Sequence record: PV800129.1
Length of the DNA stretch: 64,000 bases
From: Pseudomonas phage TIETA
Reading direction: 5' to 3' (one strand)
Part shown: positions 1-64,000 of the stretch, piece after piece
How positions within the stretch are numbered: position 1 is the stretch's first letter
Layout of the letters: every line of letters starts with the position of its first letter
Program-made: the position numbers and the translations under genes
Notes under the pieces: model-generated
What the model saw: the letters and a program-made list of their open reading frames with translations, nothing else
What the model was told of the DNA's origin: nothing
Databases searched by the model: none

Positions 1-26
1 AAATAAATACTAGGAGTAACTTTAAA

Positions 27-1061
27 ATGGCTAACACCCGTTCCTACCTAAACGATGGTCAGTTCTACATTGCCGACCAGACTGAAAACCTGCTTATCAT
101 CCCGAACACTTGGACCCTCGTCGAGAACATGGGCGTCTTCACAAGTGAAGGTGTGACTCAGAACACTGTCCAGTTCGAAGAGATCGAAACTCGCTACGGT
201 CTGGTTAAGGATGCCATCCGTGGAACTCGTCACCAAGTTGCTAGCGACCAACGTCGTCAACTGCGTGCCTTCGCGATTCCGCACTTCAACCAAGACGACT
301 ACATCACTCCAGAAGACATTCAAGGCAAGCGCGCTTTCGGTGCTGACCGCGAAGAAACTCTGAACGAGGTTCGTGCTCGTAAGCTGGAAACCATCCGTCG
401 CAACTGGGCTAACACCGCTGAAGTTGCTTCCGTTAGCGCTATCGTAACAGGTAAGAGCTACGCCCCAGCCGGGACCATCGAGTACGACTGGTACGACCTG
501 ATGGGTAAAACTCGTAAGGTTGTCGGCTTCGACCTGACCAACCCTACCGCTGACGTTATGGGCAAGACCGAAGAAATCTTCGTCCATATGCAAGACAACA
601 GCCAAGACGGTCTGATCCGTGGTGACTTCGTTGCCCTGTGCTCTCCTGAGTTCTTCACTGCCCTGATTAACCATCCGAGCATCAAAGAGTTCTACAAAGC
701 TTACCAAGCTAGTCCTCAATACTGGCGTGAACGTCTAACCGCTCGCGGTCTGGACCTTCGCTTCCGTGAGTTCTACTTCGGAAACATTCACTTCATCGAA
801 TACCGTGGCGTTGACCCGTACGGCAACCGTCTGATCCCGGCTGGCGATGCTTACTTCATCCCAACCGACAGCGGTGACCTGTTCGCTCGTTACTTCGGCC
901 CGGGCAGCACTTTCGATGACCTAGGAACTCTGGGTAAAGAACTGTACGCTACCGAGCGTATGGCTGAAGACCGTCGTTCGATCCTGATCGAAACCGAGTC
1001 CAACTTCATCCACGTTCTGCGTCGTCCACAGATGATCGTTCGCGGCACTGTGAATGCGTAA
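27..1061 (+). CDS. major capsid protein (lambda gpE / Phage_cap_E-like)
   Basis: 344 aa; strong RBS TAGGAG; high-expression codon usage; UUCG hairpin terminator right after; C-terminal pattern resembles the gpE family. Confidence 0.75.
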   Translation: MANTRSYLNDGQFYIADQTENLLIIPNTWTLVENMGVFTSEGVTQNTVQFEEIETRYGLVKDAIRGTRHQVASDQRRQLRAFAIPHFNQDDYITPEDIQGKRAFGADREETLNEVRARKLETIRRNWANTAEVASVSAIVTGKSYAPAGTIEYDWYDLMGKTRKVVGFDLTNPTADVMGKTEEIFVHMQDNSQDGLIRGDFVALCSPEFFTALINHPSIKEFYKAYQASPQYWRERLTARGLDLRFREFYFGNIHFIEYRGVDPYGNRLIPAGDAYFIPTDSGDLFARYFGPGSTFDDLGTLGKELYATERMAEDRRSILIETESNFIHVLRRPQMIVRGTVNA

Positions 1062-1069
1062 AGACTTCA

Positions 1070-1090
1070 GGGAGGCTTCGGCCTCCCTTT
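1070..1090 (+). terminator. rho-independent terminator after the capsid gene (UUCG tetraloop)
   Basis: GGGAGGC-TTCG-GCCTCCC + TTT. Confidence 0.65.
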
Positions 1091-1113
1091 CGTCGTAGGA
1101 GGGTACCAAAAAA

Positions 1114-1590
1114 ATGGCTTACACTGGTGATCCAGCAAACAACCCTATCGACCGTCTACGAGAGATTGTAGGGGACGTGTGGGAGCCTCCGATGCTTTCC
1201 GACGAAACCTATCAATGGGTGTTGGACAAGAACGAAGGCAACGAAAGACGAGCCGCACTTGAACTTATGCGTATGATGCTCTTCCGCCTGACAAGGGGAA
1301 TGAGAGAACGCACAGGTGATATCGAAGTATATGGTGCTGAGTATTTCAACAACTACTTGAAAGCTCTTCAGCTCATTCTCAAAGACCCGAATATTGCAAT
1401 TTCTCTGGCCGTGCCATACGCTGGCGGTATCTCCAAATCGGATATGCTGGCTAATGACCTAGACCCCGACAACGTAACACGGGAATTCTACATCGGTTTT
1501 GCAAGACGGGAGAAGCTTTACAACCAGTGCAACCCCGGTCCTCAAGACCTTAGCATGGGGTGTGATTATCTTGGCAAGCTTCAGTTTTAA
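1114..1590 (+). CDS. head-tail connector / head completion protein (putative)
   Basis: 158 aa; directly downstream of capsid gene in the structural operon. Confidence 0.4.
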   Translation: MAYTGDPANNPIDRLREIVGDVWEPPMLSDETYQWVLDKNEGNERRAALELMRMMLFRLTRGMRERTGDIEVYGAEYFNNYLKALQLILKDPNIAISLAVPYAGGISKSDMLANDLDPDNVTREFYIGFARREKLYNQCNPGPQDLSMGCDYLGKLQF

Positions 1591-2041
1591 AACAGATCGC
1601 CGTCGCCTCACATCCTTGATTAAGAGGGTGGAGGCTCTAGACGGAACAACGGTAGAAGTTGGTTTCTTCCCCGAGGACCGATATGGTTCTGAAAATGGAA
1701 ACCTACCAGTTGCACAAGTTGCAGCTTACAACGAATTCGGTACTACTCGCAACCCAACCCGGCCATTCATGGCTCCAACCTTTGAAGAATTCACATCTCA
1801 ATTCCACTACGCAAGACTAATGAAGTCCACGTTCGAGAACGTCCTACGCGATGGAAGGCAGACGAATACTCTTCTGAAGAAATTGGGTAAAATGGTTGCA
1901 GAGCAGATGCAAGTTAACATTGACGACTATCCGGGCTCTAACAGTCCGGCATGGGCAGCTTACAAAGGATTTAACGATCCTCTATTCCATACTGGAAAGA
2001 TGCTTGAGTCTGTCAAGTTCCAAATCCATCGGAGGCAATAA
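1499..2041 (+). CDS. neck/tail completion protein (start uncertain: in-frame TTG 1499/1616 or GTG 1628 only)
   Basis: frame open 1499-2041 and overlaps the upstream gene; no in-frame ATG near the 5-prime end; stop overlaps next start (TAATG). Confidence 0.35.
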   Translation: MQDGRSFTTSATPVLKTLAWGVIILASFSFKTDRRRLTSLIKRVEALDGTTVEVGFFPEDRYGSENGNLPVAQVAAYNEFGTTRNPTRPFMAPTFEEFTSQFHYARLMKSTFENVLRDGRQTNTLLKKLGKMVAEQMQVNIDDYPGSNSPAWAAYKGFNDPLFHTGKMLESVKFQIHRRQ

Positions 2042-2421
2042 TGCTCTATCCTACCTTCTCCATGACCAACTTTGTCAAGCTAGATTTGATTAGAAGAGGG
2101 CAGCCCGGAGACGACGGTTTTGGAAGACCTACCCCTCCAGTTGAGACAGTAGTAACAATCACAGCTAACGTTCAACCTATCGAAAAATCGACAGACACTC
2201 GTATCCTTCCAGAGGCCGACAGAAGCAAGGCTTGCTTCAAGGTGTACTCCAGAGGCGAAGAGATTCGCCAGTTAAAGGAAGGACCGGGAGGGTGGAGTGC
2301 CGATAGATTCATGTGGGAAGGAGAGTTGTATGAAGTTATGAAAGTCATCAACTATTCGATGGGAATCCTAAACCATTACAAAGCAATTTGTATGAGAGTA
2401 GAGAGGAATAGTACAGCATGA
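2041..2421 (+). CDS. neck / tail completion protein (putative)
   Basis: 126 aa, translationally coupled within the structural operon. Confidence 0.4.
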   Translation: MLYPTFSMTNFVKLDLIRRGQPGDDGFGRPTPPVETVVTITANVQPIEKSTDTRILPEADRSKACFKVYSRGEEIRQLKEGPGGWSADRFMWEGELYEVMKVINYSMGILNHYKAICMRVERNSTA

Positions 2422-2981
2422 TCCATACAGAGCTAGAAAACTCTCTCTATCTTATGATAAAAGAGTTGTTCCCTGATTGGCGTGTAATTCAAGCTTACAC
2501 GAATAATCAGGAACCGCAAACCCCTTATCTGGCTATCGACATTAAGAGGCTGGATGAACTGGGAAGGGAAAATGTCTCCAATATGAGCGATCCCATTAGT
2601 CCTTCGCATGGAACTATTCAAGTTCAACAGGACTTCGCAGCCAAAGTCGTATTCGAACTGATTGGCAAGTATGGAGAGACAGCAAGTGTCTCTGACATGG
2701 CAATGGCGATTACTCGGGCAATGCGTACTCCAGCAGGACACGCCGCCCAAAGAAAGTTTAATCTATCCCTTTTCAAACTCCCTAGCACAAGACGAGTTCC
2801 TATGCTAAGAGAAACAGATATGTACATGTTCTATCAAGTTACATGTGAATTTGGATTCTCTGTGATAGAAACCACAACTCAAGAGTTTGCTGCTGGGGCT
2901 GATATTCACGGCGTTTATTACGACGCTGGTCGCCCGGGTCACATTATTGAGTCCCACATCGACATAAACTTCGAACACTAA
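2418..2981 (+). CDS. tail terminator / sheath stabiliser (putative)
   Basis: 187 aa, ATGA overlap with upstream gene; lies before the sheath gene. Confidence 0.35.
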   Translation: MIHTELENSLYLMIKELFPDWRVIQAYTNNQEPQTPYLAIDIKRLDELGRENVSNMSDPISPSHGTIQVQQDFAAKVVFELIGKYGETASVSDMAMAITRAMRTPAGHAAQRKFNLSLFKLPSTRRVPMLRETDMYMFYQVTCEFGFSVIETTTQEFAAGADIHGVYYDAGRPGHIIESHIDINFEH

Positions 2982-2993
2982 TAGGAGACAGGA

Positions 2994-4280
2994 ATGACTG
3001 TTCTTACTGATGTAATTGACATTCAGATCAGCCGTGAGACTGCTGCTGTCGCACAGACAAACTTCAACGTTCCTCTGTTCATCGCTTCTCACACAAACTT
3101 CTCGGAACGTGCCAGAGTCTACAACAGCCTGAAAGGTGTCGCTGAAGACTTCGGAGAATCCGATCCAACATATCTTGCCGCTGTTCGCTACTTCGGTCAA
3201 GCTCTCAAGCCTCGCAGTCTAGTTATCGGTCGTAGACAAGTTCCTTCTGCTACCGTATCTGTCAGTGTTGTTCAGGAAGGCCAGAGCTACGTTCTGACCG
3301 TCAACGGACTACCAGTCAGCTACGTCAGCCAGCAAGACGACACTGCCACTCTGATTGCCACAGGCCTAAAGGCAGCTTATGACGTAACTCCGGTAGCCGG
3401 CGTAACCGTCACAGACAACGAAGACGGAACTCTAACCGTCGCTTCTAACGAAGACTGGAGCCTGAAAGTTTCTTCTAACCTGACAATGGCCGCTGCTCCT
3501 TCTACTGAAGGCTGGCCGGCAACTATCACTGCTGTTCAGGGAGAAAACGACGAATGGTATGCTCTGAGCATTGACAGCCACGCCGATGATGATATCATGG
3601 CAGTAGCTACTCATATCGAGGGCACCAAGAAAGTGTTTATCGGAGCCACTGCTCAGGCTGACACCAAGACTTCCGCAGAGAATGACATTGCTTCTCGTCT
3701 GGTCGCTGCCGGGTTCCAACGTACGGCTCTAATTTACCATCCAAACGCTGACGCTCAATTCCCTGAGTGTGCTTGGGTAGGGTACCAACTGCAAGAGCAA
3801 CCGGGTAGCAACACATGGACCCATAAAGCTCTGGCCGCTGTAGACGCCTACCGTCTGACTCCAACCGAGTCTACCAACCTGAAGAACAAGAACGTTACCA
3901 CGTTCGAGCGCGTTGGTGGTGTCAACCGTACATTCGGTGGCGCTATGGCCGGTGGTGAATGGATCGACGTAATGATTTTCGTGGACTGGCTGGAAGCCCG
4001 CATGACCGAGCGTCTGTGGTTCCGTATGGCTAACTCCAAGAAAATCCCTTACGACGCCGTTGGTGCAACAATTCTGGAATCGGAAATCAGAGCCCAGCTT
4101 AACGAAGGAATTCGTGTTGGTGGTCTGGCTGAAGCTCCGGCTCCTAAAGTCTTCGTACCTGATGTTCTATCCATGTCTCCGAACATGAGAGCACAGCGTA
4201 TCTTTGAAGGCATTGAATTTGAAGCCCGTCTGGCCGGTGCCATTCACTTCGTTCACATTCGTGGAACTGTGACCGTCTAA
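2994..4280 (+). CDS. tail sheath protein (putative)
   Basis: 428 aa; RBS AGGAGA; placed before the tube paralogs and G/GT-TMP, as expected for a contractile-tail sheath. Confidence 0.55.
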   Translation: MTVLTDVIDIQISRETAAVAQTNFNVPLFIASHTNFSERARVYNSLKGVAEDFGESDPTYLAAVRYFGQALKPRSLVIGRRQVPSATVSVSVVQEGQSYVLTVNGLPVSYVSQQDDTATLIATGLKAAYDVTPVAGVTVTDNEDGTLTVASNEDWSLKVSSNLTMAAAPSTEGWPATITAVQGENDEWYALSIDSHADDDIMAVATHIEGTKKVFIGATAQADTKTSAENDIASRLVAAGFQRTALIYHPNADAQFPECAWVGYQLQEQPGSNTWTHKALAAVDAYRLTPTESTNLKNKNVTTFERVGGVNRTFGGAMAGGEWIDVMIFVDWLEARMTERLWFRMANSKKIPYDAVGATILESEIRAQLNEGIRVGGLAEAPAPKVFVPDVLSMSPNMRAQRIFEGIEFEARLAGAIHFVHIRGTVTV

Positions 4281-4310
4281 GGACGGTCCTTCCCATAAGG
4301 AGATTACTAA

Positions 4311-4835
4311 ATGGCTGTTCAACGTCTAGCGACATTCTCTCCGGCTGATGTTACCATTGTTATTACTCACCCTGCAACTGGTGAGAGCATGGTTCTCGGC
4401 GGATTCAGCGAAGACAGTATCGTTAACATTGAAAGAAACGCTGACACTTACGTGATGTATACCGGAGCCGACAACACATCGACTCGCGTCTACAACGCCT
4501 CTAAGTCTGCTACCCTCACTGTTAGCCTTCAACAAACTTCGCCTTCGAACGACTTCCTGACTGCTCTTTACAACTACGACGACGCCCGTCGTTCGTCTGA
4601 GGGATTGTTCACAATCCACGTTAAAGACAACTCTGGTCGTTCCGACTACTTCAGTGATGACGCCTATGTCGGTGTTGTTCCGGGTTCTAACTTCTCGAAC
4701 AGCATGCAGACACGCGATTGGGTTATTCATGCACACAACCTGCAAACTCTAATCGGCGGTAACGCCAAGCTGAGCCCGGGTGATGCGGATACTCTTCGTA
4801 ACCTAGGTGTCACACTAGACCAGCGCTGGCTGTAA
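4311..4835 (+). CDS. tail tube protein, paralog 1
   Basis: 174 aa; RBS AAGGAG; shares YSPxDVxIV...TG, SxxNDxxxxL, KDxxGST and GGN motifs with the next two genes. Confidence 0.5.
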   Translation: MAVQRLATFSPADVTIVITHPATGESMVLGGFSEDSIVNIERNADTYVMYTGADNTSTRVYNASKSATLTVSLQQTSPSNDFLTALYNYDDARRSSEGLFTIHVKDNSGRSDYFSDDAYVGVVPGSNFSNSMQTRDWVIHAHNLQTLIGGNAKLSPGDADTLRNLGVTLDQRWL

Positions 4836-4858
4836 TATAGCGCTTATGCCACATCGAC

Positions 4859-4890
4859 GGGGAGCTGCCTTAACGGGTGGCTCCCTTTGT
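4859..4890 (+). terminator. possible terminator/attenuator after tube paralog 1
   Basis: GGGGAGC-n14-GCTCCC + TTTGTTGTTT; long loop, weaker. Confidence 0.3.
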
Positions 4891-4909
4891 TGTTTCTGGA
4901 GGATAGAAA

Positions 4910-5410
4910 TTGATTACCACCTACTCGCCGCGTGACGTGGTTGTAACTCTCGCTGGTATCCATTCCGTGACAGGGTACGCAGAGGGAGAGTTTATCAGAA
5001 TTGTAAAAGATATTAAGCCTTTCATCAAGCACGGTTCGATGGATGGTGAAATCGCAAGGGTCTACAACAAAGACCAAGGCTGGCGAGTAGAGTTGACAAT
5101 CATGCAATCCTCGCCGACCAATGATATCCTTTCGATGCTTTACAACGTGGACATTGCAACCCGAATGGGAAAATTCCCACTGATGATTAAGGACACGAAG
5201 GGTTCTACAAGCTTCCTAGCTCTGACAGCATGGGTGGAAGACCTACCTAGGGTATCTTTCTCTGGACAACTGGAGACCCGCACTTGGATTCTAGGGTGCT
5301 CTGAGGTCGCCATGAACATTGGCGGAAACGTCGATCAAAGTTTGGTCGAGCAAGCTATCCTGCTGGGAAGCTCTCTTCTGCCAGCCCTTACGCAATTCGG
5401 AGGCTTCTAA
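4910..5410 (+). CDS. tail tube protein, paralog 2 (TTG start)
   Basis: 166 aa; RBS GGAGGATAGAAA before TTG; paralogous to 4311..4835 and 5410..5889. Confidence 0.45.
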   Translation: MITTYSPRDVVVTLAGIHSVTGYAEGEFIRIVKDIKPFIKHGSMDGEIARVYNKDQGWRVELTIMQSSPTNDILSMLYNVDIATRMGKFPLMIKDTKGSTSFLALTAWVEDLPRVSFSGQLETRTWILGCSEVAMNIGGNVDQSLVEQAILLGSSLLPALTQFGGF

Positions 5411-5889
5411 TGGCTAACACGGTATTGACATATAGCCCATCTGATGTTAAAATTGTCCTTTGTGGGTATGCTCTCACTGGTGTAGTTTCTTTCGAAATGT
5501 CTTGGCTTTCGAGACCCTACACAATGGTTCGAGGAATCAGAGGGCACCACACCCGGGTCTTCAATAGAGACCTTTCTGCGCAGATTAGAATCGAGGTTCT
5601 TCAGACTTCGGTGTCTAATGATGCATTCTTCTCGCTAGTAGAGCAAGACCGAAGAACACAATCCGCCCGAATCACCTTGTCTGTCAAGGATACCCACGGT
5701 AGCACCATGATGAGCACAGACAACGCTTATGTCAATGGCTACCCTAGCATAACATTCACCGATGGAATCGAGAACAGGGTCTGGACTATTGATGTTCTGG
5801 ACTGGACCGATGGCACGGTAGGCGGAAACCAGCAAGTCGGCTTCGACGTGTTTGGAACTGTTCAAGGCGCTCTTAGCTACCTCAGATAA
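5410..5889 (+). CDS. tail tube protein, paralog 3
   Basis: 159 aa; TAATG overlap; same conserved motifs as paralogs 1 and 2. Confidence 0.45.
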   Translation: MANTVLTYSPSDVKIVLCGYALTGVVSFEMSWLSRPYTMVRGIRGHHTRVFNRDLSAQIRIEVLQTSVSNDAFFSLVEQDRRTQSARITLSVKDTHGSTMMSTDNAYVNGYPSITFTDGIENRVWTIDVLDWTDGTVGGNQQVGFDVFGTVQGALSYLR

Positions 5890-5902
5890 ATAAGGAGTAT
5901 TT

Positions 5903-6274
5903 ATGTTCGGAAACCAACGTACTATCATCCACAATGGGACAGAATACACTATCAACCTTCTGCCAGCAACTCGCGGTATCAGCGTACTGAAGCAGCTAAC
6001 CAGCTTGCTGGGTCCATCCCTTGCCAAGTATCAAGCTGACCACGACTTCTCTGGAGCCATGAAAGAACTGTTCGATAACATCGACAAGGTTCCTGTTGAG
6101 AATTTGATCCAGAATCTGATGCTGACAGTTTTCAAAGGTTCGATGGCAATCAATTTCGACACCGAATTCGCTGGCAAGTATGACCTGCTGTACGCACTCA
6201 CAAAAGACGTGATCGAGTTCAACTTCGGCTCGGTTTTTTCTCTAATCGGTTTCGCAGAGGCACCGACGGTATAA
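5903..6274 (+). CDS. tail assembly chaperone (gpG-like)
   Basis: 123 aa directly upstream of the tape measure gene; RBS AAGGAG. Confidence 0.55.
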   Translation: MFGNQRTIIHNGTEYTINLLPATRGISVLKQLTSLLGPSLAKYQADHDFSGAMKELFDNIDKVPVENLIQNLMLTVFKGSMAINFDTEFAGKYDLLYALTKDVIEFNFGSVFSLIGFAEAPTV

Positions 6275-6534
6275 AGACCGGGGATGGGCAGTCCGAGACT
6301 TCAGTCACTACTGATCGAGTTCAGAGTGATCGGAGGGTTAGGGAGGCCCACCAGAAGTTCTCGCAGCATTGGGAGATTTATGTGGCTATCACTCACCCTC
6401 TCAAGCTAACGACGTATGGGGAACTGAGTACAGTCCTCACTACAGAAGATTTGTACAACATCCTTGAGGTTATAGACGTTCACGATACTATCACTCAAGT
6501 GGCAAAAGAACACGCAGAGGCTGATAAGAAATGA
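5903..6534 (+). CDS. tail assembly chaperone, -1 frameshift fusion product (gpGT-like)
   Basis: -1 frame is open without an ATG from before 6241 to stop 6532-6534, overlapping the TMP start; T6 slippery tract GGTTTTTTC at 6232-6240 near the end of the 0-frame ORF. Confidence 0.45.
6233..6240 (+). promoter_or_regulatory. candidate -1 ribosomal slippery site (G_TTT_TTT_C)
   Basis: homopolymeric T6 tract, 0-frame codons GTT TTT TCT; -1 frame stays open for about 98 codons downstream. Confidence 0.4.
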
Positions 6535-8897
6535 TTACAGAAAGGATTGCCCAGCTAACTGGGGAACTTAAATTTACAGTCGATTCCCGGCCTCTCACTG
6601 CTTTTGACAAGAAGCTCGCTGGGGTCGAAGCCCGGCTAAGAGAATTCTCCAAGCTGACGAACAAGCGGTTTGGAGTTAAGCTAACTCTAGATACAAAAAC
6701 TCTGAGAGAGGAGCTTGCCAAGGCAGCCACTCAAAGGGTAGTCTTGAAGAACATCGCGGTAGATGCTGCCGCTGTTCGTCTTATCTCTGAGAAGCTTCAA
6801 GAAAGACTGAATGCAACGCCGATCAGGTTGAAGTCTGTTAGGCTAGACCTTAGCGGTATCCGAGATCAGAAAAACTTCGTAAAGACGGCTCTCGGCCAGA
6901 CCAAGGTCGATCTACCGGTTGAACTGGGCTTGGCTCAGGCTAGCCGTACGCTGTATGAATGGAAGAAGCGCACAGAGAGTCGTTTTAAAATTCATCTGAA
7001 TGCAGACATTAGCCGCTCTAAATTGCTCCAGAATGCACGAAACACACTAAGGGATGTGCAGGGTAGGCTAAACGGTCTTGCTGTCGCTACGCCTCAAATT
7101 AGGCTGTCTGTAGACCGTGCCCATCTTCGTAGAGAGATTCAAGATGTTCTTGAGCAAATCAGACGCGAAGTGAGAATCCGCATTGACCTAGAGTCTTCCA
7201 TCCGAGGACGTGGTGCAGGTGGATCGAGAGGTACTGCCGGCCATATCCGTCAAGGTATGGGAATGGGGATTGGTAGCGAGCTAGCCGGGTGGGGACGCGG
7301 GTTTATTCCCGGCCTTGGTGGTGCGTTCGCTATTATGCAGCTTAACCGTGCTAACCAAGAACTGCAAGGTCAACGTCTGGCCATGCAAGCTGTCGGTGGT
7401 GGAGTACAGGGTGGTCAAGAGCTACAAGCCACCCTCCGCGATATCTCTCAGCGTCTCGGTCTTGACGATAGAGCAATAGGTAGCTCCTATGTTAAGATGA
7501 TGGCTGCCGGACAAGCATCCAACTTCGACAAAACACAGGTTGATGGTATCTTCCAATCCATGGCTGAATATGGACGAGTGATGGGTCTGGACGGGGAGGC
7601 TATGAAAGGCTCCTTCCGTGCCGTAGAGCAGATGATGGGTAAAGGACAGATCATGTCCGAAGAATTGAAAGGTCAGTTGGCCGAAAGATTCCCCGCTGCT
7701 GTAGCTCTGATGGCTAAGTCTCAAGACATGACTATCGCAGAGCTAATGAAAACCATGGAGAAAGGGGAGCTTAAGAGTGATGCTCTGATCCCATTCGCCA
7801 GAACTCTAGCGGAAGAAGCTCGTAAAGGTGGCGCTCTGGACGCGGCTATGCAAGGTACAGCCGCTCAGCAGGGCCGATTCCAGTTCGGATGGAACCGCAC
7901 TATCGAGGCCTTCGCGGCTGGAGGATTCGACCGAGGAATGAGCGACTTCTTCAAGATTGCTGCCCAAGGCATGAAAGAAGCGCTTCCTCTGGTAACTGCA
8001 CTTGGTGGCGGGTTCGAAGCTCTTATGAGGCCTGTCAACGCTCTGGTCGGTATTGGAGGGGAGCTTGGTTCCCAGTGGGAGAACATTGCCAAGCAGTTCA
8101 ACATGACCGGCACAGGGCTGACTCTTACCACGGCTCAAACCCTAGCCTTGCTGACCCCTATGGGCAGGTTGATCTCTGCTATTAGCTGGGGTGCGTTGGC
8201 ACTGGAAGACTTCATTGTCTTCTTGGAAGGCGGTGATTCGGTGTTCGGGGACTTCTTGAACAACAACGTACAAGCTGCCGAGACATTCGAAAAGCTAGCC
8301 AGTGAATCCAGTGAACTGAAGAACAATCTCGACGGTATCTTCTCTGTTGTCCCGGGGCTAGCTGAAGCGCTCAAAGGTCTAGAGTTCAATGAAATGCTGG
8401 TCAGCACGATGAGAGAACTTGCTGCCATCATGGAGTTCTTCAACAGTGTTGTAGAGAGATTCGCAATAGCCGGCAAGTACAGGGACGCTAAGATTGCTGA
8501 AGCCGGAGGAGACAGAAGTACTATAATGTCGAACATCGACACGATGTACGCTATGTTCAATCCGGAAGATGCAAAAGACAAGGCCACCTTCATCGGTGAC
8601 AGGCTAGTAGCTCAGAACATTGACGCGATCCAGACAGAGACTCATACCCGTGCAACCCAGTCCTTGACTCCAGACCAGTTTGGGTATATGATGCAACGTG
8701 GTCAAGTTAGAAACGAAATGGAGGGTGCCCTCAAGAAGAGTGCCATTGACATTAGTTTCAACCTCAATGTTTCTGGTATCGATGCTCAGGGTAACGTCAT
8801 GACAACTGAAGCGCAAGAGCGAGTACGAGAGATCGTTAGTAACGTTCTTGAGGAAGAAATCTCCAGAGCTTCGGCAAGTTATAAGGAATCCCAATGA
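6531..8897 (+). CDS. tail tape measure protein
   Basis: 788 aa; long coiled-coil-rich N-terminus and Gly/Ala-rich middle; position after the G/GT chaperone. Confidence 0.8.
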   Translation: MITERIAQLTGELKFTVDSRPLTAFDKKLAGVEARLREFSKLTNKRFGVKLTLDTKTLREELAKAATQRVVLKNIAVDAAAVRLISEKLQERLNATPIRLKSVRLDLSGIRDQKNFVKTALGQTKVDLPVELGLAQASRTLYEWKKRTESRFKIHLNADISRSKLLQNARNTLRDVQGRLNGLAVATPQIRLSVDRAHLRREIQDVLEQIRREVRIRIDLESSIRGRGAGGSRGTAGHIRQGMGMGIGSELAGWGRGFIPGLGGAFAIMQLNRANQELQGQRLAMQAVGGGVQGGQELQATLRDISQRLGLDDRAIGSSYVKMMAAGQASNFDKTQVDGIFQSMAEYGRVMGLDGEAMKGSFRAVEQMMGKGQIMSEELKGQLAERFPAAVALMAKSQDMTIAELMKTMEKGELKSDALIPFARTLAEEARKGGALDAAMQGTAAQQGRFQFGWNRTIEAFAAGGFDRGMSDFFKIAAQGMKEALPLVTALGGGFEALMRPVNALVGIGGELGSQWENIAKQFNMTGTGLTLTTAQTLALLTPMGRLISAISWGALALEDFIVFLEGGDSVFGDFLNNNVQAAETFEKLASESSELKNNLDGIFSVVPGLAEALKGLEFNEMLVSTMRELAAIMEFFNSVVERFAIAGKYRDAKIAEAGGDRSTIMSNIDTMYAMFNPEDAKDKATFIGDRLVAQNIDAIQTETHTRATQSLTPDQFGYMMQRGQVRNEMEGALKKSAIDISFNLNVSGIDAQGNVMTTEAQERVREIVSNVLEEEISRASASYKESQ

Positions 8898-9655
8898 CAA
8901 TTGCTATCAAAAGAGAGAACGGAGACCTAATCTGGTTCGACGCTGTTACAGAGTTCGGAAGACAGTACCGTGGCTCTGTGAGTTCCAACCCAATCGAAAC
9001 GGGAGGAAAAATCACAGACCACATTACCACAGAAAACCCAGTCTTCACTCTTACAGCCGTCGTATCAGACGCAGACTTCAACTTGAACAGGCCCGTTATC
9101 AACGACAACGAGGCCCAGACATACAAGATCAACAACAAAGAGTTCGTGAATACGCAGCCGGTAACCATCCCGGCTGTTATCTCAACCTCTAGACTAGACC
9201 CTAGCAGAATCTTTCCAGAAGTTATCACTCAGTTTATTCCTCCTGAGATTCCTTCTGCAACTGTCCTCCCTCAAAAGGGTGATAAAGTCGCTTATGATAT
9301 TGAGCGCCAACTGATCGACATGCAGCGTAATGCTGAGGTCTTCAGTTTGCTGGACTTCCGAGACGGTATCATCTGGGATCAAATCGAAAGATGCATCTTC
9401 ACCGACTTGTCTTTCACTGAAAACGCCGAGACAGGTAGCAGCCTTCAACCTCGTATGACAATCGAGGCTGTGACATTCACAGATACTCGTTATGTCGAGG
9501 TGAGGGTTAACAAGGGTAGAAAGACCGCTAAGAAAGAAAAGAGAGACACCAAAGAAGGTGATACCGGGGCTAGCAATGCTACCAGCCAAGACTCTCCTAC
9601 ATTCAAGCGTAGTCAAATGAAAGAGGCTCAGATTAGAACTCAGGTTGCGAGGTAA
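8894..9655 (+). CDS. distal tail / DNA-circulation-like tail protein (putative)
   Basis: 253 aa, ATGA coupling to the TMP gene; lies in the baseplate gene block. Confidence 0.4.
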   Translation: MTIAIKRENGDLIWFDAVTEFGRQYRGSVSSNPIETGGKITDHITTENPVFTLTAVVSDADFNLNRPVINDNEAQTYKINNKEFVNTQPVTIPAVISTSRLDPSRIFPEVITQFIPPEIPSATVLPQKGDKVAYDIERQLIDMQRNAEVFSLLDFRDGIIWDQIERCIFTDLSFTENAETGSSLQPRMTIEAVTFTDTRYVEVRVNKGRKTAKKEKRDTKEGDTGASNATSQDSPTFKRSQMKEAQIRTQVAR

Positions 9656-9660
9656 ACTAA

Positions 9661-10017
9661 ATGAGCACGACTTATATCGACACACTTCCTCTTTACCAAG
9701 ATCGGAAGTACAGGTACGCAGTAGCTATCGAGGGAATCTCAAGAGTCCTTCAATTTTACTGGAATAGCCGCTCTAGGCAGTGGCACATGGATATATTCGA
9801 CGAGGAGCTTACTCCGATCCTGACAGGACTGGCGGTTGTTCCTCAGTACCCGATCATGGCAGATTACGCCATGCAACATATAGGTTTCAATGGCTACTTC
9901 CTGCTGATGCCTGTCAACCTAGAACAGGTGCAGTATAAGCACGATGCGAGTGACATTGTACCACAGTTTTTCGAACTGCTATACGTGAACGTTGACTTGG
10001 AGGATGACGTAGAGTGA
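9661..10017 (+). CDS. baseplate/tail protein (putative)
   Basis: 118 aa in the baseplate operon. Confidence 0.35.
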   Translation: MSTTYIDTLPLYQDRKYRYAVAIEGISRVLQFYWNSRSRQWHMDIFDEELTPILTGLAVVPQYPIMADYAMQHIGFNGYFLLMPVNLEQVQYKHDASDIVPQFFELLYVNVDLEDDVE

Positions 10018-10931
10018 AACAATATGACAGAGTGTATAAACTAACGCTCGGTAACACTGAATCCGGGCAAGGTGTAGAGATTACAAACCTCCACCCTGAC
10101 GGAAGTTTGAACAGAGAGGGACTTCAGTTCCGGTTCGATATCTCTAAAAGTTCAGATAACAAGAAGAGCGGAAACTCGGCGACTGTTGAGATATACAATC
10201 TGTCTATTGCCACTCTGAACATCCTTGAAACTGAATATTTGACGTGCCGACTAGAGGTTGGTTATAAGGAGATGGGAACTTCTGTTGTGCTAGATGGCAA
10301 CGTTGTTGAAACTTCGACTAGAAAGAGTGGCAATGATTACGTCACTCAGCTTATTCTAGGCGAAGGGTACACAGCACTAACAGAGACCAAGCTGAAGGGC
10401 ACAGTATCTCCGGGCAAAACTGTAAAGGATGTTATCGAAGAGATTCGTCTTCAAATGCCGGGAGTGGACAGAGGAGCTTATACAGGCCTCAATTGCAATA
10501 ACCCGATCATGTACGGCTATCAACTCCGTGGTCTAGCCAAAGACGCTCTAAACAGCGTGTGTGAAGCCAACAATATTGAATGGAACATCAGTGGAAACGT
10601 TCTAAACGTCACAGACGTTAACGGACCAACAACGAAGAGTGTTCAAATGGCTCCTCTCGTAAACAGAGAGACCGGTCTGATCGATATCCCATTCTACGCC
10701 AGTGCCAGCGGAACGGCACAGAAGAAAGATAAGCGGAGACGGAGAGGCGTTCAATTCAAATGCCTTCTCAATCCTGAGCTAACTCCCGGGGTTCTTGTCC
10801 GGGTAGAGTCGGATAGATTGTCAGGAACTTTCAGAATCAACAACGTCCGAATCTCGGGCGGATACAGAGACAACGAATGGTACACTGAATGTTGGTGTTC
10901 CGATCTTAACCAAGAGGATATTGACCAATGA
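10014..10931 (+). CDS. baseplate hub protein (late control D / gpP-like, putative)
   Basis: 305 aa; sits between the TMP-proximal genes and the spike gene, as in P2/Mu-like baseplates. Confidence 0.4.
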   Translation: MKQYDRVYKLTLGNTESGQGVEITNLHPDGSLNREGLQFRFDISKSSDNKKSGNSATVEIYNLSIATLNILETEYLTCRLEVGYKEMGTSVVLDGNVVETSTRKSGNDYVTQLILGEGYTALTETKLKGTVSPGKTVKDVIEEIRLQMPGVDRGAYTGLNCNNPIMYGYQLRGLAKDALNSVCEANNIEWNISGNVLNVTDVNGPTTKSVQMAPLVNRETGLIDIPFYASASGTAQKKDKRRRRGVQFKCLLNPELTPGVLVRVESDRLSGTFRINNVRISGGYRDNEWYTECWCSDLNQEDIDQ

Positions 10932-11668
10932 GGAGAACAGGCCTACAAGAGCTTCTGAACCTGCACTCGTCCACGGAAGGCTCGAAACAGTATACTGCCA
11001 TACCTTGTGTGGTATTGCGCGTTCTGGACGATTTTAGACGCCTTTCTGTCGATGTTAGACCAGTGGTCAATGACCTGTACAAAGACGGCACATCAGAAGA
11101 GCAACCAGAGATTCTATCTGTCCCTGTCATTATGCCGGGAACAGCTAACACCCTTATCAGCTTCCCATTGAATGTCGGGGATACGGTGTTGTGTGTATTC
11201 TCTCAAAGAACTATGGACGTGTTTAAAGGCTCTGCCACTGGACAGCCTCACACTCCAAACGATCTTCGTAAGTTCAACATGGCGGATGCCATTGCCATTC
11301 CCGGGCTGTTCACCTTCCCTAGGTCGATGAACGACCCTGCAAGACATAGTTGGCCACATGATACCAAAGACCTTACTATTGCCCACAACCTGATGACGGG
11401 ACAAGAGGCGGAAGTTAGGATCAAAGCCAATGGAGATATTCTAATCAACAGCCGCAAGACTATAAGCATTAATGCTCAAAATGTCAACGTCAAGTGTGCT
11501 TCACTCACTGTCGATGCAGCCCATACAACATGGAACGGGAACATTGCACATACAGGTAACTACGTGCAGACTGGTGGAACTTCTACATTCAACGGTATTC
11601 CATTCCATACCCACAAACACGGTGGTGTTATGCCGGGCGGTGGTGTTACTGCTGTCCCACAAGCTTAA
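10928..11668 (+). CDS. baseplate central spike (gpV-like) with His-rich apex
   Basis: 246 aa; C-terminal FHTHKHGGVMPGGG is a metal-binding HxH tip like P2 gpV / phi92 gp138 spike apices. Confidence 0.5.
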   Translation: MRRTGLQELLNLHSSTEGSKQYTAIPCVVLRVLDDFRRLSVDVRPVVNDLYKDGTSEEQPEILSVPVIMPGTANTLISFPLNVGDTVLCVFSQRTMDVFKGSATGQPHTPNDLRKFNMADAIAIPGLFTFPRSMNDPARHSWPHDTKDLTIAHNLMTGQEAEVRIKANGDILINSRKTISINAQNVNVKCASLTVDAAHTTWNGNIAHTGNYVQTGGTSTFNGIPFHTHKHGGVMPGGGVTAVPQA

Positions 11669-11679
11669 AAGGAGATCAT

Positions 11680-12051
11680 ATGGACTTGTTTGTCAACCCC
11701 GACACACATGACTTGGTTTTTATAAATGGTGAAGCTCCAGTCACTCAACGAATGGTTGATATTGTTGCTCAGCGACTAAAGATCAAACTGTACACATTCC
11801 TAGGTGAGTGGTTCTTGGATGATAGGATCGGCATCCCCTACTTCGAGAGGATTCTTGGTAAGTCTAGGAGCCTTCCCGCTGTTGACGCGATATTCCAATC
11901 TGAGATTATGAGAGACCCCGGCGTCCTTGAGATTACATCTTGGCAGTCGGGGATCGACCCTCACACACGTGAATACTCCATGGAGTTCACAGTCAGAACC
12001 ACAGACAATACAGAATCCCTTCCCATCACTTTCAGAATGATAGGAGTTTAA
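11680..12051 (+). CDS. baseplate wedge protein (gpW / gp25-like)
   Basis: 123 aa; RBS AAGGAG; immediately before the baseplate J gene. Confidence 0.5.
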   Translation: MDLFVNPDTHDLVFINGEAPVTQRMVDIVAQRLKIKLYTFLGEWFLDDRIGIPYFERILGKSRSLPAVDAIFQSEIMRDPGVLEITSWQSGIDPHTREYSMEFTVRTTDNTESLPITFRMIGV

Positions 12052-12052
12052 T

Positions 12053-13516
12053 ATGGCTGGAATTACAGCAGAAGGTCTAACGATTAAAGACTTGGACCAA
12101 ATCCTGACAGACTACAGAAACGTAGCCTCTCAGGTCTTCGCCGACCTAGTTTCAACTGGAGACGAAGTTGACACGTCTGGTAACTCTGCTCTAGGCCGTC
12201 TGATCGGCGTAGTTGCTCCATCGGACGAAGCTATCTGGGAAGTTATCCAGATGGTGTATAACTCCTTCAACCCGGCAGCCGCAACTGGCGTGGCTCTGGA
12301 CAACCTAGTGTCCTTCTCGGCAATTAGCCGGCATGCTGCCCGTCCGACCCGGGCTCAGGTTGTTCTAGAGGGCAACATCGACACCGTTATTAACTCGCCT
12401 CCCGCTAAGATGATTTCCAGCAGTACAGGCCGAGTGTTCCACCTGCTACAAGGCGTGATCCTCACTCCTAAAGCTTGCTCTGGTGTTGGAATCTTCCCTC
12501 AGACAGTAGGCAACGACCTGACATACGAGCTTAAGATGTACGTTGATGACATTAACACAACGTCTATCAAGTACACAAGCCCTACCACTGGTACAGTAAC
12601 ATCCGAGTCCATCCTAGCAGGACTGGCCGCAGACGTAGCTACAAATCACGGAAATACCTTGACAAGCTACGAACAGAATGGTATACTTTTCATAGTACCT
12701 ATTGACCCATTCAACACCAAGACTTTCGAAGAAGCCTCCAACCTGAGTATTCAGAAGGTTAGAAAGCTTGGTATCGCTGTTGACGACGTTATTGGTCCTG
12801 TGCCTCAGCAAGCTCTAGCTATCGATACGATCTCCATTCCTATTGCCGGATGGGACAGCGTTATCAACCCTGTTCCAGCTATCACTGGCCGTCTGCGTGA
12901 GACCGACGATGAGCTTCGCGAGAGATTTCGAAACTCTAAATTCGTACAAGCCACCAACATTCTGGAGTCCCTGATCGACGGTCTGATGAACGTAGAAGGA
13001 GTCGAGGATGTTAGGATTATCGAAAACGATACCGACAACCTAGACCCCGTTCACGGAGTCCCGGGTCACTCGTTCCTTCCAATCGTTCTTGGTGGTATTC
13101 CTACAGAGGTTGCACAGTCTATCTGGCTGAACAAGCCATTCGGGATTGGCTCTGTTGGAGATACAGAGGTTCAGGTGGTAGACAGTCTGGGCTATACACA
13201 TAGAGTCAACTACCAACGCCCTGTTGAGGTTCCAATCGAGATCAAGATCAGTGTAACAAACACAGGATCGATGCCAGAGAACATTGAAGATATCCTACGG
13301 CCAAGGATTGTAGCGTACGGAACTGAGAATTACAAGATCGGAGACGACGTAATTTATTCTCGATTCTATGCCCCAATCATGGAAATCCCGGGCTTCCAAG
13401 TGAACAGCCTGACGATTGCTAAGAAAGGACAAACTCAAGGTATGGCGAACATCGAAATCGGGTTCAAAGAAGTGGCTACATTCGCCGCAGCAGATATCAC
13501 CGTAACTACGGTGTAA
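12053..13516 (+). CDS. baseplate J-like protein
   Basis: 487 aa; size and position (gpW - gpJ - gpI - fiber) typical of P2/Mu-like baseplates. Confidence 0.55.
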   Translation: MAGITAEGLTIKDLDQILTDYRNVASQVFADLVSTGDEVDTSGNSALGRLIGVVAPSDEAIWEVIQMVYNSFNPAAATGVALDNLVSFSAISRHAARPTRAQVVLEGNIDTVINSPPAKMISSSTGRVFHLLQGVILTPKACSGVGIFPQTVGNDLTYELKMYVDDINTTSIKYTSPTTGTVTSESILAGLAADVATNHGNTLTSYEQNGILFIVPIDPFNTKTFEEASNLSIQKVRKLGIAVDDVIGPVPQQALAIDTISIPIAGWDSVINPVPAITGRLRETDDELRERFRNSKFVQATNILESLIDGLMNVEGVEDVRIIENDTDNLDPVHGVPGHSFLPIVLGGIPTEVAQSIWLNKPFGIGSVGDTEVQVVDSLGYTHRVNYQRPVEVPIEIKISVTNTGSMPENIEDILRPRIVAYGTENYKIGDDVIYSRFYAPIMEIPGFQVNSLTIAKKGQTQGMANIEIGFKEVATFAAADITVTTV

Positions 13517-13534
13517 TGATAGAAGGAGAATTCC

Positions 13535-14266
13535 ATGGCTGTCAACCAATTTGACAGAGAAGATTATCTGGAGGTGGCCCGGGAACGGGTCACTGAACAG
13601 TTTAAAGAGAAGCCGATCTTTGATCGCTTCCTGCAAGTGCTATTGTCTGGTAAGTTTGATATCCAGAATGCACTGGAAGACCTCCAGACTCTCCGGTCTC
13701 TGGACACAGCCACCGGGAAGCAACTGGACATTATCGGAGACATTGTAGGGCGACCACGCGGTCTAGTGTACCAAGATATTTTCAACTATTTTGGATTCGC
13801 TGGAACGGAGCGTGCAGGTTCTTTCGGAAGCCTGTCGGACCCTACGGTCGGTGCTCCATGGTACTCGGTCGGTGCTCCAACTGGTAACGCCAGAGAGCCG
13901 AGCGACGAAGAGTATCGGATGATCCTGAAAGCAAAGATCATCAAGAACAGAACAAACTCAACCCCAGAGCAAGTTATCGAAGCTTATAAATTTGTATTCG
14001 GGGTTCCTGAAGTATTCCTAGAGGAGTACGCTCCCGCTGCTGTCCGTATCGGCATCGGTAAGATTCTAACGAACGTAGAGCGTAGTCTTCTATTCGACCT
14101 AGGTGGTGCGGGGGCGTTGCTTCCTAAGACTATCGGGGTTAACTACACATACACTGAGTTCCAAGCTGGCCGGGTATTTGCTACAGAAGGCTTCCCCGGA
14201 GGACAAGGCGTTGGAGACCTAAACGATCCCACTGTTGGTGGAATTCTGACCAACCTAGTGACATAA
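13535..14266 (+). CDS. baseplate/tail protein I-like (DUF2612-like, putative)
   Basis: 243 aa; RBS GAAGGAG; between gpJ and the tail fiber. Confidence 0.4.
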   Translation: MAVNQFDREDYLEVARERVTEQFKEKPIFDRFLQVLLSGKFDIQNALEDLQTLRSLDTATGKQLDIIGDIVGRPRGLVYQDIFNYFGFAGTERAGSFGSLSDPTVGAPWYSVGAPTGNAREPSDEEYRMILKAKIIKNRTNSTPEQVIEAYKFVFGVPEVFLEEYAPAAVRIGIGKILTNVERSLLFDLGGAGALLPKTIGVNYTYTEFQAGRVFATEGFPGGQGVGDLNDPTVGGILTNLVT

Positions 14267-14276
14267 GGAGTTATAA

Positions 14277-16334
14277 ATGGCTGATTACGGTCAACTACCT
14301 ATTGAAAATATCTGGTCCACAGGCGGGGATATGGTAGCCCCGACCCCAGCGCAGCAGCAAGGCGGATGGGGTATTCAGTCGGTTCCTCGCCAGTGGTGGA
14401 ACTGGAAATGGAACCTTCACGATACCAACCTAGCGTATCTGCTACAGAAGGGCATCCCAGAATGGACCAGCACTCAAGAGTATATCGCAAACAAGTCGTT
14501 CTGCACAAGAAACGGTTTCGTCTACAAGGCTGTCCGTACCCATACAGGTAGCGACCCGGCCACCGTTAGTTCTAACTGGGCCCGAGCTTTCGCAGACTTT
14601 ACCACAGCTAGCTCTGCACTTGGAAGCCTGACTCCGAGAGAAGGAGGGATTCCTTTCTTCATTAGCGCATCTGGTGCAGGTGTGTTTGACTCTACGGATT
14701 ATGGACGTGGCATGCTGAACGTAGCCAACGCAGCGGGAGCTAGAAACTACATTTCGGCTCAAGAGAGTTCTGTTGTCCTGTCTAACCTATCTACTGTGAC
14801 TAGGGCTGCCAACGCGGTTCCGTACTTCAACACCGACACCTCGATGGCGACCTTCAACATTACAGCGTTCGGAAGAGGCCTAGTCAACGCTGGCGATGCA
14901 ACTAACGCAAGAACCTTCCTAGGCCTAGCTAACTCTGCTACTATCACGGCTGATCCAGCCAACAGAGCACACACTCTGGTCTATAGAGACGCTGCTGGTA
15001 ACTTCAACGCTGGTGTGATTACAGCCACTCTTTCTGGTAACGCGACTACAGCCAGCAAGCTCAGGGCTCCAGTTACGATTAACGGCGTAGCGTTCGACGG
15101 AAGCCAGAACATTGTTCTGCCGGGCCTAGATACAAGCTACGCCGGGGTTGTAGCGAGGCTCCATATTAATGGAGCTAACATGACCGGAACAGATAAGACT
15201 ACCCAGTTGGCTCTTAGAAATAAATCTGATACAGATTGGATTAGCTTGGTGACTCCTGATGACAGCTCGTTGGTATTTCAATTTAGAGGGCCAGAAGCGG
15301 CTAACGCCACTCTGCGGGTTAACTCTAATGTTGTGTTCCACGCGGGAAACCAGTATGGACTAGGAGCTACTCAAACTCAAGCCAGAGAGCGGCTCATGGT
15401 TGACAGGCTGGCACAGAACACGACTCAGACTGTGCTGTACAACGCAGATAAGAGCAGGTACTTCTGGTTGCAAGATAACGGTGTTTCCGGTATCTGGGAC
15501 GCAACGACTAACACCCCTCTATGGCGTTTTTCTAGACTAGGCCAGCTCGACTACGGAACAGTCCCTGTTGCACAAATTACAGGATTGGCCAACTCCGCGA
15601 CAATTCCGGCATCCGCCTCCAATCTGACTAATCAGATTGTTGTGAGGAGCGGAACAGGAGATATCGCAGTACAAGGCGTTACAGCGTTTGGCGCTGTTCT
15701 GGGAACAGACTATATTAGAGTAAGAGCCAGCACTGGTAACGCTCACCTAGTATTCCAGAGGAATGATGGAGCAGAGGTAGGGCTTATTTGGGGAATCCCG
15801 TCTGCCAACTCTCTGAACTTCAGGACCGCAGGCGGTGCGACAGGCATGTCTCTGGCTGGTCAGGACTTGACTGTAGTTGGCAGGGTGAATGCTGCGACAC
15901 TCAATTCGTCTGGCAACGTCAACTCTGGCAACAGCGTGATTGCTGCCGGGAACGTGCAGGCTGCTGGCCGTGTGTACTGCGGCGATGCTTTTATGAGCAG
16001 CAACGGCAACCTTACTGGCGGAGCTTTCGGCTCTTATGGGACTCTTACCAACTGGGTAGACTCTGTATACGCCAGAAAAACTGACGTAATGACTGATGCC
16101 CAAATCTTGGCTGCCACTTCTAGAGGTAGTGCTCAGGCTGTGGGAACATATGTCTTTGCGATTGCAGCTAGCGGAAGTGGGGATGTTGGGACTGTAGTAG
16201 CTGGTACGTCTCTAAGGTCTTCGTCTCCCGTCAACTACCACGGAACTACGCTATCCGGTAGCTACAGGTGCATGGGTAGGTTCGGAGCCGGAGGTTCTAA
16301 CCAGATTACCTTGTTCCAGAAGGTTGCAGATTAA
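14277..16334 (+). CDS. tail fiber protein 1
   Basis: 685 aa, Gly/Ser/Thr/Asn-rich; N-terminal domain (GIPEWxS..EY...NG..YK..RTH) paralogous to the N-terminus of 16764..18263. Confidence 0.65.
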   Translation: MADYGQLPIENIWSTGGDMVAPTPAQQQGGWGIQSVPRQWWNWKWNLHDTNLAYLLQKGIPEWTSTQEYIANKSFCTRNGFVYKAVRTHTGSDPATVSSNWARAFADFTTASSALGSLTPREGGIPFFISASGAGVFDSTDYGRGMLNVANAAGARNYISAQESSVVLSNLSTVTRAANAVPYFNTDTSMATFNITAFGRGLVNAGDATNARTFLGLANSATITADPANRAHTLVYRDAAGNFNAGVITATLSGNATTASKLRAPVTINGVAFDGSQNIVLPGLDTSYAGVVARLHINGANMTGTDKTTQLALRNKSDTDWISLVTPDDSSLVFQFRGPEAANATLRVNSNVVFHAGNQYGLGATQTQARERLMVDRLAQNTTQTVLYNADKSRYFWLQDNGVSGIWDATTNTPLWRFSRLGQLDYGTVPVAQITGLANSATIPASASNLTNQIVVRSGTGDIAVQGVTAFGAVLGTDYIRVRASTGNAHLVFQRNDGAEVGLIWGIPSANSLNFRTAGGATGMSLAGQDLTVVGRVNAATLNSSGNVNSGNSVIAAGNVQAAGRVYCGDAFMSSNGNLTGGAFGSYGTLTNWVDSVYARKTDVMTDAQILAATSRGSAQAVGTYVFAIAASGSGDVGTVVAGTSLRSSSPVNYHGTTLSGSYRCMGRFGAGGSNQITLFQKVAD

Positions 16335-16340
16335 CAAAAT

Positions 16341-16360
16341 AGGCCCGTAAGGGCCTTTAT
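16341..16360 (+). terminator. rho-independent terminator
   Basis: AGGCCC-GTAA-GGGCCT hairpin followed by TTTAT. Confidence 0.5.
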
Positions 16361-16377
16361 AACTGGAGGTGATTTTA

Positions 16378-16752
16378 ATGGAATTCAGAAACGTTGTAAA
16401 AATTAAAGCGGGGTTCGAGTGCGAAATAAACCATCCAGAATTCGGGTGGATTCCGTACGGAGCTGTAGAGGGCTGTCCCACATCTCATTCTATGTACGTG
16501 AGGATCGCCAAAGCAGTTGAAGATGGCTCTACGGGGGTGGTAGAAGAAGAGGCTAAATATGACACCTTTGAAGCCAGATTGTGGAGAGATAACGAGCTAA
16601 TCCGGGCTGATCGTCAAGTAGAGATTGCTATCGACGATGAAGACGAAGTAAGAGAAAAGGCTTGGCGTAAATATCGTTCTGCACTCCGTAAGTGGCCAGA
16701 GCACAAGAACTTCCCATCCGAAAAGAGTAAACCAAAAGCTCCGAAGGAGTGA
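16378..16752 (+). CDS. tail fiber assembly protein (Tfa-like, putative)
   Basis: 124 aa between two fiber genes; C-terminal AWRKYRSALRKWPEHKNFP resembles the Tfa family motif; RBS GGAGG. Confidence 0.45.
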   Translation: MEFRNVVKIKAGFECEINHPEFGWIPYGAVEGCPTSHSMYVRIAKAVEDGSTGVVEEEAKYDTFEARLWRDNELIRADRQVEIAIDDEDEVREKAWRKYRSALRKWPEHKNFPSEKSKPKAPKE

Positions 16753-16763
16753 GGTAAGATAAT

Positions 16764-18263
16764 ATGCCAAACATTATGAAGCCTACGGGAATCAACGCTA
16801 TCTGGTCTGAAAATGGCCAGAAGGTTGACCCGGGTGCTGTGAAAGTAGGGCTAGGCTGGGTTACGGAACTTCCTCCGTACCAGACTGCAAACTTCATTGA
16901 ATATAAACAAGACCTGTTTAACGCTCACGTCAACCAACATGGTATCCCTGAATGGGATAGCGTGACAGAGTATCAGGGTAACCTGAGCTACACTCAAGGC
17001 GCTAACGGGATCATCTATAAGTGCCTTAGAACCCATTCCGACAAGATTCCAACTGACCCTCTGAACATTACAGCCGGATATTGGCGAGTGGCGTTTGAGG
17101 ATGCGGGAGAGGCAGCTAAGGTTCAAGCCAACCTTGATCGGCATGTAACAAACTACAACACCCTCTCTGGGATTGGCAACGTAGTTATTGCAAGACAAAA
17201 CCTAAGTGTGTATAGTAAAGCTGAAGGCGACGCCCGGTACGCTATGAAGCACGGGAACGGCTCTAATGTTTTCAGCGTCGCCACTGCCACACAGCCAACT
17301 CACGCGATCCCGCTGAGCCAGCTATCGACTCTCGTTCCTCCTGCGACCGAGACTGTAGCCGGGGTTATGGCAGTTGCTACGACTATCGAGACAGAAGCTG
17401 GAGCCAATGATACCAAGGCTGTGAGTCCGCTCAAGGCCGCACAGGTGTATCTGAAGAAGAAAGACAACCTTTCCGGTCTGTCTAACGTCACTGCCGCAAG
17501 AGCTAATCTAGGACTGTCGGATACAGCGACTATGCCTTCTTCTACATTCCTGAAGGCAGGTAGCAATCTGGCAGATGTGCCTAACAAGGCGCTGGCAAGA
17601 TCGAATCTTGGAATTACAAGTAGTGCTACCCAGCCGGAAACCTATTTCTTGAGGAGCGCTCAGAACCTAGCAGATGTACCTAACAAGGCACAAGCTAGAG
17701 TCAACCTAGGCCTCACTGGGATGGCTACAACAGACCCTGCGGCGGTTATGATGAAGGCAGACAACCTTGCTGGATTGGCTAACACTGCTACCGCTCGGTC
17801 CAACCTAGGGCTAGGCACAGCTTCTACTAGAAATACAGGAGACTTCCTGTCGTCTGGGGCTAACCTGTCCGACCTCACGAACGTCCAAGCAGCTAGAAAC
17901 AACCTAGGGTTGAAGGGAGCGGCTACGCTCGATGTATGGGGTCTTCCTGCGAATACAACTGCTATGGACTTCCAGTCCAGTCAGTCGGATATTTCCAGAG
18001 GATGGGCTCGACTACCAAACGGCCTTCTGCTACAATGGGGAACTGGTCCCGGTCTGTCTGATGACACAAGGACGAATATCCAACTCCCTGTTCCAGCACG
18101 AATCTTGAACGTTCAAGTGACCGTAATGGGGACGTTTAACAACTCCATCGGCCCGGGCGCTTTCATGACGGATATGTGGAGCAACACCGGGTTTAGAGTT
18201 AGCTGCAACTGGGGCAACTGGTCTTACCCGTTCAACTGGTTTGCTATCACTTCCACCCTGTAA
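16764..18263 (+). CDS. tail fiber protein 2 with tandem fiber repeats
   Basis: 499 aa; at least 5 repeats of xxARxNLGL (Phage_fiber_2-like) and a TKAVSPLKA motif like T4 gp12. Confidence 0.65.
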   Translation: MPNIMKPTGINAIWSENGQKVDPGAVKVGLGWVTELPPYQTANFIEYKQDLFNAHVNQHGIPEWDSVTEYQGNLSYTQGANGIIYKCLRTHSDKIPTDPLNITAGYWRVAFEDAGEAAKVQANLDRHVTNYNTLSGIGNVVIARQNLSVYSKAEGDARYAMKHGNGSNVFSVATATQPTHAIPLSQLSTLVPPATETVAGVMAVATTIETEAGANDTKAVSPLKAAQVYLKKKDNLSGLSNVTAARANLGLSDTATMPSSTFLKAGSNLADVPNKALARSNLGITSSATQPETYFLRSAQNLADVPNKAQARVNLGLTGMATTDPAAVMMKADNLAGLANTATARSNLGLGTASTRNTGDFLSSGANLSDLTNVQAARNNLGLKGAATLDVWGLPANTTAMDFQSSQSDISRGWARLPNGLLLQWGTGPGLSDDTRTNIQLPVPARILNVQVTVMGTFNNSIGPGAFMTDMWSNTGFRVSCNWGNWSYPFNWFAITSTL

Positions 18264-18279
18264 TTCAGGAGTATCAAAA

Positions 18280-18840
18280 ATGGCTCTAACTGAGCAAGAC
18301 TTCCAATCGGCTGCCGATGATCTCGGAGTCGATGTTGCCAGTGTAAAGGCCGTCACTAAAGTAGAGAGTCGTGGGAGCGGCTTTCTACTTTCTGGCGTCC
18401 CTAAGATTCTATTCGAAAGGCACTGGATGTTCAAGCTTCTCAAAAGGAAGCTAGGTCGTGACCCTGAAATAAACGACGTTTGCAACCCTAAAGCTGGAGG
18501 ATACCTCGGCGGACAAGCGGAGCACGAACGTCTAGATAAAGCAGTCAAAATGGATAGAGACTGCGCACTTCAAAGTGCCTCTTGGGGCCTATTCCAGATT
18601 ATGGGATTCCATTGGGAGGCACTAGGTTATGCGAGTGTTCAGGCATTTGTCAATGCCCAGTACGCCAGCGAAGGATCGCAACTAAACACTTTTGTGCGCT
18701 TCATCAAGACCAACCCGGCAATTCACAAAGCTTTAAAGTCTAAGGACTGGGCAGAATTCGCAAGAAGGTATAACGGGCCGGATTACAAGAAAAACAACTA
18801 CGATGTTAAGCTAGCAGAAGCCTATCAATCCTTCAAGTAA
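18280..18840 (+). CDS. endolysin (N-acetylmuramidase-like, DUF3380-type)
   Basis: 186 aa; ESRGSGF...PKILFERHW...SWG(L/I)FQIMG motifs; RBS CAGGAG; directly precedes the holin and spanins. Confidence 0.65.
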   Translation: MALTEQDFQSAADDLGVDVASVKAVTKVESRGSGFLLSGVPKILFERHWMFKLLKRKLGRDPEINDVCNPKAGGYLGGQAEHERLDKAVKMDRDCALQSASWGLFQIMGFHWEALGYASVQAFVNAQYASEGSQLNTFVRFIKTNPAIHKALKSKDWAEFARRYNGPDYKKNNYDVKLAEAYQSFK

Positions 18841-18857
18841 ATCTAGGAAGGTTCCTA

Positions 18858-19112
18858 ATGAAGAAGCTATTCAAAAGCTGGAAGTTCTGGGCTGCTGTAG
18901 GCTCTGCAACTTTTATGGCTCTGGAAGCCATGGTTCATCTTTGGGAGCCTATCCTTCCTCCCGGCGTGTTCGCCGCAGTAGCCACACTGGTAGCTGTTGG
19001 TGTGAGAATTTCGGCAGTGTTTGTAACTGCTGGTAAAGTGGAGGAAGCGATTTCGGAAACCATGGAACATGACACCATAGAAGATGGCTCAATAGAAAAT
19101 GATACTAACTAA
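18858..19112 (+). CDS. holin
   Basis: 84 aa with two hydrophobic helices and a charged C-terminus, between endolysin and spanins. Confidence 0.6.
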   Translation: MKKLFKSWKFWAAVGSATFMALEAMVHLWEPILPPGVFAAVATLVAVGVRISAVFVTAGKVEEAISETMEHDTIEDGSIENDTN

Positions 19113-19542
19113 ACTCAAAAACTACTCCCTCGTAGTAGCTGCCGCAATGGCAGCAGGGTTTGGATATCTGTCGTTCTCTTTGTACGGCGACTTAGCTGTT
19201 GCGAAGAATGATATCCAATCTCTTCAAGCTGCGTCTCGACAGATGGAAGAGCAGTTCCAGAAAGAGCGAGCAGGGTGTGAGATCACCACTGGGAGACTAG
19301 AGGCACATATAGCCCAAATGAAGAGCCGACAGGAGCTTCTACAAGGCCATCTGTGTGAGCTTGAGTCTCTACCCAACCCAACCCCAAGGGAGACCCAAGA
19401 AAATGCCACAGAGACGATCTCTGAGCCTTCTACTGGGGATAGTCTGGACCCTGCTCTTACAAGCTTGCTCGACAGGGCCTTCTGTTCCGCAGTACCAAAC
19501 GATCCTTATTGTGCCCCCGGCAAGCCTGACCGAGGAGGTTAA
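19099..19542 (+). CDS. i-spanin (Rz-like)
   Basis: 147 aa, N-terminal TM helix then coiled coil, Pro-rich C-terminus. Confidence 0.6.
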   Translation: MILTKLKNYSLVVAAAMAAGFGYLSFSLYGDLAVAKNDIQSLQAASRQMEEQFQKERAGCEITTGRLEAHIAQMKSRQELLQGHLCELESLPNPTPRETQENATETISEPSTGDSLDPALTSLLDRAFCSAVPNDPYCAPGKPDRGG

Positions 19543-19684
19543 GGTATACCGAGTGGAGCAAGATACAGTTAAGGGGCTCGCTAGAGCTTACATTCTAAAT
19601 ACTAACAGTGCTGCCATGTGCAATAGTCAACTACAGACGATAAAGCTATGGGCAGAAGAGCAGAGGGCTCTGTATGGAAAGTAA
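19403..19684 (+). CDS. o-spanin (Rz1-like lipoprotein), overlapping the i-spanin in the +1 frame
   Basis: signal peptide with lipobox LLLQAC, Pro-rich mature part; starts inside the i-spanin gene and extends past it. Confidence 0.55.
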   Translation: MPQRRSLSLLLGIVWTLLLQACSTGPSVPQYQTILIVPPASLTEEVKVYRVEQDTVKGLARAYILNTNSAAMCNSQLQTIKLWAEEQRALYGK

Positions 19685-19979
19685 AGACGGCAAAGAAGGC
19701 CTAATCAAGGTAGCTACACAGGGAGTTATCTCTCTGCTAATTGCTATCCTAATGGCTTGGTCTGGATTCCTAAGTTCCAGTCTTTCTAAGCAGGAAGAAC
19801 GTATCTTTGCGATGCAAAGAGATATGGTATCCGAGGCAAAACTTAACGCACTAGAGTCGAGATTCAATAGCCGACTTGAAAGTGAAATTAGTAACGTTAG
19901 AAGAGAACAACAAGAAACCAACCGGTATTTGATTTTGATTATGAATGCCGTCAAGGGTCGGGATACAGCAACTCAATAA
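19674..19979 (+). CDS. membrane-anchored coiled-coil protein
   Basis: 101 aa, one TM helix then a coiled coil; follows the lysis cassette. Confidence 0.4.
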   Translation: MESKDGKEGLIKVATQGVISLLIAILMAWSGFLSSSLSKQEERIFAMQRDMVSEAKLNALESRFNSRLESEISNVRREQQETNRYLILIMNAVKGRDTATQ

Positions 19980-20014
19980 ACATAACCCGTTAACCCCAAC
20001 TGGGAGACAATATA

Positions 20015-20329
20015 ATGACAAGGAAACAAGACTGGCCGCTGATTTCAGCAGTCGGAGCTTTGTTTATCTCCCTCCTTGTCTGTATGGCTATTCTGGCTTT
20101 CACAGCGATGACTCCCGAGGCTCGGTTTGACTCTGTACGCCAGACCTACGAGATTCGAATTAGCGAATCTGAGCGGCGGTATGAACTCAAACTGAACAGA
20201 CTACAGGATCAGATAAACTCAGCCTCGTACACACAAGACCGGCAATCCCGCTTGCAATATGAAGAACTCGACTCGCTTAAAAGGAAGATTAGCGAACTTG
20301 AGCGGAAAATAAAAGAAAAACAAGAATAG
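20015..20329 (+). CDS. membrane-anchored coiled-coil protein
   Basis: 104 aa, N-terminal TM then coiled coil (ELERKIKEKQE); last + strand gene before the bidirectional terminator. Confidence 0.45.
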   Translation: MTRKQDWPLISAVGALFISLLVCMAILAFTAMTPEARFDSVRQTYEIRISESERRYELKLNRLQDQINSASYTQDRQSRLQYEELDSLKRKISELERKIKEKQE

Positions 20330-20333
20330 TTAA

Positions 20334-20368
20334 GCCCCGGAAGCGAAAGCTTGCCGGGGCTCTTTGTT
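20334..20368. terminator. bidirectional rho-independent terminator between convergent operons
   Basis: GCCCCGG-n13-CCGGGGC hairpin flanked by A-rich (left) and T-rich (right) tracts, between the + gene ending 20329 and the - gene ending 20377. Confidence 0.6.
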
Positions 20369-20376
20369 ATGGGTTT

Positions 20377-20685
20377 TCAGCGAACAACTTGATAAACTTC
20401 GTCGAACAGTTCGTCAAGCTTCTGGATAACCTTTTTAGCCAGCTTCTTGCGAACTTTGTTAGCCTCTGGGCCGGAATGGAGTAGCTTCATATCGGTCGCG
20501 TTGCCCCAGTCCATCGCCCCGTTGTCGAACAGCACTTTAACATTCAGATGCATCGAGGCCGAGTCAATATCGACAACTACGCCGGTCGTCCGGGCGTTGG
20601 TCTTTTCGAAGGTAGGCCTTGGCATGTCTGTGTCCAGACTGCCAACCATAACAACCTGCCCTTTCTTAACGTCAGATAGTTCCAT
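20377..20685 (-). CDS. hypothetical protein (leftward island)
   Basis: 102 aa; RBS AAGGAGG. Confidence 0.5.
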   Translation of the reverse strand: MELSDVKKGQVVMVGSLDTDMPRPTFEKTNARTTGVVVDIDSASMHLNVKVLFDNGAMDWGNATDMKLLHSGPEANKVRKKLAKKVIQKLDELFDEVYQVVR

Positions 20686-20695
20686 TAAAACCTCC

Positions 20696-21016
20696 TTAAT
20701 CTAACCTCATTAGTGTGTTGAACTGATGCCTCAGAGACTTAAAAGCCTGTGGTCCGTCGTCTTCCGCTCCTTCATGAATGTGATGAGCTATAAGGTGTAT
20801 CAGTCCTCTGTCTCCCAGCAAAATAGAGCTAGGAATCTCTTTTATCCAAGCTACAAAGCAGCAGAAGTGCAATACCTCCGGCATAGAAGCCTTGAAGCTG
20901 GAATCGTCCAGCTTCGACAGGCGGTTATACGTGGCTTTGAGATCGGGATAACTCAACTCATACGTTGCATAATCGTCGATGTGCTCATCACCACTCACCA
21001 TATATTGCAAGCTCAT
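20696..21016 (-). CDS. hypothetical protein (His-rich HHIHEGAEDD motif)
   Basis: 107 aa from ATG 21016, overlapping the stop of the upstream gene; the longer ORF to 21070 is unlikely. Confidence 0.4.
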   Translation of the reverse strand: MSLQYMVSGDEHIDDYATYELSYPDLKATYNRLSKLDDSSFKASMPEVLHFCCFVAWIKEIPSSILLGDRGLIHLIAHHIHEGAEDDGPQAFKSLRHQFNTLMRLD

Positions 21017-21017
21017 T

Positions 21018-21827
21018 CTACACCTTCTTGCCGCCTTCTGCAAGGCGAGCTTCCCTCTTGTGGTCTGCACGAGTCATGTTGTACTCGATCTTCTCGATCA
21101 TAGCCCCTGCAACATCCAGACCCCGTACATTCGCATAGTCCATGATACGAATGGTAGCGTCTGCCAGTTCCACCTCTTCCATCTTCCGCTCTGGCAAGTG
21201 ATCGTCCATCAAATCCTTACGGACGCCTTCAGCAGCTTCCGCAATTTCAGTGGTAACGAGCATCAGCATGTGCAGAGCATCACGTTGAATAGGCTCTCCT
21301 GTGACAAGATCAGTATTCCACTTGCGATTAACAACCTCCAGACCAGTCATCATGTTGTTAAAACCGTTCACAAACTCGAAAACGGATTCACGTTCGAATA
21401 GCTCACCGAACGTCGGCTCCTGATCCTCAACAATTGCAGTGCTGAAAGGCCACTCCATCCAAGCATCGTGGAATTTTTTGATAAGCTCTTGTTCATCAAT
21501 GTACGAGAAGGCCACCTGTCCATCGATCACATTGATAGCTTCGGCTCCCTCCATCCAAATGCACGTACCAATAATACTTGGATCGATTCGCAGAGAAGTC
21601 TTGTAGACTTCTTTCCACGATCTCCATCCTACCATACCATTGCCAAAGTACACAAGGAGTGGCATATAGAATCCTCGCTTTTCCTGCTCTGGAGTTTCTA
21701 TAACTACAACAAACGCCGGAACTTTCTCCCCATCTGGGCGTTCAGTCAGTACGAAGTCTCCCAAGTTGACATTCTCCCGACTAGCTGGGCGAAGAGCTTC
21801 CTCGATATGGTCTTTAACTTTACTCAT
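21018..21827 (-). CDS. two-domain protein with C-terminal MazG-like nucleotide pyrophosphohydrolase domain
   Basis: 269 aa from ATG 21827 (RBS GAGGAGG); C-terminal TTEIAEAAE...EEVELADATIRIMDYA resembles the MazG/HisE EExxE motifs; N-terminal about 150 aa unknown. Confidence 0.45.
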   Translation of the reverse strand: MSKVKDHIEEALRPASRENVNLGDFVLTERPDGEKVPAFVVVIETPEQEKRGFYMPLLVYFGNGMVGWRSWKEVYKTSLRIDPSIIGTCIWMEGAEAINVIDGQVAFSYIDEQELIKKFHDAWMEWPFSTAIVEDQEPTFGELFERESVFEFVNGFNNMMTGLEVVNRKWNTDLVTGEPIQRDALHMLMLVTTEIAEAAEGVRKDLMDDHLPERKMEEVELADATIRIMDYANVRGLDVAGAMIEKIEYNMTRADHKREARLAEGGKKV

Positions 21828-21978
21828 TAACTTCGTCCTCCTCACAGAACATTTCAAAATAACAATCACAGCATACCAGCATGCCGCCGTCATTTACAAT
21901 TTCTTCGACCGGGAGAATGCTTCCACAGCATTCACACCCAGCCCGTTCGACACCACCTGCACAGGCCCAATAGTCCAT
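21820..21978 (-). CDS. Cys-rich mini-protein (zinc-ribbon-like)
   Basis: 52 codons MDYWACAGG...CECCGS...CCDCYFEMFCEE; RBS GGAGGG; overlaps the start of the MazG-like gene. Confidence 0.3.
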   Translation of the reverse strand: MDYWACAGGVERAGCECCGSILPVEEIVNDGGMLVCCDCYFEMFCEEDEVNE

Positions 21979-21990
21979 CTTCACCCTCCT

Positions 21991-23142
21991 TCACTCCTCC
22001 TTCAGAAGGTACTCGTTGCTAATAACCTTGAAACTAAAGTCTCGGCTCATGCTTTTGAACACCAAACCTTCCCGGTACTTACCGTTCAACGCAGACTCTC
22101 CGCTAGCCATTTCAATTACATCTTGCATGTCTTTTGGAACGCCTACGTCCCACATGTACACCGGCACATGTTTAACATCCTCTTCGCCGTCATCAGCTAG
22201 CGCGTTCAGGATTCCCAGAGTGGCCAGTCGCTCTTCTGGAAGATAGTAACGACTCTCCGAAATGTTGTAGATATCGTACACATAGTATTCCGGTTTGTCA
22301 ACTCCCTCGAAGTTGCCTTGAATATTCGGTGCAACCAGTTCACCCTGAAGGGCGATATTTAGACCAAACTCCCGGAGACGTTCACCAAGATTAAGCTCTT
22401 CTGCCATCGCAGTGAAGTGATTGGAGTCTTTCTTAATCACACGCTTCCAGCCACGACCCTTAAAGAAGTTCTTGACAGCCGTGAAGAACCCGATCTTCTC
22501 GTCTTCCAGACGGAAACCGACATTTCGAGACGCCACGCCTACTTCTCCATCCTTGTGCCAGATGGTGAGAGACGAGCCGTCCAGCTTGAATGTCACTTCA
22601 AACTTCTCGTCCTTCTGATGAGCCTGATCGTAAGCCATCTGAATATTCTGTACGCGGGCCTGATCCGTTTTCGGGATGAAGTTGGGGAACCCTAGCTTAG
22701 AGGTGCCTTTTCGGTCGCCCTTAGCCTTTGCTCCGCCGTCAATAGCCGCCTGTTCTGAAGGCTTGACATACTTCAGAATACCCATCTGGTCAGTGAGGTC
22801 TTGATCCTCTTTAAGATTAGGAAGGCCGGCAGCATCAACAGGCACGATCAGACCTTGGCTAAGCTCTTTACGCAGCTTCATAGTTTTGATCCGAGAATAT
22901 TCTTTTCCATCCCGCTCAACCATATTACGGCCTCGCAGGAATTCAAAGATAGGGTTGTCCATAGGGACCATGGAATCCACTTCAATGTAGATTGCCAGAT
23001 CACCAGCCTGATACTCACCTCGTTTGATTACGCACTGCCAGCCACCAACAAGCGCCAGATCAAGGCTGTCAGCGTTAGGATGGGTCTTCACATCGTCGAT
23101 ACGCACCACTCGGGCTAGTACGCGGTCTTGGGAATTGCTCAT
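21991..23142 (-). CDS. ATP-dependent RNA ligase with N-terminal tRNA-binding (Myf/CsaA-like OB) domain
   Basis: 383 aa; N-terminal VKTHPNADSLDLALVGG...GDLAIY matches the tRNA-binding OB consensus; nucleotidyltransferase motif I FKLDGSS (KxDG); RBS AAGGAGG. Confidence 0.6.
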   Translation of the reverse strand: MSNSQDRVLARVVRIDDVKTHPNADSLDLALVGGWQCVIKRGEYQAGDLAIYIEVDSMVPMDNPIFEFLRGRNMVERDGKEYSRIKTMKLRKELSQGLIVPVDAAGLPNLKEDQDLTDQMGILKYVKPSEQAAIDGGAKAKGDRKGTSKLGFPNFIPKTDQARVQNIQMAYDQAHQKDEKFEVTFKLDGSSLTIWHKDGEVGVASRNVGFRLEDEKIGFFTAVKNFFKGRGWKRVIKKDSNHFTAMAEELNLGERLREFGLNIALQGELVAPNIQGNFEGVDKPEYYVYDIYNISESRYYLPEERLATLGILNALADDGEEDVKHVPVYMWDVGVPKDMQDVIEMASGESALNGKYREGLVFKSMSRDFSFKVISNEYLLKEE

Positions 23143-23173
23143 ATATTTCCTCCTTTATTTTAAATTTACTAGA

Positions 23174-23407
23174 TTAATTGTCAAACCAACCGAGATTAAG
23201 GGCGTGCTCCAAGGCTGCGAGAAGATTCTCAGCGTCCATGCGGTCGCTAATTGACACGCGGCGCCATGTGATGCCCTCTTTGTTTCTAGCTACAATATAG
23301 GCCGAGGAACTATCTCTTCCCTTTATTAACGAGCTTGCAAACTCAGTCTTTCCCCCGAACACTATCTCGCTAACTTTTTGGGACGGCTCTCGAATATCAA
23401 TCTTCAT
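23174..23407 (-). CDS. small protein, paralog A (MKIDIR...EVSEIVFG...DAENLLxALExAxxLGWF)
   Basis: 78 aa from ATG 23407 with RBS AAGGAG; clearly paralogous to 23445..23678. Confidence 0.55.
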   Translation of the reverse strand: MKIDIREPSQKVSEIVFGGKTEFASSLIKGRDSSSAYIVARNKEGITWRRVSISDRMDAENLLAALEHALNLGWFDN

Positions 23408-23444
23408 CGTGCTCTCCTTGTTAAAAATTGTTAGATTTGATAGA

Positions 23445-23678
23445 TTACTTGTTAAACCAACCGAGGTCAATAGCTCGCTCTAAGGCCAGTAGCAGATTTT
23501 CAGCATCTAGAAGGTCACGGATCGCGATCCAACTGCCGCTGTCTCCCGGTAGACCATCTGTGATATATACAGGTATGTCGCTGTACTCGCTCTTTTTAAG
23601 CCCGCAGGCACAGGCTACATTGTCTCCGAAGACAATCTCGCTGACTTCCCTTGCCTCGTCTCGAATATCAATCTTCAT
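23445..23678 (-). CDS. small protein, paralog B; first gene of the leftward operon
   Basis: 78 aa from ATG 23678 with RBS AGGAG; the longer ORF to 23807 would run into the promoter region. Confidence 0.55.
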   Translation of the reverse strand: MKIDIRDEAREVSEIVFGDNVACACGLKKSEYSDIPVYITDGLPGDSGSWIAIRDLLDAENLLLALERAIDLGWFNK

Positions 23679-23712
23679 TATGTTTTTCTCCTGTTGTGTT
23701 GAAAGTCGTTGT

Positions 23713-23741
23713 ATTCTGCCCGGATATCTTCGCAGTGTCAA
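23713..23741 (-). promoter_or_regulatory. sigma70-type promoter for the leftward island
   Basis: minus strand TTGACA-17-CAGAAT; the -35 lies 5 bp from the -35 of the divergent rightward promoter. Confidence 0.4.
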
Positions 23742-23746
23742 TAGCC

Positions 23747-23774
23747 TTGACAAGAAAATAATCCGTGGTAAAGT
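23747..23774 (+). promoter_or_regulatory. sigma70-type promoter (rightward, divergent from the leftward promoter)
   Basis: TTGACA-16-TAAAGT; transcribes about 280 nt of non-coding leader before a second promoter. Confidence 0.45.
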
Positions 23775-23775
23775 G

Positions 23776-24058
23776 TGAGGCCTGCTGGAGAGAAATGTCC
23801 ACGTCACTCACCGGCCAGCAGTATAGCGTATGAAGAGGAAAGCTGCAAGCGCATCCTGAGTCGAATCTGAGAACAGGGCAGCGACGACCCGTAAGGGGAA
23901 AGCTCAGAGCCTATAAGGAGCCCATGCTCCCCGCTCACCGACTCATCTGCATAATGAGAGCGAGAGGCAGACCAGAGGCATGTCTTAGGCGGAAAAATCC
24001 GTATGGCAAGCCTAGGGACAGGTCTGCCTCCACTACCGATCTATCTGCATACAAGAAC
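23776..24058 (+). ncRNA. candidate structured leader / small RNA region
   Basis: about 280 nt without a convincing ORF, between two promoters; inverted repeats CCTGCTGG/CCAGCAGG and GGCAGACC/GGTCTGCC could form stems. Confidence 0.25.
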
Positions 24059-24087
24059 TTGACAGTATCCTGTAAACCGTGTAGAGT
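24059..24087 (+). promoter_or_regulatory. sigma70-type promoter
   Basis: TTGACA-17-TAGAGT, 31 nt upstream of the ATG at 24119. Confidence 0.55.
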
Positions 24088-24118
24088 AATCTCAAATCAA
24101 CCGCAGAGGAGTGTATAA

Positions 24119-24316
24119 ATGAAGCATGTTATTCACCGTGAAGACCTTATCGACCTACTACGTGATCGTATGAAGCTTGAAGCTCTAGAAGCTGGCGGGG
24201 TGGACAACTGGGACTGGTATGAGGCCTCGCTAATCGACTGCGGATACTTCGATGACGATGGCCGGGAGCTAGAGGTCGAAGCTCTTGCAGATTGCTTCCC
24301 AACCGTAGGTGCGTAA
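24119..24316 (+). CDS. hypothetical acidic protein
   Basis: 65 aa; RBS GAGGAG. Confidence 0.5.
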   Translation: MKHVIHREDLIDLLRDRMKLEALEAGGVDNWDWYEASLIDCGYFDDDGRELEVEALADCFPTVGA

Positions 24317-24804
24317 CCGTGGAGGAGTCGAAAGCTACCTTCAAAGACCCTTACCCTAGGTTCTTCGACGCTTCTCGTAGGTATGGCGAAACCAACGACT
24401 GCATGGTGGTGAGCTTTGCAGTCGTATGGAACACCACCTATGAAAAGGCACACCAGCACCTGAAAGTGAAGTGCAAGCGCGGTTACCGGCAAGGGGCTAC
24501 TCAGAAGCGCTTCAGCTACGCAGACACTTGGTGCCCTAAGACCCGGATGCTCTACCGGGAGGATGCTAAGGATAAGACTCTTAGGCAGTTTGCTGAGGAA
24601 AACCCTGAAGGTCGGTTCTGGATCACGGTAAAGGGTCACGCTATTGCAATCATCGACGGAGTGTTGTACGATCACACTAATGACAAAAGACGCACCATCT
24701 GGCACTGCTGGCAAGTGTGGCCCGGGGAGGCACCTGAGAAAATCGAGAGGAAGCCTGATCCAATCTCACCTCCTGTGAGAAAGGCCCCAGATTGGTATGT
24801 CTGA
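24292..24804 (+). CDS. hypothetical protein (start uncertain)
   Basis: ORF open from 24292; candidate starts ATG 24292, GTG 24319, ATG 24403. Confidence 0.4.
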   Translation: MLPNRRCVTVEESKATFKDPYPRFFDASRRYGETNDCMVVSFAVVWNTTYEKAHQHLKVKCKRGYRQGATQKRFSYADTWCPKTRMLYREDAKDKTLRQFAEENPEGRFWITVKGHAIAIIDGVLYDHTNDKRRTIWHCWQVWPGEAPEKIERKPDPISPPVRKAPDWYV

Positions 24805-24826
24805 AGATTACAACTGAGGAGGAATT

Positions 24827-25081
24827 ATGGAAATTATTTCGAGAGGGACGCTCCCTCAAGAGGTTTTGTTTACGGCTAAGTGCCACCACTGCTTGAGCAT
24901 TCTCCGGGCTAAGAGGTCGGAACTTGAGTATGTTTCGTTCTCATTCTGCCGTCCCGGAGAGACGGGATACTACTCCGCAGAATGCCCTGTCTGTCACGAA
25001 GAGGTGACTGCTTGGGTTGCAGTCCCTGTCACCCATGTAGCACCTCCTACGACAGAGTACGTAGCAAAGGGGCGTGAATAA
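24827..25081 (+). CDS. small Cys/His zinc-binding-like protein
   Basis: 84 aa with CHHC...CPVCHEE; RBS GAGGAGG. Confidence 0.45.
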   Translation: MEIISRGTLPQEVLFTAKCHHCLSILRAKRSELEYVSFSFCRPGETGYYSAECPVCHEEVTAWVAVPVTHVAPPTTEYVAKGRE

Positions 25082-25082
25082 C

Positions 25083-25472
25083 ATGGATCAATTAGCGGGT
25101 TTTATGGGCGAACCTTTTGTAATTGCATTCGATTATGATGAGACAATCAGTCTCTACCCTCTTGCCTTCCGAATCGTCATGGATACCTTCAGGGGCTTTG
25201 GAGGCGCTTTCAATGTGATCGTAGTCACTGCACGCCACCCTGACAACAGCGGAGAGTTAGAGTGGCTACGGGACTACGGGTTCCCGATCTATTTCACGGC
25301 ACAGAAGGCAAAGCGACCATTCATGGAAAATCTTGGAATAAAAGTCTCTGTATGGGTTGACGACAACCCGTTCAGCGTGGATAATGACCTTCCTCCGTGG
25401 ACAGTGGAGCAATACGATGCCTACATGGAGGCAAAGAAGCAACGAGCTATCAACAGAGGGAGTAAAGCATGA
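25083..25472 (+). CDS. HAD-superfamily phosphatase-like protein (possible nucleotide / polynucleotide 3-prime phosphatase)
   Basis: about 129 aa; N-terminal FDYDETIS resembles HAD motif I (DxDxT); alternative GTG start at 25074. Confidence 0.4.
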   Translation: MDQLAGFMGEPFVIAFDYDETISLYPLAFRIVMDTFRGFGGAFNVIVVTARHPDNSGELEWLRDYGFPIYFTAQKAKRPFMENLGIKVSVWVDDNPFSVDNDLPPWTVEQYDAYMEAKKQRAINRGSKA

Positions 25473-26134
25473 GCGAGATTATGAAGGTTGAAGTGGGAGA
25501 TCGGGTGGTCCTTAAGGCCTATTGCGATACATACACTGGATGTGCAAAGCGATGGGCGCAGGCGCATGGACGTTTGCATGAACTGCTAGCTACGGGGTTT
25601 GTAGAAGACAGTTGGGTCCACACCGACGAACTGGCCGGAGGCTTGAAAGGCACCGTTGTGATGACTGAACTGGGACTGAAGGAAGAGTGCTGTGCAGTAC
25701 GTCTAGACGCCTACACTGACCACAGGGCTGTTGTAGTTGTTGACGCTTCTGATCTTTACATCGCATGTAAGGCAGCAAAAGCTCCCGTAAGCACCCTAGA
25801 CGAGGCCTTCGGTTGTGACCACGACTACCTTATGGAATCTCCGGCTAACGCTCAGCGACTGAATGAGTCCGTCGAGCAGCTACGAACTGGCCAAGTCGTA
25901 GAAGTGGACGTGCCTGTGAGTGTAAATCAAGACGAAACCCCGCCTATCGTAGTGTATGTAGTAGAGAAGATTTACGATAGGAAAGGTAACGTACACCTCA
26001 TTCTACAGTATGAGGTAGCAGGGGCGCTAATCAGGACGGTGGTGGAACAGGGAGAACTCATTTACTTCTTGGATGAAATGCAAGGTATGTACTTGACCAA
26101 GATTCAACTGGAGGTGAACAATGGAGTTGTATGA
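25469..26134 (+). CDS. hypothetical protein
   Basis: 221 aa, ATGA-coupled. Confidence 0.5.
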   Translation: MSEIMKVEVGDRVVLKAYCDTYTGCAKRWAQAHGRLHELLATGFVEDSWVHTDELAGGLKGTVVMTELGLKEECCAVRLDAYTDHRAVVVVDASDLYIACKAAKAPVSTLDEAFGCDHDYLMESPANAQRLNESVEQLRTGQVVEVDVPVSVNQDETPPIVVYVVEKIYDRKGNVHLILQYEVAGALIRTVVEQGELIYFLDEMQGMYLTKIQLEVNNGVV

Positions 26135-26288
26135 CCAGTGGCGTAAGTATATGAGCGTTGTAATCTTAGAAGAAGAAGAAGATAATGAGCGTCAGTGCAT
26201 GCGGCTTATTGAGGCAGTTGGCGAACTCGATCCCTATATCCAAGATTTCCTAGATTCTTTCTCTATTAAAACTGAAGGAGGTGTGTAA
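26121..26288 (+). CDS. small acidic protein
   Basis: 55 aa, RBS GGAGGTG, overlaps the upstream gene end. Confidence 0.3.
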   Translation: MELYDQWRKYMSVVILEEEEDNERQCMRLIEAVGELDPYIQDFLDSFSIKTEGGV

Positions 26289-26290
26289 GC

Positions 26291-26593
26291 ATGAGTCAGA
26301 GTAAGCGTGATGAGATTGTAGTTGAAGCACGTGGGCTAGAGAGCTACTTCATTTCCCACTGGAACGGCTGGGATGTGATGGACACTGCTTGTCTCGGATT
26401 TTATATCAAACCTGAGTATGTTCTTGACCCGGATATTCGAGAGCTTGAGCCTAGCTTCTTGGAGCTTGATTTCGAGCGTTGCCGTTTCCGATTCTGGGGA
26501 AATGAAGACGAAGGCGTGGACGGCAAACTCATGGAGGGCAAGTTGCAGATTATGACCAACTCCTTCGAGTACGTCTTCTTCAAGGAGGTTTGA
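26291..26593 (+). CDS. hypothetical protein
   Basis: 100 aa; RBS AAGGAGGTG. Confidence 0.5.
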   Translation: MSQSKRDEIVVEARGLESYFISHWNGWDVMDTACLGFYIKPEYVLDPDIRELEPSFLELDFERCRFRFWGNEDEGVDGKLMEGKLQIMTNSFEYVFFKEV

Positions 26594-27016
26594 GTGGCTA
26601 GACAGACTTACGAGTCTGCATCAGATAGGGCGGTCGAGGAGGCCGTCCGTTCTGAGCTTGAAGGGCGGTGGAAGTGTTCTCTTCATAAGCTACCTAGAGC
26701 CCACTATATGGATTGGGCAGCCTGCCGGAATGGAAAGGTTGTTAGCTTTGTGGAGCTTAAGGCTCGGAATAATGAAATGCAGAAATATCCCGACTTCTTT
26801 GTGTCCCAGATGAAGTGGCTCCATGGGATCGAAATGCAAAGGGTGTTTGACATTCCCGCATTCCTTGTGGTAAAGTGGACGGACTATACAGGATATGTCA
26901 AAATGACAGCCAACGGCGTCAACTACATGAGCATGGGTGGCAGGATTGACCGTGGAGACTGGCAAGACCAAGAAGTTATGGTCCATATCCCGCTGAAAGA
27001 CTTCACACGTTTATAG
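26594..27016 (+). CDS. PD-(D/E)xK nuclease, T7 endonuclease I-like (Holliday junction resolvase, putative)
   Basis: 140 aa, GTG start after RBS GGAGG; DWAACRNGKVVSFVELKARN parallels T7 gp3 PDFLLPNGIFVETKG. Confidence 0.45.
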   Translation: MARQTYESASDRAVEEAVRSELEGRWKCSLHKLPRAHYMDWAACRNGKVVSFVELKARNNEMQKYPDFFVSQMKWLHGIEMQRVFDIPAFLVVKWTDYTGYVKMTANGVNYMSMGGRIDRGDWQDQEVMVHIPLKDFTRL

Positions 27017-27024
27017 GAGGCCAA

Positions 27025-27141
27025 ATGAAACGACTCTGCTACCGTTGTCTGCATCTTGGAGAGCCTGTCATGCTCCGTCATAAGACTGGCATCTGGTATA
27101 AGGGTTGCAGTAAATGTGGATCAGGAGTATTCTATGGCTAA
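27025..27141 (+). CDS. small zinc-ribbon protein
   Basis: 38 aa with CYRC...CSKC; RBS AGGAGG. Confidence 0.25.
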   Translation: MKRLCYRCLHLGEPVMLRHKTGIWYKGCSKCGSGVFYG

Positions 27142-27262
27142 GAAGAACCCCGTGTTCAAGTTTCTGAATACAGTAAACAAGCCCTCAGTGGAGAGGGATA
27201 AAACCAAATACAGGCGGAAGCCTAAGCACAAGAAGAAGGAGCGATTAAATGAAGAAGGGTGA
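27134..27262 (+). CDS. small basic protein
   Basis: 42 aa, Lys/Arg-rich; RBS AGGAG. Confidence 0.25.
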   Translation: MAKKNPVFKFLNTVNKPSVERDKTKYRRKPKHKKKERLNEEG

Positions 27263-27440
27263 TAAAGTGAGGATCAACGACGACGCTGATACCATCTTCC
27301 GGGGCCGTGTTGCCACTATCATCGCAGTAGACGAAGAGGGTTGCGTTATTGACGTGGGCAGCTACGAAGACGAAAGCGGAGAGCTTATCGAGTACCTGCA
27401 CCTGTTCTTCGAGCGTTCTGAGTTGTCCAAGCAGGTGTAG
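27249..27440 (+). CDS. hypothetical protein
   Basis: 63 aa; RBS AAGGAG. Confidence 0.4.
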   Translation: MKKGDKVRINDDADTIFRGRVATIIAVDEEGCVIDVGSYEDESGELIEYLHLFFERSELSKQV

Positions 27441-27449
27441 GAGGGTATA

Positions 27450-27695
27450 ATGAACGGACCCGAGTGCAGATGGTGCGGAGAGAAAACTGAAGCTGAGTTT
27501 GTAGACGTTGGGCTTGGATGGATGCAGCAAGTCACTGGAGGCATGTGTCACCAGTGTGGAGGGTATGAGAACGGTCACTACCAGAACGACGGAAGGCTCT
27601 CCGAGGTCGAGTTTGCCACCTACTGGAGTGGTCCGTTCGAAGATTATGCGGATTTCTCGCCATTCAATCATATGAGAGAAGGCGACTCGCCATGA
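27450..27695 (+). CDS. zinc-finger-like protein
   Basis: 81 aa with CRWCG...CHQCGG; RBS TAGGAGGG. Confidence 0.45.
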   Translation: MNGPECRWCGEKTEAEFVDVGLGWMQQVTGGMCHQCGGYENGHYQNDGRLSEVEFATYWSGPFEDYADFSPFNHMREGDSP

Positions 27696-27877
27696 AGGCT
27701 ACACTGAGAAACCACAATCTGCTATACATCTACTTCCACACGTTCTCGGAAATGAATGAGTGGTTGACAGAGAACGCTGTAGATCAGTGGACAGTCACTA
27801 CTCTGGGCTCCGGCTATCAAGTGGCTGTTCCTATGGACCGTGCAATGCGGGACCAATACGCCTCGGAGAGGGGTTGA
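27692..27877 (+). CDS. hypothetical protein
   Basis: 61 aa, ATGA-coupled. Confidence 0.4.
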   Translation: MKATLRNHNLLYIYFHTFSEMNEWLTENAVDQWTVTTLGSGYQVAVPMDRAMRDQYASERG

Positions 27878-27902
27878 CACGAACACAAGGTGATGCTAAA
27901 CT
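27874..27902 (+). promoter_or_regulatory. sigma70-type promoter upstream of primase-helicase
   Basis: TTGACA-17-TAAACT. Confidence 0.45.
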
Positions 27903-27930
27903 CCGTGGTTGTCTGAAGTAAGGAGGTTTT

Positions 27931-29793
27931 ATGTCCAAAATGACCGTGGCCCAAATTGCGGCTATGCACGGTATCGATCTGTATTCTGACCACAAGACTG
28001 CTTGTCCCCAATGCCGGAAGAAAGGCGCTGACAACAGCGGAGACAACCTAAAGGTCTATGGTACTGATCGTAATACCGGGGAACACAAAGGTGCCTATTG
28101 TTGGGCGTGTGGGTACACCTTGCTCTCTGAAGAGCAGGAAAGAGACGCCCGGGGAGAAGACGAAGAGGAGTGGAATTTCGTGGGAACTGAATTTAACGCA
28201 GAGATCAACGCTCAAATTAAAGAGCAATGCTCGTATGATCCGCGTGGTTATCGTGGCTTGTCTAAAGAGACTTGCCAGTATTTCGGAGTGCTACATGGTT
28301 TCGACCCGGAGACTGGCGAGATTGCAACTCAGCTATATCCTACTACTACTAATTATGAACTCACTGGCTACAAACAGCGGATCATGCCGAAGAACTTCTC
28401 AGAGCCTATCGGCGAGACCGGGAAGGATTGCGAGCTTTTTGGTCAGTTCAGGTTCAAGAATAGCAACAGCAAGAAGGTGCTTATTGTAGGCGGTGAGGTT
28501 GACCAGCTATCAGCATTCCAGATGCTCAAGGAGTATGATGACCGGCGAGCAGGCGGTAAGAGTGATTATGAACCGACTCCAGTGGTCAGCCCTACTATCG
28601 GTGAGAGTGGGGCATGGAAGCAGCTACAGGCTCAGTATGAGTGGCTAGACCGGTTCGAGCAAATCATTCTCTGTTTCGACAGCGATGACGCAGGACGAGA
28701 GGCAGCAGACAAGGCAGCCGATAAGCTTCCGAAGGGCAAGGTGTTCATGATGGAAATGAACCGTAAAGACCCTAACGAGTATTTGAAAGCTGGGCGTCAA
28801 TCGGAGTTTGTCAGTGCATTCTATCGAGCCCGTACATGGACCCCTAGCGGTATTGTAGGGTCTGATGCACTCGACGCTCGAATGTATGAAGCTGTGCAGG
28901 TTGAGAAGATTCCTCTGCCACCGTTCGCTAAGAAGCTCCAGAAGGCTATGGCAGGAGGCATCCCGTTGGGCCGGATTGTGAATATCGGCGCTGCATCGGG
29001 CATGGGTAAATCTACTGTAGTGGATGAGTTCACTCTGTTTTGGATTTATAACTCGCCTCATATGCCGGGTACTGTGACTCTGGAATCGGACTGCGGGGAG
29101 TACGCAATCAAGCTGCTGAGCCGTAAGGTAGGTGAGAAGGCAGACTTGTACGAGACCGTTGAAGAGAAAGTGGCGTTCCTTGATCGGCACCGTGACGCTC
29201 GGTACGACTTGTGGCACAAGGAAGACGGAAGCCCACGCTTCTATCTGATCGATGACCGAGACGGAAGCCTAGCAGCCCTCAAGGCTCAAATCGAACAACT
29301 GATTATTCAGTTTGAGTGCCGTGTTATTATTCTGGACCCGCTTCAGGATATTCTGGACGGATTGAGCAACGAAGAGCAGTCGGTATTCATGCGCTGGCAA
29401 AAGGGTATGACCAAGAGCCACCGAGTGACGTTCATCAACATCAACCACGTCCGTAAGAGTGGTGGTGGTCAGAAGGCTAACTCGGCAGGTGCTGAACTGT
29501 ACGAAGAAGATTTCCAAGGGTCTTCGTCCATCTTCAAATCTGGTGCAGCTAACATTCTGATGTGGCGGAACAAGGACGCGGAGAACGAGTTCGAAAAGAA
29601 CCTGATTAACGTGAAGCTCTCTAAGTGCCGATGGACTGGCCGCACTGGAATGATGGGCAATTGGTACTACGACGTTGAGACTCATACAATCTGGGACTTG
29701 GACGACTATCTGGACCGATACCCTGACAAGCGCCGTGAATACGAGGCTTGGATGGCTCAGAAGGAAGAGGAAGGCCGGGACACGGAATACTAA
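27931..29793 (+). CDS. DNA primase/helicase (T7 gp4-like)
   Basis: 620 aa; N-terminal Cys4 zinc ribbon (CPQC...CWAC), Walker A GMGKST, DnaB-like helicase C-terminal half; RBS AAGGAGG. Confidence 0.85.
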   Translation: MSKMTVAQIAAMHGIDLYSDHKTACPQCRKKGADNSGDNLKVYGTDRNTGEHKGAYCWACGYTLLSEEQERDARGEDEEEWNFVGTEFNAEINAQIKEQCSYDPRGYRGLSKETCQYFGVLHGFDPETGEIATQLYPTTTNYELTGYKQRIMPKNFSEPIGETGKDCELFGQFRFKNSNSKKVLIVGGEVDQLSAFQMLKEYDDRRAGGKSDYEPTPVVSPTIGESGAWKQLQAQYEWLDRFEQIILCFDSDDAGREAADKAADKLPKGKVFMMEMNRKDPNEYLKAGRQSEFVSAFYRARTWTPSGIVGSDALDARMYEAVQVEKIPLPPFAKKLQKAMAGGIPLGRIVNIGAASGMGKSTVVDEFTLFWIYNSPHMPGTVTLESDCGEYAIKLLSRKVGEKADLYETVEEKVAFLDRHRDARYDLWHKEDGSPRFYLIDDRDGSLAALKAQIEQLIIQFECRVIILDPLQDILDGLSNEEQSVFMRWQKGMTKSHRVTFININHVRKSGGGQKANSAGAELYEEDFQGSSSIFKSGAANILMWRNKDAENEFEKNLINVKLSKCRWTGRTGMMGNWYYDVETHTIWDLDDYLDRYPDKRREYEAWMAQKEEEGRDTEY

Positions 29794-29795
29794 GG

Positions 29796-29824
29796 TTGAC
29801 AGAGGGGTGATGCTTATGTATCAT
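29796..29824 (+). promoter_or_regulatory. sigma70-type promoter upstream of DNA polymerase
   Basis: TTGACA-17-TATCAT. Confidence 0.45.
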
Positions 29825-29853
29825 CCCTTTCGTCGTTTACAGGAGGAAAGGAA

Positions 29854-32568
29854 ATGCAACAACGATTTGAAACAATCGAGCAATACCTCGAATGGATGGG
29901 AAATAACAATTTCACCAACATGACTTGGGATATCGAGGCCACAGGCCTGTTGGATGAAACGTCTATCGATTACACTGCCAGCCCCTACAAGATTAAGCCT
30001 AGCTACAAACACCACTGCATTGTAGTGGAGGAGCACGGTGGCAATATTCTGGCATTCTACGATGGGCCGACCTACGTCTTTGACGGGCGAGAGTACACTG
30101 AGAGACTGCCGAAAGCGTCTTCCATGCTCCACACTGAAGAAGTTGTGACTCTCAAGGACTACACTCCGGTAGAGTATATTCACCTGCCGCTGAAAGAGTT
30201 CAAGAACTATGTGGCCAAGCGTCGGATCAAGCGCGTAGTGGCTCACAACATGATTAACTTCGACCTTATGTCGATGAAGCTTGTGGAAGATATGGACTTC
30301 ACTATCGGCGTAGAGCACAGGGATGGCGGTCTGACTACGTGGTCTGCTGACACTTGGATGGGCAAGCAAGTGGTATTCGACGATACCCTCGTTATCTCCA
30401 AGACTTGTAACCCTGACCTGTTCGGCGGTCACAGTCTGGATAAGCTGTCTCGTCGTGCAGGTGGTGACACCAAGATTGACTTCCGTAAGCATTTGGCACC
30501 GGATGTTCGATTCCTCGACTTCGCAGCCGATATGCTCTACTACTGTATCTATGACGTAAAGGCGAACACCGCTGTATGGCATTGGTTGCAGGACCACGAA
30601 GATTACCAACTGTCCGACCGTGACAACTACATCAAGAATTGGCTGTCCCCGATTCAGTTGGAGAAGAAGGTTGCAGAGATCATCACCTATCAGGAGCACC
30701 GAGGGTTTGTTCTGAATGTTGATCTCTGTGAAAAAGCTGTGAAAGACTTGGACGCCAAGATGGAAGAGCGTCGGGCCCGGGTGGAACCTGTGCTTCCTCC
30801 TCGACCGGCAACCAAGAAATTCATGGCAGACTACACTCCACCTGTTCGACAGTTCAAGAAGAACGGGGAGATCACCACTTACCTACAGAAGTTCATTGAA
30901 AAGATCGGCGCTCAATTGAAAGAGGGCGACGACAGAACCATGATCTTTGAGGGTAAGGAGTACAAGCTGCCTCTCCCGGCAGACGTACCGCTGAAGACGG
31001 AAATGCCTGCTAAGATCGGGGACACAACTCACATCAAGCAATGGCTTATGGGTGAGTTTGGTTGGATTCCATCAGAGTGGAAAGAGACTGATCTGACTGT
31101 GGATCAGAAGAAGATCAAGCTTCCGATGGAAAACATCGTTGCTAAGATCGATCGCTGGCTGGATGTAACGTATAGCACAGCGTACAAGGAAGAGCGGCTG
31201 GACGGGTTCGGGGATTACATGAAGATCACCCCTCGTAGCACCCGCGCGTATGTACGTCAGAGGTTGATTGATCGTGCAAGCAAGGGGGGCTGTAAGGTTC
31301 TCACTAACCCTAGCTTCACAAAGGGCCAAGAGAAAGAAATGTGTCCAGACCTCGAACGCATTGCAGAACAGTTTCCGTTCGCGAAGGATGTGATTGAGTA
31401 CCTGACCTTTAAGCACCGCCGTAGTGCTATTCTCGGTGGCGGCATGGACTGGGACGAAATGGAGGATGGAGAGGAGCCGGAAAAAGGTTACCTTGCAAGC
31501 ATTCGTCAGGACGGCAGGATTCCCACGCCTGCTGACACTTGCGGGGCTGCTACTAGCCGGATGAAGCACCGGAAGGTTGCTAACGTTCCTCGGATCACCT
31601 CGTTGTACGGGGCTGAGCTTCGAGAGTTGTTTGGGGTTGGAGATGGGTTCTTCCAAATTGGATACGACTTCGATTCCTTGGAAGCACGTAAAGAGTCGGC
31701 CTACTGCGATCAGTACGATCCGACAAAGGAATATTGCAAATCTCTTATGATGGAGAAGCCATTTGACGTTCACACAATGATGGCTAAGCGTATTTCTGAG
31801 ATCATTGGTCGCCAATTTAACCGATCTCCTGCGAAAAACGTAAAATACGGGTGTACGTACGGTGCTCAAGCTGGTAAAGTGGCAAAAACCATTGGTGCCG
31901 ATTTGCAAACGGGTCAACTGGTATTCGATGCGTTCTGGGATGCAGCATTCCCATTGAAAGCTCTGAAGGACGACCTCACCAAGCAATGGGAAGCCAATGG
32001 CAAGAAGTATATCATTGGAGTGGACGGTCGCCGAGTCCCTACTCGTTCGGCTCACGCTATCCTGAACAGCTTGTTCCAGAGTGGCGGTGTTATCTGTGCT
32101 AAACGTGCTATGGTGATTCATGACCAACTGCTGGAGAAAGAAGGTCTGAAGGTTGACTTTTTCAAAGAAGACTGGAAGAACAAGCCGGAATTCTGCCAAC
32201 AAATGATCGCGTACCACGACGAAGCGCAGTTGGAAGTTACAGCTAAGTCGGTCAGCTTCAAGATGTTCCCTTGGTCTCTTGTAGGCGGTAAGCCAGAAGG
32301 AGAAAAGGAACAGGAGGAGGCGGAGAAGAAGCTGAAAGCTCTAGCTCAGGCTTACAAGGACGAACAATTGGCTAGTACTGGCAAGGTGTGGAGTGATATC
32401 GCACACTACAGCAAAGGTGAAGGCGGGGTGTTTGTAGCTTACTGCCGCGCTGGAGAACTTGCCACGAAGGCCGTGAGAGCTGCGGGAGAGTTCTACTCTA
32501 CTCCTCTGGTGCCTATCGAGCTGACCGCTGGCTACATCGTTGGTCGATCTTGGAAGGATTGCCACTAA
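29854..32568 (+). CDS. DNA polymerase (family A, T7 gp5-like) with 3-prime-5-prime exonuclease domain
   Basis: 904 aa; exo motif WDIEATGL near the N-terminus; polymerase-domain motifs (RxxxKxxxYG-like) present; RBS CAGGAGG. Confidence 0.85.
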   Translation: MQQRFETIEQYLEWMGNNNFTNMTWDIEATGLLDETSIDYTASPYKIKPSYKHHCIVVEEHGGNILAFYDGPTYVFDGREYTERLPKASSMLHTEEVVTLKDYTPVEYIHLPLKEFKNYVAKRRIKRVVAHNMINFDLMSMKLVEDMDFTIGVEHRDGGLTTWSADTWMGKQVVFDDTLVISKTCNPDLFGGHSLDKLSRRAGGDTKIDFRKHLAPDVRFLDFAADMLYYCIYDVKANTAVWHWLQDHEDYQLSDRDNYIKNWLSPIQLEKKVAEIITYQEHRGFVLNVDLCEKAVKDLDAKMEERRARVEPVLPPRPATKKFMADYTPPVRQFKKNGEITTYLQKFIEKIGAQLKEGDDRTMIFEGKEYKLPLPADVPLKTEMPAKIGDTTHIKQWLMGEFGWIPSEWKETDLTVDQKKIKLPMENIVAKIDRWLDVTYSTAYKEERLDGFGDYMKITPRSTRAYVRQRLIDRASKGGCKVLTNPSFTKGQEKEMCPDLERIAEQFPFAKDVIEYLTFKHRRSAILGGGMDWDEMEDGEEPEKGYLASIRQDGRIPTPADTCGAATSRMKHRKVANVPRITSLYGAELRELFGVGDGFFQIGYDFDSLEARKESAYCDQYDPTKEYCKSLMMEKPFDVHTMMAKRISEIIGRQFNRSPAKNVKYGCTYGAQAGKVAKTIGADLQTGQLVFDAFWDAAFPLKALKDDLTKQWEANGKKYIIGVDGRRVPTRSAHAILNSLFQSGGVICAKRAMVIHDQLLEKEGLKVDFFKEDWKNKPEFCQQMIAYHDEAQLEVTAKSVSFKMFPWSLVGGKPEGEKEQEEAEKKLKALAQAYKDEQLASTGKVWSDIAHYSKGEGGVFVAYCRAGELATKAVRAAGEFYSTPLVPIELTAGYIVGRSWKDCH

Positions 32569-32594
32569 AACTGGAATTAAGCGAGGAAAGGGGC

Positions 32595-32623
32595 TTGACA
32601 GGCCCCTCCGCCTCCTATACAAT
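32595..32623 (+). promoter_or_regulatory. sigma70-type promoter with the -35 in the loop of a hairpin (AGGGGC-TTGACA-GGCCCCT)
   Basis: TTGACA-17-TACAAT; GGGGC/GCCCC stems flank the -35 immediately after the polymerase gene. Confidence 0.5.
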
Positions 32624-32657
32624 GGCCACATATTCACAACATACAAGGAGAAACACA

Positions 32658-33056
32658 ATGACTCTGGCTTTCATTATCTATCTGGTAATGACCGTATTCC
32701 CAGCCTTGTCGTCGGCTGGTAGCTTTGCCCTGATCGTCACCATCATCGCATGGGTTGCAGGAGGGTTCGTTTACTTGGCATCCATTGGTGGCCGAGAGAA
32801 TTCGGCAGTTAAAGCCACACTCAAAAATCACCTACGACCCTTGACATTCAAGCTGTTTCTACCGATCATTGTAATCGGTCATCTGGTCCCTTCGTCTGAG
32901 ACGGCATGGTGGATGGTTGGCGGGTACGCTGCACAGAGCCTCTATCAAGCGGACGCTACTCAGCAGGTTCTCAGCGAATCTACTGAACTGCTCGAAGCTC
33001 TGGTTAAGCGGGCTAAGAAAGAAACTCTGAAAGCTGTCGAAGGCAGCAGCGAGTGA
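32658..33056 (+). CDS. integral membrane protein
   Basis: 132 aa with 3-4 hydrophobic helices; RBS AAGGAG. Confidence 0.45.
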   Translation: MTLAFIIYLVMTVFPALSSAGSFALIVTIIAWVAGGFVYLASIGGRENSAVKATLKNHLRPLTFKLFLPIIVIGHLVPSSETAWWMVGGYAAQSLYQADATQQVLSESTELLEALVKRAKKETLKAVEGSSE

Positions 33057-33084
33057 TACGGTAATCACAGAATAGGAGGTATGT

Positions 33085-33252
33085 ATGAACACGGCTCGAC
33101 TCTACGTCTACGGCAAATCGTCTATGGTAGGAATCACTGTTGACAACAAGGCCAACCGAGAGTACTATACCTCTAAAGGCTTCGAGGTATCGGAGACACC
33201 GTTAGCCCATAAAAGCGTGGCTAACAAATACAAACAGAAAGGAGGTAAATAA
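33085..33252 (+). CDS. small basic protein
   Basis: 55 aa; RBS AGGAGG; stop adjoins the next start. Confidence 0.35.
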   Translation: MNTARLYVYGKSSMVGITVDNKANREYYTSKGFEVSETPLAHKSVANKYKQKGGK

Positions 33253-33253
33253 T

Positions 33254-33964
33254 ATGTCTGGTGTTATTCCCGGGACTATCGTCAAACTCACTCAAGTGGG
33301 ATGTGACGTCACCGTTGGCTGGCCAAAGGAAGCCCGATATGTAGGCGCATACGCAGTCGCAGTAGATGGACGCGATATCGGTCTCCCGGAAGGGGAAATC
33401 CGGTTCTGCTCCCTCCATTGGTCCATTGACCGAGACGTCAATGATGGACTTGGAGACTACCAATCGATGCTCGCTGACAACGACCGCTTCGAAATTGTAG
33501 CGATCCCGGGTAAGAAGTACTATGTTAAGAGCGCTGCCGAGCGCCCGGACTTGATCTCCCACTACTTGGTTACTTCGGAACCAGCTTTGTACGAGGGTTT
33601 CGAACCGTGCTGGCTAAAGAGCATGCTCGAAGGAGAGAGCCCATTCTGCATGCTCTTTAAAGGACGAGTTAACATCGGCGGTGATATTTCTGACGATCCG
33701 AAGCTCCAGACTCTCTACCCTGAATTGGTACTTGAGGAGTTCAAAGAAGAGGCAGAGGAGGCTATTGAAGCTCCGGTCAACGAAGAGAAGAAAGAAAAGG
33801 TTGCAAAGCCCGCTGTAATGGGTTATGCTGTTCTCGATGTAGACGGATTCCCGCTTAAGTTCACCATTACTCGCGAAGAGGCACGGTCCACTAAGCGTTG
33901 GTGGGGTGGCAAGGCGGAAGGCGTCTCGATTGTCAAACTGATTAAAGGAGAGGAGGTGCGCTAA
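33254..33964 (+). CDS. hypothetical protein
   Basis: 236 aa with an acidic Glu/Lys-rich linker; RBS AAGGAGG. Confidence 0.5.
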   Translation: MSGVIPGTIVKLTQVGCDVTVGWPKEARYVGAYAVAVDGRDIGLPEGEIRFCSLHWSIDRDVNDGLGDYQSMLADNDRFEIVAIPGKKYYVKSAAERPDLISHYLVTSEPALYEGFEPCWLKSMLEGESPFCMLFKGRVNIGGDISDDPKLQTLYPELVLEEFKEEAEEAIEAPVNEEKKEKVAKPAVMGYAVLDVDGFPLKFTITREEARSTKRWWGGKAEGVSIVKLIKGEEVR

Positions 33965-34065
33965 TGCGCTAATCCTCTTGCAGAATCCGGGAATGTCCGG
34001 TATGATCGTCGGTCAAGTGGCTGACACACTCGCCCAGTCTAGGGTACTTAAATAGGAGAAATAAA

Positions 34066-35070
34066 ATGGCTTTTAAACTGAACGTAACTACCAACACTCA
34101 ATCCGGCAACGGCGGCATCCGCAAGGAAGTCGATTGGGATGCTCTGAACAACCACGTCGTGGAAGCTGCTGGCACTGCCGCTAAAGCACGTTCGATCCCG
34201 GGTTATATCTCCGGCATCATCGACCTCGGCGAGCAAGAGCAGAACGATGCAGAGGTTGTGTTCACTGGCACTGCCGAAGATGAAATCCAAATCATCAAGG
34301 AATATCCGAACACTTACTTCAAGGATGGACTGGACAAGCAGACTCGCAAGCCTGTACGTCTGAAGTGCTGGCCGCAGCGCGATATGCAACAAATCGCGAT
34401 CACTGTGGACTTCCCTCAGATCGAGGTAGACAAGAGCCTGTACCTGACCGGTAACAGCAACAAGTCTCCGCTTCGTGTCCTGTACAACGGCGACTTTACT
34501 CTGCCGGGTCAGAAGACTAAGATTGTTGGCCGTCCGTTCACCATCAAGGAAGTGAAGCACCCGAACGGCAAATGGGCGTTCGCTAAGAACTCCATGCTGC
34601 ACAAACTGGCTGTAGCTACTGGCGTCATCAACGAAGACGAACTCTTCACCAAGGACCGCGTAGGCGAGCTTCTGGGTAAAGTGGCTCAGTTCCAAGTTCG
34701 AGTGTGGATGAAGCCGGGCAAAAACGACATGAAATTCCTCACCGAGGATATCAGTCTGGTCGGTATGGTGCCTGAAGGTGTTCCGGTTCCTGAACTGGAT
34801 GAGAAGTACATCTACGGCGTGAACCTGTATGGTGAGAACGACGAAGAGGCAGTTAAGCAACTGCGTGCCAACGTCATTAACACCATCAAGCGAGCCAAGA
34901 ACTACGAAGGTTCGGATATCAAGGCGATGATCGAAGCTGTTGAAGCTGCACGCGGCGGTAACCGCTCCAGCGGTGACAGCGAGGAACAAGCTGAAGCTAA
35001 AGAGCAGACTAAAGCTGCTCCTAAAGTTGAGCCGGTTCAGACCAACGTCGATGACGACATTCCGTTCTAA
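34066..35070 (+). CDS. single-stranded DNA-binding protein (T7 gp2.5-like, putative)
   Basis: 334 aa; highly biased codon usage; acidic C-terminal tail ending ...DDDIPF (terminal Phe as in gp2.5); strong terminator downstream. Confidence 0.5.
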   Translation: MAFKLNVTTNTQSGNGGIRKEVDWDALNNHVVEAAGTAAKARSIPGYISGIIDLGEQEQNDAEVVFTGTAEDEIQIIKEYPNTYFKDGLDKQTRKPVRLKCWPQRDMQQIAITVDFPQIEVDKSLYLTGNSNKSPLRVLYNGDFTLPGQKTKIVGRPFTIKEVKHPNGKWAFAKNSMLHKLAVATGVINEDELFTKDRVGELLGKVAQFQVRVWMKPGKNDMKFLTEDISLVGMVPEGVPVPELDEKYIYGVNLYGENDEEAVKQLRANVINTIKRAKNYEGSDIKAMIEAVEAARGGNRSSGDSEEQAEAKEQTKAAPKVEPVQTNVDDDIPF

Positions 35071-35082
35071 GGTTACGCGGAA

Positions 35083-35107
35083 GTAGAGGTAATAGAGGTA
35101 ATAGAGG
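35083..35107 (+). repeat. mini tandem repeat (GGTAATAGA x 2.5)
   Basis: gaggtaatagaggtaatagagg directly before the terminator hairpin; similar GGTAAT(T)AGG duplications occur at 39627-39641 and 48590-48608. Confidence 0.4.
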
Positions 35108-35124
35108 GGCTTCGGCCCCTCCTT
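35104..35124 (+). terminator. rho-independent terminator (UUCG tetraloop)
   Basis: GAGGGGC-TTCG-GCCCCTC + TTTC. Confidence 0.6.
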
Positions 35125-35147
35125 TCAAATTTCAAAGGAGGTAACAC

Positions 35148-35381
35148 ATGCAAATCAATCTCGGTCCTATTTTTCTTCTGGCTGCCATCATTCTGTGCGT
35201 ACTGAAGTCTGCCGGCGTACTCGCTATCTCTTGGACTCTGGCGCTCATGCCCATCTGGATTCCTTTCGTAATCATGCTGGTTGTTCTTGTAGGTTTTGGC
35301 GTGGTAGCTGGTGTGCTTTATGCCATTGGGAGCCGCAGTAAGGTTAAGTACAGTTTTAAAAACAACCTCCGAAAGAAGTGA
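35148..35381 (+). CDS. small membrane protein (2 TM)
   Basis: 77 aa hydrophobic; RBS AAGGAGG. Confidence 0.45.
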   Translation: MQINLGPIFLLAAIILCVLKSAGVLAISWTLALMPIWIPFVIMLVVLVGFGVVAGVLYAIGSRSKVKYSFKNNLRKK

Positions 35382-35390
35382 GGACCGATT

Positions 35391-35612
35391 ATGAGCACCC
35401 TAGTTATTGTTCGGGTACCTGAATACATTCTAAAAGGCCCCTCAGTACACAACCAGTTCAGCGGTGAGGTGTGGGAGCGAGAGCTTTTCAACGACTTGAA
35501 GAAAGCTGCGAAAAGTATCACTAAAGGAGAGCCAGCGTATGTTGCTCTCCCTAACAAGGTAAACCCTGAGACCCGACAACAAGAGTGGGACATTCAGGTT
35601 GTACAGTTCTAA
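35391..35612 (+). CDS. hypothetical protein
   Basis: 73 aa. Confidence 0.45.
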   Translation: MSTLVIVRVPEYILKGPSVHNQFSGEVWERELFNDLKKAAKSITKGEPAYVALPNKVNPETRQQEWDIQVVQF

Positions 35613-35617
35613 CCCAA

Positions 35618-35640
35618 GGGGAGCTTCGGCTCCCTTTTTC
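35618..35640 (+). terminator. rho-independent terminator (UUCG tetraloop)
   Basis: GGGAGC-TTCG-GCTCCC + TTTTT. Confidence 0.65.
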
Positions 35641-35654
35641 ATTGGAGATAAAAA

Positions 35655-36707
35655 ATGAGTGAAAAGGAAGAGGATATTGTCCTCATTGACGGCGACCTGA
35701 TCGCCTTTAAGTGTGCCAGTGTTAACGAGACTCGCTCTATCATCGTTAAAAACAAATTGACAGGGGAAGAAGAGACTTGGAAGAATCGGACGACTTGGCG
35801 AGAGAATAACAAGGACAGCGAAGGATTCGACGAAGACAACTTCGAAATTGAGGACCATCAAGACCCCAAGCACGTATCCTATGGTATCTCTGTTGTTAAG
35901 ACCATGATCGACCGAATCTGCCGCCAAGCTGGGTGCAAGCAGTTCAAGATTCTCCTATCAGGCCCTGATAACTTCCGTGACGCCATCCCACTCCCGAAAG
36001 AGTACGAGCTAACCAAGGGCAAAAAGACATTCACACGCGGTGGGCGATATAAAGGCAAGCGTACAGGTCAGATTAAGCCTCTTCAGCTAGGTCAGCTAAG
36101 GCAGTATATGATCGAAGCGTATGACACCATCATCCACCCCGGCGAGGCGGATGACTTGATGGCGGAGATGATGTATAAGAACGGCGTAAGCTACTCCAGA
36201 GGGGAGACCACTCAGCGCGTGATCGGAGCTACCATCGATAAAGACGCAGACGGCACTCTGGGATGGCTTTGCAACTACGAACGTGAGCCTGTTCAAGTCA
36301 AGTTCATTTCGGGCCTAGGATCGCTCTACAGGGACTCTAAAGGCAAGGTTAGAGGAGAGGGTAGGAAGTTCTTCTACTTCCAGCTACTATTCGGTGACCC
36401 TGTTGACTGTTACCGTCCGGCTGACCTGTGTATCGGGAAGGACTTCGGGGAAGTGGCAGCGTATAACATCATCAATCCCTGCGCAACGGACAAGGAGTGC
36501 TGGCAAGCGATCTACGACACCTACAAAGCGTGGTATCCTGAGCCTGTCACCTACACGGCGTGGGACGACACAGAGCACACTAAAGACGCTGTAGAGATCA
36601 TGCAAATGTACTGTGACTGTGCCCACATGCAACGCTGGGCGGGAGATAGAGTAGACTGTAGGGCTGTTATGGCTAAACTCGGGGTAGACTTAGGAGGTGC
36701 AGAATGA
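35655..36707 (+). CDS. 5-prime-3-prime exonuclease / flap endonuclease (T7 gp6-like)
   Basis: 350 aa; N-terminal VLIDGDLIAFK is typical of PIN-like FEN nucleases. Confidence 0.7.
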   Translation: MSEKEEDIVLIDGDLIAFKCASVNETRSIIVKNKLTGEEETWKNRTTWRENNKDSEGFDEDNFEIEDHQDPKHVSYGISVVKTMIDRICRQAGCKQFKILLSGPDNFRDAIPLPKEYELTKGKKTFTRGGRYKGKRTGQIKPLQLGQLRQYMIEAYDTIIHPGEADDLMAEMMYKNGVSYSRGETTQRVIGATIDKDADGTLGWLCNYEREPVQVKFISGLGSLYRDSKGKVRGEGRKFFYFQLLFGDPVDCYRPADLCIGKDFGEVAAYNIINPCATDKECWQAIYDTYKAWYPEPVTYTAWDDTEHTKDAVEIMQMYCDCAHMQRWAGDRVDCRAVMAKLGVDLGGAE

Positions 36708-37267
36708 GCGTAAGGCCTCGCCCTTGGGAAGACTTCCCGGGCATCTGGAAGACCGAAGCCGCGTTCTTGAGTTGGGTCAGAGGTGGCATTCGCCGCTACC
36801 TTTGGTCTAAGAACCCAGTCAAGCTTGAGTTTGCTAAATCCCGAAGAATCAAGATAGCCAACACCAATGAAAAGAGCAAGCTCAGGAATCCCACTGTATG
36901 GGGCTACGTATGCGAGCAGTGTGGAAAGGAAACTCCTCAAGCTAACGTCGAGATCGACCACAAGACGGGAGAATTCTCCCTGAAGCGAGTAGAGGATATC
37001 CAATCGTTCGTGGAAGGTGTTGTGTTTGTCCGAATGAAGGATTTGGCAGTGCTGTGCAAACCGTGCCATGAGATCAAGACATACGCCGAGCGCTACGGGC
37101 TAACCCTCGAAGAGGCAGATATCGTAAAGCAGGCTATTGCAATCCAGAAGAAAAAAGGGTATGATAAGGTCTTCTTGCAGGAGGTGGGAATCAAACCCGC
37201 ATCCAACGCAGAGCTTAGAAAAGAGCAGATCATTGAATACCTTAAGTCTAAGAAGGAGGGCGGATGA
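36704..37267 (+). CDS. HNH endonuclease
   Basis: 187 aa; CEQCG...EIDHKTG...CKPCHEIKT matches the HNH motif with zinc-binding cysteines. Confidence 0.7.
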   Translation: MSVRPRPWEDFPGIWKTEAAFLSWVRGGIRRYLWSKNPVKLEFAKSRRIKIANTNEKSKLRNPTVWGYVCEQCGKETPQANVEIDHKTGEFSLKRVEDIQSFVEGVVFVRMKDLAVLCKPCHEIKTYAERYGLTLEEADIVKQAIAIQKKKGYDKVFLQEVGIKPASNAELRKEQIIEYLKSKKEGG

Positions 37268-37662
37268 ACGAGGATCGGGTTTACATTGTAGTGAGAGACG
37301 AGGCACCAGAGTATATGGTGCCTACTCTGGTTGCACATAGCATCCTAGGGGCAGACATGGCAATGGTTCTCCTCGGGCAGGACCGGGCCGTTCCATCGAC
37401 GGACCTGCCGTCCCGTCCGTATATACATGCAGCGGCAAAAACCGCCATTAAGTGGGTGGAGTGGAAACAGTGGAGCTTCCGCAAGATCGTTGTACGAGTC
37501 TCTGACAAAGAGTACAATAAGATCAAGCAAATCCCCTTCGTATACGAAGGGTATGAGAGAACCATCTGCAACGGAGAGGGCTCTTGTTTAGTAGTGCCTC
37601 CTCTTAGCAAGGAGGAGACTCCGAATGTTCTTAAATTCGCAAAACTGTGGAGGCCTATGTGA
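37264..37662 (+). CDS. hypothetical protein
   Basis: 132 aa, ATGA-coupled. Confidence 0.5.
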   Translation: MNEDRVYIVVRDEAPEYMVPTLVAHSILGADMAMVLLGQDRAVPSTDLPSRPYIHAAAKTAIKWVEWKQWSFRKIVVRVSDKEYNKIKQIPFVYEGYERTICNGEGSCLVVPPLSKEETPNVLKFAKLWRPM

Positions 37663-37682
37663 GGGAGAAGTTTCTTAAAATC

Positions 37683-37889
37683 ATGCGAAAGCTACCGATC
37701 AGAGTACGAGCTTCTATCGTTCTGATTTGGATTGCTCTGTTCTTCTGGCTGCCAGTTGTAACAGCGCTCATCGCCGGAGTTATAGACTTCTTCTGTACCG
37801 CAAAGGATCAGTTGGAAGAGGGATACTCGGTACTCATTTCCGCTACTAAGGGAGCGATAGAGTGTCTTCGTACAGGGGAGGAGCTATGA
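37683..37889 (+). CDS. small membrane protein (start uncertain, GTG 37647 possible)
   Basis: 68 aa with a TM helix. Confidence 0.3.
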   Translation: MRKLPIRVRASIVLIWIALFFWLPVVTALIAGVIDFFCTAKDQLEEGYSVLISATKGAIECLRTGEEL

Positions 37890-38323
37890 CCAGTCTAGCT
37901 ACATATGTTATCCGCCACAAAAAGACCAAAGAGCTTTGGACCACTCCTAAAGGAAAGCGGCAATGGACCACGAAAGGAGGGGCAGCCCGAGCTTGGAGAA
38001 ACGCATATGAGAGTACTACACTAGGAGCGTACTATGCTAAAAGAGATATGGAACGGTGGCCTGACCTGAACATTCCTTTGATAGTAGGGGCCGCTCCCGC
38101 ACGTCTGGCCGGCTGGGAAGCAGCATCTTTTAAAAACCAATCAGCTTTCGAGATTGTTGATATTGCTGAATCCCTGAAGCACGAAAGCCAGTTGGTGCTC
38201 GATCTACTGAAAGATGTTATTGGGTTCGAAGTGCCAGACCACATCGGAGACGGATATGTCCGACTCACCATTAAAACGTCCACATACGACGATATCATCA
38301 AACTACTGAAGGAGGCAAAATGA
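37886..38323 (+). CDS. hypothetical protein
   Basis: 145 aa from ATG 37886 (RBS GGAGGAG, ATGA overlap); ORF track starts at GTG 37862. Confidence 0.45.
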   Translation: MTSLATYVIRHKKTKELWTTPKGKRQWTTKGGAARAWRNAYESTTLGAYYAKRDMERWPDLNIPLIVGAAPARLAGWEAASFKNQSAFEIVDIAESLKHESQLVLDLLKDVIGFEVPDHIGDGYVRLTIKTSTYDDIIKLLKEAK

Positions 38324-38487
38324 GCATGACTGACCCCCGAGCGTATTTCATCAAACAGGAGCTGGAGGAAGCAACGAAGCTTCTAGAAAGAGCCCTCAAC
38401 CTTCTAGATAACGTCCATTGCTACGATACAGATGTATACGAGGACATTGCAGCATTCCTCTACGGTCAAGAGTGTGAGGAGGAATAA
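38320..38487 (+). CDS. small acidic protein, paralog 1 (YDTDVYEDIAAFLYGQ)
   Basis: 55 aa, ATGA-coupled; paralogous to 38489..38671. Confidence 0.35.
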   Translation: MSMTDPRAYFIKQELEEATKLLERALNLLDNVHCYDTDVYEDIAAFLYGQECEEE

Positions 38488-38488
38488 G

Positions 38489-38671
38489 GTGCAGCGCGAT
38501 ATTAGTAAAACTATAGCAGAACTTCGGGACTTGATCGAAGCTGTCTCTATGCTCGACGAGGCCTTGGTTATGATGCAGAAAAACGGACTATATGATACGG
38601 ACTTGTACAAACGTATCGATGCATTTTTGTATTATCAACCGGGCGAGGGCGAGTGGGAGGAAGTAGAATGA
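38489..38671 (+). CDS. small acidic protein, paralog 2 (YDTDLYKRIDAFLYYQ)
   Basis: 60 aa from GTG 38489 after RBS GAGGAGG. Confidence 0.35.
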   Translation: MQRDISKTIAELRDLIEAVSMLDEALVMMQKNGLYDTDLYKRIDAFLYYQPGEGEWEEVE

Positions 38672-39447
38672 GCAGCAAGAAACACTTTGTAATCTCTGAT
38701 ACACAATGCAAGCCGGGTATCAGTCTGGATTACATGGAAGCCATCGGTAAATATATCGTGGCAAAACGTCCCGATGTTGTGATTCACATCGGGGACCACT
38801 TTGACCTAGCTAGCCTGTCATCCTACGATAAGGGTAAGCGCTCCTCTGAGGGCCGTAGATACGCCGAAGACGTTCAAGTCGGACGTGAGGGTCTGGATCG
38901 GCTGCTTAAGCCTCTGTGGGAGCTACAGGAGCGTCAACGGGCTAATCGGAAGAAGGTGTACCAACCTCGGTTGATTTTCACACTGGGCAACCACGAAGAG
39001 CGGGCTGATCGAGCAGCGAACGATAACCCTGAGTTGTATGGCACCGTTGGGAGTGAGGAGCTTGGGATTCAGGACTACGGTTTTGAGGTTGTCCCGTTCC
39101 TCAAGCCTATCGAAGTGGATGGCATCTACTACGTCCACTACCTGCAAAACCACTTCACTGGCAAGCCACTAGGTGGTACAGCGAACAACATGCTCAAGGC
39201 TGCCGGTCATTCGTTTGTCATGGGCCACCGTCAGCTTCTGGACTGGGCGATCCATCCTACAATTGATGGCAAACAAAGGCTTGGCATTGTGACTGGAGCG
39301 TGCTATCCTCACGACGAGGCTTACAAAGGCTATCAAGGCAACAATCACTTCCGTGGCTGCGTGATGATTCACGAAGTGAAAGATGGTTTCGGCCTTCCAA
39401 TGCCAGTGAGTCTAGACTTTATGATGGAGAAAGGAGGCTTCAAATGA
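38653..39447 (+). CDS. Ser/Thr protein phosphatase-like metallophosphoesterase
   Basis: 264 aa; calcineurin-like motifs VIHIGDHFD and TLGNHEER. Confidence 0.7.
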   Translation: MGGSRMSSKKHFVISDTQCKPGISLDYMEAIGKYIVAKRPDVVIHIGDHFDLASLSSYDKGKRSSEGRRYAEDVQVGREGLDRLLKPLWELQERQRANRKKVYQPRLIFTLGNHEERADRAANDNPELYGTVGSEELGIQDYGFEVVPFLKPIEVDGIYYVHYLQNHFTGKPLGGTANNMLKAAGHSFVMGHRQLLDWAIHPTIDGKQRLGIVTGACYPHDEAYKGYQGNNHFRGCVMIHEVKDGFGLPMPVSLDFMMEKGGFK

Positions 39448-39626
39448 CAGTTTATAAGTTCTGGTGTGAATGGGATATCGGTATCAATGAGTGCCTGTGG
39501 CGAGACTACTACCAGATGGAAGAAGATGTAGTTAAAGCCTTGTCAGACTGCGGGATTGATGATACTATTGAGGAACTGGAGGACGCAGGCCTGCTGGGCT
39601 TCGACTCTGTTAAAGTTATCGGCTAA
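39444..39626 (+). CDS. hypothetical small protein
   Basis: 60 aa, ATGA-coupled. Confidence 0.35.
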   Translation: MTVYKFWCEWDIGINECLWRDYYQMEEDVVKALSDCGIDDTIEELEDAGLLGFDSVKVIG

Positions 39627-39645
39627 TTAGGTAATAGGAGGGCAT

Positions 39646-39855
39646 ATGGCTGAGTTTTTCCTTGGGGCGGCCATTGCAGGCTTGTTCTTTATGTTTAGTA
39701 TCACTGCGAGCTTTACCGCCGAAGATATTGAGAAAGTGACTTCAACATGCGAGAATAACGAAGGCGTCAAGTATTTCGGAGTTGACTTCTTCGGAGACGG
39801 TGCTGTACACTGCAACAGCGGCGCTATTTTCAAAATCGACCGCAAATCTAAATAA
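39646..39855 (+). CDS. small membrane protein
   Basis: 69 aa, N-terminal TM helix; RBS AGGAGGG. Confidence 0.4.
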   Translation: MAEFFLGAAIAGLFFMFSITASFTAEDIEKVTSTCENNEGVKYFGVDFFGDGAVHCNSGAIFKIDRKSK

Positions 39856-39874
39856 TCGAAAAGGAGATATAAAA

Positions 39875-40210
39875 ATGACTGATTTCAACATCACCCCGGA
39901 ACAAATGGAAGAAGCAATGGCAGGTATGAACCCGGAGCAGCGGGCTCTGGTAGAGAAAGCCTTGACCGACCGTAAGTCTCTGGAAGATTCCATCGTGACC
40001 GAGGACGGTGAACTGGACTATGGCATGCTTGCACGACACATCCGCACCAGCTTGGGCGACCTGCCTATGGTGATGGGTGGCCCTGACTTCCTGAAACTGA
40101 TGATTCTGGTTGCATCTATGCCTCAGACTAAGGACGATCTCATGACCCTGCACATGAACCTGTCCTTCATTCTGGACTGCATTCGTGAATCGATTAGCGA
40201 CGAGGAGTAA
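39875..40210 (+). CDS. hypothetical protein
   Basis: 111 aa; RBS AAGGAGA. Confidence 0.45.
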   Translation: MTDFNITPEQMEEAMAGMNPEQRALVEKALTDRKSLEDSIVTEDGELDYGMLARHIRTSLGDLPMVMGGPDFLKLMILVASMPQTKDDLMTLHMNLSFILDCIRESISDEE

Positions 40211-40213
40211 CAA

Positions 40214-40429
40214 GTGGAAGAGATTGTAAAAGACGAGGCTGCCCTCTCTGAAGACGATCTCATGGTTGACTCGGCAGGGCTTGATGCCCTGCTGGCGTTC
40301 CTAGAGAGTCAATTCAAGGGTCCGCAAGGAGTGTTGAAGGGTTACATCACTATGCGGGTGATGTGTGCTAAAATCGAGAGCCTAGAAGGGTTCCAAGAGC
40401 TTAAGGATATGGAGGTGAACTTTGAGTAA
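40214..40429 (+). CDS. hypothetical protein (GTG start)
   Basis: 71 aa; RBS GAGGAG. Confidence 0.4.
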   Translation: MEEIVKDEAALSEDDLMVDSAGLDALLAFLESQFKGPQGVLKGYITMRVMCAKIESLEGFQELKDMEVNFE

Positions 40430-41372
40430 CGATATCATCGACGTTCATGCTGGGCAACCGATTTCTCTGGTGCAACGGTCAAAGAATCCTATCAATATTC
40501 AATATTGGGACGCCGATACCATCCCTTACGGCACAGTCTTGGTTGTTACCGAGAAAAGGGGTGATATACGAAAGGGAGAATTGGTCGTAAGGCTGGCTAG
40601 TAGTGCAGATGATGAGCACTCTGTTAGGGTATGTAGATTCTCTGATTTCTTCCTCCTAATGGAGAGGGGCTACAACTCAGCTAGCCTTAGCGACGTTAGT
40701 CAAGCGTATGACGTTCTGTTCGAAGACCCTCCGGCGACTACCTTTGTCAACTGGGATCGGGCTCAGCCTTTGACAAACAGTGAGCGCTACTACGGAGACT
40801 TTCTGATTGGCGGCGACCCTAAAGGGATGCCACTATTCAACATGGCTGTTCTTAAAAATGTTCTGTCGCCTTACACTGCCGACGATGAGGAACTTTCAGC
40901 TATGTCTGGGAATCCCGAGACAGTAGAGCACAAAGAAGTTGACGAACTAAGTGAGAGGGACGAGGCTTTAGCCGAGGTCGACAGACTCAATGAAGAGCTT
41001 GTTGCACTGGGTAAGAAGGTTGTGTTCGCCAACCTAGAAGATTACCTAGGCAAAGAAAACTATGCCACATTGGAAGCTATGGCTAACCACAAGGAGGCTG
41101 TAGGTAGCGGAGGCTCCTCTAGTTACTACACTGTCAAGGTGAACAACCCCACTACGAAGGCTAACATGCCGTATTTTGCAGAGTGCAACGATATCATCGA
41201 AGCGCTGGATATGCGATTCGGTCAAGGCAACATGTTCAAAGCGTTGTGGCGGGCTGCGGCAGCACAGAACCTAGGCAAGCTGAAGGCCGGTAACGATGTT
41301 ATCCGGGACTACGAGAAAGTCATCTTCTTCGCTCAGTTGGAGATCGATAAGATTCTCAGAGAAAGGGGTTGA
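40422..41372 (+). CDS. hypothetical protein
   Basis: 316 aa, unknown function. Confidence 0.5.
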   Translation: MSNDIIDVHAGQPISLVQRSKNPINIQYWDADTIPYGTVLVVTEKRGDIRKGELVVRLASSADDEHSVRVCRFSDFFLLMERGYNSASLSDVSQAYDVLFEDPPATTFVNWDRAQPLTNSERYYGDFLIGGDPKGMPLFNMAVLKNVLSPYTADDEELSAMSGNPETVEHKEVDELSERDEALAEVDRLNEELVALGKKVVFANLEDYLGKENYATLEAMANHKEAVGSGGSSSYYTVKVNNPTTKANMPYFAECNDIIEALDMRFGQGNMFKALWRAAAAQNLGKLKAGNDVIRDYEKVIFFAQLEIDKILRERG

Positions 41373-41397
41373 CATTCTCCCCGAGGCTTGCGATAAT
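41369..41397 (+). promoter_or_regulatory. sigma70-type promoter
   Basis: TTGACA-17-GATAAT. Confidence 0.5.
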
Positions 41398-41528
41398 AGG
41401 CTCCAAGTTGAAACGAAGGAGGTATGTAGATATGATCCAGAAAGTAAAACAGAAGCTTATGATGGTGCATCCTATCCTCGCTAGCGAGATCGTCTGGTGC
41501 CTCACCTTCGCAATGCTTCAATAAGATA

Positions 41529-41550
41529 AGGGAGCTTCGGCTCCCTTTAT
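41529..41550 (+). terminator. rho-independent terminator (UUCG tetraloop)
   Basis: GGGAGC-TTCG-GCTCCC + TTTATT. Confidence 0.55.
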
Positions 41551-41578
41551 TGTATCAAAGATTTAATAAGGAGAGTTT

Positions 41579-42544
41579 ATGCAAATTTCTGCAAAAGTGA
41601 TTCAACACAGTTCCCGGATCGGCCTAGGTACGAAGAATCACAGATTCATCACTACATTCGAACTGGAGTATCCTCGGTTTATTCACAGTGAGCTTATGAC
41701 TCACCGACTTTTTAGTCGAAATGCTGCAAGTAGTCGTGCCATTCCCGTTGCCCATATGATCCGACAGGTGGAAGAGAATCCTGCGATGCCTGTTCACTGG
41801 GGAATGAATCAACCGGGTATGCAAGCTGAGTTCGAACTGAGTGAGTGTTTGCAGCGTAGCTCTCAGTACCTGTGGAAGAAGGCTGCAAAGAGTGCGGCTC
41901 GGATCGCTAGCGCACTAAATAAAATGGGACTCCACAAGCAGGTGGTTAACCGTCTCCTTGAGCCGTTCCAGATGATGAAGACCGTTGTTACAGCCACGGA
42001 ACTAGATAACTTCTTCTACCTGCGTTGCCATAAAGACGCACAACCGGAGATCAAGGTTCTCGCTGAGAAAATGTATGAGGCTCTTATTAAAGCGGGCCCG
42101 GCAGAGGCTCTATATGATGGAGAGTGGCATGTTCCCTATGTGACTCGGTTCCGCATAGGGGATGGTAAGCTGCGTTACGCAGATTGCAACGGGCAAGAAC
42201 TCAGCGTAGAGGATGCTATCAAGGTGTCTGCTAGCTGCTGTGCTCAGGTTAGCTATAGGAAGAACGACGAGACTCTGGAGAAAGCTCTTGTAATCTACAA
42301 CCGATTGGTAGATACTAAGCCCGTTCACGCTAGCCCGTTCGAACACCAAGCAACGCCGATGTTGGAACCTCACTTCTGGTGCGGGGATTGTCAACAACAG
42401 CCGGATTGGGAGGATGGCGTAACGCACGCGGATCGCGATGGGAATTTCTGGTCTGGTAACTTCCGAGGTTTCATCCAACATCGTCAACTAATTAAAGGGC
42501 ACGTATGTAATGAGTACTACGGCCAAGAAGAGGAAGGAGTTTAA
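41579..42544 (+). CDS. thyX: flavin-dependent thymidylate synthase
   Basis: 321 aa; ThyX signature THRLFSRNAASSRA (RHRxxxxxSxR-like); RBS AAGGAGAG. Confidence 0.65.
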   Translation: MQISAKVIQHSSRIGLGTKNHRFITTFELEYPRFIHSELMTHRLFSRNAASSRAIPVAHMIRQVEENPAMPVHWGMNQPGMQAEFELSECLQRSSQYLWKKAAKSAARIASALNKMGLHKQVVNRLLEPFQMMKTVVTATELDNFFYLRCHKDAQPEIKVLAEKMYEALIKAGPAEALYDGEWHVPYVTRFRIGDGKLRYADCNGQELSVEDAIKVSASCCAQVSYRKNDETLEKALVIYNRLVDTKPVHASPFEHQATPMLEPHFWCGDCQQQPDWEDGVTHADRDGNFWSGNFRGFIQHRQLIKGHVCNEYYGQEEEGV

Positions 42545-42546
42545 AA

Positions 42547-42891
42547 ATGGCAGAATATAACCTGAGTCTGGAAGACCTCATGCTGGTCGATGGCTTCAAA
42601 GAGGCGTTCCAGAGTAACAATGAGAAGGTAGTAAGGGAGCATCTGTGGACTAACGGCATGGATGTTAAAAACTACTCGTATGAAATGGTTTTCTGTCAGC
42701 ATCGCACCCTGATTGGCCGAGTCGTAGAGGGTCTACGATTCTCTGGCTTTGAGCGTACAGACAAGGAGTGGCTGAGCCTCGGTTGCGCCTCTCTGGAAGC
42801 TCATATTGCAGCGTGTGATGATAGTAATCTACGGTTCACTCTTCGTAAGATGCGACCAGAGGGATCGACAGAGGCAACGTTCCACAATTAA
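42547..42891 (+). CDS. hypothetical protein
   Basis: 114 aa. Confidence 0.45.
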   Translation: MAEYNLSLEDLMLVDGFKEAFQSNNEKVVREHLWTNGMDVKNYSYEMVFCQHRTLIGRVVEGLRFSGFERTDKEWLSLGCASLEAHIAACDDSNLRFTLRKMRPEGSTEATFHN

Positions 42892-42907
42892 TGCAGTAGG
42901 AGTAGAT

Positions 42908-43954
42908 ATGGAAGTTACAAAGGCTCTCGTAGATGAGGCCGATATTTTCAATAAGATCACACAAATCAGGACTCCAACGGAGTCCTATGCCCGGAAATAT
43001 CCGGTCATTGTCGAACTAGCAAACCAGCAACTAGAAGAGAAGTTGTGGTTCTCTAGCGAAATGAAGGTAGAGCTGGATAAGTTGAACCTGAAGTTTAAGT
43101 TGGAACCTCATCAGCTTCACGCTGTAAAGACTGTCCTTCAACTGTTCCTCAAATACGAACTGATCGTAGGCGAGGAGTTTTGGATGGGTAAAGTAGTCCG
43201 AACGTTCCCTCGCCCAGAGGTTAAACTAGCGGCTTCGATCCTGTGCATGATGGAATTGGCAGTCCACGCTGAATTCTACAACCAGATCAACGTAGTGCTG
43301 GGGATGGATACAGATGCCGACTACGTGGCGTACAAGGATGACCCGGAGCTTATGGGACGTATGGAGTGGCTTGAGTCTGTGCTAGGCGACGAAGACGATG
43401 TTCTTTCGGTAATTATCTTCAGCCTAACAGAGACCGCCCTTCTGTTCAGTTCCTTCGCTATCTTGAAGAGTTTCCAGTGCAACGGGTACAACGATATCCC
43501 TGTGATCGCACGCGGGGCTAACCAGAGTGCTGTGGATGAAGACTTGCACGGTGTAGTTTCGGCTGAGATCATCAACCAATACTACGCAGAGATTGGTCGA
43601 CCATTGTCTGAAGATACTCGGCGTGTCGAGAAGATTCGACAAGCTATCGACAATGTATATGCTCATGAATGTCGTATTGTCGATATGGCGATCCCGGGCG
43701 GAGAACTTAACGGCGAGTCGGCTGAAAACTATAAAGCGTTTGTTCGTTATCGTTTGAACGTATGGTGCCGTCGTCTGGGTCTGGAAGATCATTTCGAGAA
43801 CGATGACACTCCGATCAAAGATTGGTTCGAAATGAACACGTACGCTTACAAAATGATTGACTTCTTTACTCCGGGAATGGGCATGGAGTACGAACTGGGG
43901 TGGGATGAAGAGGAACTAGCAAAGGCTTGGGAAGAGGAGCTGAAATATGAGTAA
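42908..43954 (+). CDS. nrdB: ribonucleotide reductase class I beta subunit (ferritin-like)
   Basis: about 348 aa from ATG 42908 (RBS AGGAG); ferritin-like EFY/ExxH-type residues; directly upstream of the alpha subunit. Confidence 0.6.
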   Translation: MEVTKALVDEADIFNKITQIRTPTESYARKYPVIVELANQQLEEKLWFSSEMKVELDKLNLKFKLEPHQLHAVKTVLQLFLKYELIVGEEFWMGKVVRTFPRPEVKLAASILCMMELAVHAEFYNQINVVLGMDTDADYVAYKDDPELMGRMEWLESVLGDEDDVLSVIIFSLTETALLFSSFAILKSFQCNGYNDIPVIARGANQSAVDEDLHGVVSAEIINQYYAEIGRPLSEDTRRVEKIRQAIDNVYAHECRIVDMAIPGGELNGESAENYKAFVRYRLNVWCRRLGLEDHFENDDTPIKDWFEMNTYAYKMIDFFTPGMGMEYELGWDEEELAKAWEEELKYE

Positions 43955-45692
43955 GAGAGACACATTCAACTATTCCGAAGCTAGGAAAAACAGTCAAGCA
44001 GCAGGAGAGACTCCTCTGTGGTATACGACGGCTGGCTACCAGTTGTTCATGAAGAAATATTCAAATGAGGGAGAGTCTGTTCGCTCTCGTTTTGAGACTG
44101 TAGCCAGAGCTATGGCTCAGCACGCCCCTACGGTGTATCCTGAGTGGTGGGAGGAGGACGAATACACTAGAGGCAAGGACTGGGAACAGGTATTCTTCGA
44201 CGTTATGTGGGACGGTTTTGTAAGCCCATCCACTCCGCTTCTGTCGAACGGTGGGCTCCGCAAGAAGGGCACTACGGTATCCTGTGCAGGCGGGTTGATG
44301 GACAACAACCTCTATGACCGTTACAATGTAATGACGGAGATCGCAGTGCTAACGAAGCACAGCCATGGCACAAGCTTTAGCCTGACCAACTGGCCATCAG
44401 AAGGAGACGCTATCCGAGGCGGTGAGTCTCAAGGTGTGATGCCTGTCATTCGGGACGTTATCAACGTCATGGAAGAGGTAGCACAGGGTTCTAGGCGTGG
44501 TAGCTGTGCATACAGCATCAACCCCCGCCATGGAGACTTCTGGAACGTTATCGATCACCTGTATAAGCGCACAGAGTCGAACAACGTCGGATGGCTTCTA
44601 GACGACCAGTGGTGCAGGGATATGGCCGAGAAAGACCCGGAGACCTTGAAGCGATGGAAGCGAATGATGTTCGTCAAGCTGGCCAGAGGAAAAGGCTACT
44701 TCACGTTTATCGATAAGATGAATCGGCACCTTGCAGAACCGTTTAAGCGGGCGGGTCTACGCTGCGAAGCGTCCAACCTTTGTCAAGAGACTGTTCTCCC
44801 GGCAAACGACTGGTATACTTTTAGCTGCGTTATCCTGAACTACAACCTCGAACTTTACCGTTCTTGGCCTAAGCACCTTGTGTTTATTGGTCAGGTTATG
44901 TCTGATTGCAACATCAGCGAATACCTAGCAACCATGGATGAGGTCAGCGTTCAGGACCGCCGAGCACTGGAGAAGATTTACCGATTCACCAAGGACTTCA
45001 GGGCGCTTGGCAGCGGTGTTCTAGGGTTCCACACCCTGCTACAGCGGGAGCGATTCCCGGTCGGTAGTATGGATGCTATGTTCCTGAACAACGCCATCTT
45101 CAAGGGTATGAAGGAGCAAGCGGAAGCTTGTAACAGTTGGCTAGCTGAGGTTCTAGGGGAGCCAGAGGGCTGCCGTGGACTAGGGAAGCGTAATGCCACT
45201 ACAATGATGATGCCGCCAACTAAATCGACGGCAGAACTCATGGCTGGGGCTTCTGAGGGCATCGGACTGGACGTTGCTATGTGCTTCACCAAGCAGAGCG
45301 CTGGAGGTGAATTCTTCCGTGTCAACAAGGTGTTGCTGGAGATTATCCAAGAGCGAGGCCTCGATTGGGAAGAGTGTGCAAGGCAGATTAACGAACGTAA
45401 AGGGAGTGTTCAGCACGTAGACTGGCTGACAGATCACGAAAAGGCTGTGTTCCGTACTGCCTTCGAGGTGAGAATGGAAGACTACCTGCGTCTGTGCTCT
45501 CAGCGGCAGAAGTACATCGACCAAGGGCAGTCGATCAACCTCTACTTCACGTCGAACGACTCGCCGGCTTACATTTCGTACATCCATCGTCTGGCCATGG
45601 AAGACCCTAACATCCTGTCGCTATACTACATCTATAGTATGCGAGGTGCTGGGGATATCTCTAGAACAGAAGAATGTGAAATGTGCATGTAA
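43947..45692 (+). CDS. nrdA: ribonucleotide reductase class I alpha subunit (compact, no ATP-cone)
   Basis: 581 aa; active-site motif EASNLCQE (SNLC as in E. coli NrdA C439); C-terminal CxxC pair (ECEMCM). Confidence 0.65.
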   Translation: MSKRDTFNYSEARKNSQAAGETPLWYTTAGYQLFMKKYSNEGESVRSRFETVARAMAQHAPTVYPEWWEEDEYTRGKDWEQVFFDVMWDGFVSPSTPLLSNGGLRKKGTTVSCAGGLMDNNLYDRYNVMTEIAVLTKHSHGTSFSLTNWPSEGDAIRGGESQGVMPVIRDVINVMEEVAQGSRRGSCAYSINPRHGDFWNVIDHLYKRTESNNVGWLLDDQWCRDMAEKDPETLKRWKRMMFVKLARGKGYFTFIDKMNRHLAEPFKRAGLRCEASNLCQETVLPANDWYTFSCVILNYNLELYRSWPKHLVFIGQVMSDCNISEYLATMDEVSVQDRRALEKIYRFTKDFRALGSGVLGFHTLLQRERFPVGSMDAMFLNNAIFKGMKEQAEACNSWLAEVLGEPEGCRGLGKRNATTMMMPPTKSTAELMAGASEGIGLDVAMCFTKQSAGGEFFRVNKVLLEIIQERGLDWEECARQINERKGSVQHVDWLTDHEKAVFRTAFEVRMEDYLRLCSQRQKYIDQGQSINLYFTSNDSPAYISYIHRLAMEDPNILSLYYIYSMRGAGDISRTEECEMCM

Positions 45693-45709
45693 AATCATTG
45701 GCCCGGGGC

Positions 45710-45738
45710 TTGACAGCTTCCGGGCCTTTGTGTATTCT
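45710..45738 (+). promoter_or_regulatory. sigma70-type promoter with the -35 in the loop of a hairpin (GGCCCGG...CCGGGCC)
   Basis: TTGACA-17-TATTCT; GGCCCGGGGC-TTGACAGCTTCC-GGGCC could act as both terminator and promoter. Confidence 0.45.
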
Positions 45739-45766
45739 GAGCCCATCAAAACAAGGAGGGACTAAA

Positions 45767-45913
45767 ATGAACAAATTCTCTGAAGTGTACTACACTTGGA
45801 GCGCAGCGTGCTCTCGTACAAATATCTTGATAGATATGGGATGGACTGCTACAATCCGTCGAGACTTCACTGGCGGGATCAACCCTGTATGGGTTGTGGA
45901 GTTCACGCGATGA
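45767..45913 (+). CDS. small protein
   Basis: 48 aa; RBS AAGGAGGG. Confidence 0.3.
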   Translation: MNKFSEVYYTWSAACSRTNILIDMGWTATIRRDFTGGINPVWVVEFTR

Positions 45914-46137
45914 ACATCAAACTCCGCAAAGAGTTCGATAAATGGTGGGGACAGGACGAGCAAGAAGAACTTCGTAAATCCTGTGCCAAAGGATGGGCGG
46001 AATATATCTGGATGGCTAGTCGAAGAAAAGTGAGTGTTGAGCTTCCCGCGCCAGAAGGCGGATTTATCGACATCCAAAAGTACACAATCAATCGCTGCAA
46101 AGAAGCTATCCGCGAAACAGGACTGGAGGTGTTTTAA
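45910..46137 (+). CDS. hypothetical protein
   Basis: 75 aa, ATGA-coupled. Confidence 0.4.
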   Translation: MNIKLRKEFDKWWGQDEQEELRKSCAKGWAEYIWMASRRKVSVELPAPEGGFIDIQKYTINRCKEAIRETGLEVF

Positions 46138-46370
46138 TGAAAGAATATTTTAAAAAGCGACTAATGCAGACCAGTGAACCGTTCGATTCAGCGACGCAAG
46201 CTATGGACGTAGCGATTGCGTGGGGAGGGGCTAAGTACTGCGAATTCACTTGCGTAACTGCGGATAATCGCATCATCAGCATCTGGGAGTACAATGACGT
46301 AGAGCCTGATAAACCGGTATTCAATGGACAGCAACGAATCTTAGTTCCAACTTTTGAGGAGGTAGTATAA
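46137..46370 (+). CDS. hypothetical protein
   Basis: 77 aa, TAATG-coupled. Confidence 0.4.
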   Translation: MKEYFKKRLMQTSEPFDSATQAMDVAIAWGGAKYCEFTCVTADNRIISIWEYNDVEPDKPVFNGQQRILVPTFEEVV

Positions 46371-46606
46371 TGGAACAAACTATTGATAAATCTCGGTATA
46401 TTGTGCTTGATAACGAAGGTCGGCACGTTCTGACCTTGTGCGAGAAGGCCGCCTATAACCTGCTTAAAGGCGTTCAGTGGACAAAGGACAAGCATGGTCA
46501 AATCCATGTAAATGGTGTCACAGGCGTTGAACTCGGAGTTCGTCAAGGGATTATCGCTGAAGTATTCCTGTATCCGGGCTACATCATCCTAGAAGAGGTA
46601 GACTAA
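46370..46606 (+). CDS. hypothetical protein
   Basis: 78 aa, coupled. Confidence 0.4.
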   Translation: MEQTIDKSRYIVLDNEGRHVLTLCEKAAYNLLKGVQWTKDKHGQIHVNGVTGVELGVRQGIIAEVFLYPGYIILEEVD

Positions 46607-46920
46607 TGGATATGTTCGATAAATACATGCAAGTTATGTATGACCGGGACGCTTTCTCAAGGCGAGTCGGTGAGTTAGAAAAAGAGGTAGCCGAACTCAA
46701 GGCTAAGGTGGCTATCGCTAAGTGTGATATGCGTGTCGTGAAAACCCTACTGGAAGATATCCAATGGGTGTATCAAGACGAAGCTATCTATACTCTACCG
46801 GGCTACGTTTGCCCTTGTTGCGGGGAATCTGCAAACTATGGGCATTTCCAAGGCAGCTTCGATAAGAGCCCCTGCCTACTAGCTTGTGTACTGAGCCGGA
46901 GTGAAGCATATGAAGCCTAA
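46606..46920 (+). CDS. hypothetical protein with C-terminal CPCC zinc-ribbon-like motif
   Basis: 104 aa. Confidence 0.4.
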   Translation: MDMFDKYMQVMYDRDAFSRRVGELEKEVAELKAKVAIAKCDMRVVKTLLEDIQWVYQDEAIYTLPGYVCPCCGESANYGHFQGSFDKSPCLLACVLSRSEAYEA

Positions 46921-47095
46921 TGTTGTAGACTCGCTAGGCATTAACATGTGCTACGCCTGCGGAGGTAAACTGTACGTCCGAGGAGTATGCACTATCTACT
47001 GCCCTGATTGCGAGAAGGCAACGAAAGATAAACCGTTCGTCAGGATGCAGCTTCTACAGGATATCGAAGACAGCAAGAGGGTTGACAACGAATAG
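46901..47095 (+). CDS. small zinc-ribbon protein
   Basis: 64 aa with CYACGG...CPDCEK. Confidence 0.4.
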   Translation: MKHMKPNVVDSLGINMCYACGGKLYVRGVCTIYCPDCEKATKDKPFVRMQLLQDIEDSKRVDNE

Positions 47096-47135
47096 AAGTG
47101 CTAGTAAGATGGCCACATCAGACAGAGGAGGAGCC

Positions 47136-47384
47136 ATGGCTACAACAGAGAAGATCATCGAGTATGTCTCGGCCTGTATCGAACGCTTGCAAGAGGACGT
47201 AACTGGGTACTCGGAGAACTTCCGTGACAGGGCGTTATCTAATCGCACAGGGTATATTCACGGGCTTATCACTATGGCTGAAATGAATGAGCAGGTGAGT
47301 ATCGAGGACTGCGACAAGCTCCGTGTAAAGCTTCGTGAAGCTGCTGAGGCTGTGTTGAACGTACTGGATTCCAAAATTAACTAG
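47136..47384 (+). CDS. hypothetical protein
   Basis: 82 aa from ATG 47136 after RBS GAGGAGG. Confidence 0.4.
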   Translation: MATTEKIIEYVSACIERLQEDVTGYSENFRDRALSNRTGYIHGLITMAEMNEQVSIEDCDKLRVKLREAAEAVLNVLDSKIN

Positions 47385-47395
47385 GAGGTGTTCTG

Positions 47396-47881
47396 ATGAA
47401 TATGAAAGAGATTGTGCAGGCTTTGATTGTCGTTGTCGCTCTGACTCTCGCAGCAATAGGTTTTGTAGTCGGGATTACTGCGTTGGCCAACAAGAGCGCG
47501 CCCGCCGAGGATATTGTCGTGTCTACTGAAGACGGCACCATCAATCTCGGTCGCTCCGTGAAGAGCGAGAAGCTGCTGTATAGCATGTGCATCAAGGTAG
47601 AAGACCGCAAACCTGCTTGTGAATTCACCACCAAGGACCGTGTTCTTAGCGAAGTGAAACAGGTTATGCGCCCGGGCGAGGCTACGGCCCGCGATATTAA
47701 GATTGCAGTAAACGCGGCTGTGACGTATACTGGTGAGAACGGGCAGGAAGCAACCTCTCTGATTACCCCGAAAGGTAAGTATCTCCCGGCTGGCACCCCG
47801 TCTGAAGTACATATTCAGGCTATTGCGAATCTGTTCGACAGCGTGTACAATGACTACAAACAAAACTTCAGCAAGATGTGA
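47396..47881 (+). CDS. membrane-anchored periplasmic protein (possible superinfection-exclusion / envelope-modifying factor)
   Basis: 161 aa; N-terminal signal-anchor helix; strongly biased codon usage; RBS TAGGAGG. Confidence 0.45.
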   Translation: MNMKEIVQALIVVVALTLAAIGFVVGITALANKSAPAEDIVVSTEDGTINLGRSVKSEKLLYSMCIKVEDRKPACEFTTKDRVLSEVKQVMRPGEATARDIKIAVNAAVTYTGENGQEATSLITPKGKYLPAGTPSEVHIQAIANLFDSVYNDYKQNFSKM

Positions 47882-47890
47882 GGAGGACTC

Positions 47891-48085
47891 ATGAAAGCAC
47901 AGCCTAAAGAAGTAGAAACCCTGTCCCTCGACAAGCGCCCCAAGGCAGGTGATGTTGTTCGACTGCGATCTGACGGTAAAACCTACGAGGTAAATGCTGT
48001 ATATCCCACGGCAGTAGGCTGGGAAGCGATTCTCCGCAACATGTACGACAAGACCAAAACTGTAACTGTCGGCATGGAGTGGTGA
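47891..48085 (+). CDS. hypothetical protein
   Basis: 64 aa; RBS GAGGAGG. Confidence 0.4.
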   Translation: MKAQPKEVETLSLDKRPKAGDVVRLRSDGKTYEVNAVYPTAVGWEAILRNMYDKTKTVTVGMEW

Positions 48086-48086
48086 A

Positions 48087-48317
48087 ATGTCTGCGACTAA
48101 CAAGTGTGTCAACTTTCTCCCTGTCACTCCAGACGGGCGGGTGATCGTCCGGTTCGGTAAAAAGAGGTTAGGATGGCTTGGTAAAGAGGGTAAAAAGTGG
48201 TATTATTACCCTTATGGGTGTGAAGGTAGGATCAAGTCCGAAGGCTTCAAGACTCTCGCTGATATTAAGAGGTGGATTCGAGGCCCGATCTCTGTCTGGC
48301 CGGGGCCGCTAGCCTGA
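48087..48317 (+). CDS. hypothetical protein
   Basis: 76 aa. Confidence 0.4.
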   Translation: MSATNKCVNFLPVTPDGRVIVRFGKKRLGWLGKEGKKWYYYPYGCEGRIKSEGFKTLADIKRWIRGPISVWPGPLA

Positions 48318-48319
48318 GA

Positions 48320-48348
48320 TTGACTAATCAGCCGACGAATGGTACAAT
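48320..48348 (+). promoter_or_regulatory. sigma70-type promoter
   Basis: TTGACT-17-TACAAT. Confidence 0.5.
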
Positions 48349-48389
48349 GGTATGTAGGAAATTCCCTACTCAGTATAAGGAAACTAGCA

Positions 48390-48590
48390 ATGACTAGCCG
48401 CTGGAAAGAGGCCGTGTATCGTAAATACTCGGTGCGTCGTCTGCGGCAGGAACTCGAAGAGTTCAAAGAAGCTAGACGCTTTGCACCAAACCAACGCATC
48501 CGTGCATGGTTTGATGCTCATATCGAATTTCTAGAACGCCACTTGGCTATTCGAGAGTCCGGCCAAGCCTACCCAGACGACCTTTGGTAA
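48390..48590 (+). CDS. hypothetical protein
   Basis: 66 aa from ATG 48390 after RBS AAGGAA. Confidence 0.4.
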   Translation: MTSRWKEAVYRKYSVRRLRQELEEFKEARRFAPNQRIRAWFDAHIEFLERHLAIRESGQAYPDDLW

Positions 48591-48657
48591 TTAGGTAATT
48601 AGGTGTGTTGTAGGTAGAGATTCAAACATCGTTAGTGGCAAGGACGCCACACTTTCA

Positions 48658-48685
48658 GCCCGCCCACAAGGCGGGCTTCTTTTTG
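48658..48685 (+). terminator. rho-independent terminator
   Basis: AGCCCGCC-CACAAG-GCGGGCT + TCTTTTTG. Confidence 0.65.
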
Positions 48686-48699
48686 CCTGAAATTTGTGG

Positions 48700-48728
48700 T
48701 TGACAAGGTTGGCCGGAATATGTAAACT
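48700..48728 (+). promoter_or_regulatory. sigma70-type promoter
   Basis: TTGACA-17-TAAACT. Confidence 0.5.
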
Positions 48729-48756
48729 TGCGGCATCCAACAAAGGAGGGAAGAAA

Positions 48757-49743
48757 ATGCAATTCAATATATCGAAGCAACTATGGGTAGCTAAAAGCGA
48801 GCGGAAGGGCGACTATAAAGGGACGCTTTTGGCATACATGTCTCAAGTGGACTTCAATAAAGATGGTAGCTTGGCTGCCAGCTTCAAGAAAAAGCAGCAG
48901 ACTGGTATGAGCTGGGCAGGTAAGAATGCCGAGACTTGCTTCATAGACAACATCCCTATCTCGGGGCATTTCATCGGGGACAGTGTTGAACGCTGGGTCA
49001 CTGAGAACAAATACTTCCGTGTGACAGACCCACGGGGTTTCGTTCTGGAGGTTCCTACCGGGAATATCTCGACCTTGCTCTACAACTGCACAGTAATCAA
49101 AGGTGTGATCCAAGAGCCTTGCGTGTGGGTACGGATGGGTTCTCAGCACGTTCTACTGCCGGAAGGTTCCTCTCTCTACAAAGAGGCTGTAAGCTTCGTG
49201 GAGCGAAAAGAGTCGGCCAAAACTGTTAAAGATATGGTGGCAGGGGATCGATGCACTCTTCTTAGCTACGGGACAGAGGAGAAACTAGAGGCTATCTACC
49301 TCGGACAGGTGAAGATCACTTGGCACCTCCTAGCTAAAAAGGGCCGGTACTCTAGCCGAGGGTGGGGTGGGGGTCGGTGGGGTTACCACCATCTAGAGAG
49401 GGAACTAGATAGAAAAGAATTCACTGAGAAAGATTCGAAGTGGGTTAGTGTGTTCGCTAAGCCGGTAGGAAAGCGGTGGAGTATCCATTTTATCCTGTCT
49501 CCAAAGGCAACCGACATTCAATCTGGAAGCGTCCCGGATGAACTTCAGAATCTCGACCTAGTGAATGGTGTAAAATGGGAGTACAACGAGAAAGACGACC
49601 GCCCGTCTTCCTATTACTCTGTACCGGATAGGGTAGTTAAGTGTATCAGTGTAGATGATCCCCTATGGGATAATCTGCACAGCTCCTCGGAGGTGCGGTG
49701 GACCCGCGAATGGACCGTGGTCGGAGCAGAGTGGCGAAAATAA
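48757..49743 (+). CDS. hypothetical protein (328 aa)
   Basis: RBS AAGGAGGG; monocistronic between its own promoter and terminator; Trp/Gly-rich segment GWGGGRWGYHH. Confidence 0.5.
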   Translation: MQFNISKQLWVAKSERKGDYKGTLLAYMSQVDFNKDGSLAASFKKKQQTGMSWAGKNAETCFIDNIPISGHFIGDSVERWVTENKYFRVTDPRGFVLEVPTGNISTLLYNCTVIKGVIQEPCVWVRMGSQHVLLPEGSSLYKEAVSFVERKESAKTVKDMVAGDRCTLLSYGTEEKLEAIYLGQVKITWHLLAKKGRYSSRGWGGGRWGYHHLERELDRKEFTEKDSKWVSVFAKPVGKRWSIHFILSPKATDIQSGSVPDELQNLDLVNGVKWEYNEKDDRPSSYYSVPDRVVKCISVDDPLWDNLHSSSEVRWTREWTVVGAEWRK

Positions 49744-49763
49744 GCCACCATTATTTTAGAATT

Positions 49764-49787
49764 GCCCGGCGAGAGCCGGGCTTTTTC
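49764..49787 (+). terminator. rho-independent terminator
   Basis: GCCCGGC-GAGA-GCCGGGC + TTTTT. Confidence 0.7.
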
Positions 49788-49965
49788 ATGGCAGGGGTTA
49801 TTTTCAAATTATTTTTAGATTTCTGGGAGTTTCGGCCAATATGGGCAATATGAAATTTCTCAGGAAAAGGCTCAGAATGCTCGTATAAGAGCCGTTCGAG
49901 TGTGGGCAGGGTGAGCTACTACTTAGCCGTAGAAGGACAGTGTGACGCTTAATAGGAGGGTTAGA

Positions 49966-50139
49966 ATGAAGATTGACAACGGTGGCGAATATGCGTATTG
50001 GCTGGCGGATATCAAAGAGTTTGTTTCTCAGATGGATGCCACAGAGATCGAGAAGAGGGCTTGTATAGCATACTTAATTAGCTGGTATCAGCGAAGAGTA
50101 CTGCACAGAATTAAACGGGAGGAATACGAGGCGATCTAA
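49966..50139 (+). CDS. small protein
   Basis: 57 aa; RBS TAGGAGGG. Confidence 0.35.
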   Translation: MKIDNGGEYAYWLADIKEFVSQMDATEIEKRACIAYLISWYQRRVLHRIKREEYEAI

Positions 50140-50144
50140 GCTAG

Positions 50145-50300
50145 GGACCGGATGGATTTTTAGGGACTGGACAGATTTTCACAGACTGCAAAATTGAGAA
50201 CTGGGCAGATTTTTAGGAACTGGACAGTTTTTCACAGAAGGGGATTTTTCTACAGAGGAATTTCCCCTGAAATTTAGCCGGATTTCTCAGAAGGGCGGAT
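50145..50300 (+). repeat. iteron-like array of imperfect direct repeats (GGRACTGGACAGATTTTTMRCAGA)
   Basis: at least 5 degenerate copies (gggaccggatggattttta / gggactggacagattttcacaga / aactgggcagattttta / ggaactggacagtttttcacaga / ggggatttttctacaga) in an intergenic region. Confidence 0.55.
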
Positions 50301-50356
50301 CGTTAGCAGGCTATCTAATTGGTTAGCAAGCTACCTTTAATCGTTAGCACACTAAC
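50300..50356 (+). repeat. three spaced GTTAGCA-NN-GCTA/CTAAC inverted-repeat units
   Basis: cgttagcaggctatc / ggttagcaagctacc / cgttagcacactaac at about 20-bp spacing; same TAGC..GCTA core as the IRs at 62.6-63.9 kb. Confidence 0.5.
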
Positions 50357-50703
50357 TAAAAATTCCTAGGACGGACCTCAGTTGGCACGAACGTTGCAAG
50401 CCCGCACCAGTTTCCCGGGCAGGCGTAGGCCTCGACTATCCGTCGTGAAGGCTATATGTAGTTGGGGACTCGCACCCCGCGTTTAAGATGCGCCCATTCT
50501 ACTATGACAAATCACTTTGTCAACATTCTTTTTATGGCACAAGGATTGCAATTGCAATTAGCGTGCCAGCTTAAATCTCAGGCTCCCTCCGTGTTTGTCT
50601 CCGGTGCTCGGCCTCCAGCCTGCGTTGCCCGCCTGCCTGTCATTATACACAAGCTAGCAAGACAAGCAAGAAAAATTATAGAGAAAAATCTACATAAAAC
50701 CGG

Positions 50704-50732
50704 TTGACAGGCCTCCTTTATATATGCACAAT
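50704..50732 (+). promoter_or_regulatory. sigma70-type promoter (first of the early-type array)
   Basis: TTGACA-17-CACAAT. Confidence 0.5.
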
Positions 50733-50767
50733 GATCCCACATTCAACGGAACGGCAGGTAAGCAGCC

Positions 50768-51241
50768 ATGCTACATAGTGAAGCCCGCGCGATGGCCCTA
50801 CAAGAGATGGACAAGTGGAGCCTCCTCGAACAAGGTTGGAAATTCAGTTTCAATCGCAGGATGAAACGGACGCTGGGACGTTGTAATCATGCTAAGAAGC
50901 TCATAGAGCTAGGTCATGACTATGTAGCCGATAATGGGCTTCCCGCAGTACTGGACACCATTCGTCACGAAATAGCACATGCTAAGGCAGGTCCGCACCA
51001 TGGGCATGATTCTGTATGGAAAGAGTGGTGCGGATTGATTGGCGCTAAACCTAATCAGTACGCCAGTACAAAGGACAAAGTAGTCGACTTTCCTTGGCGG
51101 CTGGCGATCCGGCACGCGGATGGCACGTTAGAGCCGCTGAATCACTTCGGTTTCAGACGCACCAACATGGCGAGAAAACAGGTACGCGGGCGGCCTGAGA
51201 CGCCGGGCAGGCTAGTTTGGGTGAAGAACGAAAATAATTGA
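50768..51241 (+). CDS. SprT-like zinc metalloprotease domain protein
   Basis: 157 aa; HEIAHA (HExxH) plus a downstream His-rich stretch (PHHGHD). Confidence 0.55.
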   Translation: MLHSEARAMALQEMDKWSLLEQGWKFSFNRRMKRTLGRCNHAKKLIELGHDYVADNGLPAVLDTIRHEIAHAKAGPHHGHDSVWKEWCGLIGAKPNQYASTKDKVVDFPWRLAIRHADGTLEPLNHFGFRRTNMARKQVRGRPETPGRLVWVKNENN

Positions 51242-51251
51242 GAAAAAGATG

Positions 51252-51279
51252 TTGACACCTTAGGCCATTCCTGTAGAAT
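51252..51279 (+). promoter_or_regulatory. consensus promoter cassette with palindromic operator (GGCCATTC-CTGTA-GAATGGCC)
   Basis: TTGACA-16-TAGAAT followed by conserved leader CTCAAGCAAAGGGAAACACC. Confidence 0.6.
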
Positions 51280-51330
51280 GGCCCTCAAGCAAAGGGAAAC
51301 ACCCGGAGCAGTCACAAAGGATACATAGTT

Positions 51331-51597
51331 ATGAAAGCGCTTTGTAATCATCGGGCACTCTACGCGGCTTACAATCGCAGCGAGATTGATCGCGTTGCGG
51401 TAGACTTGAACCGTTATTTTCCTATCGAGAAAGATGACGAATGGGAAGACGGGCCGTACATGTATCGTCGCCGCACCTATCTGGTGAAGCACTCGAAGGG
51501 CATAGCTCGGTGGCATAGTCTCTATTGCAATGGGACTGTCCAAGGCGTCGGAGTCATCTTCGACGTAAAGTCGGGCGAACCTTTCCGTACAGCATAA
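51331..51597 (+). CDS. hypothetical protein
   Basis: 88 aa. Confidence 0.45.
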   Translation: MKALCNHRALYAAYNRSEIDRVAVDLNRYFPIEKDDEWEDGPYMYRRRTYLVKHSKGIARWHSLYCNGTVQGVGVIFDVKSGEPFRTA

Positions 51598-51611
51598 AGG
51601 AGATTCAGAAA

Positions 51612-51755
51612 ATGCAAGCTTGGGATGTGTATCAGAACGGCCAATTGATCGATACTGTTTTCTTCGATATCATGTGTGATGCCGAAGAGGTGCGGAAATC
51701 GCTGGTCAATCATGACGGGTATCCGTCTGATATCACTGTGGAGGAGGTGGAGTAA
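51612..51755 (+). CDS. small protein
   Basis: 47 aa; RBS AAGGAG. Confidence 0.3.
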   Translation: MQAWDVYQNGQLIDTVFFDIMCDAEEVRKSLVNHDGYPSDITVEEVE

Positions 51756-52054
51756 TGGATAACCTGTCCGTTAAAATCGTTCTGTCGGAACTCAGCTACA
51801 AAGCTTTGACTCAAGCCTTCGCATTGCTTGGCCGGGTGCTCGATCTGGATGAGGGGTTAGATGATATACTTAACCTCATCGCGGATGAAATTGCTTTCCG
51901 CGACGGCCTGCCGCCTTTCGAAGACGGATGTGATAAAACAGAATGGATGCTCCGGCGATGGGAATCGCTCCCGGTGGTATCGTATATCGCCGGGCAAGAC
52001 GGGCCGGCTGTCGCTCGATCTATCGAAGTAAAGCCCGCATGGTGGGCAAACTGA
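51755..52054 (+). CDS. hypothetical protein
   Basis: 99 aa, coupled. Confidence 0.4.
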   Translation: MDNLSVKIVLSELSYKALTQAFALLGRVLDLDEGLDDILNLIADEIAFRDGLPPFEDGCDKTEWMLRRWESLPVVSYIAGQDGPAVARSIEVKPAWWAN

Positions 52055-52287
52055 TGACTATTAGAGTAGGGGATATCGTAGCCATCCGGGGCGACCTTCG
52101 GAAAAAGCTCGACGGATCGTGCCAGTATCTACCTGAACAACTAGTGGACGGTAAATTCCTCAAGCATACCGGAACGGGAGAAATGTGGACTGGCAGAGTA
52201 GAACGGATACGAGGCGACGTAGCCGAGGTAGGCGGCGGCTGGCGCGGCATTGAATATTATGTTCCCGTTAGTGAAATAAAAGCTTGA
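52054..52287 (+). CDS. hypothetical protein
   Basis: 77 aa from ATG 52054 (ATGA overlap). Confidence 0.4.
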   Translation: MTIRVGDIVAIRGDLRKKLDGSCQYLPEQLVDGKFLKHTGTGEMWTGRVERIRGDVAEVGGGWRGIEYYVPVSEIKA

Positions 52288-52312
52288 CAACCTGATTCCA
52301 TAGCTGCACAAT
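52284..52312 (+). promoter_or_regulatory. sigma70-type promoter
   Basis: TTGACA-17-CACAAT. Confidence 0.45.
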
Positions 52313-52357
52313 ACGACTCACAGACAACGCAAACGCCGAAAGGCGAGGAGAAAGCAG

Positions 52358-52486
52358 ATGAAAATGTTCTTCAAAACCCGCACTCAAGCCCGCGCCATGG
52401 CAATCAACGGTCGCAAAGTGGTAGACAACGGGGCTCAAGCTGAAAAGCGCTGGGCTGTCAAGCTGAACAAAAAGGAGGCGAAGTAA
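52358..52486 (+). CDS. small basic protein
   Basis: 42 aa; RBS GAGGAG. Confidence 0.3.
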   Translation: MKMFFKTRTQARAMAINGRKVVDNGAQAEKRWAVKLNKKEAK

Positions 52487-52794
52487 TGGCTAAGTCTGTT
52501 AGTGTAGATCGCAAGCGTTCCATCCTCGACGAGGCGAAAGACGGTAGCTTTTTCAGTGTGGAATTCGTCAAGGCAGACGGCACCGTTCGAAAGATGACGT
52601 GCAAGCGTCAGATTAAATCGGCGTATGCTAACGGACAGTATGCCACTCGCAAACCGACCAGCGCCGGCAAGCCGCACCTGTATACCGCCGCTGAGGTGCT
52701 GAACATGGAAGAGGGTAAATCCGCTTTCCGTACGATCAATCTCGAAACCCTTATCCGTGCGAAAGTGAACGGAATCGAATATAAATTCGATTAA
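52486..52794 (+). CDS. hypothetical protein
   Basis: 102 aa, TAATG-coupled. Confidence 0.45.
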   Translation: MAKSVSVDRKRSILDEAKDGSFFSVEFVKADGTVRKMTCKRQIKSAYANGQYATRKPTSAGKPHLYTAAEVLNMEEGKSAFRTINLETLIRAKVNGIEYKFD

Positions 52795-52798
52795 AAGC

Positions 52799-52826
52799 TT
52801 GACACCTTGGGCCATTCGCGTAGAAT
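52799..52826 (+). promoter_or_regulatory. consensus promoter cassette with perfect palindrome GGGCCATTC-GCGTA-GAATGGCCC
   Basis: TTGACA-16-TAGAAT + leader CTCAAGCAAGACAAAC. Confidence 0.6.
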
Positions 52827-52864
52827 GGCCCTCAAGCAAGACAAACAACCTAAGAGGCGGCAAC

Positions 52865-53077
52865 ATGAAACAAGGTACTGATTTGATCGCTAAAGTAAAT
52901 TTCACCGCCCGGCTCCCGGGAGCTAAGCGGGGGATTTCGGTCAAGCCGGGAGATAAATTCTGGGTCACTACTCCATCCTACAGTAACGCCGATTTCGTAG
53001 GCGTAGCGAGGAAAGGCAAAACAACCTCCTATCTTTTTACTGCTAAGGATGTACAAACTCTCTTCGAAACGGTATAA
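52865..53077 (+). CDS. hypothetical protein
   Basis: 70 aa. Confidence 0.4.
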   Translation: MKQGTDLIAKVNFTARLPGAKRGISVKPGDKFWVTTPSYSNADFVGVARKGKTTSYLFTAKDVQTLFETV

Positions 53078-53123
53078 TCTTCAGACCCAATTAACCAACG
53101 TTTGACAACATAGGAGATTTAAA

Positions 53124-53270
53124 ATGGCACGTTCTATCAAGGCTTCCGACTTCGATTCCGCTTACCAGTTCGAGGCCGCCAAACGTTCCGAACGTAAAGA
53201 GTCCCGCAAATCGCGTGACAATCGCAAAGCGAGCCGAGGCCGAGCTTTCGACTTCCGCGACGATATCTAA
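53124..53270 (+). CDS. small basic Arg/Lys/Ser-rich protein
   Basis: 48 aa; RBS TAGGAG. Confidence 0.3.
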   Translation: MARSIKASDFDSAYQFEAAKRSERKESRKSRDNRKASRGRAFDFRDDI

Positions 53271-53506
53271 GATTTGCGCCTAGCCGGTGGGCCGATACGC
53301 CGGCAATCCTAAGCTTATTCAGAGAGTGAGTTTAGGATTCTCAACCCCAGCGGAGATACCAAAAATGGTTCGTCAATGCGTACCCTGTCCCGATGCTCGC
53401 CATGCTTTTTGCCTTGCATGGTTGTTCGCCATGCCGGAGTTCGCCGGTCTGCCTGCTCAAAAGGACATAAAACTCTTTAAGACTTCGGGACAGTGGGCGG
53501 TATGTT

Positions 53507-53890
53507 ATGGCTAGACGACAGAGGCTCCCGTCATGGGTGCAGGATCAGACCGAGGATGATACTCCGCTCCGGGATAAGATAGACCCCTACCTTAGCAAGC
53601 TTGGCGAAGTCGATAAGCTAGAGGGACAATTGCGACGGGTCAGGGATGCAACGGACCCGGACGAATACAACGAAATGGCTAAGGTACTAAAAGCCCGACG
53701 CCGGAAGATAATGAAGCAACGTGCCCGGGCCTACGGTCTGCCAGAGGATGAGCCTACCAATGTCCAAGGGTACAGCGTACCGGAAGAGGTTCACCGTAGA
53801 GCCATCCTGTTAAGCAGTGTAAAACCTTGGATGTTCTGGACCATCCTGTCTTTCTCGATTTTTGTGTGGTTTGTTTTGAAAAACAGTTGA
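53507..53890 (+). CDS. C-terminally membrane-anchored protein
   Basis: 127 aa; charged helical N-terminus; C-terminal TM WMFWTILSFSIFVWFVL. Confidence 0.45.
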   Translation: MARRQRLPSWVQDQTEDDTPLRDKIDPYLSKLGEVDKLEGQLRRVRDATDPDEYNEMAKVLKARRRKIMKQRARAYGLPEDEPTNVQGYSVPEEVHRRAILLSSVKPWMFWTILSFSIFVWFVLKNS

Positions 53891-53914
53891 CAAGGTTCCC
53901 GCCTCCTGTAGAAT
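53887..53914 (+). promoter_or_regulatory. promoter cassette variant
   Basis: TTGACA-16-TAGAAT + leader GGTCAGCAAGAAAGG. Confidence 0.55.
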
Positions 53915-53965
53915 GGTCAGCAAGAAAGGCGGACAGGCCGCCTAGCTAGACAAAGGACAATCGTC

Positions 53966-54637
53966 ATGAACTTCACTCTCAACCTCGTTTCCAAAAACAG
54001 CAAAACCGGTCCCATGCCTGTTAGCACGTCTCATAACGGCACCTGCCCGGACGCCTGCCCTCTCAAGGCTAAGGGCTGCTATGCTGCGTATGGGCCTACT
54101 GCTATTCACTGGAAAAAGCTAAGCAATGGTGAACGTGGCGTAGAGTGGAAAGAGTTCCTTCAGCAGGTGCGGTCTATCTCCCGTGGCGACTTGTGGCGTC
54201 ACAATCAAGCTGGTGATCTAGTAGGTCAGGATGACGTTATCGACGGCGTTGCGCTAATGGATTTGGTGAAAGCCAACAAAGGACGTCGCGGCTTCACCTA
54301 CACACATTACCCGATGAACAATTTCATGAACCGCCAGCACGTATTGTCGGCCAATCGTAGCGGCTTCACTATCAACCTGTCGGGCAACAATGTAGCGCAC
54401 GCCGATGAACTGGCCGACCTGAACATCGCCCCTGTAGTGACTATTCTCCCGATGGACGCGGAGAATGTAAGCTTCACGCCGAAAGGGCGTAAAGTGGTAG
54501 CTTGTCCGGCTGAGAAAAGCGACAAGGTGACTTGTAAGTCGTGCGGCTTGTGCCAAGTGGCCGACCGGGAGTATATTATCGGCTTCCGTGCCCACGGCAC
54601 AGCAAAGAAAACTGTCGATCTCATTGCTAAGGGTTAA
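53966..54637 (+). CDS. Cys-rich protein, possibly Gp37/Gp68 (DUF5131)-like
   Basis: 223 aa; N-terminal GTCPDACPLKAKGCYA and C-terminal CKSCGLCQ clusters; pattern recalled as resembling the phage Gp37Gp68 family, not verified. Confidence 0.4.
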   Translation: MNFTLNLVSKNSKTGPMPVSTSHNGTCPDACPLKAKGCYAAYGPTAIHWKKLSNGERGVEWKEFLQQVRSISRGDLWRHNQAGDLVGQDDVIDGVALMDLVKANKGRRGFTYTHYPMNNFMNRQHVLSANRSGFTINLSGNNVAHADELADLNIAPVVTILPMDAENVSFTPKGRKVVACPAEKSDKVTCKSCGLCQVADREYIIGFRAHGTAKKTVDLIAKG

Positions 54638-54641
54638 CACA

Positions 54642-54980
54642 ATGGACGAATCTGTTTACGCACCGTTCAACCAATGCAAGATGATGGGCCTAGAACGCAC
54701 TGTAAGGAGCCTAGCGGCTCCTAACGGGTGCAAGGTAGTCTTGTATCAGGATCATAAGAACAAGCATAGAATAGTCATATATGACGCCCTAGGGCATGGA
54801 ATGTCTGGGGTCATGGTGCAAGCGGATGGGGAAATTCACTACAAGGAAACCCGCAAGGCTAGCCAAGGGCAAAACCTGACAAGGCAACTACAAGCCCAAC
54901 TGACTGCATGGGGAGTGAAGTGGTTTCCCTCTCAGTATCAGACAACGGCAGGCGCAGCTTGCTACAAAGGAGACCGGTAA
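54642..54980 (+). CDS. hypothetical protein
   Basis: 112 aa. Confidence 0.4.
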   Translation: MDESVYAPFNQCKMMGLERTVRSLAAPNGCKVVLYQDHKNKHRIVIYDALGHGMSGVMVQADGEIHYKETRKASQGQNLTRQLQAQLTAWGVKWFPSQYQTTAGAACYKGDR

Positions 54981-55333
54981 TGCGACAGCTTAACAAAACT
55001 CAATTCAAAGCATTAGGCGCTAAGATCGACCTAGCCTTAGAGCTAGCCGCTACTGGTCGAGGTGAACTAATGAATGGCTACGGCTCTACCTGCTACATTT
55101 CAAACAAGGCTGGCCATAATATCCTTCGAGTGAGCTACCATAACTCCCGATTCGTTGTGTACGGTAACGAGAGCGTCCGGGTTACCGGGACCGCCTTGCA
55201 GGCTTGGATGGAGTGGAAAGGCATTAATCTGGCAGCCATCGCGTCTGTTAGTGAGTACGGGTATCATCCTAACCTGAGCATAGGGCACAACGATGCTCTT
55301 AAGACTCTGCGTGATATCGAGCGTTACCAGTGA
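54980..55333 (+). CDS. hypothetical protein
   Basis: 117 aa, coupled. Confidence 0.4.
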   Translation: MRQLNKTQFKALGAKIDLALELAATGRGELMNGYGSTCYISNKAGHNILRVSYHNSRFVVYGNESVRVTGTALQAWMEWKGINLAAIASVSEYGYHPNLSIGHNDALKTLRDIERYQ

Positions 55334-55524
55334 CGGCCTCTTACTCGACAGAGAAACGGGGCCAGAGGTGGGCCATCATCCGTACTGAGCCCGGTTACAG
55401 AGGTGACCGGGTGACCGTGCTAGGATTCTGTATCAATCAAACGCACGCTCTTAAAACGGTAGCCAAATTCCGGGCTTGGCAAGCGCTAGGCTGGCCCTAC
55501 ACACTGAAAGACGACAGAAAATAA
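55330..55524 (+). CDS. hypothetical protein (GTG start)
   Basis: 64 aa. Confidence 0.35.
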   Translation: MTASYSTEKRGQRWAIIRTEPGYRGDRVTVLGFCINQTHALKTVAKFRAWQALGWPYTLKDDRK

Positions 55525-55527
55525 TGC

Positions 55528-55555
55528 TTGACAGCCTAGGCCATTCGCGTAGAAT
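55528..55555 (+). promoter_or_regulatory. consensus promoter cassette with palindromic operator
   Basis: TTGACA-16-TAGAAT; AGGCCATTCGCGTAGAATGGCCAT + leader CAAGCAAGACAAACCGCC. Confidence 0.6.
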
Positions 55556-55596
55556 GGCCATCAAGCAAGACAAACCGCCCATTAGGAGACTCAAAA

Positions 55597-55791
55597 ATGA
55601 AAGCTGTAGCTCAGTTCAAAAGTGAAGACTACGCAAGCGGTGATAGCCGTACTGCTACTGTCTATGAGGATGTTTATGGCTGTTACATCGTGAGCGTTTT
55701 CGGAACTAGCCTGAGCGAGCCTGTCAGCTACCATTGGGGTCCGTTCGAGTATAAAGAATCTGCAATCGATGCCGCTAAGTCTGCCATCTAA
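55597..55791 (+). CDS. hypothetical protein
   Basis: 64 aa; RBS TAGGAGA. Confidence 0.4.
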   Translation: MKAVAQFKSEDYASGDSRTATVYEDVYGCYIVSVFGTSLSEPVSYHWGPFEYKESAIDAAKSAI

Positions 55792-55806
55792 TCTGGAGAT
55801 TACAGA

Positions 55807-56324
<518 letters not shown>

Positions 56325-56356
56325 GGTATAGTCTCAATCAAAACAGGAACGAACCG

Positions 56357-56623
56357 ATGTCGATTCTAGCTCTAACTCTGACCCTCTGCTCCGCTGTCCA
56401 ATGCGACGACTACATTATCGATCACTCTCTGCCGGGACAAGCCGCAGAGTGTAATGCTCGGCTAGTGGAAGAGGCCGAAGAGTTCGGCGATGCTTGGGTG
56501 GCGACTAACGCTGATGCCCGTCTGACCCGCTACCTTAGCCGATTCAATATTCAGGTTGACCCGCGCTTTGTTTTCGATTACGATTTCACCTGTCAACTGA
56601 TCGCAGAGGATGAATTGCCATGA
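56357..56623 (+). CDS. hypothetical protein
   Basis: 88 aa. Confidence 0.4.
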   Translation: MSILALTLTLCSAVQCDDYIIDHSLPGQAAECNARLVEEAEEFGDAWVATNADARLTRYLSRFNIQVDPRFVFDYDFTCQLIAEDELP

Positions 56624-57012
56624 TCGCTCCACCTATCACCAATAAACAGTCGCAGCGCCGAGCCGCCATCATCATTCGCCGAGTGAAATACTACGAAAGC
56701 CGCTGGCTGCGCACGGTGACTTTCTTCGTAGGAGAGTGCAGCGAGAACATAACCGAACGTTTCGCCTATCTGCGGCACGCAGAAGAGCAAATGTCCAAGC
56801 TGAAAGCTGAGTTTGCAGCTTTTCCGGTAGAGCATCGGTTGAAGGCTCTCGGTTGGATCAACTGGAATACCTACAATGACGGCCTGTTAGAAGAGTGGAT
56901 TCACCCGGATAGTGACCGAGCCATCATGCTAGAGTACGATAGCACGACGTGGCGGCCAGAGGCTTGCTGGGAGACCAAGGTGGATACGCTCTCTAAGCTA
57001 GCTATGCTGTAA
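56620..57012 (+). CDS. hypothetical protein
   Basis: 130 aa, ATGA-coupled. Confidence 0.4.
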   Translation: MIAPPITNKQSQRRAAIIIRRVKYYESRWLRTVTFFVGECSENITERFAYLRHAEEQMSKLKAEFAAFPVEHRLKALGWINWNTYNDGLLEEWIHPDSDRAIMLEYDSTTWRPEACWETKVDTLSKLAML

Positions 57013-57041
57013 AAATAATGCCCGTTAGGCTGAAATAATGC

Positions 57042-57069
57042 TTGACGGGCATTTTTGTATCTGTAGAAT
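57042..57069 (+). promoter_or_regulatory. promoter cassette variant
   Basis: TTGACG-16-TAGAAT + leader GGCCTCAAGAAAGGAG. Confidence 0.5.
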
Positions 57070-57122
57070 AGGCCTCAAGAAAGGAGAACAGCCGAAAGGC
57101 TGAATCTGAAACAAAGAAACGC

Positions 57123-57150
57123 TTGACAGCTTAACATGGAAGCGTAGAAT
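57123..57150 (+). promoter_or_regulatory. promoter cassette variant (tandem with 57042)
   Basis: TTGACA-16-TAGAAT. Confidence 0.5.
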
Positions 57151-57187
57151 GTCAGCCAGAGGGAGCACAAATCTCCCCTAAGAGGAT

Positions 57188-57439
57188 ATGAGAATGCGCA
57201 TCATCGACCGCACCGAAGGAAACGAAAGCCCGAGTCACTGCTACATTGTCACTGGTAGCATCGGACCGGAGTTCGAGCCCCTTCTATTCGCTACTCATAC
57301 ATTGGCAAAGAAATATGCCCAGCATATAGTGAAATACGGCGAGGCTAACGTTGTTTTCCCGCCTTTCGTGCCTGTTATCGAGACTCGCCACAAGGCAGAT
57401 ATGAATCGCTTCACGATCCACAACAAAATCCCGGAATAG
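57188..57439 (+). CDS. hypothetical protein
   Basis: 83 aa; RBS AGAGGA. Confidence 0.4.
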   Translation: MRMRIIDRTEGNESPSHCYIVTGSIGPEFEPLLFATHTLAKKYAQHIVKYGEANVVFPPFVPVIETRHKADMNRFTIHNKIPE

Positions 57440-57450
57440 GAGATAAATCG

Positions 57451-57765
57451 TTGAAACTCTCTCAAATTTTCCAAGAAGGACTCGACTACGCTATCTTTCA
57501 CGGGACGCCGTGGTATATGTGTGTGCGTCTCCGGGAGCTAGACTTGCCAATTAATCTCGACGACGTGACCCGGGACATTCGATCTATCATGAATGAAGCC
57601 GGAATAACGTCGGAGGGAGTGGACGACTACTTCTGGGAAACTGGCATGGCTGATGACTACGTGATGACAGTACAAGAGGTCAGAGATTACGGGAGCCCCG
57701 CCTATTCAATGTGGGTGCAATTTTGGTTCTTCGTAATCTTTGACTTAGCCCGAAAAGGGCAGTAG
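57451..57765 (+). CDS. hypothetical protein (TTG start)
   Basis: 104 aa; RBS AGGAGA before TTG. Confidence 0.35.
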   Translation: MKLSQIFQEGLDYAIFHGTPWYMCVRLRELDLPINLDDVTRDIRSIMNEAGITSEGVDDYFWETGMADDYVMTVQEVRDYGSPAYSMWVQFWFFVIFDLARKGQ

Positions 57766-57799
57766 AATAGACGGCAGATAATGTGATCTAAGGACGATC

Positions 57800-58279
57800 A
57801 TGAAAGACAAGACTGTAGTTTATCGAATCGAGTGCAAGAACGGCGAGGGCCCTTATGTTAATGGGTGCATGACGAATTCGTCTTCCACTCCAGAACGGCC
57901 TGTCCCTGAGCATGACGGGATACCGGATGTTCGCGATTTTGAGTTCTTCGCCTTCACGTCCCCTAGGCAGCTAGACGATTGGTTTGGCGACGAATACGAT
58001 GTACTATCTTTCTATTCTACCGCACGGATCAGGGTCTATGAGGTGGACAAGCAACATGTAAGGGTCGGCATCCGGCAATGTGTATTCCGCAAGGCGGAAG
58101 CTGATTGCGTCCAAGAGGTGAGCATAGACCAATGGGTTAGCATGGTACGCGCCGGACTATTGTCCGCCTCGGTCACACAAACTGTAGCTCCACGTCCTAC
58201 CGAGCAATTGTCCCTAGACCTAGGGGATGACTCGGCCTGCGAAGCTTCGAAAGAAATTTTGAAAATCTTCGGTTTGTAG
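57800..58279 (+). CDS. hypothetical protein
   Basis: 159 aa; RBS AAGGA. Confidence 0.45.
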   Translation: MKDKTVVYRIECKNGEGPYVNGCMTNSSSTPERPVPEHDGIPDVRDFEFFAFTSPRQLDDWFGDEYDVLSFYSTARIRVYEVDKQHVRVGIRQCVFRKAEADCVQEVSIDQWVSMVRAGLLSASVTQTVAPRPTEQLSLDLGDDSACEASKEILKIFGL

Positions 58280-58281
58280 GG

Positions 58282-58309
58282 TTGACAGCTTGGGCCATTC
58301 GCGTAGAAT
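58282..58309 (+). promoter_or_regulatory. consensus promoter cassette (canonical copy)
   Basis: GTTGACAGCTTGGGCCATTCGCGTAGAATGGCCCTCAAGCAAGACAAACCGCC. Confidence 0.65.
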
Positions 58310-58362
58310 GGCCCTCAAGCAAGACAAACCGCCGATAGGCAAAACCTAAGGAACTATAAGCC

Positions 58363-58878
58363 ATGACTACCGAAAACCTTTCCTCTAAAGAAATCGAAAC
58401 CGCCGTTGACGAATTCCTGAAGTCAATCGATGTTACCGTGGCCACCGTGTGTCGAGGTGAGCGCAATAGTGAAGGTTGGGTGCATGACCTGTGGGATGTA
58501 AGTTTCATCCGTGGCGATGGCCTCCGTGGAGTTCTCGACACTGAATTCCGCACAGGCGTCGGGCATCGCAAAGCCTCGATTCCCATGCCCGCCGACATCC
58601 GCCGTCTGGCCCCTAACATCCTGATGCGGGTAGAGTGGGAAAAACGTTACATCAAGGCTGTAGCACCTGAGGCTACCTGTATCCTGTCCAGCCTTATCCG
58701 GGACTCTGAAGCGGGCGGATACACTTTCGAGGAGTTCTGTGGAGAATTCGGCTACGATACTGATAGCCGAAAGGCCTTCGACACTTACATGGCTTGTCAG
58801 AATATTCTGAACAAGGTGCGGAATTTCTTCACTCAGGAAGAAATTAAACACATAGCGCGTCTGGTGGATCGATACTGA
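58363..58878 (+). CDS. hypothetical protein
   Basis: 171 aa. Confidence 0.5.
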   Translation: MTTENLSSKEIETAVDEFLKSIDVTVATVCRGERNSEGWVHDLWDVSFIRGDGLRGVLDTEFRTGVGHRKASIPMPADIRRLAPNILMRVEWEKRYIKAVAPEATCILSSLIRDSEAGGYTFEEFCGEFGYDTDSRKAFDTYMACQNILNKVRNFFTQEEIKHIARLVDRY

Positions 58879-58885
58879 AAAAAGG

Positions 58886-58913
58886 TTGACAGCTTGGGCC
58901 ATTCGCGTAGAAT
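58886..58913 (+). promoter_or_regulatory. consensus promoter cassette (near-identical copy)
   Basis: GTTGACAGCTTGGGCCATTCGCGTAGAATGGCTCTCAAGCAAGACAAACCAC. Confidence 0.65.
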
Positions 58914-58953
58914 GGCTCTCAAGCAAGACAAACCACAAACCCGGAGACTCCCC

Positions 58954-59481
58954 ATGAACAAGCCAATGAACACTTTCGCATACGCCCACTACGTCGCCCG
59001 CATGGACAAGGCCTCTGGCACTAGCCTGCCCTACGCCACCCTGTTCCGCATCGCCCTGCGTAACGCCTACCGCAAGCCGGGTGTCCGCCAGTACGATTGT
59101 GCAGCACTCGTCGAGGATATCAAAGCGCGTGAACTGGTCCAAAAGCGCATTCGGGCTGAAAAAGCAGTAGTGATGGCGGCAGTAATGCGTGCAATCCGTA
59201 CTGGCTTCACTGTTAGCGTGAAGGATGGCAGCGACGGTGAATGGGTGGTGAAGAAATCTACCGATATCAAGGAAATCTCTGACAGCCTGCAATCGACCGA
59301 TGAAGATATCATCCGCTTCCGCAAGGGTGACGGCCCGGACAACATCGTCGGCTCTATGTGGGCAATCTACGGTAACAGCGCTGGCGAAGTGATCGCCGAC
59401 TGGACCGAAAACGCCACCATGGCCATGATTATGGCTCCGGCTGAGCGGAAGATGGAAAAATACGCGGAATTGGGTATCTAA
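58954..59481 (+). CDS. hypothetical protein
   Basis: 175 aa from ATG 58954; the ORF track start at 58894 lies within the promoter. Confidence 0.45.
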   Translation: MNKPMNTFAYAHYVARMDKASGTSLPYATLFRIALRNAYRKPGVRQYDCAALVEDIKARELVQKRIRAEKAVVMAAVMRAIRTGFTVSVKDGSDGEWVVKKSTDIKEISDSLQSTDEDIIRFRKGDGPDNIVGSMWAIYGNSAGEVIADWTENATMAMIMAPAERKMEKYAELGI

Positions 59482-59484
59482 TGC

Positions 59485-59513
59485 TTGACGGGGCCCGAAA
59501 AGGGCCCCATAAT
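59485..59513 (+). promoter_or_regulatory. promoter with a GGGCCC-GAAAA-GGGCCC hairpin in the spacer
   Basis: TTGACG-17-CATAAT. Confidence 0.45.
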
Positions 59514-59551
59514 GCACCCATACCAACCAAGCAATCCTAGAGGGCAACACC

Positions 59552-59785
59552 ATGGCTACACTGATTATCGGCAACGTAAACTACCATAACCATCGTCTAG
59601 TCGATGAAATCGCTGGCGATGCTGGCTACAAGGGTGCCGCCCGCTTGGTGGACGAATGCACTCGCAAAATCACCTTGCTAGCGCCTTCTGGAATTCCTGC
59701 CATCGACGCCAAGGAGCGTGCTGAAGTCGCCGCAATGATTGGTGAGTATATTCTAGCAGGATTCGAAGTTTCGATTCAGCACTAA
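59552..59785 (+). CDS. hypothetical protein
   Basis: 77 aa. Confidence 0.4.
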   Translation: MATLIIGNVNYHNHRLVDEIAGDAGYKGAARLVDECTRKITLLAPSGIPAIDAKERAEVAAMIGEYILAGFEVSIQH

Positions 59786-59809
59786 CACCTTAAACCCGGA
59801 GTACCGACA

Positions 59810-59974
59810 ATGAAACGCCAATATACTGATTCCTACTATTGCAAAGCGATTGACGGCATGATTTCTGTCCTCGGCGGTAAGAAAATTCAAGTACCGCCGT
59901 CCTTGAAAGCCTCTCGAAACCGCCTGCTGAAAAAGATGGTAAAATACGTCAGCCGGTCAGGATGGAAACCGTAA
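59810..59974 (+). CDS. small basic protein (paralog of 60055..60198)
   Basis: 54 aa; C-terminal NRLLKKMVKYVSRSGW vs IRRLMKLARYLSRAVHG. Confidence 0.3.
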   Translation: MKRQYTDSYYCKAIDGMISVLGGKKIQVPPSLKASRNRLLKKMVKYVSRSGWKP

Positions 59975-59987
59975 CCGACAGACTGGC

Positions 59988-60017
59988 ATAGCCCCGGAAT
60001 GCCCGGGGCTATGTTTG
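59988..60017 (+). terminator. rho-independent terminator
   Basis: ATAGCCCCGG-AATGC-CCGGGGCTAT + GTTTG. Confidence 0.55.
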
Positions 60018-60054
60018 CTCGAACTGACAGCCTATCATCACAGAGGATTAATCT

Positions 60055-60198
60055 ATGCGCACCAACTACCTAGACAACCTGAATTCGGCAATCAAAGGTG
60101 AATGCATCCGCCACCAGCAAGGCCGCAAACCTTCGAAACTGGCAATCCGTCGCCTGATGAAGCTGGCTCGCTACCTCAGCCGGGCAGTTCACGGCTAA
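60055..60198 (+). CDS. small basic protein (paralog of 59810..59974)
   Basis: 47 aa; RBS AGAGGA. Confidence 0.3.
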   Translation: MRTNYLDNLNSAIKGECIRHQQGRKPSKLAIRRLMKLARYLSRAVHG

Positions 60199-60262
60199 TA
60201 ACTCGACAACCTCACCCCGGCTTGCTGGGGCCCTGAATAACGATCCCTATAGGAGATAAAAG

Positions 60263-60724
60263 ATGAATATCCTGTTTATCCATAAAGACTCGGTCTACAC
60301 TGTCAAAACCATCCGTGAATTCCTTCAGGCGGCAGTAGATAGCATCCGTGCGGCTGGACTCAATATGTGCGGATATGACGGCGACGGTTTGGGCCCTAAC
60401 GCTCCAGACTACCGAATAGCTATCGTCACCCCTGAAGAGTTCTACCGCACTTTCTATATTCAGGTGGAACTGGCTACACTCTATCAGAATAATCCCCGGC
60501 TTGTGTTTACAGACGCTGACAGCCCGGCTTACAAGATGCGAGCCGAGACGGCCATGAAATGCGGAGAGTGGAGTTACATGACCGTTTGGCAGCATATCCG
60601 TCTGAAAGATATGGCTGCTATGGCAAGCTTGGAAGTGTGGGCAGTAGCTCTAGCCGACTCCGCACGACAGGTTGATATCGATCCCCGACCTAACGCTGGT
60701 AAACTCGGTCAGACGATTCACTAA
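60263..60724 (+). CDS. hypothetical protein
   Basis: 153 aa; RBS TAGGAGA. Confidence 0.45.
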   Translation: MNILFIHKDSVYTVKTIREFLQAAVDSIRAAGLNMCGYDGDGLGPNAPDYRIAIVTPEEFYRTFYIQVELATLYQNNPRLVFTDADSPAYKMRAETAMKCGEWSYMTVWQHIRLKDMAAMASLEVWAVALADSARQVDIDPRPNAGKLGQTIH

Positions 60725-60740
60725 AAGGAGGTAGCATCAA

Positions 60741-61043
60741 ATGAAGAGCGAGTATGCAAATAACACGTATGCAAAGAGCATCGCCACGGAATACAACCTC
60801 CTCTGTCGCGTTCGCGGGATCACTTTAGTAAGCGCCCGTCGCCACCCTGATAGCCGAGTCGTGAAGGTGGCAGCGCTCTACGCCTGTGCGGCCTATGGCC
60901 GTCCTTACAAGGACTGTATTGGTGCCTACAAGGCTGCTAAGCGGCGGGAAAAGGATATGCGAGACCCCGCCAAATGGAAGCTTCAGCGGGAAGCCAAACG
61001 AGCTGTGCAGTGGCTAAAAGCTACCATGAACAAACGCAAATAA
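60741..61043 (+). CDS. hypothetical basic protein
   Basis: 100 aa; RBS AAGGAGG. Confidence 0.4.
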   Translation: MKSEYANNTYAKSIATEYNLLCRVRGITLVSARRHPDSRVVKVAALYACAAYGRPYKDCIGAYKAAKRREKDMRDPAKWKLQREAKRAVQWLKATMNKRK

Positions 61044-61057
61044 GGCAGAAATACCTG

Positions 61058-61086
61058 TTGACGTGAGACTAAAGGGTTCCTATACT
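61058..61086 (+). promoter_or_regulatory. sigma70-type promoter with a 5-prime leader hairpin
   Basis: TTGACG-17-TATACT; GAGACGC-ACAAG-GCGTCTC at 61096-61114 would sit at the transcript 5-prime end. Confidence 0.5.
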
Positions 61087-61136
61087 GTGCCTATCGAGAC
61101 GCACAAGGCGTCTCCTAAGCTAGAAGGACTAGCAAA

Positions 61137-61403
61137 ATGGCAAAGGCAAATCTGAAGTTCTCCCGCATTGGCAATGACGGCTATGACTACGCCCGCAGGG
61201 AAGACGGGGTTTGGTTTGTCAGGGAAGGGTACTACGGGCGGTACGGCTGGGCTAAAACCAAATGGGCTGAAGTCCAAGCCGGAGACGGCATGACTATAGT
61301 CGATGCCTGCCTGAAGGCTCACGAAGCTGGAAGCTCCAGCACATACATCGGATTCGGGAATCTGGTGGTATTCTCCGACGGGAAGGGGCTCCGTTTACCC
61401 TAA
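61137..61403 (+). CDS. hypothetical protein
   Basis: 88 aa. Confidence 0.4.
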   Translation: MAKANLKFSRIGNDGYDYARREDGVWFVREGYYGRYGWAKTKWAEVQAGDGMTIVDACLKAHEAGSSSTYIGFGNLVVFSDGKGLRLP

Positions 61404-61424
61404 ACAGGAACTCAAATAAAGTTG

Positions 61425-61452
61425 TTGACAGCTTAGGCCATTCCTGTAGAAT
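61425..61452 (+). promoter_or_regulatory. consensus promoter cassette with palindromic operator
   Basis: TTGACA-16-TAGAAT; AGGCCATTCCTGTAGAATGGCCAT + leader CAAGCAAAGGGAATCACC. Confidence 0.6.
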
Positions 61453-61502
61453 GGCCATCAAGCAAAGGGAATCACCCTGAGCAACTGAATAGGTAAAAGA
61501 CG

Positions 61503-61697
61503 ATGCAAGCAACCTACCAAGCCCTGAAAACTCTGCGCGATGCTTGTGAAGCTGTCAAGGATGAAAAAGGCACCATCAACGGAAACAAATTGAATGCACT
61601 GCGTAACAAGGCTGTCAAGGAAATGCAAGCTGGTGGTGAAACCTACTCTGACGCCATTAGCATGGCTCACGACTTGATTAAGAAGTATCGCAAGTAG
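61503..61697 (+). CDS. hypothetical protein
   Basis: 64 aa. Confidence 0.4.
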   Translation: MQATYQALKTLRDACEAVKDEKGTINGNKLNALRNKAVKEMQAGGETYSDAISMAHDLIKKYRK

Positions 61698-61746
61698 TCA
61701 ATCCGTAACAAGCCCCGGGTGACCGGGGCCTCTCATAGGAAAGACC

Positions 61747-61881
61747 ATGAAAAACGTTCAAATCTGTTGTTCGAAGTGTGGAGCCATCAACGGCGGTAAC
61801 AGCAGGCACAATTGGGTTATCGCATTAGGCAAGAAGTGGTGCGGTCATTGTGGGTCCAATCTCACAACCCTTCGTCGCTAA
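61747..61881 (+). CDS. small zinc-ribbon protein
   Basis: 44 aa with CCSKCG...CGHCG. Confidence 0.3.
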   Translation: MKNVQICCSKCGAINGGNSRHNWVIALGKKWCGHCGSNLTTLRR

Positions 61882-61912
61882 CCATTCACTGAGACCTAAT
61901 CGAGGAGAGATC

Positions 61913-62074
61913 ATGAACGCCACTCTGGCACGCCTACAGAACGAACGCTGTGCAACCCTCCGCCTGATGCTCCTGCCGGAACATCGTGGGTATCAGTTCT
62001 CTGGCCATCCTTGGGCCGAGCGAATCCGCAATCTCCACGATGAAGCTCGGTGCATCCGCAGCCATCACAGCTAA
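61913..62074 (+). CDS. small protein
   Basis: 53 aa from ATG 61913 after RBS GAGGAGAG. Confidence 0.3.
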   Translation: MNATLARLQNERCATLRLMLLPEHRGYQFSGHPWAERIRNLHDEARCIRSHHS

Positions 62075-62084
62075 CCCCATTCCC

Positions 62085-62110
62085 AGCCCGGCACAGCCGG
62101 GCTTTCTCTC
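62085..62110 (+). terminator. rho-independent terminator
   Basis: AGCCCGGC-ACAG-CCGGGCT + TTCTCTC. Confidence 0.55.
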
Positions 62111-62128
62111 ATAGGAGGCAAGTGAACA

Positions 62129-62389
62129 ATGGTTAACTATCTGATCCTCTTTTTCGTCATAGCAATGGTCTATTGCGTGATAGGCGCTTTAGTCTCTGGA
62201 ATGCTACTAATGCTAAAAGAGGCTAGCTCTGAATTTGAATGGCCTACCCGCAAAGAGAAAGATGTTATCTACGTCCTAGGTGCAATATGGCCTATCTCGT
62301 TACCATTTCTCGCAGTAGGCATTGTCCTAGGCATACCGGCGATGGGAATCGCAAAGGCAGTGAAACGCCTAATCAAAAACAACTACTAA
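62129..62389 (+). CDS. small membrane protein (2 TM)
   Basis: 86 aa hydrophobic; RBS TAGGAGG. Confidence 0.45.
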   Translation: MVNYLILFFVIAMVYCVIGALVSGMLLMLKEASSEFEWPTRKEKDVIYVLGAIWPISLPFLAVGIVLGIPAMGIAKAVKRLIKNNY

Positions 62390-62416
62390 GCCCACTAAAA
62401 CCAACAAAGCTCTAAC

Positions 62417-62440
62417 AGCCCGCCTTGTGCGGGCTTTGTT
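62417..62440 (+). terminator. rho-independent terminator
   Basis: AGCCCGC-CTTGT-GCGGGCT + TTGTTC; a second GAAAGC-GGGG-CTTTC hairpin follows. Confidence 0.55.
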
Positions 62441-62533
62441 CTATCTGCGAAAGCGGGGCTTTCAAGTGTAATTAACATGTAATGTTGTAACACCCTGTAG
62501 AGGGTAACACCAGCATGACAAGATAGACCACTT

Positions 62534-62549
62534 GTAACGTTAACGTTAC
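62534..62549. repeat. perfect 16-bp palindrome GTAACGTTAACGTTAC
   Basis: self-complementary; flanked by GTAACACC direct repeats and AGCATGACA(A/G) repeats (62512, 62563, 62991). Confidence 0.7.
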
Positions 62550-62649
62550 ATGTATAACAGCATGACAGCGGAAGCTGTATGTTCACATTCTGTATAGATA
62601 ACCCTATCAAATAACCCCACAATAACCTACCTAAAACCTACCGGTTTAA

Positions 62650-63140
62650 AGCGGCCTGATAGGCCGTAGATGAAGCGATAGCTTCGCTATGTTAGTCTGC
62701 ACCGTCAAGGCGAAAGCCTTACAGCATGAGGCTTGTAGGAGGTTTTAGAGCCATATGCGATTAGCATAGGATGTTGGTTGTTTTGAGTAGATTTTGGGTA
62801 TAACCCCTTTCCGCGCTACCACTTTGCCGATTGTGTTAAGCGACAGCTTACATCCGCTCTCATTTTGCAATGAGAATTGCGTACAGTTCATCATGCGCCT
62901 CAGAAGTGACTTCACTTTGCATGCGGATGCATGCTATAGTATACCCTGTGATAGCTCCGCTATCCCGTTTTGCATGGCACACGAATTGCATAAGCATGAC
63001 AAGGGTAACCCTCGAAAGCGGAGCTTTCAAAGTGTAGCCTCTACCCTTTAGTATATTGCGACCGGAAGTAGTGACACTGAAAACCTTGACTCCAGCCCAG
63101 CAAATACGTTAAACTAAAAGGTTGATAGCTGCCGCTATCG
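62650..63140. repeat. noncoding region with recurring xTAGC-N3/4-GCTAx inverted repeats
   Basis: GATAGC-TTC-GCTATG (62677-62690), GATAGC-TCC-GCTATC (62950-62964), GATAGC-TGCC-GCTATC (63124-63139); also CGGCC-TGAT-AGGCCG at 62652-62666. Confidence 0.6.
63086..63115 (+). promoter_or_regulatory. candidate sigma70-type promoter for the AP2-domain gene
   Basis: TTGACT-18-TAAACT; the IR GATAGCTGCCGCTATC sits between -10 and RBS. Confidence 0.35.
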
Positions 63141-63169
63141 AGTAACCAACATTCACACAAGGAGGTACA

Positions 63170-63772
63170 ATGACAAGCAACAATCATGCCAAGATTCACA
63201 TCCATTACGCTAAGCAAATCTACTACGCCATGCGTAAACGTGCCATCGCAAGCGATGAGATATGCAAGGAATGGGCCAAGCCCAAGACAGGCTTCGAAGC
63301 GTTCTATGATTGGGTGGTGAATGTGTCAGGGTACGCCGTAGGCTACCGCCTAGACAGGAATATTCTCTTCCCGGGAAACAAGCTCTATGCTCCGCATACA
63401 TGCGAGTTCACACCTACATACATGCATACTCTATTCACCAACTGCGACAAGGCATGCAATAGCCGTGCCAATACGTGGGATAGCTATATCCCTCTAGGCG
63501 TCCGCCTAGCACGCTATGACAAGTATGGGATGCCTGTATACGTGGCTCAGTGTAGGACACTTGGAAAGCAGTCTACCCTTGGATCGTTCGACGATCCGAT
63601 GCAAGCCCATGCGGCATGGCAACATGCCAAGGTAGCAGCCATCCATGAATGTATCGATCTCTATCAGATGGAAGACGTTCACAGTGTAAACGTTGTTCAA
63701 GCGTTGCTTGAGAGAGTGGACAAACTTGGCAAGGATATTGCACAGGGGAAAGAGACTACATTGTTGCAGTAG
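63170..63772 (+). CDS. AP2-domain DNA-binding protein (HNH-AP2-like homing-endonuclease relative or regulator, putative)
   Basis: 200 aa; GVRLARYDKYGMPVYVAQCRTLGKQSTLGSFDDPMQAHAAWQHAK fits the AP2/ERF-like domain pattern; RBS AAGGAGG. Confidence 0.5.
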   Translation: MTSNNHAKIHIHYAKQIYYAMRKRAIASDEICKEWAKPKTGFEAFYDWVVNVSGYAVGYRLDRNILFPGNKLYAPHTCEFTPTYMHTLFTNCDKACNSRANTWDSYIPLGVRLARYDKYGMPVYVAQCRTLGKQSTLGSFDDPMQAHAAWQHAKVAAIHECIDLYQMEDVHSVNVVQALLERVDKLGKDIAQGKETTLLQ

Positions 63773-63817
63773 ATCGACGGAGCCATGGTCAACCCCTCTT
63801 AGAGTGCGAGTAATCCG

Positions 63818-63930
63818 ATAGCGAAGCTATCAAATGTATATGCATATTCCATGCCAACATGTGGAAAGATTTTACCCGGCAGGGCGGGAGCCCGTTGGCA
63901 TTAGTTTTGCATAGCTTAGCTGCCGCTAAG
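63818..63930. repeat. further xTAGC-N-GCTAx inverted repeats downstream of the AP2-domain gene
   Basis: GATAGC-GAA-GCTATC (63818-63832) and CTTAGC-TGCC-GCTAAG (63915-63930). Confidence 0.55.
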
Positions 63931-64000
63931 AAGGAAAGACCACGGCCGCCCATTATTTTGAATTTACTAAGGGTTAGGGTAGCGAGGTGGGTTCGTGGTT

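Follow-up and report, generated by a model that had tools for sequence, protein, structure and literature searches.

A probable accessory operon with an Rnl5-family RNA ligase, and a neighboring structured RNA, in Pseudomonas phage TIETA

The minus-strand block at positions 20377-23807 of the TIETA sequence is a real operon of seven backward-facing genes, already annotated in Pseudomonas Pakpunavirus phages. It is probably an accessory operon of host-takeover and counter-defence genes transcribed as one unit, in which an Rnl5-type ligase would seal nicks and a MazG-type enzyme would remove nucleotides, rather than a co-evolved machine. Right beside the operon lies an unexpected item, a structured RNA gene that apparently has not been described so far.

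Results and Discussion

Organization of the operon

The source phage belongs to the Pakpunavirus phages of Pseudomonas aeruginosa and shares 99.4% identity with phage PaYy-2 over 3.6 kb. Seven ORFs were found in the block, matching annotated genes of PaYy-2 and EPA1 (Table 1). They are arranged head to tail, 1-37 nt apart except for one overlap of 8 nt, formed by the end of the 52-aa gene and the start of the 269-aa gene. The preliminary description had the location and the number of ORFs right, but the GTG at its outer limit, 23807, lies upstream of the real start. The block was also claimed to be the only one on the minus strand, which holds within the 64-kb window, i.e. the whole stretch of DNA analyzed: none of the other long minus-strand ORFs (e.g. 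58423-59574 and 47381-48127) had a PHROG match, and the EPA1 counterparts of the genes at these ORFs all lie on the plus strand. The complete genome of EPA1 carries a second, larger leftward block (EPA1_4-48) beyond the window. More than 100 relatives in GenBank possess the block, with the labels "RNA ligase" and "pyrophosphatase", and at least 80% of it is covered in 116 of 121 related records.

Table 1. Features of the leftward operon and its surroundings (window coordinates).
Feature	Position	Strand	Remarks
GC-rich terminator-like hairpin, usable from both sides	20333..20361	.	between convergent late (+) genes and island (-)
102-aa protein, last gene of the operon	20377..20685	-	phrog_2827, E = 1e-44, function unassigned
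106-aa ORFan, Pakpunavirus-restricted	20696..21016	-	phrog_7083, function unassigned; 90-99% conserved
269-aa Tudor/SH3-MazG fusion protein	21018..21827	-	barrels and MazG-type domain
52-aa Cys-rich zinc-ribbon-like protein	21820..21978	-	CxxC ... CxxC; phrog_7461
383-aa ATP-dependent RNA ligase, Rnl5 family	21991..23142	-	N-terminal OB and C-terminal nucleotidyltransferase; motif I nucleophile K186
Internal sigma70-like promoter match	23157..23184	-	TTGACA-16-TAAAAT, 11/12; just upstream of ligase gene; consensus scan only
77-aa mini-protein, paralog A, extra copy	23174..23407	-	phrog_4794; present in part of genus
77-aa mini-protein, paralog B, promoter-proximal first gene	23445..23678	-	phrog_4794
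Leftward sigma70-like island promoter	23713..23741	-	TTGACA-17-CAGAAT; consensus scan; promoter annotation in EPA1
Rightward sigma70-like promoter, extended -10	23747..23774	+	TTGACA-16-TG-TAAAGT; consensus scan
Structured non-coding RNA, ~270 nt, at least 8 predicted helices	23782..24050	+	downstream of rightward promoter; 3' end approximate
Second rightward sigma70-like promoter	24059..24087	+	TTGACA-17-TAGAGT; ahead of first protein gene; EPA1 promoter at equivalent place
65-aa protein, T7 gp5.9 RecBCD-inhibitor family	24119..24316	+	first rightward protein gene; context, outside island

The operon is flanked by a GC-rich hairpin on one side and a back-to-back pair of sigma70-like promoters on the other. 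The hairpin, which had been taken for a bidirectional terminator, is real (-24.1 kcal/mol, centroid -23 kcal/mol, z = -2.8) and carries a terminator annotation in EPA1; its U-tracts are weak, however, and a generic terminator scan did not call it. Both promoters of the proposed divergent pair were found by the scan, with their -35 elements 5 nt apart. The hexamers do not vary among six relatives, whereas the spacer of the leftward promoter does. Paralogs and genera alike keep CTTGACA and GTGnTAnnAT of the rightward promoter unchanged. We infer early expression of the island only from the sigma70-like hexamers, and the leftward -10 element (CAGAAT) is weak. RNA-seq exists for PAK_P4. The 65-aa protein encoded by the first rightward gene matched PF25708 (E = 1.2e-13; 51.2 bits, cut-off 24.5) and phrog_6234, host RecBCD nuclease inhibitor (5e-12). 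Since this gene product is of the gp5.9 type, the shared control region would drive anti-host functions.

The central enzyme is an Rnl5-family RNA ligase

Judged by its sequence, the central enzyme is shown to be a complete Rnl5-family RNA ligase of the DraRnl/NgrRnl type. It matched PF21189 (1e-29), PF09414 (3.6e-17), the TIGR02306 RNA_lig_DRB0094 equivalog (158.6 bits, above the cut-off of 151.15) and the NgrRnl crystal structure (5cot, E = 2e-57), bearing out the earlier call of an ATP-dependent RNA ligase; the KxDG motif and the N-terminal OB domain noted earlier were recovered as well. All eight mapped ATP/metal active-site residues are kept: D56, K124, R163, K186, D188, E268, E358 and K372 correspond to D53, K121, R149, K170, D172, E227, E312 and K326 of NgrRnl. 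As in DraRnl and NgrRnl, the OB domain precedes the nucleotidyltransferase domain without a C-terminal appendage, and the OB residues that position the pyrophosphate leaving group, D56 and K124, are conserved. Phage homologs of Rnl5 were noted from the outset (Aeromonas phage 44RR2.8t). The TIETA enzyme is about 40 aa longer than NgrRnl, with the insert between two matched segments (around residues 212-252). It further differs from DraRnl and NgrRnl in its phage origin and in the small Zn-ribbon protein encoded after it, and its activity is a prediction.

The ligase belongs to Rnl5 and is not an anticodon-loop ligase of the T4 Rnl1 type; the Rnl1-type profile PF09511 scored 18.5 bits, under the cut-off of 28.3. 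Nor is the OB domain a tRNA-recognition add-on: the OB-plus-nucleotidyltransferase arrangement defines the Rnl5 architecture, the OB domain of NgrRnl serves ligase adenylylation (PMC7261155), and the Pfam tRNA_bind profile (PF01588) did not match the ligase even at E <= 10. What survives of the proposed tRNA-binding domain is the OB fold, which in the founding member DraRnl was compared to the tRNA-binding B2 OB fold of PheRS beta (PMC1807946). Characterized Rnl5 enzymes seal nicks in duplexes (PMC7261155); according to PMC5397189 and PMC7261155, they join 3'-OH and 5'-PO4 ends and require RNA only in the 3'-OH strand. The physiological role is termed uncharted in PMC5397189, where the ionizing-radiation sensitivity of Deinococcus upon loss of DraRnl is the only phenotype.

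The preliminary description had read the island, together with a HAD-type phosphatase (25074, 132 aa) and a metallophosphoesterase (38653, 264 aa), as a dedicated toolkit for tRNA repair, reversing the damage done by anticodon nucleases in the way that T4 Rnl1 and Pnkp counter PrrC. The likeness consists in a virulent phage with an ATP-dependent RNA ligase and a plausible counter-defence purpose. The lineage indeed invests in tRNA protection, with 17 tRNA genes in EPA1, and besides the island's Rnl5 ligase EPA1 encodes a P-loop kinase (EPA1_24; AAA_33, phrog_505 polynucleotide kinase) adjoining an Rnl1-family ligase (EPA1_25; PF09511, phrog_562). For the Pakpunavirus Adele, which has the same gene set with a polynucleotide kinase and two RNA ligases, tRNA repair by the RNA ligases and a MazG-like enzyme was proposed in 2025 (PMC12846349). 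With this proposal and the GenBank annotations, the statement that the island is not a described system went too far. Although the resemblance of the OB domain to PheRS beta would also suit a tRNA-repair toolkit, T4 Rnl1 carries a tRNA-specificity domain at its C-terminus and works on anticodon-loop breaks once their ends have been healed, whereas the island ligase belongs to another family, and the island contains neither a kinase nor a phosphatase or 2',3'-phosphoesterase. The kinase and Rnl1-like ligase form a separate gene pair, in relatives about 40 kb from the island and beyond the window. The HAD assignment found no Pfam or PDB support, despite a stretch resembling DxDxT (FDYDET) and a DD further on, both seen by eye. 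The metallophosphoesterase matched PF00149, but is encoded some 15 kb away, among nuclease, replication and nucleotide-metabolism genes. The gene identifications within the island stand while the functional frame is weak, and we regard a dedicated tRNA-repair toolkit as unlikely.

A MazG fusion protein and small proteins of the operon

The MazG-like C-terminus noticed in the 269-aa protein was recovered in both fold and motif. The MazG-type all-alpha NTP pyrophosphohydrolase domain spans residues ~140-262, carries E194xxE197 ... E220xxD223 and is structurally matched by S-2L MazZ, which was solved bound to dGDP; the Pfam MazG profile did not recognize the protein. The acidic EXXE...EXXD motif is common to phage MazG-like enzymes such as Atd1 of Pectobacterium phage PcCB7V, cyanophage MazG, S-2L MazZ and CDD NTP-PPase_u5. 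Stand-alone homologs have 155-190 aa and are at most 69% identical over the C-domain. In contrast to these, the 269-aa protein adds about 125 N-terminal residues, of which ~24-101 form tandem Tudor/SH3-like beta-barrels, an architecture seen in full length only in Pakpunavirus and phage EM. Atd1 is a counter-defence enzyme that depletes (p)ppGpp (bioRxiv 10.1101/2022.06.09.495361), and cyanophage MazG prefers dGTP and dCTP, as cited in PMC12846349. Characterized phage MazG proteins vary in substrate.

Apart from the ligase, the zinc ribbon and the MazG protein, the island genes were shown to encode small proteins without a recognizable fold. The 102-aa protein, one of two ORFans, is the most variable (59-91% identity among relatives), with a weak DUF7258 match below the cut-off; the first barrel of the 269-aa protein resembles it weakly (E = 0.07). 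The 106-aa ORFan is a single cluster among 5.8 billion proteins. The 52-aa protein, rightly described as a Cys-rich mini-protein, keeps C15/C18 and C36/C39 in Pakpunavirus orthologs, and phage Kremar encodes a 63-aa CxxC...CxxC protein at the same position downstream of its ligase. Paralogs A and B are 45% identical (E = 2e-20), in agreement with the claimed tandem paralogy, but have 77 aa (ATG at 23407 and 23678) rather than 78. Not all members of the genus have the tandem duplication: the family occurs at 158 places in 119 records of relatives, with a second copy in about a third, and paralog A is missing at four single-copy loci (L005-L008, including PAK_P1 and MAG1). Paralog B belongs to a wider uncharacterized family of 70-86-aa proteins (64 representative clusters at E <= 1e-3, full-length matches) with conserved IDIR...F(A/G)D and a C-terminal helix ...A.NLIKAL.KAI.LGW. 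It has no relative in Pfam or PDB, and the AF2 model of the 77-aa protein is poor (pLDDT 54).

A probable accessory operon

Linkage of ligase and MazG is confined to Pakpunavirus and phage EM; the reversed mini-island of Kremar consists of ligase and Zn ribbon without MazG. Because the two are not co-conserved outside the genus, the island is an accessory operon and not a demonstrated system. Functional coupling nevertheless remains a conceivable reason for the gene order shared across the genus, the comparative data coming from three lineages.

We also considered the island as a replication accessory beside the replication module, its ligase sealing nicks with a ribonucleotide 3'-OH (RNA primers, or rNMPs embedded in RNA:DNA hybrids) and its MazG sanitizing or biasing the dNTP pool. 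The strand requirement of Rnl5 and the Deinococcus phenotype would be in keeping with this, as would the dNTP preference of cyanophage MazG and the dGDP-bound MazZ match. In Nankokuvirus PAK_P5, moreover, the ligase gene is co-oriented and just upstream of primase/helicase and polymerase. Yet a DNA ligase is already encoded (EPA1_34), the ligase of Pakpunavirus and Otagovirus-like phages is transcribed separately from, and opposite to, the replication genes, and RNA-terminated nicks in these phages are hypothetical. A replication accessory is an improbable account of the island, and a DNA or replication-linked role of the ligase itself is equally compatible with what is known of Rnl5.

For the accessory operon that we favor, the following course can be envisaged. 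The genes would be read leftward from a host-type sigma70 promoter up to the hairpin common to the converging late genes. By analogy to the biochemistry of DraRnl and NgrRnl, the ligase would adenylylate K186 with ATP, assisted by the OB domain, and seal 3'-OH/5'-PO4 nicks in duplexes whose 3'-OH strand is RNA. The most likely substrates would be stable RNAs nicked in helical regions, e.g. tRNA stems or rRNA, either by host nucleases leaving ligatable ends (Toprim-type tRNases) or as collateral of massive phage-caused RNA turnover. Such ends would need no end-healing enzyme; a Toprim tRNase leaves ligatable stem nicks that are sealed in this manner (PMC12445682). Anticodon-loop breaks would fall to the separate T4-like kinase and Rnl1 pair. 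The MazG domain probably removes an infection-harming nucleotide, an alarmone or a non-canonical or antiviral NTP, and the Tudor/SH3-like barrels may serve as a targeting module.

A structured RNA beside the operon

The rightward promoter of the pair is predicted to drive an RNA of ~270 nt; the RNA is no part of the leftward operon, though the two have their control region in common. Its sequence is near-invariant in Pakpunavirus despite diverging flanking genes, and its indels of 19 and 13 nt are no multiples of 3. In an 18-sequence alignment 87.4% of cells were paired, compared to 36-45% in slid controls, and 31 of 42 pairs were compensatory; the observed values were reached by none of 500 shuffles. 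Rfam searches gave no match. EPA1, the one complete relative genome examined, contains two paralogous copies; the second sits at the other divergence point, a long way from the ligase, with the tRNA cluster downstream of it. That position is occupied by a copy in Kremar as well.

That ligase operon and RNA constitute one module, the RNA being substrate, guide or cofactor of the ligase, e.g. processed at two co-varying direct repeats and re-joined or circularized, seems very unlikely. Copy A does lie divergent from the Rnl5 gene, at ~0.5-5 kb, in Pakpunavirus, REC, Kremar and the loci L122, L060, L113, L110 and L094 (ligase 44% identical in L110, and 34% over a partial match in L094). A direct repeat of 10-12 nt flanks the 3' domain, with 7 variable nt that are identical within each RNA and differ between RNAs. 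However, cleavage of the RNA is hypothetical, the second copy in EPA1 is remote from the ligase, and the ~4.5-kb regions flanking the Rnl5 ligase in PAK_P5 and vB_PseuGesM_254 yielded no copy of the RNA; conserved genome architecture is enough to explain the linkage. The putL and putR sites of phage HK022 are antitermination RNAs. Like these, the TIETA-lineage RNAs are two paralogous structured RNAs (in the one complete genome, EPA1), each directly after a strong host-type promoter heading a long operon; they are about four times larger, and the analogy is one of placement only.

The leftward island and its boundaries

The minus-strand block at 20377-23807 holds seven genes in the ORF list, separated by gaps of 1-37 nt and with a single 8-nt overlap (see table), and negative GC skew coincides exactly with 21-24 kb. 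Over its 3.6 kb the block shares 99.4% identity with that of Pseudomonas phage PaYy-2, and it matched 121 Pseudomonas phage records, with a coverage of at least 80% in 116 of them. These records are Pakpunavirus myoviruses of P. aeruginosa (PAK_P1, PaP1, JG004 group). GenBank annotation labels two of the genes, one as "RNA ligase", the other as "pyrophosphatase" or "nucleoside triphosphate pyrophosphohydrolase". In the relative EPA1, a terminator is marked at one end of the island and a promoter at the other. The block is best read as a single accessory operon served by the RNA polymerase of the host.

The preliminary description regarded the island as the only minus-strand block, and this holds for the window. 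A crude ORF call yielded further long minus-strand ORFs; none of the eight searched against PHROG found a match, and every EPA1 gene in the corresponding region lies on the plus strand. The whole genome contains a second, larger leftward block, located outside the window. A 383-aa open frame at 58423-59574 (minus strand) runs antisense to a series of small plus-strand early genes. PHROG gave no match to it and relatives carry no annotation there, so that this frame is probably open by chance.

Both ends of the island had been assigned regulatory signals. At the left end, the proposed bidirectional terminator corresponds to a hairpin at 20333-20361 (-24 kcal/mol, z = -2.8 by fold computation). 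Its U-tracts are interrupted, however, making bidirectional termination plausible but short of proven. At the right end, the consensus scan recovered both members of the back-to-back promoter pair, their -35 boxes 5 nt apart. The -35 and -10 hexamers are invariant in six relatives, while the spacer of the leftward promoter varies, the pattern of a functional promoter.

Predicted features of the leftward island and the adjoining control region
Feature	Position	Strand	Basis
102-aa gene	20377-20685	-	ORF list
106-aa gene	20696-21016	-	ORF list
269-aa gene (Tudor-MazG)	21018-21827	-	ORF list
52-aa gene (CxxC...CxxC)	21820-21978	-	ORF list
383-aa gene (ligase)	21991-23142	-	ORF list
77-aa gene (promoter-distal paralog)	23174-23407	-	ORF list
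77-aa gene (promoter-proximal paralog)	23445-23678	-	ORF list
sigma70 promoter of the structured RNA, extended -10	23747-23774	+	invariant in the family
structured non-coding RNA, about 270 nt	23782-24050	+	covariation; at least 8 helices

The island ligase belongs to the Rnl5 family

The ligase consists of an N-terminal OB module (PF21189, PHA02142 OB-fold domain, residues 9-102 of 383, E = 1e-29) and a C-terminal nucleotidyltransferase domain (PF09414, RNA_ligase, residues 180-374, E = 3.6e-17). There is nothing beyond motif V, the alignment with the Naegleria gruberi enzyme NgrRnl reaching residue 381. As anticipated, a search against RNA ligase families was informative: in addition to PF09414, the protein scored 158.6 bits (cut-off 151.15, E = 1.8e-46) against the NCBIfam equivalog TIGR02306 (RNA_lig_DRB0094), built on Deinococcus DRB0094 (DraRnl). 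The closest solved structure is that of NgrRnl (E = 2e-57), with both domains covered. Residues D56, K124, R163, K186, D188, E268, E358 and K372 align with D53, K121, R149, K170, D172, E227, E312 and K326 of NgrRnl, whose roles in the two-metal adenylylation mechanism have been described (PMC7261155); R4 lies beyond the ends of this alignment. The motif I lysine nucleophile, the metal and ATP ligands and the OB-domain contacts are therefore retained. Taken together, domain order, equivalog score, structural match and mapped residues indicate that the protein is, judged from its sequence, a complete Rnl5-family enzyme.

An RNA ligase with an N-terminal OB domain had been predicted, and both elements are present; the tRNA-binding character ascribed to that domain is not borne out by profile search. 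Residues 1-128 gave no match to PF01588 (tRNA_bind; Myf/CsaA/Trbp111/PheRS beta B2) even at E <= 10, PF21189 being the only family reported. The Myf/CsaA appearance echoes the original paper on DraRnl, where a remote, putative homology of its N-terminal domain to the PheRS beta B2 OB fold was proposed (PMC1807946). In the Rnl5 family the OB domain is a catalytic helper rather than a tRNA-recognition add-on; the module is required for ligase adenylylation (PMC7261155). T4 Rnl1 differs in its signature (PF09511) and in having a C-terminal tRNA-specificity domain. The island ligase reached only 18.5 bits against PF09511 (cut-off 28.3), in a match overlapping the generic nucleotidyltransferase core.

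The nicks sealed by Rnl5 enzymes are of the 3'-OH/5'-PO4 type and lie within duplexes, the strand with the 3'-OH being RNA (PMC7261155; PMC5397189). By analogy with DraRnl and NgrRnl only, the island ligase would likewise seal such nicks and act poorly on single strands. A total of 338 phage records carried an Rnl5 gene; among them are Otagovirus-like, Nankokuvirus, phiKZ-like, Aeromonas T4-like and jumbo phages. The physiological function of the family is still termed "uncharted" (PMC5397189), and its carriers include Pakpunavirus phages, candidates in the literature for therapy against P. aeruginosa.

Comparative context argues against a single tRNA-repair system

The gene neighborhood of the ligase was compared among phages. 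Two phages of P. syringae, Kremar and REC (ligase about 47% identical), likewise carry the gene in a small island of reversed orientation that follows the lysis genes, but these islands contain no MazG gene. The ligase of PAK_P5 (Nankokuvirus) is co-oriented with primase/helicase and polymerase genes and lies just upstream, and in vB_PseuGesM_254 its neighbors differ again. As these contexts differ, the linkage of ligase and MazG is limited to one genus, and by comparative context the island is not a system. Its products may rather act largely independently.

T4 relies on an end-healing polynucleotide kinase-phosphatase as partner of its ligase. In contrast, the island ligase is without such a partner, and none of the island proteins matched a kinase or phosphoesterase family in Pfam, PHROG or NCBIfam. 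The actual T4-like pair of the lineage lies outside the window, at 10811-12155 (10.8-12.2 kb) of EPA1, where the P-loop kinase EPA1_24 (AAA_33; PHROG polynucleotide kinase) adjoins the Rnl1-family ligase EPA1_25 (PF09511, 37.5 bits; phrog_562) beside NAD-salvage genes. Two plus-strand genes of the window had also been put forward as partners. The 132-aa protein encoded at 25074-25472, described as a HAD-type phosphatase, has no Pfam or PDB match and falls into PHROG families of unknown function. HAD-like motifs can be recognized by eye (FDYDET, which is DxDxT-like, VVTAR and VDDN), and some depositors call its homologs 'HAD-like' or 'phosphatase' (phiK7A1 'HAD-like'; REC). The metallophosphoesterase at 38653-39447 is correctly identified (PF00149, 28.1 bits against a cut-off of 21.5; phrog_221, E = 7e-77), but lies about 15 kb from the island among nuclease, HNH-endonuclease and thymidylate-synthase genes.

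The gene-level calls are good, but the reading as a tRNA-repair toolkit is only partly supported: the substrate logic of Rnl5 differs, the T4-like pair is elsewhere and the partners are not co-conserved. Nor is the idea new, contrary to the claim that the system had not been described. For the Pakpunavirus Adele (2025), a polynucleotide kinase, "two distinct RNA ligases" and a MazG-like enzyme were listed as putative anti-defence functions (PMC12846349), and the genes carry labels in GenBank. Annotators and one published discussion place the ligase in a T4-like tRNA-repair kit; this needs correction, the family being the nick-sealing Rnl5. The island is an uncharacterized representative of known families.

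Reasoning from the characterized enzymes, we infer that the ligase could mend nicks in helical RNA already bearing ligatable ends. The main alternative is that it acts at RNA-terminated nicks in replicating DNA. For the mending of RNA, Rnl5 identity predicts a class of damage other than that countered by the T4 pair, namely 3'-OH/5'-PO4 nicks in helices, for example those made by Toprim tRNases, where end healing would not be needed. There is a precedent: cleavage by the Toprim tRNase P2-OLD yields 5'-phosphate and 3'-hydroxyl ends, and nick-joining ligases repaired a single nick at one of the anticodon-stem sites cut by this enzyme, no end healing being required (PMC12445682).

The 269-aa protein is a Tudor-MazG fusion

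That the C-terminus of the 269-aa protein looks like MazG proved correct, although not by way of the expected PF03819 match: no Pfam family was found at E <= 0.1, PF03819 included, and none in NCBIfam. Searches of the PDB gave no sequence match with either the protein or a profile as query. The PHROG pyrophosphatase families match at residues 166-269. The AlphaFold model (pLDDT 80.5; 82-98 in the C-terminal domain) begins with two small beta-barrels and continues into a helical bundle, which has the four-helix-bundle fold of the MazG / all-alpha NTP pyrophosphohydrolase superfamily. The metal-binding motif of this superfamily is EXXE-(12-28)-EXXD. In the 269-aa protein and its homologs, E194, E197, E220 and D223 of the EXXE...EXXD motif are invariant in 60 sequences. 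The phage proteins retrieved by a BFVD search were "MazG-like" and "NTP-PPase_u5" proteins, and several of these are fusions with a different N-terminal module.

The homolog search recovered the full-length architecture from Pakpunavirus and phage EM alone. About 100 residues at the C-terminus recur in stand-alone proteins of 155-190 aa with up to 69% identity. The Tudor-like fusion is a lineage-specific variant of a MazG-type protein and a candidate targeted nucleotide hydrolase. Among characterized phage relatives, Atd1 acts on (p)ppGpp (bioRxiv 10.1101/2022.06.09.495361) and others act on dNTPs. In pairwise comparison, the 102-aa protein showed weak similarity (E = 0.07) to the first Tudor-like barrel, which may reflect a remote duplication. 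It also has a sub-threshold match to DUF7258.

Small proteins of the island

Among the seven island proteins, Pfam and NCBIfam recognize the ligase alone. The Cys-rich character noted for the 52-aa protein is well founded, CxxC...CxxC being kept by all orthologs. The distant phage Kremar encodes a 63-aa CxxC...CxxC protein in the equivalent slot, directly after its ligase, so that the pair of ligase and Zn-ribbon ranks as the best-conserved element of the island. The 106-aa protein is an ORFan, and the 102-aa protein is encoded by the most variable gene.

The tandem mini-proteins, 77 rather than 78 aa in length, are genuine paralogs (45% identity, E = 2e-20). Many Pakpunavirus genomes, PAK_P1 and MAG1 among them, lack the promoter-distal copy; the mini-proteins occur at 158 places in 119 records. 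An exhaustive profile search extended the family to 64 clusters of 70-86 aa, compared with only three by word-indexed search. Its members share a conserved N-terminal IDIR and a C-terminal amphipathic helix, and have no Pfam or PDB relative. Structure prediction was of no help here, the AF2 model (pLDDT 54) being too poor for a fold search. A weak relative (E about 1e-4) is encoded in PAK_P5, 2 kb upstream of the ligase. Between the promoter-distal paralog and the ligase gene lies a near-consensus sigma70 match (23157-23184, minus strand; TTGACA-16-TAAAAT, 11/12). This predicted promoter may serve the ligase separately in genomes with the 77-aa duplication.

A structured RNA in the control region

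Between the rightward promoter and the first rightward gene, 270 nt are almost invariant, though the flanking genes of relatives differ by 10-13%. A coding stretch was rejected: indels of 13 and 19 nt and variable hairpin lengths, not multiples of 3, mark the segment as non-coding. Blastn detected it in 155 phage records, with about 72-76% identity in P. syringae phages. Diverse metagenomic members were added by an IMG/VR motif scan and nhmmer, so that the family comprises Pakpunavirus, Otagovirus-like phages and diverse IMG/VR contigs. The promoter, CTTGACA-N17-TGnTAnnAT, is invariant, and helix P1 begins at about +1.

In an 18-sequence alignment, the 42 pairs of eight helices were 87.4% paired, compared with 36-45% when the 3' partners were slid, and 31 of the 42 pairs had compensatory changes. 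The covariation score was 0.514 (0.09-0.15 in slid controls), and none of 500 shuffles reached the observed values. The MFE z-score (-1.6) is unimpressive; the structural evidence is covariation, not stability. At gathering thresholds Rfam gave no match to the RNA in the window, and at E <= 10 only chance-level eukaryotic lncRNA/snoRNA hits; four other family members likewise had no match. An RNase P (GAGGAAAG) or tmRNA identity, suggested by eye, was rejected, as Rfam and ARAGORN find nothing. PAK_P3 sRNA1 and sRNA2 are different sequences near tRNA genes, and were rejected as the same RNA. No description of the RNA was found in the literature searched. On this comparative evidence, the control region is predicted to encode a previously undescribed family of structured phage RNAs of about 270-300 nt. 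Should transcript mapping confirm it, the very few structured RNAs so far known in virulent phages would be joined by a new family.

A direct repeat of 10-12 nt flanks the 3' domain (about 23941-23952 and 24040-24050: CUCAUCUGCAU ... CUAUCUGCAU). Its variable 7 nt are the same within each RNA and different between RNAs, co-varying by identity and not by complementarity. A search for trans targets yielded two occurrences of ATCTGCAT in the window, neither of them outside the RNA.

The only complete genome analyzed, that of EPA1, carries two copies of the RNA, one per transcription-divergence point. The second (21884-22200 of EPA1, outside the window) is 73% identical and lies in the other divergent intergenic region, upstream of a tRNA cluster; Kremar has a paralogous copy at the same kind of locus (1465-1786), also upstream of a tRNA cluster. 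The RNA may explain how these phages organize transcription from two divergence points. One copy stays beside the Rnl5-ligase operon in phages with ligases 34-48% identical; it is divergent from the operon down to 44% ligase identity, or 34% over a partial match in one case (L094). The second EPA1 copy, however, lies at a great distance from the ligase, and the surroundings of the ligase in PAK_P5 and vB_PseuGesM_254 (flanks of about 4.5 kb) yielded no such RNA, which makes shared genome architecture the simpler explanation of the linkage. We consider it unlikely that the RNA represents a new functional class, either as a cis element by which the host RNA polymerase is reprogrammed for the long rightward operons, or by serving the neighboring ligase as partner or substrate. 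In the latter case, the physiology of Rnl5 enzymes would gain its first handle.

The first rightward protein gene (24119-24316, plus strand), hypothetical in the annotation of relatives, belongs to the T7 gp5.9 RecBCD-inhibitor family (PF25708, E = 1.2e-13). Such a predicted inhibitor-type neighbor would fit an anti-host theme of the shared control region.

Follow-up and report, generated by a model that had tools for sequence, protein, structure and literature searches.

Conserved repeat arrays and sigma-54-type elements in a non-coding control region of Pseudomonas phage TIETA

Two repeat arrays in a gene-free gap of the Pseudomonas phage TIETA genome lie next to sigma-54-type promoter elements whose matches are confined to this gap and to the region of the terminal repeat. 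We tentatively propose, with a probability of about 45%, that the arrays are cis-acting binding sites of an enhancer- or operator-type regulator coupled to sigma-54. The analysis concerns a stretch of 64,000 nucleotides (PV800129.1), referred to below as the window, which belongs to a Pakpunavirus, a virulent Pseudomonas aeruginosa myophage.

Results

The gene-free gap and its boundaries

An intrinsic terminator at 49764-49781 on the plus strand, whose stem of 7 G-C pairs leads into a T-run, closes the upstream replication and nucleotide-metabolism operon and is annotated as a terminator in EPA1 and PAK_P4. On the other side, a promoter scan located the first sigma-70 early promoter at 50704-50732 on the plus strand, ahead of a SprT-like early gene (50768-51241). 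The same position is annotated as a promoter in PAK_P4, and it marks the left end of the early region, a stretch of ~11 kb known for its 41-nt promoter repeats (PMC4309531). Both signals that the first-pass annotation had placed around the repeats were thus recovered. Its gene-free region of about 600 bp has to be corrected at one point: a 57-aa small ORF (49966-50139, plus strand) bounds it on the left. This ORF is annotated as a CDS in relatives, has a ribosome-binding site and matches phrog_8175 (E = 3.6e-41), with no Pfam match; the gene-free stretch therefore extends over 628 bp from 50140 to 50767. The small ORFs found at the same position in other genera are not homologous to it, some being membrane proteins, and a conserved regulator encoded there was rejected on this ground. 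The gap separates the replication and nucleotide-metabolism operon from the ~12-kb early operon and is a conserved, promoter-dense control region.

No tRNA or tmRNA was found in the window, and the "tRNA-Gly" given under a phiMK match, 61 kb long, is an artefact of annotation. Rfam families gave no match over the whole window at gathering thresholds, and only chance microRNA and lncRNA matches in the gap with E values of up to 10.

Direct repeats and palindromes

Pattern search and repeat finders revealed four direct repeats of ~19 bp on the plus strand, at 50142-50160, 50161-50179, 50195-50213 and 50214-50232 (span 50142-50238). With at most 2 mismatches, GGRACYGGRCAGWTTTT matches the window only at 50144, 50163, 50197 and 50216, that is, four times against 0.07 expected, a count reached in 0 of 100 shuffles. 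The array, first noticed in the bare sequence, was recovered identically by a repeat finder and by TRF, with a period of 19 and spacings of 19/34/19 bp. Units 2 and 4 end in a CACAGA tail. The core of the unit is GACAG-N-TTTT, kept across genera in the form GACAG-N-TTTT-Y-A, and all four copies present in the genome of the relative Adele fall within its gap. Five or six repeats of ~20 bp had been claimed; four are solid, whereas the other two, GGGGATTTTTCTACAGA and CCGGATTTCTCAGAAGG (50240-50292, plus strand), which emerged from repeat families and sequence reading, are only partial. These copies, at 50240-50256 and ~50278-50292, comprise the T-tract plus a YACAG/TCAG tail only.

Several identities for the repeat unit were considered and rejected. 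Its core is not an ACTG-GA-CAGT palindrome, as the conserved part is GACAG-N-TTTT only. The idea that GGA motifs in the repeats sequester RsmA, an RNA-binding protein of the host, was discarded because the GGA words are lost in PAK_P3 and ventosus. The likeness to a Pho box or a las/rhl box, compared by eye, is off by 1-2 bp in periodicity or spacing and is no more than a lead, and the site of SrpA, a host regulator required by phage K5, is TATC-N(0-9)-GATA and unrelated to the repeats.

The direct repeats are followed by three palindromes of the form GTTAGC-NN-GCTAWC (50302-50356), identified by sequence reading and repeat finders: GTTAGCAGGCTATC at 50302-50315, GTTAGCAAGCTACC at 50322-50335 and GTTAGCACACTAAC at 50343-50356. 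They agree exactly with the three GTTAGCA-NN-GCTA/CTAAC units described before. Their cross-genus consensus is WTAG-N4-CTAW, then CTAAT. The distance of 20-21 bp between them would place all three on one face of the helix with room for three dimers, and the array is a candidate enhancer or operator. We know of no activator that matches the WTAG-N4-CTAW half-sites of the gap, nor of any host activator that binds either these or GACAG-N-TTTT.

Conservation among Pseudomonas phages

At least seven genera of Pseudomonas phages retain the repeats. Both arrays occur in unchanged order in the matching gene-free gap of ~0.5-0.8 kb in EM, XD2, NoPa, UAVern, ventosus and Bitten, each with two or three palindromes that retain the 20-21 bp spacing. 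In PAK_P3 the direct repeats are retained, along with no more than one palindrome, itself degenerate. Neither array is present in phiPMW, which yet retains the sigma-54 pair and the hairpin described below. The arrays thus persist where the flanking DNA can no longer be aligned, which argues for more than chance. The earlier proposal that the repeats are functional-looking, putative protein-binding arrays in a non-coding control region is supported.

The AP2/HNH-type protein encoded in the terminal repeat was considered as the palindrome-binding protein. It matches the C-terminal part of phrog_953, with no Pfam match, and among the Pseudomonas phages searched it is almost confined to Pakpunavirus. 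It can therefore not account for palindromes kept in six other lineages, and was rejected.

Sigma-54-type elements in the gap and the terminal repeat

The motif TGGCAC-N5-TTGCA, overlooked in the first-pass annotation, occurs exactly five times in the 64 kb against ~0.03 expected from base composition. With at most one mismatch it occurs eight times against 1.1 expected, and eight matches were reached in 0 of 100 shuffles. All matches sit in the gap or in the terminal-repeat region, with exact copies in the gap at 50383 (plus), 50535 (plus) and 50553 (minus) and in the terminal repeat at 62975 (plus) and 63455 (minus); copies with one mismatch are found in the terminal repeat at 63263 (minus), 63727 (plus) and 63896 (plus). 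In the complete 93-kb genome of Adele, 7 of 7 strict matches lie in the gap or in the two copies of the terminal repeat. Each of the five exact copies agrees with TGGCA(T/C)(G/A)nnnnTTGCA, the sigma-54 site as published (PMC11704786), and -24/-12 elements of the form TGGCA(Y)(R)-N4-TTGCW are thus present in the region.

Element #1, TGGCACGAACGTTGCA, is an exact match on the plus strand at 50383-50398 with an inferred start at ~50409. The centres of the three palindromes lie at about -100, -80 and -59 relative to this start, and their spacing and distance are those of upstream activating sequences, in geometry only. The element is invariant in nine Pakpunavirus genomes, and EM differs at its last base only. 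In five other genera it occupies the same place on the opposite strand, still 56-87 bp from the palindromes. Such inversion near the palindromes is expected of an orientation-independent enhancer acting at the DNA level, and not of an RNA element.

The other two exact copies of the gap form a palindromic facing pair at 50535-50568, TGGCAC-N5-TTGCAATTGCAA-N5-GTGCCA, composed of a plus-strand element at 50535-50550 and a minus-strand element at 50553-50568. In alignments TGGCAY and TGC are retained, with free variation in the N5 spacers. Each of the 13 distinct genomes compared retains the minus-strand element; PAK_P3 and L085 have lost its plus-strand partner. Across genera, change without complementarity in the 5-bp spacer goes with retention of the GG and GC blocks, which fits a bipartite protein site and not an RNA helix. 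The inward-facing arrangement suits binding better than productive transcription.

The terminal repeat occupies 62839-64000 of the window, where bases 1-1165 of Adele align, and represents the physical end of the genome. Against an expectation of 2.3, the window has 12 copies of the core TAGC-N2-4-GCTA, 8 of them within the two non-coding regions that together cover 3.5% of its length; the recurrence at 62.6-63.9 kb noted before is therefore real. Copies lie at 62952, 63126, 63507, 63819 and 63917 inside the terminal repeat and at 62679 just outside it. Two of them are paired with a sigma-54-type motif (62952 with 62975, and 63917 with 63896). A similar palindrome, GATAGCTGCCGCTATC, lies in the terminal repeat between a sigma-70-like promoter and the ribosome-binding site of a DNA-binding-protein gene. 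As to the suggestion that one protein recognises both regions, the TAGC..GCTA motif does link them, but the spacers differ by 1-2 bp, those of the gap being N2 and most of those of the terminal repeat N3-N4, and the AP2/HNH-type candidate has the narrow distribution given above. The sigma-54-type motifs are a stronger motif common to both non-coding regions than TAGC..GCTA.

A minus-strand promoter, a non-coding RNA and a hairpin

The gap further contains a minus-strand sigma-70 promoter at 50496-50523 (TTGACA-16-TAGAAT, 11 of 12 consensus matches) that is kept across genera and is the counterpart of "putative promoter_03" in PAK_P4. On the basis of RNA-seq, the authors of the PAK_P4 work annotated in that phage a non-coding RNA of the minus strand, PAK_P4as16, which maps to 50362-50562 of the window (annotation of KC862300); a review gives its function as undetermined (PMC12197685). 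The region forms local hairpins with compensatory changes in EM, but neither of its strands has an unusual folding energy (z = +0.96 and -0.34). PAK_P4as16 overlaps the minus-strand sigma-54-type element and also has the strong sigma-70 promoter, so that the RNA is no proof of sigma-54 activity in the gap.

Covariation revealed an imperfect hairpin of 30 nt at 50602-50631, flanked by the invariant blocks TGTTTGTCTCC and GCGTTGCCCG. Its pairs are kept by compensatory change, as in structured non-coding RNAs: 95.8% of the alignment cells are paired, with compensatory changes at 5 of 10 pairs and 0 one-sided changes. The score was reached by 0 of 500 shuffles, and slid controls were 30-59% paired. 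The hairpin has no match in Rfam. Since the changes are all Watson-Crick, the structure would serve equally as DNA. The invariant blocks were found in phage contigs only; a scan of representative genomes for a bacterial copy of the element gave only a chance match in an Acetobacter coding sequence.

Discussion

A proposed regulator coupled to sigma-54

The proposed regulator would be an oligomeric DNA-binding protein, nucleated by the palindromes and the adjoining GACAG-N-TTTT repeats beside host sigma-54 RNA polymerase. The polymerase would occupy the TGGCAC-N5-TTGCA elements 40-250 bp from the arrays, which have the geometry of upstream activating sequences, the enhancers on which an enhancer-binding ATPase would act. 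What is controlled may be the small RNA or RNAs of the gap, or transcription into or out of the early region. This reading supposes that a protein binds the repeats, that sigma-54 holoenzyme binds the motifs and that the two are functionally coupled. As no phage-encoded activator was found, we infer that the regulator would be a host protein: the phage genes include no cognate enhancer-binding AAA+ ATPase, neither in the HHpred-curated annotation of Adele nor by Pfam and PHROGs among the window ORFs tested.

Enhancer-dependent sigma-54 promoters with multiple activator sites include those with three NorR or three GlrR sites upstream of the -24/-12 element. The gap shares with them a perfect TGGCAC-N5-TTGCA and three dyad sites about two turns apart at ~60-100 bp from the promoter, and the placement of these sites is likewise independent of orientation across relatives. 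It differs in having no phage-encoded activator and no match to the IHF consensus, in its convergent palindromic pair and in its setting in a virulent phage. The usual distance from which enhancer-binding proteins act, by looping of the DNA, is ~100-150 bp upstream (PMC7057263), and the palindromes of Pakpunavirus lie nearer to element #1 than is typical for an enhancer.

Further observations count against the coupled reading. The modules are separable, as seen in phiPMW, and spacer length in the palindromes is not the same in the terminal repeat as in the gap. The accessible part of an ONT-cappable-seq study of PAK_P3 reports no sigma-54-like promoter for this phage, and mentions one for Pseudomonas phage YuA (PMC10914365, citing Ceyssens 2008). 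YuA is thus a Pseudomonas phage with a sigma-54-type promoter that depends on the host polymerase. It is, however, an unrelated siphovirus with a single reported site, whereas TIETA has 5-8 sites, which cluster in two non-coding regions beside repeat arrays and are retained in several genera. Within the same family, the 41-nt sigma-70 early promoters of PAK_P1-like phages (PMC4309531) are likewise conserved non-coding repeats that mark the early region. Those repeats are the promoters themselves, whereas the arrays of the gap, which are not described in that work, are unrelated in sequence and lie 350-560 bp upstream of the promoter at 50704.

A possible replication origin

We regard it as unlikely that the gap is a replication origin, in which the direct repeats would be initiator iterons, the promoters would supply activating or priming transcripts as at T7 and T4 origins, and the hairpin would be a single-strand initiation signal. 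The four phased direct repeats, with their spacings of 19/34/19 bp, are what such an origin would contain (at least three repeats of ~17-22 bp), and are absent elsewhere in the genome. The gap also lies directly downstream of the replication module, has a dense promoter cluster on both strands, and carries a hairpin that is conserved only as a structure and could work as DNA. Iteron origins of plasmids and the lambda ori similarly consist of several phased, non-coding direct repeats of ~19 bp. They differ from the gap in having a cognate initiator gene, a clear unwinding element or DnaA enrichment, where the gap has palindromes and promoter elements instead. No initiator gene adjoins the iterons, none is annotated in Adele, and the neighbouring small ORF is not conserved. 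The gap contains a single relaxed DnaA-like box with one mismatch, TTATACACA at 50643, but such boxes are not enriched, with 15 one-mismatch near-matches in the window, and no 40-bp segment exceeds 70% AT, so that no strongly AT-rich unwinding element stands out. GC skew was discarded as an origin signal because it follows the direction of transcription and has no inflection in the gap, where its slope changes and its sign does not. Two relatives point elsewhere. The authors of the PaP1 genome placed the skew minimum at the genome end (PMC3652863), and a Hi-C report on PAK_P3 reads the coverage as a single start at the map "extremities" and not internally, with reference coordinates unstated (10.64898/2025.12.15.694284). 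Of the origin proposed in the first-pass annotation, therefore, the phased repeats stand, whereas they are accompanied by no adjacent initiator gene and no inflection of the skew. The partition site proposed with it is implausible for a virulent phage and has nothing in its support.

A possible boundary or loop anchor

Repeat-bound proteins and inactive sigma-54 closed complexes might instead insulate the early region as an architectural boundary, perhaps pairing the gap with the terminal-repeat region; we consider this, too, a doubtful reading. The motifs are confined to two gene-free regions that bracket the early region, and the inward-facing pair favours binding over transcription. Sigma-54 holoenzyme is known to sit inactive on promoters (PMC4591121). 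The Hi-C report on PAK_P3 describes a hairpin or loop made by a 14-kb part of the early region at 3 min after infection. In PAK_P3 (KC862299), gene-free DNA lies at 50571-51080 (the homologue of the gap) and at 62818-63738, ~12-13 kb apart, but it is we who infer that these two are the anchors, and the second has neither sigma-54 motifs nor palindromes, carrying TTGTGTAAC repeats instead.

In a variant of the boundary reading, the gap would work as an injection stop signal like that of T5, set at the inner boundary of the first-entering DNA. The T5 signal consists of non-coding direct and inverted repeats at the inner border of the early genes, next to the terminal repeat. The gap resembles it in its non-coding direct and inverted repeats bordering an early block near a terminal repeat, but shares no sequence with it, and the sigma-54 motifs have no T5 counterpart.

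Repressor operators and packaging sites as alternatives

It is improbable that the arrays are operators for a phage or host repressor unrelated to sigma-54, one that would time the middle/early switch or stop read-through and leave the sigma-54-like motifs irrelevant or otherwise bound. Short palindrome and repeat arrays between a terminator and a promoter are typical of operators, GATAGCTGCCGCTATC stands ahead of a DNA-binding-protein gene, and phiPMW has the sigma-54 pair without repeats. The repeats, however, are 350-560 bp upstream of the early sigma-70 promoter and overlap no promoter of that class, and their distribution is matched by no conserved DNA-binding protein of these phages; the AP2/HNH-type one is almost exclusive to Pakpunavirus among the Pseudomonas phages searched. 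Nor does this reading account for the restriction of perfect sigma-54 elements to the same regions.

A terminase (pac/cos) recognition or packaging start site, likewise suggested earlier, is refuted by the position of the ends and is extremely improbable: beyond a general resemblance to terminase-binding sites nothing favours it, and the arrays, instead of adjoining the ends of the packaged genome, lie 12.4 kb inside those of relatives, which map to 62839 in Adele (a 1165-bp direct terminal repeat by PhageTerm; PMC12846349) and to the matching region in PaP1 (a terminal redundancy of 1190 bp by run-off sequencing; PMC3652863). For annotation, it is of value that the physical genome ends are placed elsewhere than the repeats.

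Significance

Among therapeutic phages against P. aeruginosa, Pakpunaviruses and their relatives hold a leading place, and their transcription has so far been described in terms of sigma-70 promoters and antisense RNAs. A conserved sigma-54-based control region would be a second regulatory layer, of which we found no mention in the literature searched. The coupling of the arrays to sigma-54 would either tie part of the phage programme to host signalling, since sigma-54 needs an ATP-dependent activator, or represent a new use of stalled polymerase. In a wider form that we hold to be quite unlikely, a group of virulent Pseudomonas myophages would recruit host sigma-54 polymerase to two regions bracketing their early genes, together with a repeat-bound factor, as loop anchors or insulators or as a stress-gated switch responding to a host activator. 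If true, loop anchoring would give a sequence basis to the loop or hairpin that Hi-C detects in the early region of PAK_P3 at 3 min. The motifs and arrays described here thus supply concrete sequences as candidate anchors of the PAK_P3 early loop and as candidate control elements of PAK_P4as16.

Repeats, palindromes and sigma-54-type elements of the gene-free stretch

The gene-free stretch (the gap) spans 50140-50767, because a 57-aa ORF, annotated in relatives and matching a phage protein family, occupies 49966-50139. Both flanks proposed by the first-pass annotation, the terminator at 49764 and the sigma-70 promoter at 50704, were found. Across 49700-50800, more than 100 myophages of Pseudomonas aeruginosa, all in the genus Pakpunavirus (such as Pa-U, EPA1, JG004, PAK_P4 and PaP1), share 97-99.9% identity with the window. 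The public phiMK record (KU761955) carries artefactual features spanning tens of kb ('tRNA-Gly' 6787-67912, 'terminator' 5304-53863), which are shown under every match to phiMK.

With up to two mismatches, the pattern GGRACYGGRCAGWTTTT matches at 50144, 50163, 50197 and 50216 only (four matches versus 0.07 expected; none of 100 shuffles reaches four), and repeat finders recovered the same direct-repeat array, with a period of 19 and spacings of 19, 34 and 19. The 'five or six' copies first described reduce to four real ones, two more being only partial and extending to ~50292. Units 2 and 4 carry a CACAGA tail. The three palindromes are present as described: GTTAGCAGGCTATC at 50302, GTTAGCAAGCTACC at 50322 and GTTAGCACACTAAC at 50343. 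Their TAGC..GCTA core does recur at 62.6-63.9 kb: TAGC-N2-4-GCTA occurs 12 times in the window versus 2.3 expected, with eight copies in two non-coding regions that make up 3.5% of it. The two half-sites are 2 bp apart in the gap, against 3-4 bp in most of the distal copies.

Five sigma-54-type -24/-12 elements, absent from the first-pass annotation, match TGGCAC-N5-TTGCA exactly. The gap contains TGGCACGAACGTTGCA (50383-50398, plus strand) and a facing pair, TGGCACAAGGATTGCA (50535-50550, plus) and TGGCACGCTAATTGCA (50553-50568, minus); the others lie in the terminal repeat, at 62975-62990 (plus) and 63455-63470 (minus), where palindromes again adjoin sigma-54 motifs. No further exact match exists in the 64 kb, so that all fall within the two non-coding regions, against ~0.03 expected from base composition; all five agree with the published site TGGCA(T/C)(G/A)nnnnTTGCA (PMC11704786). 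Three one-mismatch matches (63263, 63727, 63896) all fall in the terminal repeat. In the full genome of the annotated relative Adele, the gap and the two terminal-repeat copies account for all seven strict matches, and PAK_P4 has the motifs at the same positions. In alignments, TGGCAY and TGC are conserved while the 5-bp spacer varies freely, without complementarity; conserved blocks with a free spacer are the signature of a bipartite protein site, not of an RNA helix.

The gap also harbors a strong minus-strand sigma-70 promoter, TTGACA-16-TAGAAT (50523-50496). Identified by promoter search, it matches the promoter annotated for PAK_P4as16, an RNA-seq-derived RNA whose counterpart, from the mapped PAK_P4 annotation, covers ~50362-50562 on the minus strand and to which a review assigns no function (PMC12197685). 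Another possible minus-strand promoter combines a perfect -10 TATAAT (plus-strand ATTATA, 50642-50647) with a weak -35. A 30-nt imperfect hairpin is predicted from covariation at 50602-50631, between invariant blocks found in phage contigs only. Across 12 phage genomes 95.8% of cells are paired (30-59% in slid controls), two-sided changes occur in 5 of 10 pairs and one-sided changes in none, and the observed score is reached by 0 of 500 shuffles, so that covariation strongly supports the structure. All changes are Watson-Crick on both strands, compatible with RNA or DNA and with either strand. Rfam returned no match for the hairpin.

Conservation across Pseudomonas phages

A gap of ~510 to 770 bp follows a small ORF in Pakpunavirus EM, PAK_P3 (Nankokuvirus), phiPMW (Plaisancevirus), XD2, NoPa, UAVern, ventosus and Bitten, whose hosts are P. 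aeruginosa, P. putida, P. syringae, P. protegens and an Antarctic Pseudomonas. In the more distant genomes BLAST no longer aligns most of the gap, yet the order of elements, direct repeats then palindromes, is kept. The repeat core common across genera is GACAG-N-TTTT-Y-A, the last unit, GAACTGGACAGTTTTTYACAG, being near-invariant; all four core copies in the whole Adele genome lie inside the gap. The palindrome consensus is WTAG-N4-CTAW, usually followed by CTAAT, with three copies spaced 20-21 bp in EM, XD2, ventosus and Bitten, and two, by regular expression, in NoPa and UAVern. In PAK_P3 the direct repeats persist, with one degenerate palindrome at most.

Each of the 13 distinct genomes, three uncultivated viral contigs among them, carries the minus-strand element at 50553-50568; PAK_P3 and one contig have lost the plus-strand member of the pair. 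Pakpunavirus has the element at 50383-50398 on the plus strand; XD2, NoPa, UAVern, ventosus and Bitten have it in the corresponding position on the minus strand, and its distance from the last palindrome is always 39-87 bp. Neither the direct-repeat array nor the palindromes were found in the phiPMW gap, where (1600-2000) unrelated repeats of TGGGAAA/GGAATTT words replace them and the sigma-54 pair and hairpin are retained; the two modules are therefore separable. Judged from these comparisons, chance cannot account for the conservation footprint of the arrays, which points to recognition of specific sequences at the DNA level.

Proposed enhancer-type control and candidate binders

If transcription from the 50383-50398 element begins at ~50409, as predicted, the palindromes are centred near -100, -80 and -59, with the direct repeats further upstream, near -270 to -170. 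ATPases of the enhancer-binding class occupy dyad sites ~100-150 bp upstream and contact the closed complex through a DNA loop (PMC7057263). Spaced by two helical turns, the three dyads would leave room for three dimers, or one hexamer. We thus prefer a mechanism, every binding step of which we infer, in which enhancer-type binding at the palindromes would be followed by looping to the sigma-54 complex.

No phage-encoded enhancer-binding ATPase was found in the Adele annotation or by Pfam and PHROGs among the window ORFs tested. The terminal-repeat gene 63170-63772 (plus) matches phrog_953 (E = 4.5e-67), and its product, which has no Pfam hit, corresponds to the C-terminal, DNA-binding portion of HNH/AP2 homing endonucleases, with the nuclease domain missing. 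The palindrome GATAGCTGCCGCTATC (63124-63139) sits between the sigma-70-like promoter and the ribosome-binding site of this gene, as an operator would. Among the Pseudomonas phages searched, the HNH/AP2-type protein occurs almost only in Pakpunavirus and therefore cannot be the conserved partner of the palindromes. The small ORFs upstream of the gap have no homology across genera. For these reasons a host factor common to the genus Pseudomonas is the simplest candidate binder. As circumstantial evidence, an early protein of Nankokuvirus LSL4 binds the kinases PilS and FleS, controllers of the sigma-54 activators PilR and FleR (PMC10714779).

Replication, architecture and packaging

A replication origin, to which we give some weight, would account for the iteron-like repeats, the promoter cluster and a hairpin conserved only as structure. 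However, an initiator gene is absent, the gap has no clear unwinding element and no match to the IHF site consensus, its one DnaA-like box is weak and has 15 such near-matches to compare with across the window, and GC skew does not inflect there. The authors of the PAK_P3 Hi-C study moreover took their coverage to indicate one start site, at the extremities of the map (10.64898/2025.12.15.694284).

The same preprint, which reported an early-region loop, suggests an architectural role. The PAK_P3 gene-free regions in the Hi-C view are the gap homologue and 62818-63738, which we infer to be the loop anchors. The inward-facing palindromic sigma-54 pair would suit such a role, as would the known resting of sigma-54 holoenzyme on promoters without transcribing (PMC4591121); the second region, however, has TTGTGTAAC repeats and not sigma-54 or palindrome motifs. 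In the window, the interval from a terminator to the terminal-repeat start holds a cluster of GTAAC/TGTAAC words (62470-62560), among them the perfect palindrome GTAACGTTAACGTTAC, and its PAK_P3 equivalent (18830-19380) has at least seven copies of TTGTGTAAC/GTTACACAA. This cluster could serve in end recognition or as a loop anchor.

The Adele direct terminal repeat is 1165 bp by PhageTerm (PMC12846349), and bases 1-1165 of Adele align to window 62839-64000; PaP1 has a terminal redundancy of 1190 bp by run-off sequencing and S1 nuclease (PMC3652863). The last 1162 window bases are the counterpart of the relatives' repeat, and the window, spanning the major capsid gene to the right end on the complete Adele genome, therefore stops at the physical right genome end. 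The repeat arrays thus lie 12.4 kb inside the genome, and the packaging-site (pac/cos) role first proposed is rejected.

Relation to known control regions

Neither the sigma-54 motifs nor these arrays are mentioned in the searchable papers on PaP1, JG004, the PAK_P phages, Adele, phiPMW and the PAK_P3/PAK_P4 transcriptomes; Henry et al. describe only 41-nt sigma-70 promoter repeats of the early region (PMC4309531). A sigma-54-like promoter is known in Pseudomonas phage YuA (PMC10914365), which shares this type of motif with the Pakpunavirus gap although the phages are unrelated. The gap is therefore of a known kind but in a new form. We class it as an enhancer-like or operator-like control region, unusual on three counts: sigma-54 coupling in virulent phages, retention across genera, and recurrence at the terminal repeat.

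Follow-up and report, generated by a model that had tools for sequence, protein, structure and literature searches.

In 2015, Henry et al. (PLoS One 10:e0117163; PMC4309531) described a 41-nt promoter repeat in PAK_P1-like phages that is present in 5-6 copies per genome within an 11-kb variable early region. They gave its core as TTGACA...TAgAAT, remarked on the unusual conservation around the hexamers and found the repeat confined to these P. aeruginosa phage clades; their text mentions no palindrome or inverted repeat, hairpin, stem-loop, promoter-early stem-loop (PeSL) or recombination at the repeats. PAK_P4 expresses this region early, and its infection depends on host RNA polymerase (PMC5563952). 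In T4-type phages, PeSL cassettes have been shown experimentally to have promoter and terminator activities and to form mini-circles (Arbiol et al. 2010, PMC2839356; Comeau et al. 2014, PMC4122927).

We analyzed a 64-kb stretch of DNA (the window) that belongs to a P. aeruginosa Pakpunavirus, with 99.9% identity to phage Pa-U, and that takes in the Pakpunavirus variable region. The pattern GGGCCATTC-N5-GAATGGCCC, with at most 3 mismatches, matched 6 sites against 0.02 expected, and a pattern made of the -35 and the left arm also matched 6 (0.03 expected). A search of the whole window on both strands with a 49-nt consensus, allowing up to 14 substitutions, returned the same six copies and nothing else, at 51252, 52799, 55528, 58282, 58886 and 61425, each on the + strand. 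The palindrome cassette is genuine and well above chance expectation. These six cassettes are copies of the 41-nt early promoter repeat already published for PAK_P1-like (Pakpunavirus) Pseudomonas phages: the element and the phage genus are the same, and the copy counts agree. Added here, relative to Henry et al. 2015, are the inverted repeat, the candidate stem-loop and recombination at the repeats. A search of related phages, which had been proposed with the original prediction, recovered the same cassette in 156 P. aeruginosa phage records (692 places) and solely in phages of this host, with 4-7 copies per genome in Pakpunavirus and 1-2 in Nankokuvirus (overall range, 1 to 7).

The original prediction had listed at least 10 copies with uniform arms and leader. 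The cassette array stands, but the copy number and the uniformity do not. Three sites (53887, 57042 and 57123) had been counted wrongly as copies, and the supposed looser relatives at 50704, 52284, 59485 and 61058 are sigma70-like promoters with other spacers that lack the GGCCATTC/GAATGGCC palindrome. All seven have the form TTGAC(A/G)-N16/17-(T/C)AnAAT without GGCCATTC/GAATGGCC. A fourteenth promoter, absent from that list, lies at 57740, and the palindrome site is thus present at 6 of the 14 early promoters of the region. The promoters at 50704..50732 and 52284..52312 (both TTGACA-17-CACAAT), 53887..53914 (TTGACA-16-TAGAAT) and 61058..61086 (TTGACG-17-TATACT), all on the + strand, are without the palindrome, and a sigma70-like promoter at 57123..57150 (+) is in tandem with 57042. 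Two others on the + strand hold different inverted repeats in their spacers: 57740..57768 (TTGACT-17-TAGAAT) has the hairpin GCCC-GAAAA-GGGC, and 59485..59513 (TTGACG-17-CATAAT) has the unrelated perfect palindrome GGGGCCC-GAAAA-GGGCCCC. At 57020..57069 (+) lies a composite terminator-promoter, in which a hairpin at 57020-57050 (GCCCGTTAGGC ... GCTTGACGGGC, then ATTTTTG) overlaps the -35 of promoter 57042 (TTGACG-16-TAGAAT); the EPA1 record annotates a terminator at this site.

Within the six cassettes, TTGACA-16-TAGAAT had been correctly assigned as the -35 and -10, and the match to the sigma70 consensus is 11/12. The 20 nt upstream average 69% A+T (49% for the region), and each cassette begins 2-21 nt past the stop codon of the upstream gene. 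Cassette 1 (51252..51300; -35 TTGACA, -10 TAGAAT) carries the inverted repeat GGCCATTC-CTGTA-GAATGGCC at 51263-51283; the upstream gene stops 10 nt before the cassette, and the downstream ATG is at 51331. For cassette 2 (52799..52847), 4 nt separate the preceding stop codon from the -35, and the downstream gene opens with an ATG at 52865. The palindromes of cassettes 3 (55528..55576), 5 (58886..58934) and 6 (61425..61473) are at 55538-55560, 58896-58918 and 61435-61457, respectively, and cassette 4 (58282..58330) equals the consensus. The perfect 9-bp arms claimed for every copy are found only in cassettes 2 (52809-52831) and 4 (58292-58314); all copies share an 8-bp core, GGCCATTC/GAATGGCC, without covariation at the ninth pair. 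The right arm of cassette 5 is GAATGGCT; its C-to-T change leaves a G·U pair in the sense strand. Counted from the predicted start, the palindrome spans about -25 to -3 and therefore lies outside the transcript made from its own promoter. The leader CAAGCAAGACAAACC, said to head every transcript, is present in four copies (type A, cassettes 2 to 5), whereas cassettes 51252 and 61425 (type B) agree only over TCAAGCAA and continue with AGGGAA... Part of this leader conservation arises because TCAAGC is the complement of the -35 GCTTGA, with which it forms an outer stem.

An array of near-consensus, strong sigma70 early promoters, each followed by a short run of small ORFs, agrees with PMC4309531, with PMC5563952 and with the EPA1 record, in which promoter features are annotated at these sites. 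Conservation well past the -35 and -10 hexamers, also part of the original prediction, agrees with Henry et al. 2015 (PMC4309531).

RNA folding of the cassette gave -25 to -34 kcal/mol (z-scores, -3.9 and -4.2); the folds include an outer stem between the -35 and TCAAG. Among 28 distinct non-cassette promoters of the phage group, the mean folding z-score was -1.28 (p = 0.001). Seven of the 28 had z < -2, and the stems that they form around the -10 or -35 are unrelated, for example GAGGGCTC/GAGCCCTC, GGGGCCAG/CTGGCCCC, CTTGACGGGGGTC/GACCCCCGTCAAG and GGGGCCC/GGGCCCC. Unrelated GC-rich inverted repeats occupy the same position at sister promoters in the window, in other Pakpunaviruses and in Nankokuvirus KPP10; half of the sister promoters gave no significant hairpin on folding. 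In the distant relative L156, the left arm has moved by 5 nt, with a loop of 10 nt rather than 5 nt, and both the 9-bp stem and the outer stem are kept. All of the arm variants, of which there are only three, are G·U-compatible on the + strand only; on the other strand they mismatch as A·C. Across 66 copies from 14 genomes in two genera, GGCC/GGCC is kept in 65; both arms are near-invariant, and variation is free in the adjacent spacer and at loop positions 1 and 2. In about 9% of copies a single arm reads GGCCGTTC, and no compensatory double changes in the arms were found among the 66. This arm conservation exceeds what a hairpin needs, and it fits sequence-specific recognition or homogenisation by gene conversion.

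The closest analogue of this element is the T4-type PeSL cassette. Both have a consensus sigma70 early promoter, an AT-rich tract upstream and a stem-loop placed mostly between the -35 and -10 or over the -10; both lie in hyperplastic regions ahead of ORFans, and in both, indels and replacements between related phages end at the cassettes. However, PeSLs belong to another phage lineage and host and share no sequence homology with the window cassettes, and their stems are diverse, whereas one near-identical stem recurs in the six copies. The terminator activity of PeSLs is experimental, whereas the window cassettes are known from sequence and have no sense-strand U-tract after the hairpin (1 T in 12 nt in the six cassettes). 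The cassette hairpin is therefore not a canonical intrinsic terminator. It shares with Rho-independent terminators a G+C-rich hairpin a few nucleotides past the upstream stop codon but, unlike them, has no U-tract; a canonical hairpin with a T-run does overlap the neighbouring promoter 57042. We consider it probable that the inverted repeat is a nucleic-acid stem-loop within the promoter, which would make the published early promoter repeat a composite, PeSL-type cassette. Judged from its sequence, the palindrome is better matched by a stem-loop carried in a shuffling promoter cassette than by the binding site of a repressor.

The original prediction had instead placed the whole 11-kb region under one dimeric repressor acting through the palindrome, and this part of its interpretation, in contrast to the strong early promoter array, was not supported: the site is at only 6 of the 14 promoters and so is missing from most co-located early promoters, and unrelated palindromes of the same geometry stand at sister promoters. 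That a dimeric phage or host repressor binds GGCCATTC-N5-GAATGGCC, occludes RNA polymerase and turns the cassettes off at the early-to-middle transition seems unlikely to us on the same grounds. As in repressor operators over the -10 (LexA boxes, lambda/P22 Cro-CI), the dyad covers the -10 and discriminator, a position suited to excluding RNA polymerase; the near-invariant arms beside a free spacer and loop are more conserved than pairing requires, and early genes are down-regulated later in infection in both PAK_P3 and PAK_P4 (PMC5563952). Against such an operator, L156 changed the arm spacing but retained pairing, and the copies with GGCCGTTC altered one arm only. The 38 early-region ORFs yielded no cognate protein and no helix-turn-helix or other DNA-binding domain (PHROGs, Pfam), and none of the 120 bacterial matches listed was in a promoter context. 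The host factor known for these phages, SrpA, recognises another palindrome, NTATC-N-GATAN. It is quite unlikely that the palindrome has no separate function, with a founder promoter having been copied, gene conversion keeping the copies uniform and the symmetry being accidental. Core variants do recur from slot to slot, and a single slot can differ in its variant between phages, which is the signature of inter-copy exchange; the variable copy number and the lack of compensatory changes point the same way. Homogenisation alone, however, is insufficient to fix the left arm when the spacer beside it and loop positions 1 and 2 are free, and it would account neither for the inverted repeats that unrelated promoters of the group independently carry at this place nor for L156, where pairing was rebuilt through a relocated arm.

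We regard as very unlikely that the discriminator GGCCCTC and the start region CAAGCAAGACAAACC set open-complex stability, ppGpp or supercoiling sensitivity and promoter escape, the left arm being incidental. In E. coli, G+C-rich discriminators are linked to stringent control, which would favor this kinetic role. So would the start region TCAAGCAAG...AAAC, which is shared by palindrome-free promoters of KPP10 and by unrelated metagenomic phage contigs, and the alarmone hydrolase and MazG-like enzyme that Pakpunaviruses reportedly encode (PMC12846349). Kinetic tuning leaves unexplained, however, why the spacer segment GGCCATTC is conserved, when spacer sequence is normally free, and why it exactly complements the -10 and discriminator. 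An antisense terminator is extremely improbable. Here a minus-strand hairpin and a U-rich run, the complement of the A-rich tract, would keep antisense transcription out of the early genes. The A-rich upstream tracts of several cassettes indeed place T-rich sequence after the minus-strand hairpin and outer stem, and several leader hairpins score as terminator-like on that strand. Yet on the minus strand the three arm variants mismatch as A·C, whereas on the plus strand they form G·U pairs, cassette 4 has no minus-strand T-run, and the antisense RNAs reported for PAK_P3 and PAK_P4 map mainly to structural genes rather than the early region (PMC5563952).

With an A-rich upstream tract, TTGACA-16-TAGAAT and a conserved start region, the repeats are predicted strong host sigma70 promoters that would drive short operons of host-takeover ORFans immediately after infection. 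Since each cassette follows the upstream stop codon so closely, the coding part of a read-through transcript would end in a stable hairpin of 8-9 bp plus the outer GCTTGA/TCAAGC stem. By analogy with PeSLs, we infer a role as attenuator or stabiliser: the hairpin may attenuate or punctuate read-through, or protect the 3' end of the upstream mRNA, while the same DNA would restart transcription for the next module. Early gene modules would be inserted, deleted and swapped at the cassettes, within Pakpunavirus and with Nankokuvirus. As the copies are near-identical and in direct orientation, we propose that they are therefore also sites of homologous recombination.

The recombination footprint, like the sequence anatomy, the hairpin potential and the unrelated hairpins of sister promoters, was observed directly. 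Promoter zones make up 10.4% of the region and hold 15 of 31 homology breakpoint clusters (P about 1e-7; 7 at cassettes), although the clusters are not fully independent and the intergenic location of promoters partly predicts the enrichment. One upstream flank occurs with several distinct downstream genes, and vice versa. The 3' end of cassette 2 (52846) is a breakpoint in 9 of 11 related phages, and cassette 3 has one at 55568-55585 in three phages. Among the other promoters, 52284..52312 is a deletion junction in phage Adele, 53887..53914 has a breakpoint directly 3' in two phages, a breakpoint at 57112, between promoters 57042 and 57123, recurs in seven phages, and one at 59520-59525, by promoter 59485, is found in 10 of 11. 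Homology to KPP10 (80-85% nucleotide identity) begins at cassettes 4 and 6: cassette 4 and its downstream gene are found in KPP10 too, and the homology by cassette 6 (85%) begins at 61409. Pa-U homology stops at 58933, within a nucleotide of the end of cassette 5, and EPA1 homology also stops at this cassette, at 58934 by megablast and 58884 by local blastn. Between cassettes 4 and 5 lies a gene module (58347..58884, +; ORF 58363-58878, 171 aa) that is shared by the window, EPA1 and phiMK and missing from nine other Pakpunaviruses, and phage B55 carries the clean cassette-4 x cassette-5 recombinant.

Two pattern searches each located six copies of the cassette, at 51252, 52799, 55528, 58282, 58886 and 61425 (cassettes 1 to 6), against 0.02-0.03 expected by chance. 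When the 49-nt consensus was searched over the whole window on both strands with up to 14 substitutions allowed, the identical six sites were returned, all on the + strand, and no further copies were found. A repeat finder grouped the six as one family with two leader subtypes, ...TCAAGCAAGACAAACC in four cassettes and ...TCAAGCAAAGGGAA... in two. The original prediction had counted at least ten palindromic promoter cassettes between 50700 and 61460. Six of its sites are true cassettes, and the remaining seven (50704, 52284, 53887, 57042, 57123, 59485 and 61058) are sigma70-like promoters whose hexamers are the same, whose spacers differ and in which the GGCCATTC/GAATGGCC repeat is missing; the array was thus overcounted.

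A promoter scan returned 29 promoter-like sites, compared with 12.3 ± 3.7 expected, and 16 of the 17 best were on the + strand. One of these promoters, at 57740, had previously been overlooked. In all, the array holds 14 early promoters that read in one direction, and six of these are cassettes. Inverted repeats of other sequence lie in the spacers of promoter 59485 (GGGGCCC-GAAAA-GGGCCCC) and promoter 57740 (GCCC-GAAAA-GGGC), and at promoter 57042 a hairpin with a T-run overlaps the -35, where phage EPA1 has an annotated terminator. This element (57020-57057) has the canonical form of a hairpin and T-run terminator whose right arm includes the -35 hexamer, a literal terminator-promoter overlap, and a second promoter follows 81 nt on, at 57123.

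The cassette is already known: it is the published early promoter repeat of PAK_P1-like phages and no new kind of element. Henry et al. 2015 found that the 11-kb variable region of these phages carries a 41-nt repeat, present 5 or 6 times per genome and strictly conserved at 32 of its 41 positions; KPP10-like phages had two copies, and no matches were reported outside both clades (PMC4309531). The cassettes likewise lie in the ~11-kb variable region of a Pakpunavirus genome, in six copies here and 4-7 in other genomes, with a TTGACA-N-TAgAAT core. Across the homologous region of 12 Pakpunaviruses and KPP10, together with IMG/VR loci, we collected 66 copies from 14 genomes, representing 27 distinct 41-nt cores, in which 24 positions are invariant and a further 10 vary in three copies or fewer. 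The family is confined to the same two clades of P. aeruginosa phages, apart from a variant in one distant metagenomic relative; in the phage collection, the cassette occurs at 692 places in 156 records, all from P. aeruginosa phages. The GenBank record of EPA1 annotates 49-nt "promoter" features at the cassette sites. Henry et al. 2015 make no mention of a palindrome, hairpin, stem-loop, promoter-early stem-loop (PeSL) or recombination at the repeats (PMC4309531). What we add is that the part of the repeat whose conservation these authors called unusual is an inverted repeat: the spacer can pair with the -10 plus discriminator, as can the -35 with the start site.

The cassettes start 2-21 nt 3' of the upstream ORF's stop codon, and 31-46 nt separate their ends from the next ATG. 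The core consists of TTGACA, a 16-nt spacer and TAGAAT, matching the sigma70 consensus at 11 of 12 positions, and the 20 nt 5' of the -35 average 69% A+T (44% A) compared with 49% A+T region-wide. The left arm, GGCCATTC, forms the 3' part of the spacer, and the right arm, GAATGGCC, comprises the final four bases of the -10 and the first four of the discriminator. The resulting dyad, GGCCATTC-N5-GAATGGCC, spans approximately -25 to -3 and overlaps the core promoter elements; it is therefore absent from the transcript of its own promoter. Folding predicts an inner stem of 8-9 bp that overlaps the -10 and an outer stem between (GC)TTGA of the -35 and TCAA(GC), with which the so-called conserved leader begins. 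Windows of 84 nt fold at -25 to -34 kcal/mol, with z-scores of -3.9 and -4.2. We considered whether the six cassettes are canonical intrinsic terminators. The G+C-rich hairpin is present, but no U-tract follows it; because the 12 nt 3' of the hairpin contain a single T in each of the six copies, they are not. The A/C-rich leader was also compared by eye with an Hfq/Crc (A-R-N) site, which it matches only in part.

Variation among the 66 copies falls mostly outside the arms. Bases change freely in the 4-5 nt that follow the -35, at the first two positions of the loop and immediately after GGCC, where the base would form a ninth pair and shows no covariation. Only two arm changes occur, a left-arm A to G (GGCCGTTC, six copies) and a right-arm C to T (at 58886). 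Every one of the 66 copies from Pakpunavirus and Nankokuvirus has its arms 5 nt apart, whereas 10 nt separate the still-pairing arms in the single distant relative, a metagenomic contig (L156). This contig carries a homologue of the small ORF at 51612-51755, and one of its five promoters reads TTGACG-GCCTATTC-AAATACTG-TAGAAT-GGGCC-TCAAGCAAGACAAAC. Here the right arm is unchanged and the left arm lies 5 nt farther upstream, which lengthens the loop from 5 to 10 nt; a T·G pair is added, and the 9-bp stem is continuous with the GCTTGA/TCAAGC outer stem and folds at -23 kcal/mol. The ORF 3' of this variant was considered as a counterpart of the ORF at 58363 and is not homologous to it; the contig is related only via another early gene.

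The start region has a distribution of its own. Seven unrelated phage contigs from metagenomes and IMG/VR (L151, L155, L159, L160, L164, L168 and L169) have their own repeated promoter family, TTGACA-N16-TAGAAT-AAYAA-TCAAGCAAGGCAAC(A/T)AACCAACCGGAGAG. Their start and leader region, TCAAGCAAG...AAACC...CCGGAGA, also occurs in the Pakpunavirus cassettes, but the GGCCATTC palindrome is absent from them. As a module, the conserved start region thus seems to be distributed more widely than the dyad.

Hairpins with unrelated sequences commonly occur within the other early promoters of Pakpunavirus and Nankokuvirus, which is a second addition to the published description. In KPP10, the arms GAGGGCTC/GAGCCCTC lie around the -10 of a promoter and CCGGGGCT/AGCCCCGG around a -35; GGGGCCAG/CTGGCCCC is also present, and the 13 bp of CTTGACGGGGGTC/GACCCCCGTCAAG join the -35 to the start region in a stem. 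Further variants were found at promoters of EPA1 and PaYy-2. The mean folding z-score of 28 distinct non-cassette promoters was -1.28 (t-test p = 0.001; Wilcoxon p = 0.0009), and 7 of the 28 had z < -2.

The original prediction explained the palindrome as the operator of a single dimeric repressor. A dyad-symmetric site that overlaps the core promoter elements suits such a model, and arm sequences show far stronger conservation than pairing would require, with no compensatory double change. Gene conversion between copies could, however, explain this conservation equally well; identical core variants are found at different slots, and a single slot can hold different variants in different phages. 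Against a sequence-specific repressor, the site is present at only 6 of the 14 early promoters of the region, the rest having either no palindrome or an unrelated one, and early promoters of the same phage group have unrelated G+C-rich inverted repeats in the same places. The distant metagenomic relative preserves the pairing and not the half-site spacing. For all three arm variants, moreover, the + strand can form G·U where the - strand would have A·C. This pattern points to the sense strand, most simply to read-through RNA, although with three events it is only suggestive. We therefore regard an operator bound by a sequence-specific dimeric repressor as unlikely, and as the less likely reading of the dyad.

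Candidates for a binding protein were also sought. No DNA-binding domain was detected in 38 ORFs between 48.7 and 63.8 kb (30 ORFs compared with PHROGs; 30 with Pfam, 8 of them additional). Small phage regulators are often missed by profile searches. The host regulator SrpA, which binds a palindrome in the related phage K5, was rejected as a binder, its site (GTATC...GATAT) being different. In 596 Gb of bacterial genomes, the bare palindrome had at least 120 matches in unrelated taxa, approximately the chance number for 16 fixed bases, and none was in a promoter context among the matches listed. Were the dyad nevertheless the operator of a candidate small phage or host protein that shuts off 6 of the 14 early promoters, the cassette would combine promoter, operator and recombination module, and the repressor-operator pair would be common to two genera; we give this little credence.

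The favored reading, a hairpin that would act in read-through RNA within an exchangeable promoter unit, also draws on the recombination footprint of the region. We compared 47500-64000 with 11 related loci using blastn. Of 31 breakpoint clusters within 50700-61500, 7 fell in cassette zones and 8 in other promoter zones. Promoter zones make up 10.4% of the region and hold 15 of the 31 clusters (binomial P ~1e-7; cassettes alone, P = 5e-4), an enrichment to be read with the caveats that promoters are intergenic, where indel ends are expected anyway, and that the clusters are not fully independent. Flanks are shuffled: a single upstream flank can adjoin several unrelated leaders and genes downstream, and vice versa, with three distinct downstream partners for one upstream flank and five upstream partners for one downstream segment. 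The module between cassettes 4 and 5 (58347-58884, with the ORF 58363-58878) is present in the window, EPA1 and phiMK and missing in nine other phages. In phage B55, the upstream flank of cassette 4 is joined exactly to the downstream flank of cassette 5, a clean cassette-by-cassette recombinant. The small ORF at 52865-53077 (70 aa), directly 3' of cassette 2 within 52847-53112, has the same distribution, being found in the window, EPA1 and phiMK and missing in nine related phages; it has no PHROG or Pfam match.

Exchange appears to extend between genera. KPP10 has a counterpart of the ORF at 58363-58878 (74% amino-acid identity), which is also preceded by a cassette. Replication genes of the window and KPP10 are 67-79% identical, in short stretches only, whereas the early modules reach 80-85.5% nucleotide identity; no other DNA is as similar between Pakpunavirus and Nankokuvirus. 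The KPP10 blocks (L148, 20001-23337) cover 58282-59554 and 60764-62118, and KPP10-like early blocks begin at cassette 4 (58282) and just 5' of cassette 6 (61409). This suggests that early modules were exchanged fairly recently between the two genera. Homology also ends at cassette 5 (end 58934), at 58933 for Pa-U and, for EPA1, at 58934 by megablast and 58884 by local blastn. The Pa-U record itself starts at 58933, one base before the end of cassette 5. Breaks at the repeat, arising from assembly or from recombination, could account for this.

These properties resemble those of PeSLs, the cassettes known from T4-type phages. A PeSL combines a strong sigma70-like early promoter, AT-rich upstream, with a stem-loop that "most commonly" lies in the -35/-10 spacer or over the -10; PeSLs cluster in hyperplastic regions 5' of ORFans, have demonstrated promoter and terminator/attenuator activity, and mediate modular shuffling (PMC2839356; PMC4122927). 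PeSL mini-circles have also been shown. Every sequence-level feature of PeSLs is found in the cassettes: the near-consensus promoter and AT-rich upstream tract, a stable stem-loop in or over the promoter with diverse stems at sister promoters, a position in a hyperplastic region 5' of ORFans, and breakpoints at the cassettes, seen as flank shuffling, a clean recombinant and starts of inter-genus homology. PeSLs belong to T4-type (Tevenvirinae-like) genomes, whereas the cassettes are carried by Pakpunavirus. Because this phage lineage is unrelated, the cassettes are, by comparison, a putative functional and architectural analogue of PeSLs and not a member by descent.

Going by the promoter sequences and the literature on PAK_P4 and PAK_P3, host sigma70 RNA polymerase most likely initiates at each cassette early in infection. 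The ORFan-rich early region of the related phage PAK_P4 undergoes transcription at 3.5 min, and infection by this phage requires host RNA polymerase (PMC5563952); in PAK_P3, sigma70-like promoters accompany 78.7% of 75 mapped transcription start sites, and several are active in reporters (PMC10914365). [quoted passage not shown] A role in read-through is proposed because of the PeSL precedent, the position of the hairpin and the sense-strand wobble pattern. Finally, the comparative footprints show that early modules move at the cassettes, which as near-identical direct repeats would act as recombination sites. The cassettes mark joints for swapping early host-takeover and anti-defence modules, also between both genera, which is a further addition to the published repeat. 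If confirmed, this would extend the T4-type idea of a mobile regulatory cassette to unrelated therapeutic Pseudomonas phages, aid in predicting sites of accessory gene gain and loss in phage-therapy candidates, and provide compact, strong, self-insulating promoter parts for Pseudomonas engineering.

The cassette region belongs to the early arm of ~92-kb Pakpunavirus genomes, which is mosaic among Pakpunaviruses. A megablast search of 50000-62000 against the phage collection matched 278 records, 277 of them Pseudomonas phages, the best being Pa-U (99.9%), vB_PaM_EPA1 (99.4%) and other Pakpunavirus (PAK_P1-like) phages (88-93%). Of the 30 ORFs compared with PHROGs, all but one, which had no match, fell in families of unknown function; among the 30 compared with Pfam (8 outside the PHROGs set), the only matches above Pfam's thresholds were to SprT-like and DUF families. 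Rfam and tRNA scans of 47-64 kb gave no match.

Directly 5' of the promoter array lies a stretch of ~900 bp with few genes (49760-50700). It contains a strong terminator-like hairpin (49764-49781), two direct-repeat pairs (50155-50185 with 50208-50238; 50299-50318 with 50340-50359) and a minus-strand sigma70 promoter with an 11/12 consensus match (50523 to 50496). The stretch has no tRNA or Rfam family match, and the downstream minus-strand fold shows nothing unusual (z = -1.05). A non-coding RNA is one possible identity for the stretch, a locus for replication or with a structural role another. On the other side, ~62841-64000 aligns with the annotated 1164-bp direct terminal repeat of vB_PaeM_C2-10_Ab08 (L023, 14703-15866), and the promoter array therefore adjoins one physical genome end. 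Within this segment, 63170-63772 is the counterpart of an HNH-endonuclease-like ORF annotated in relatives.
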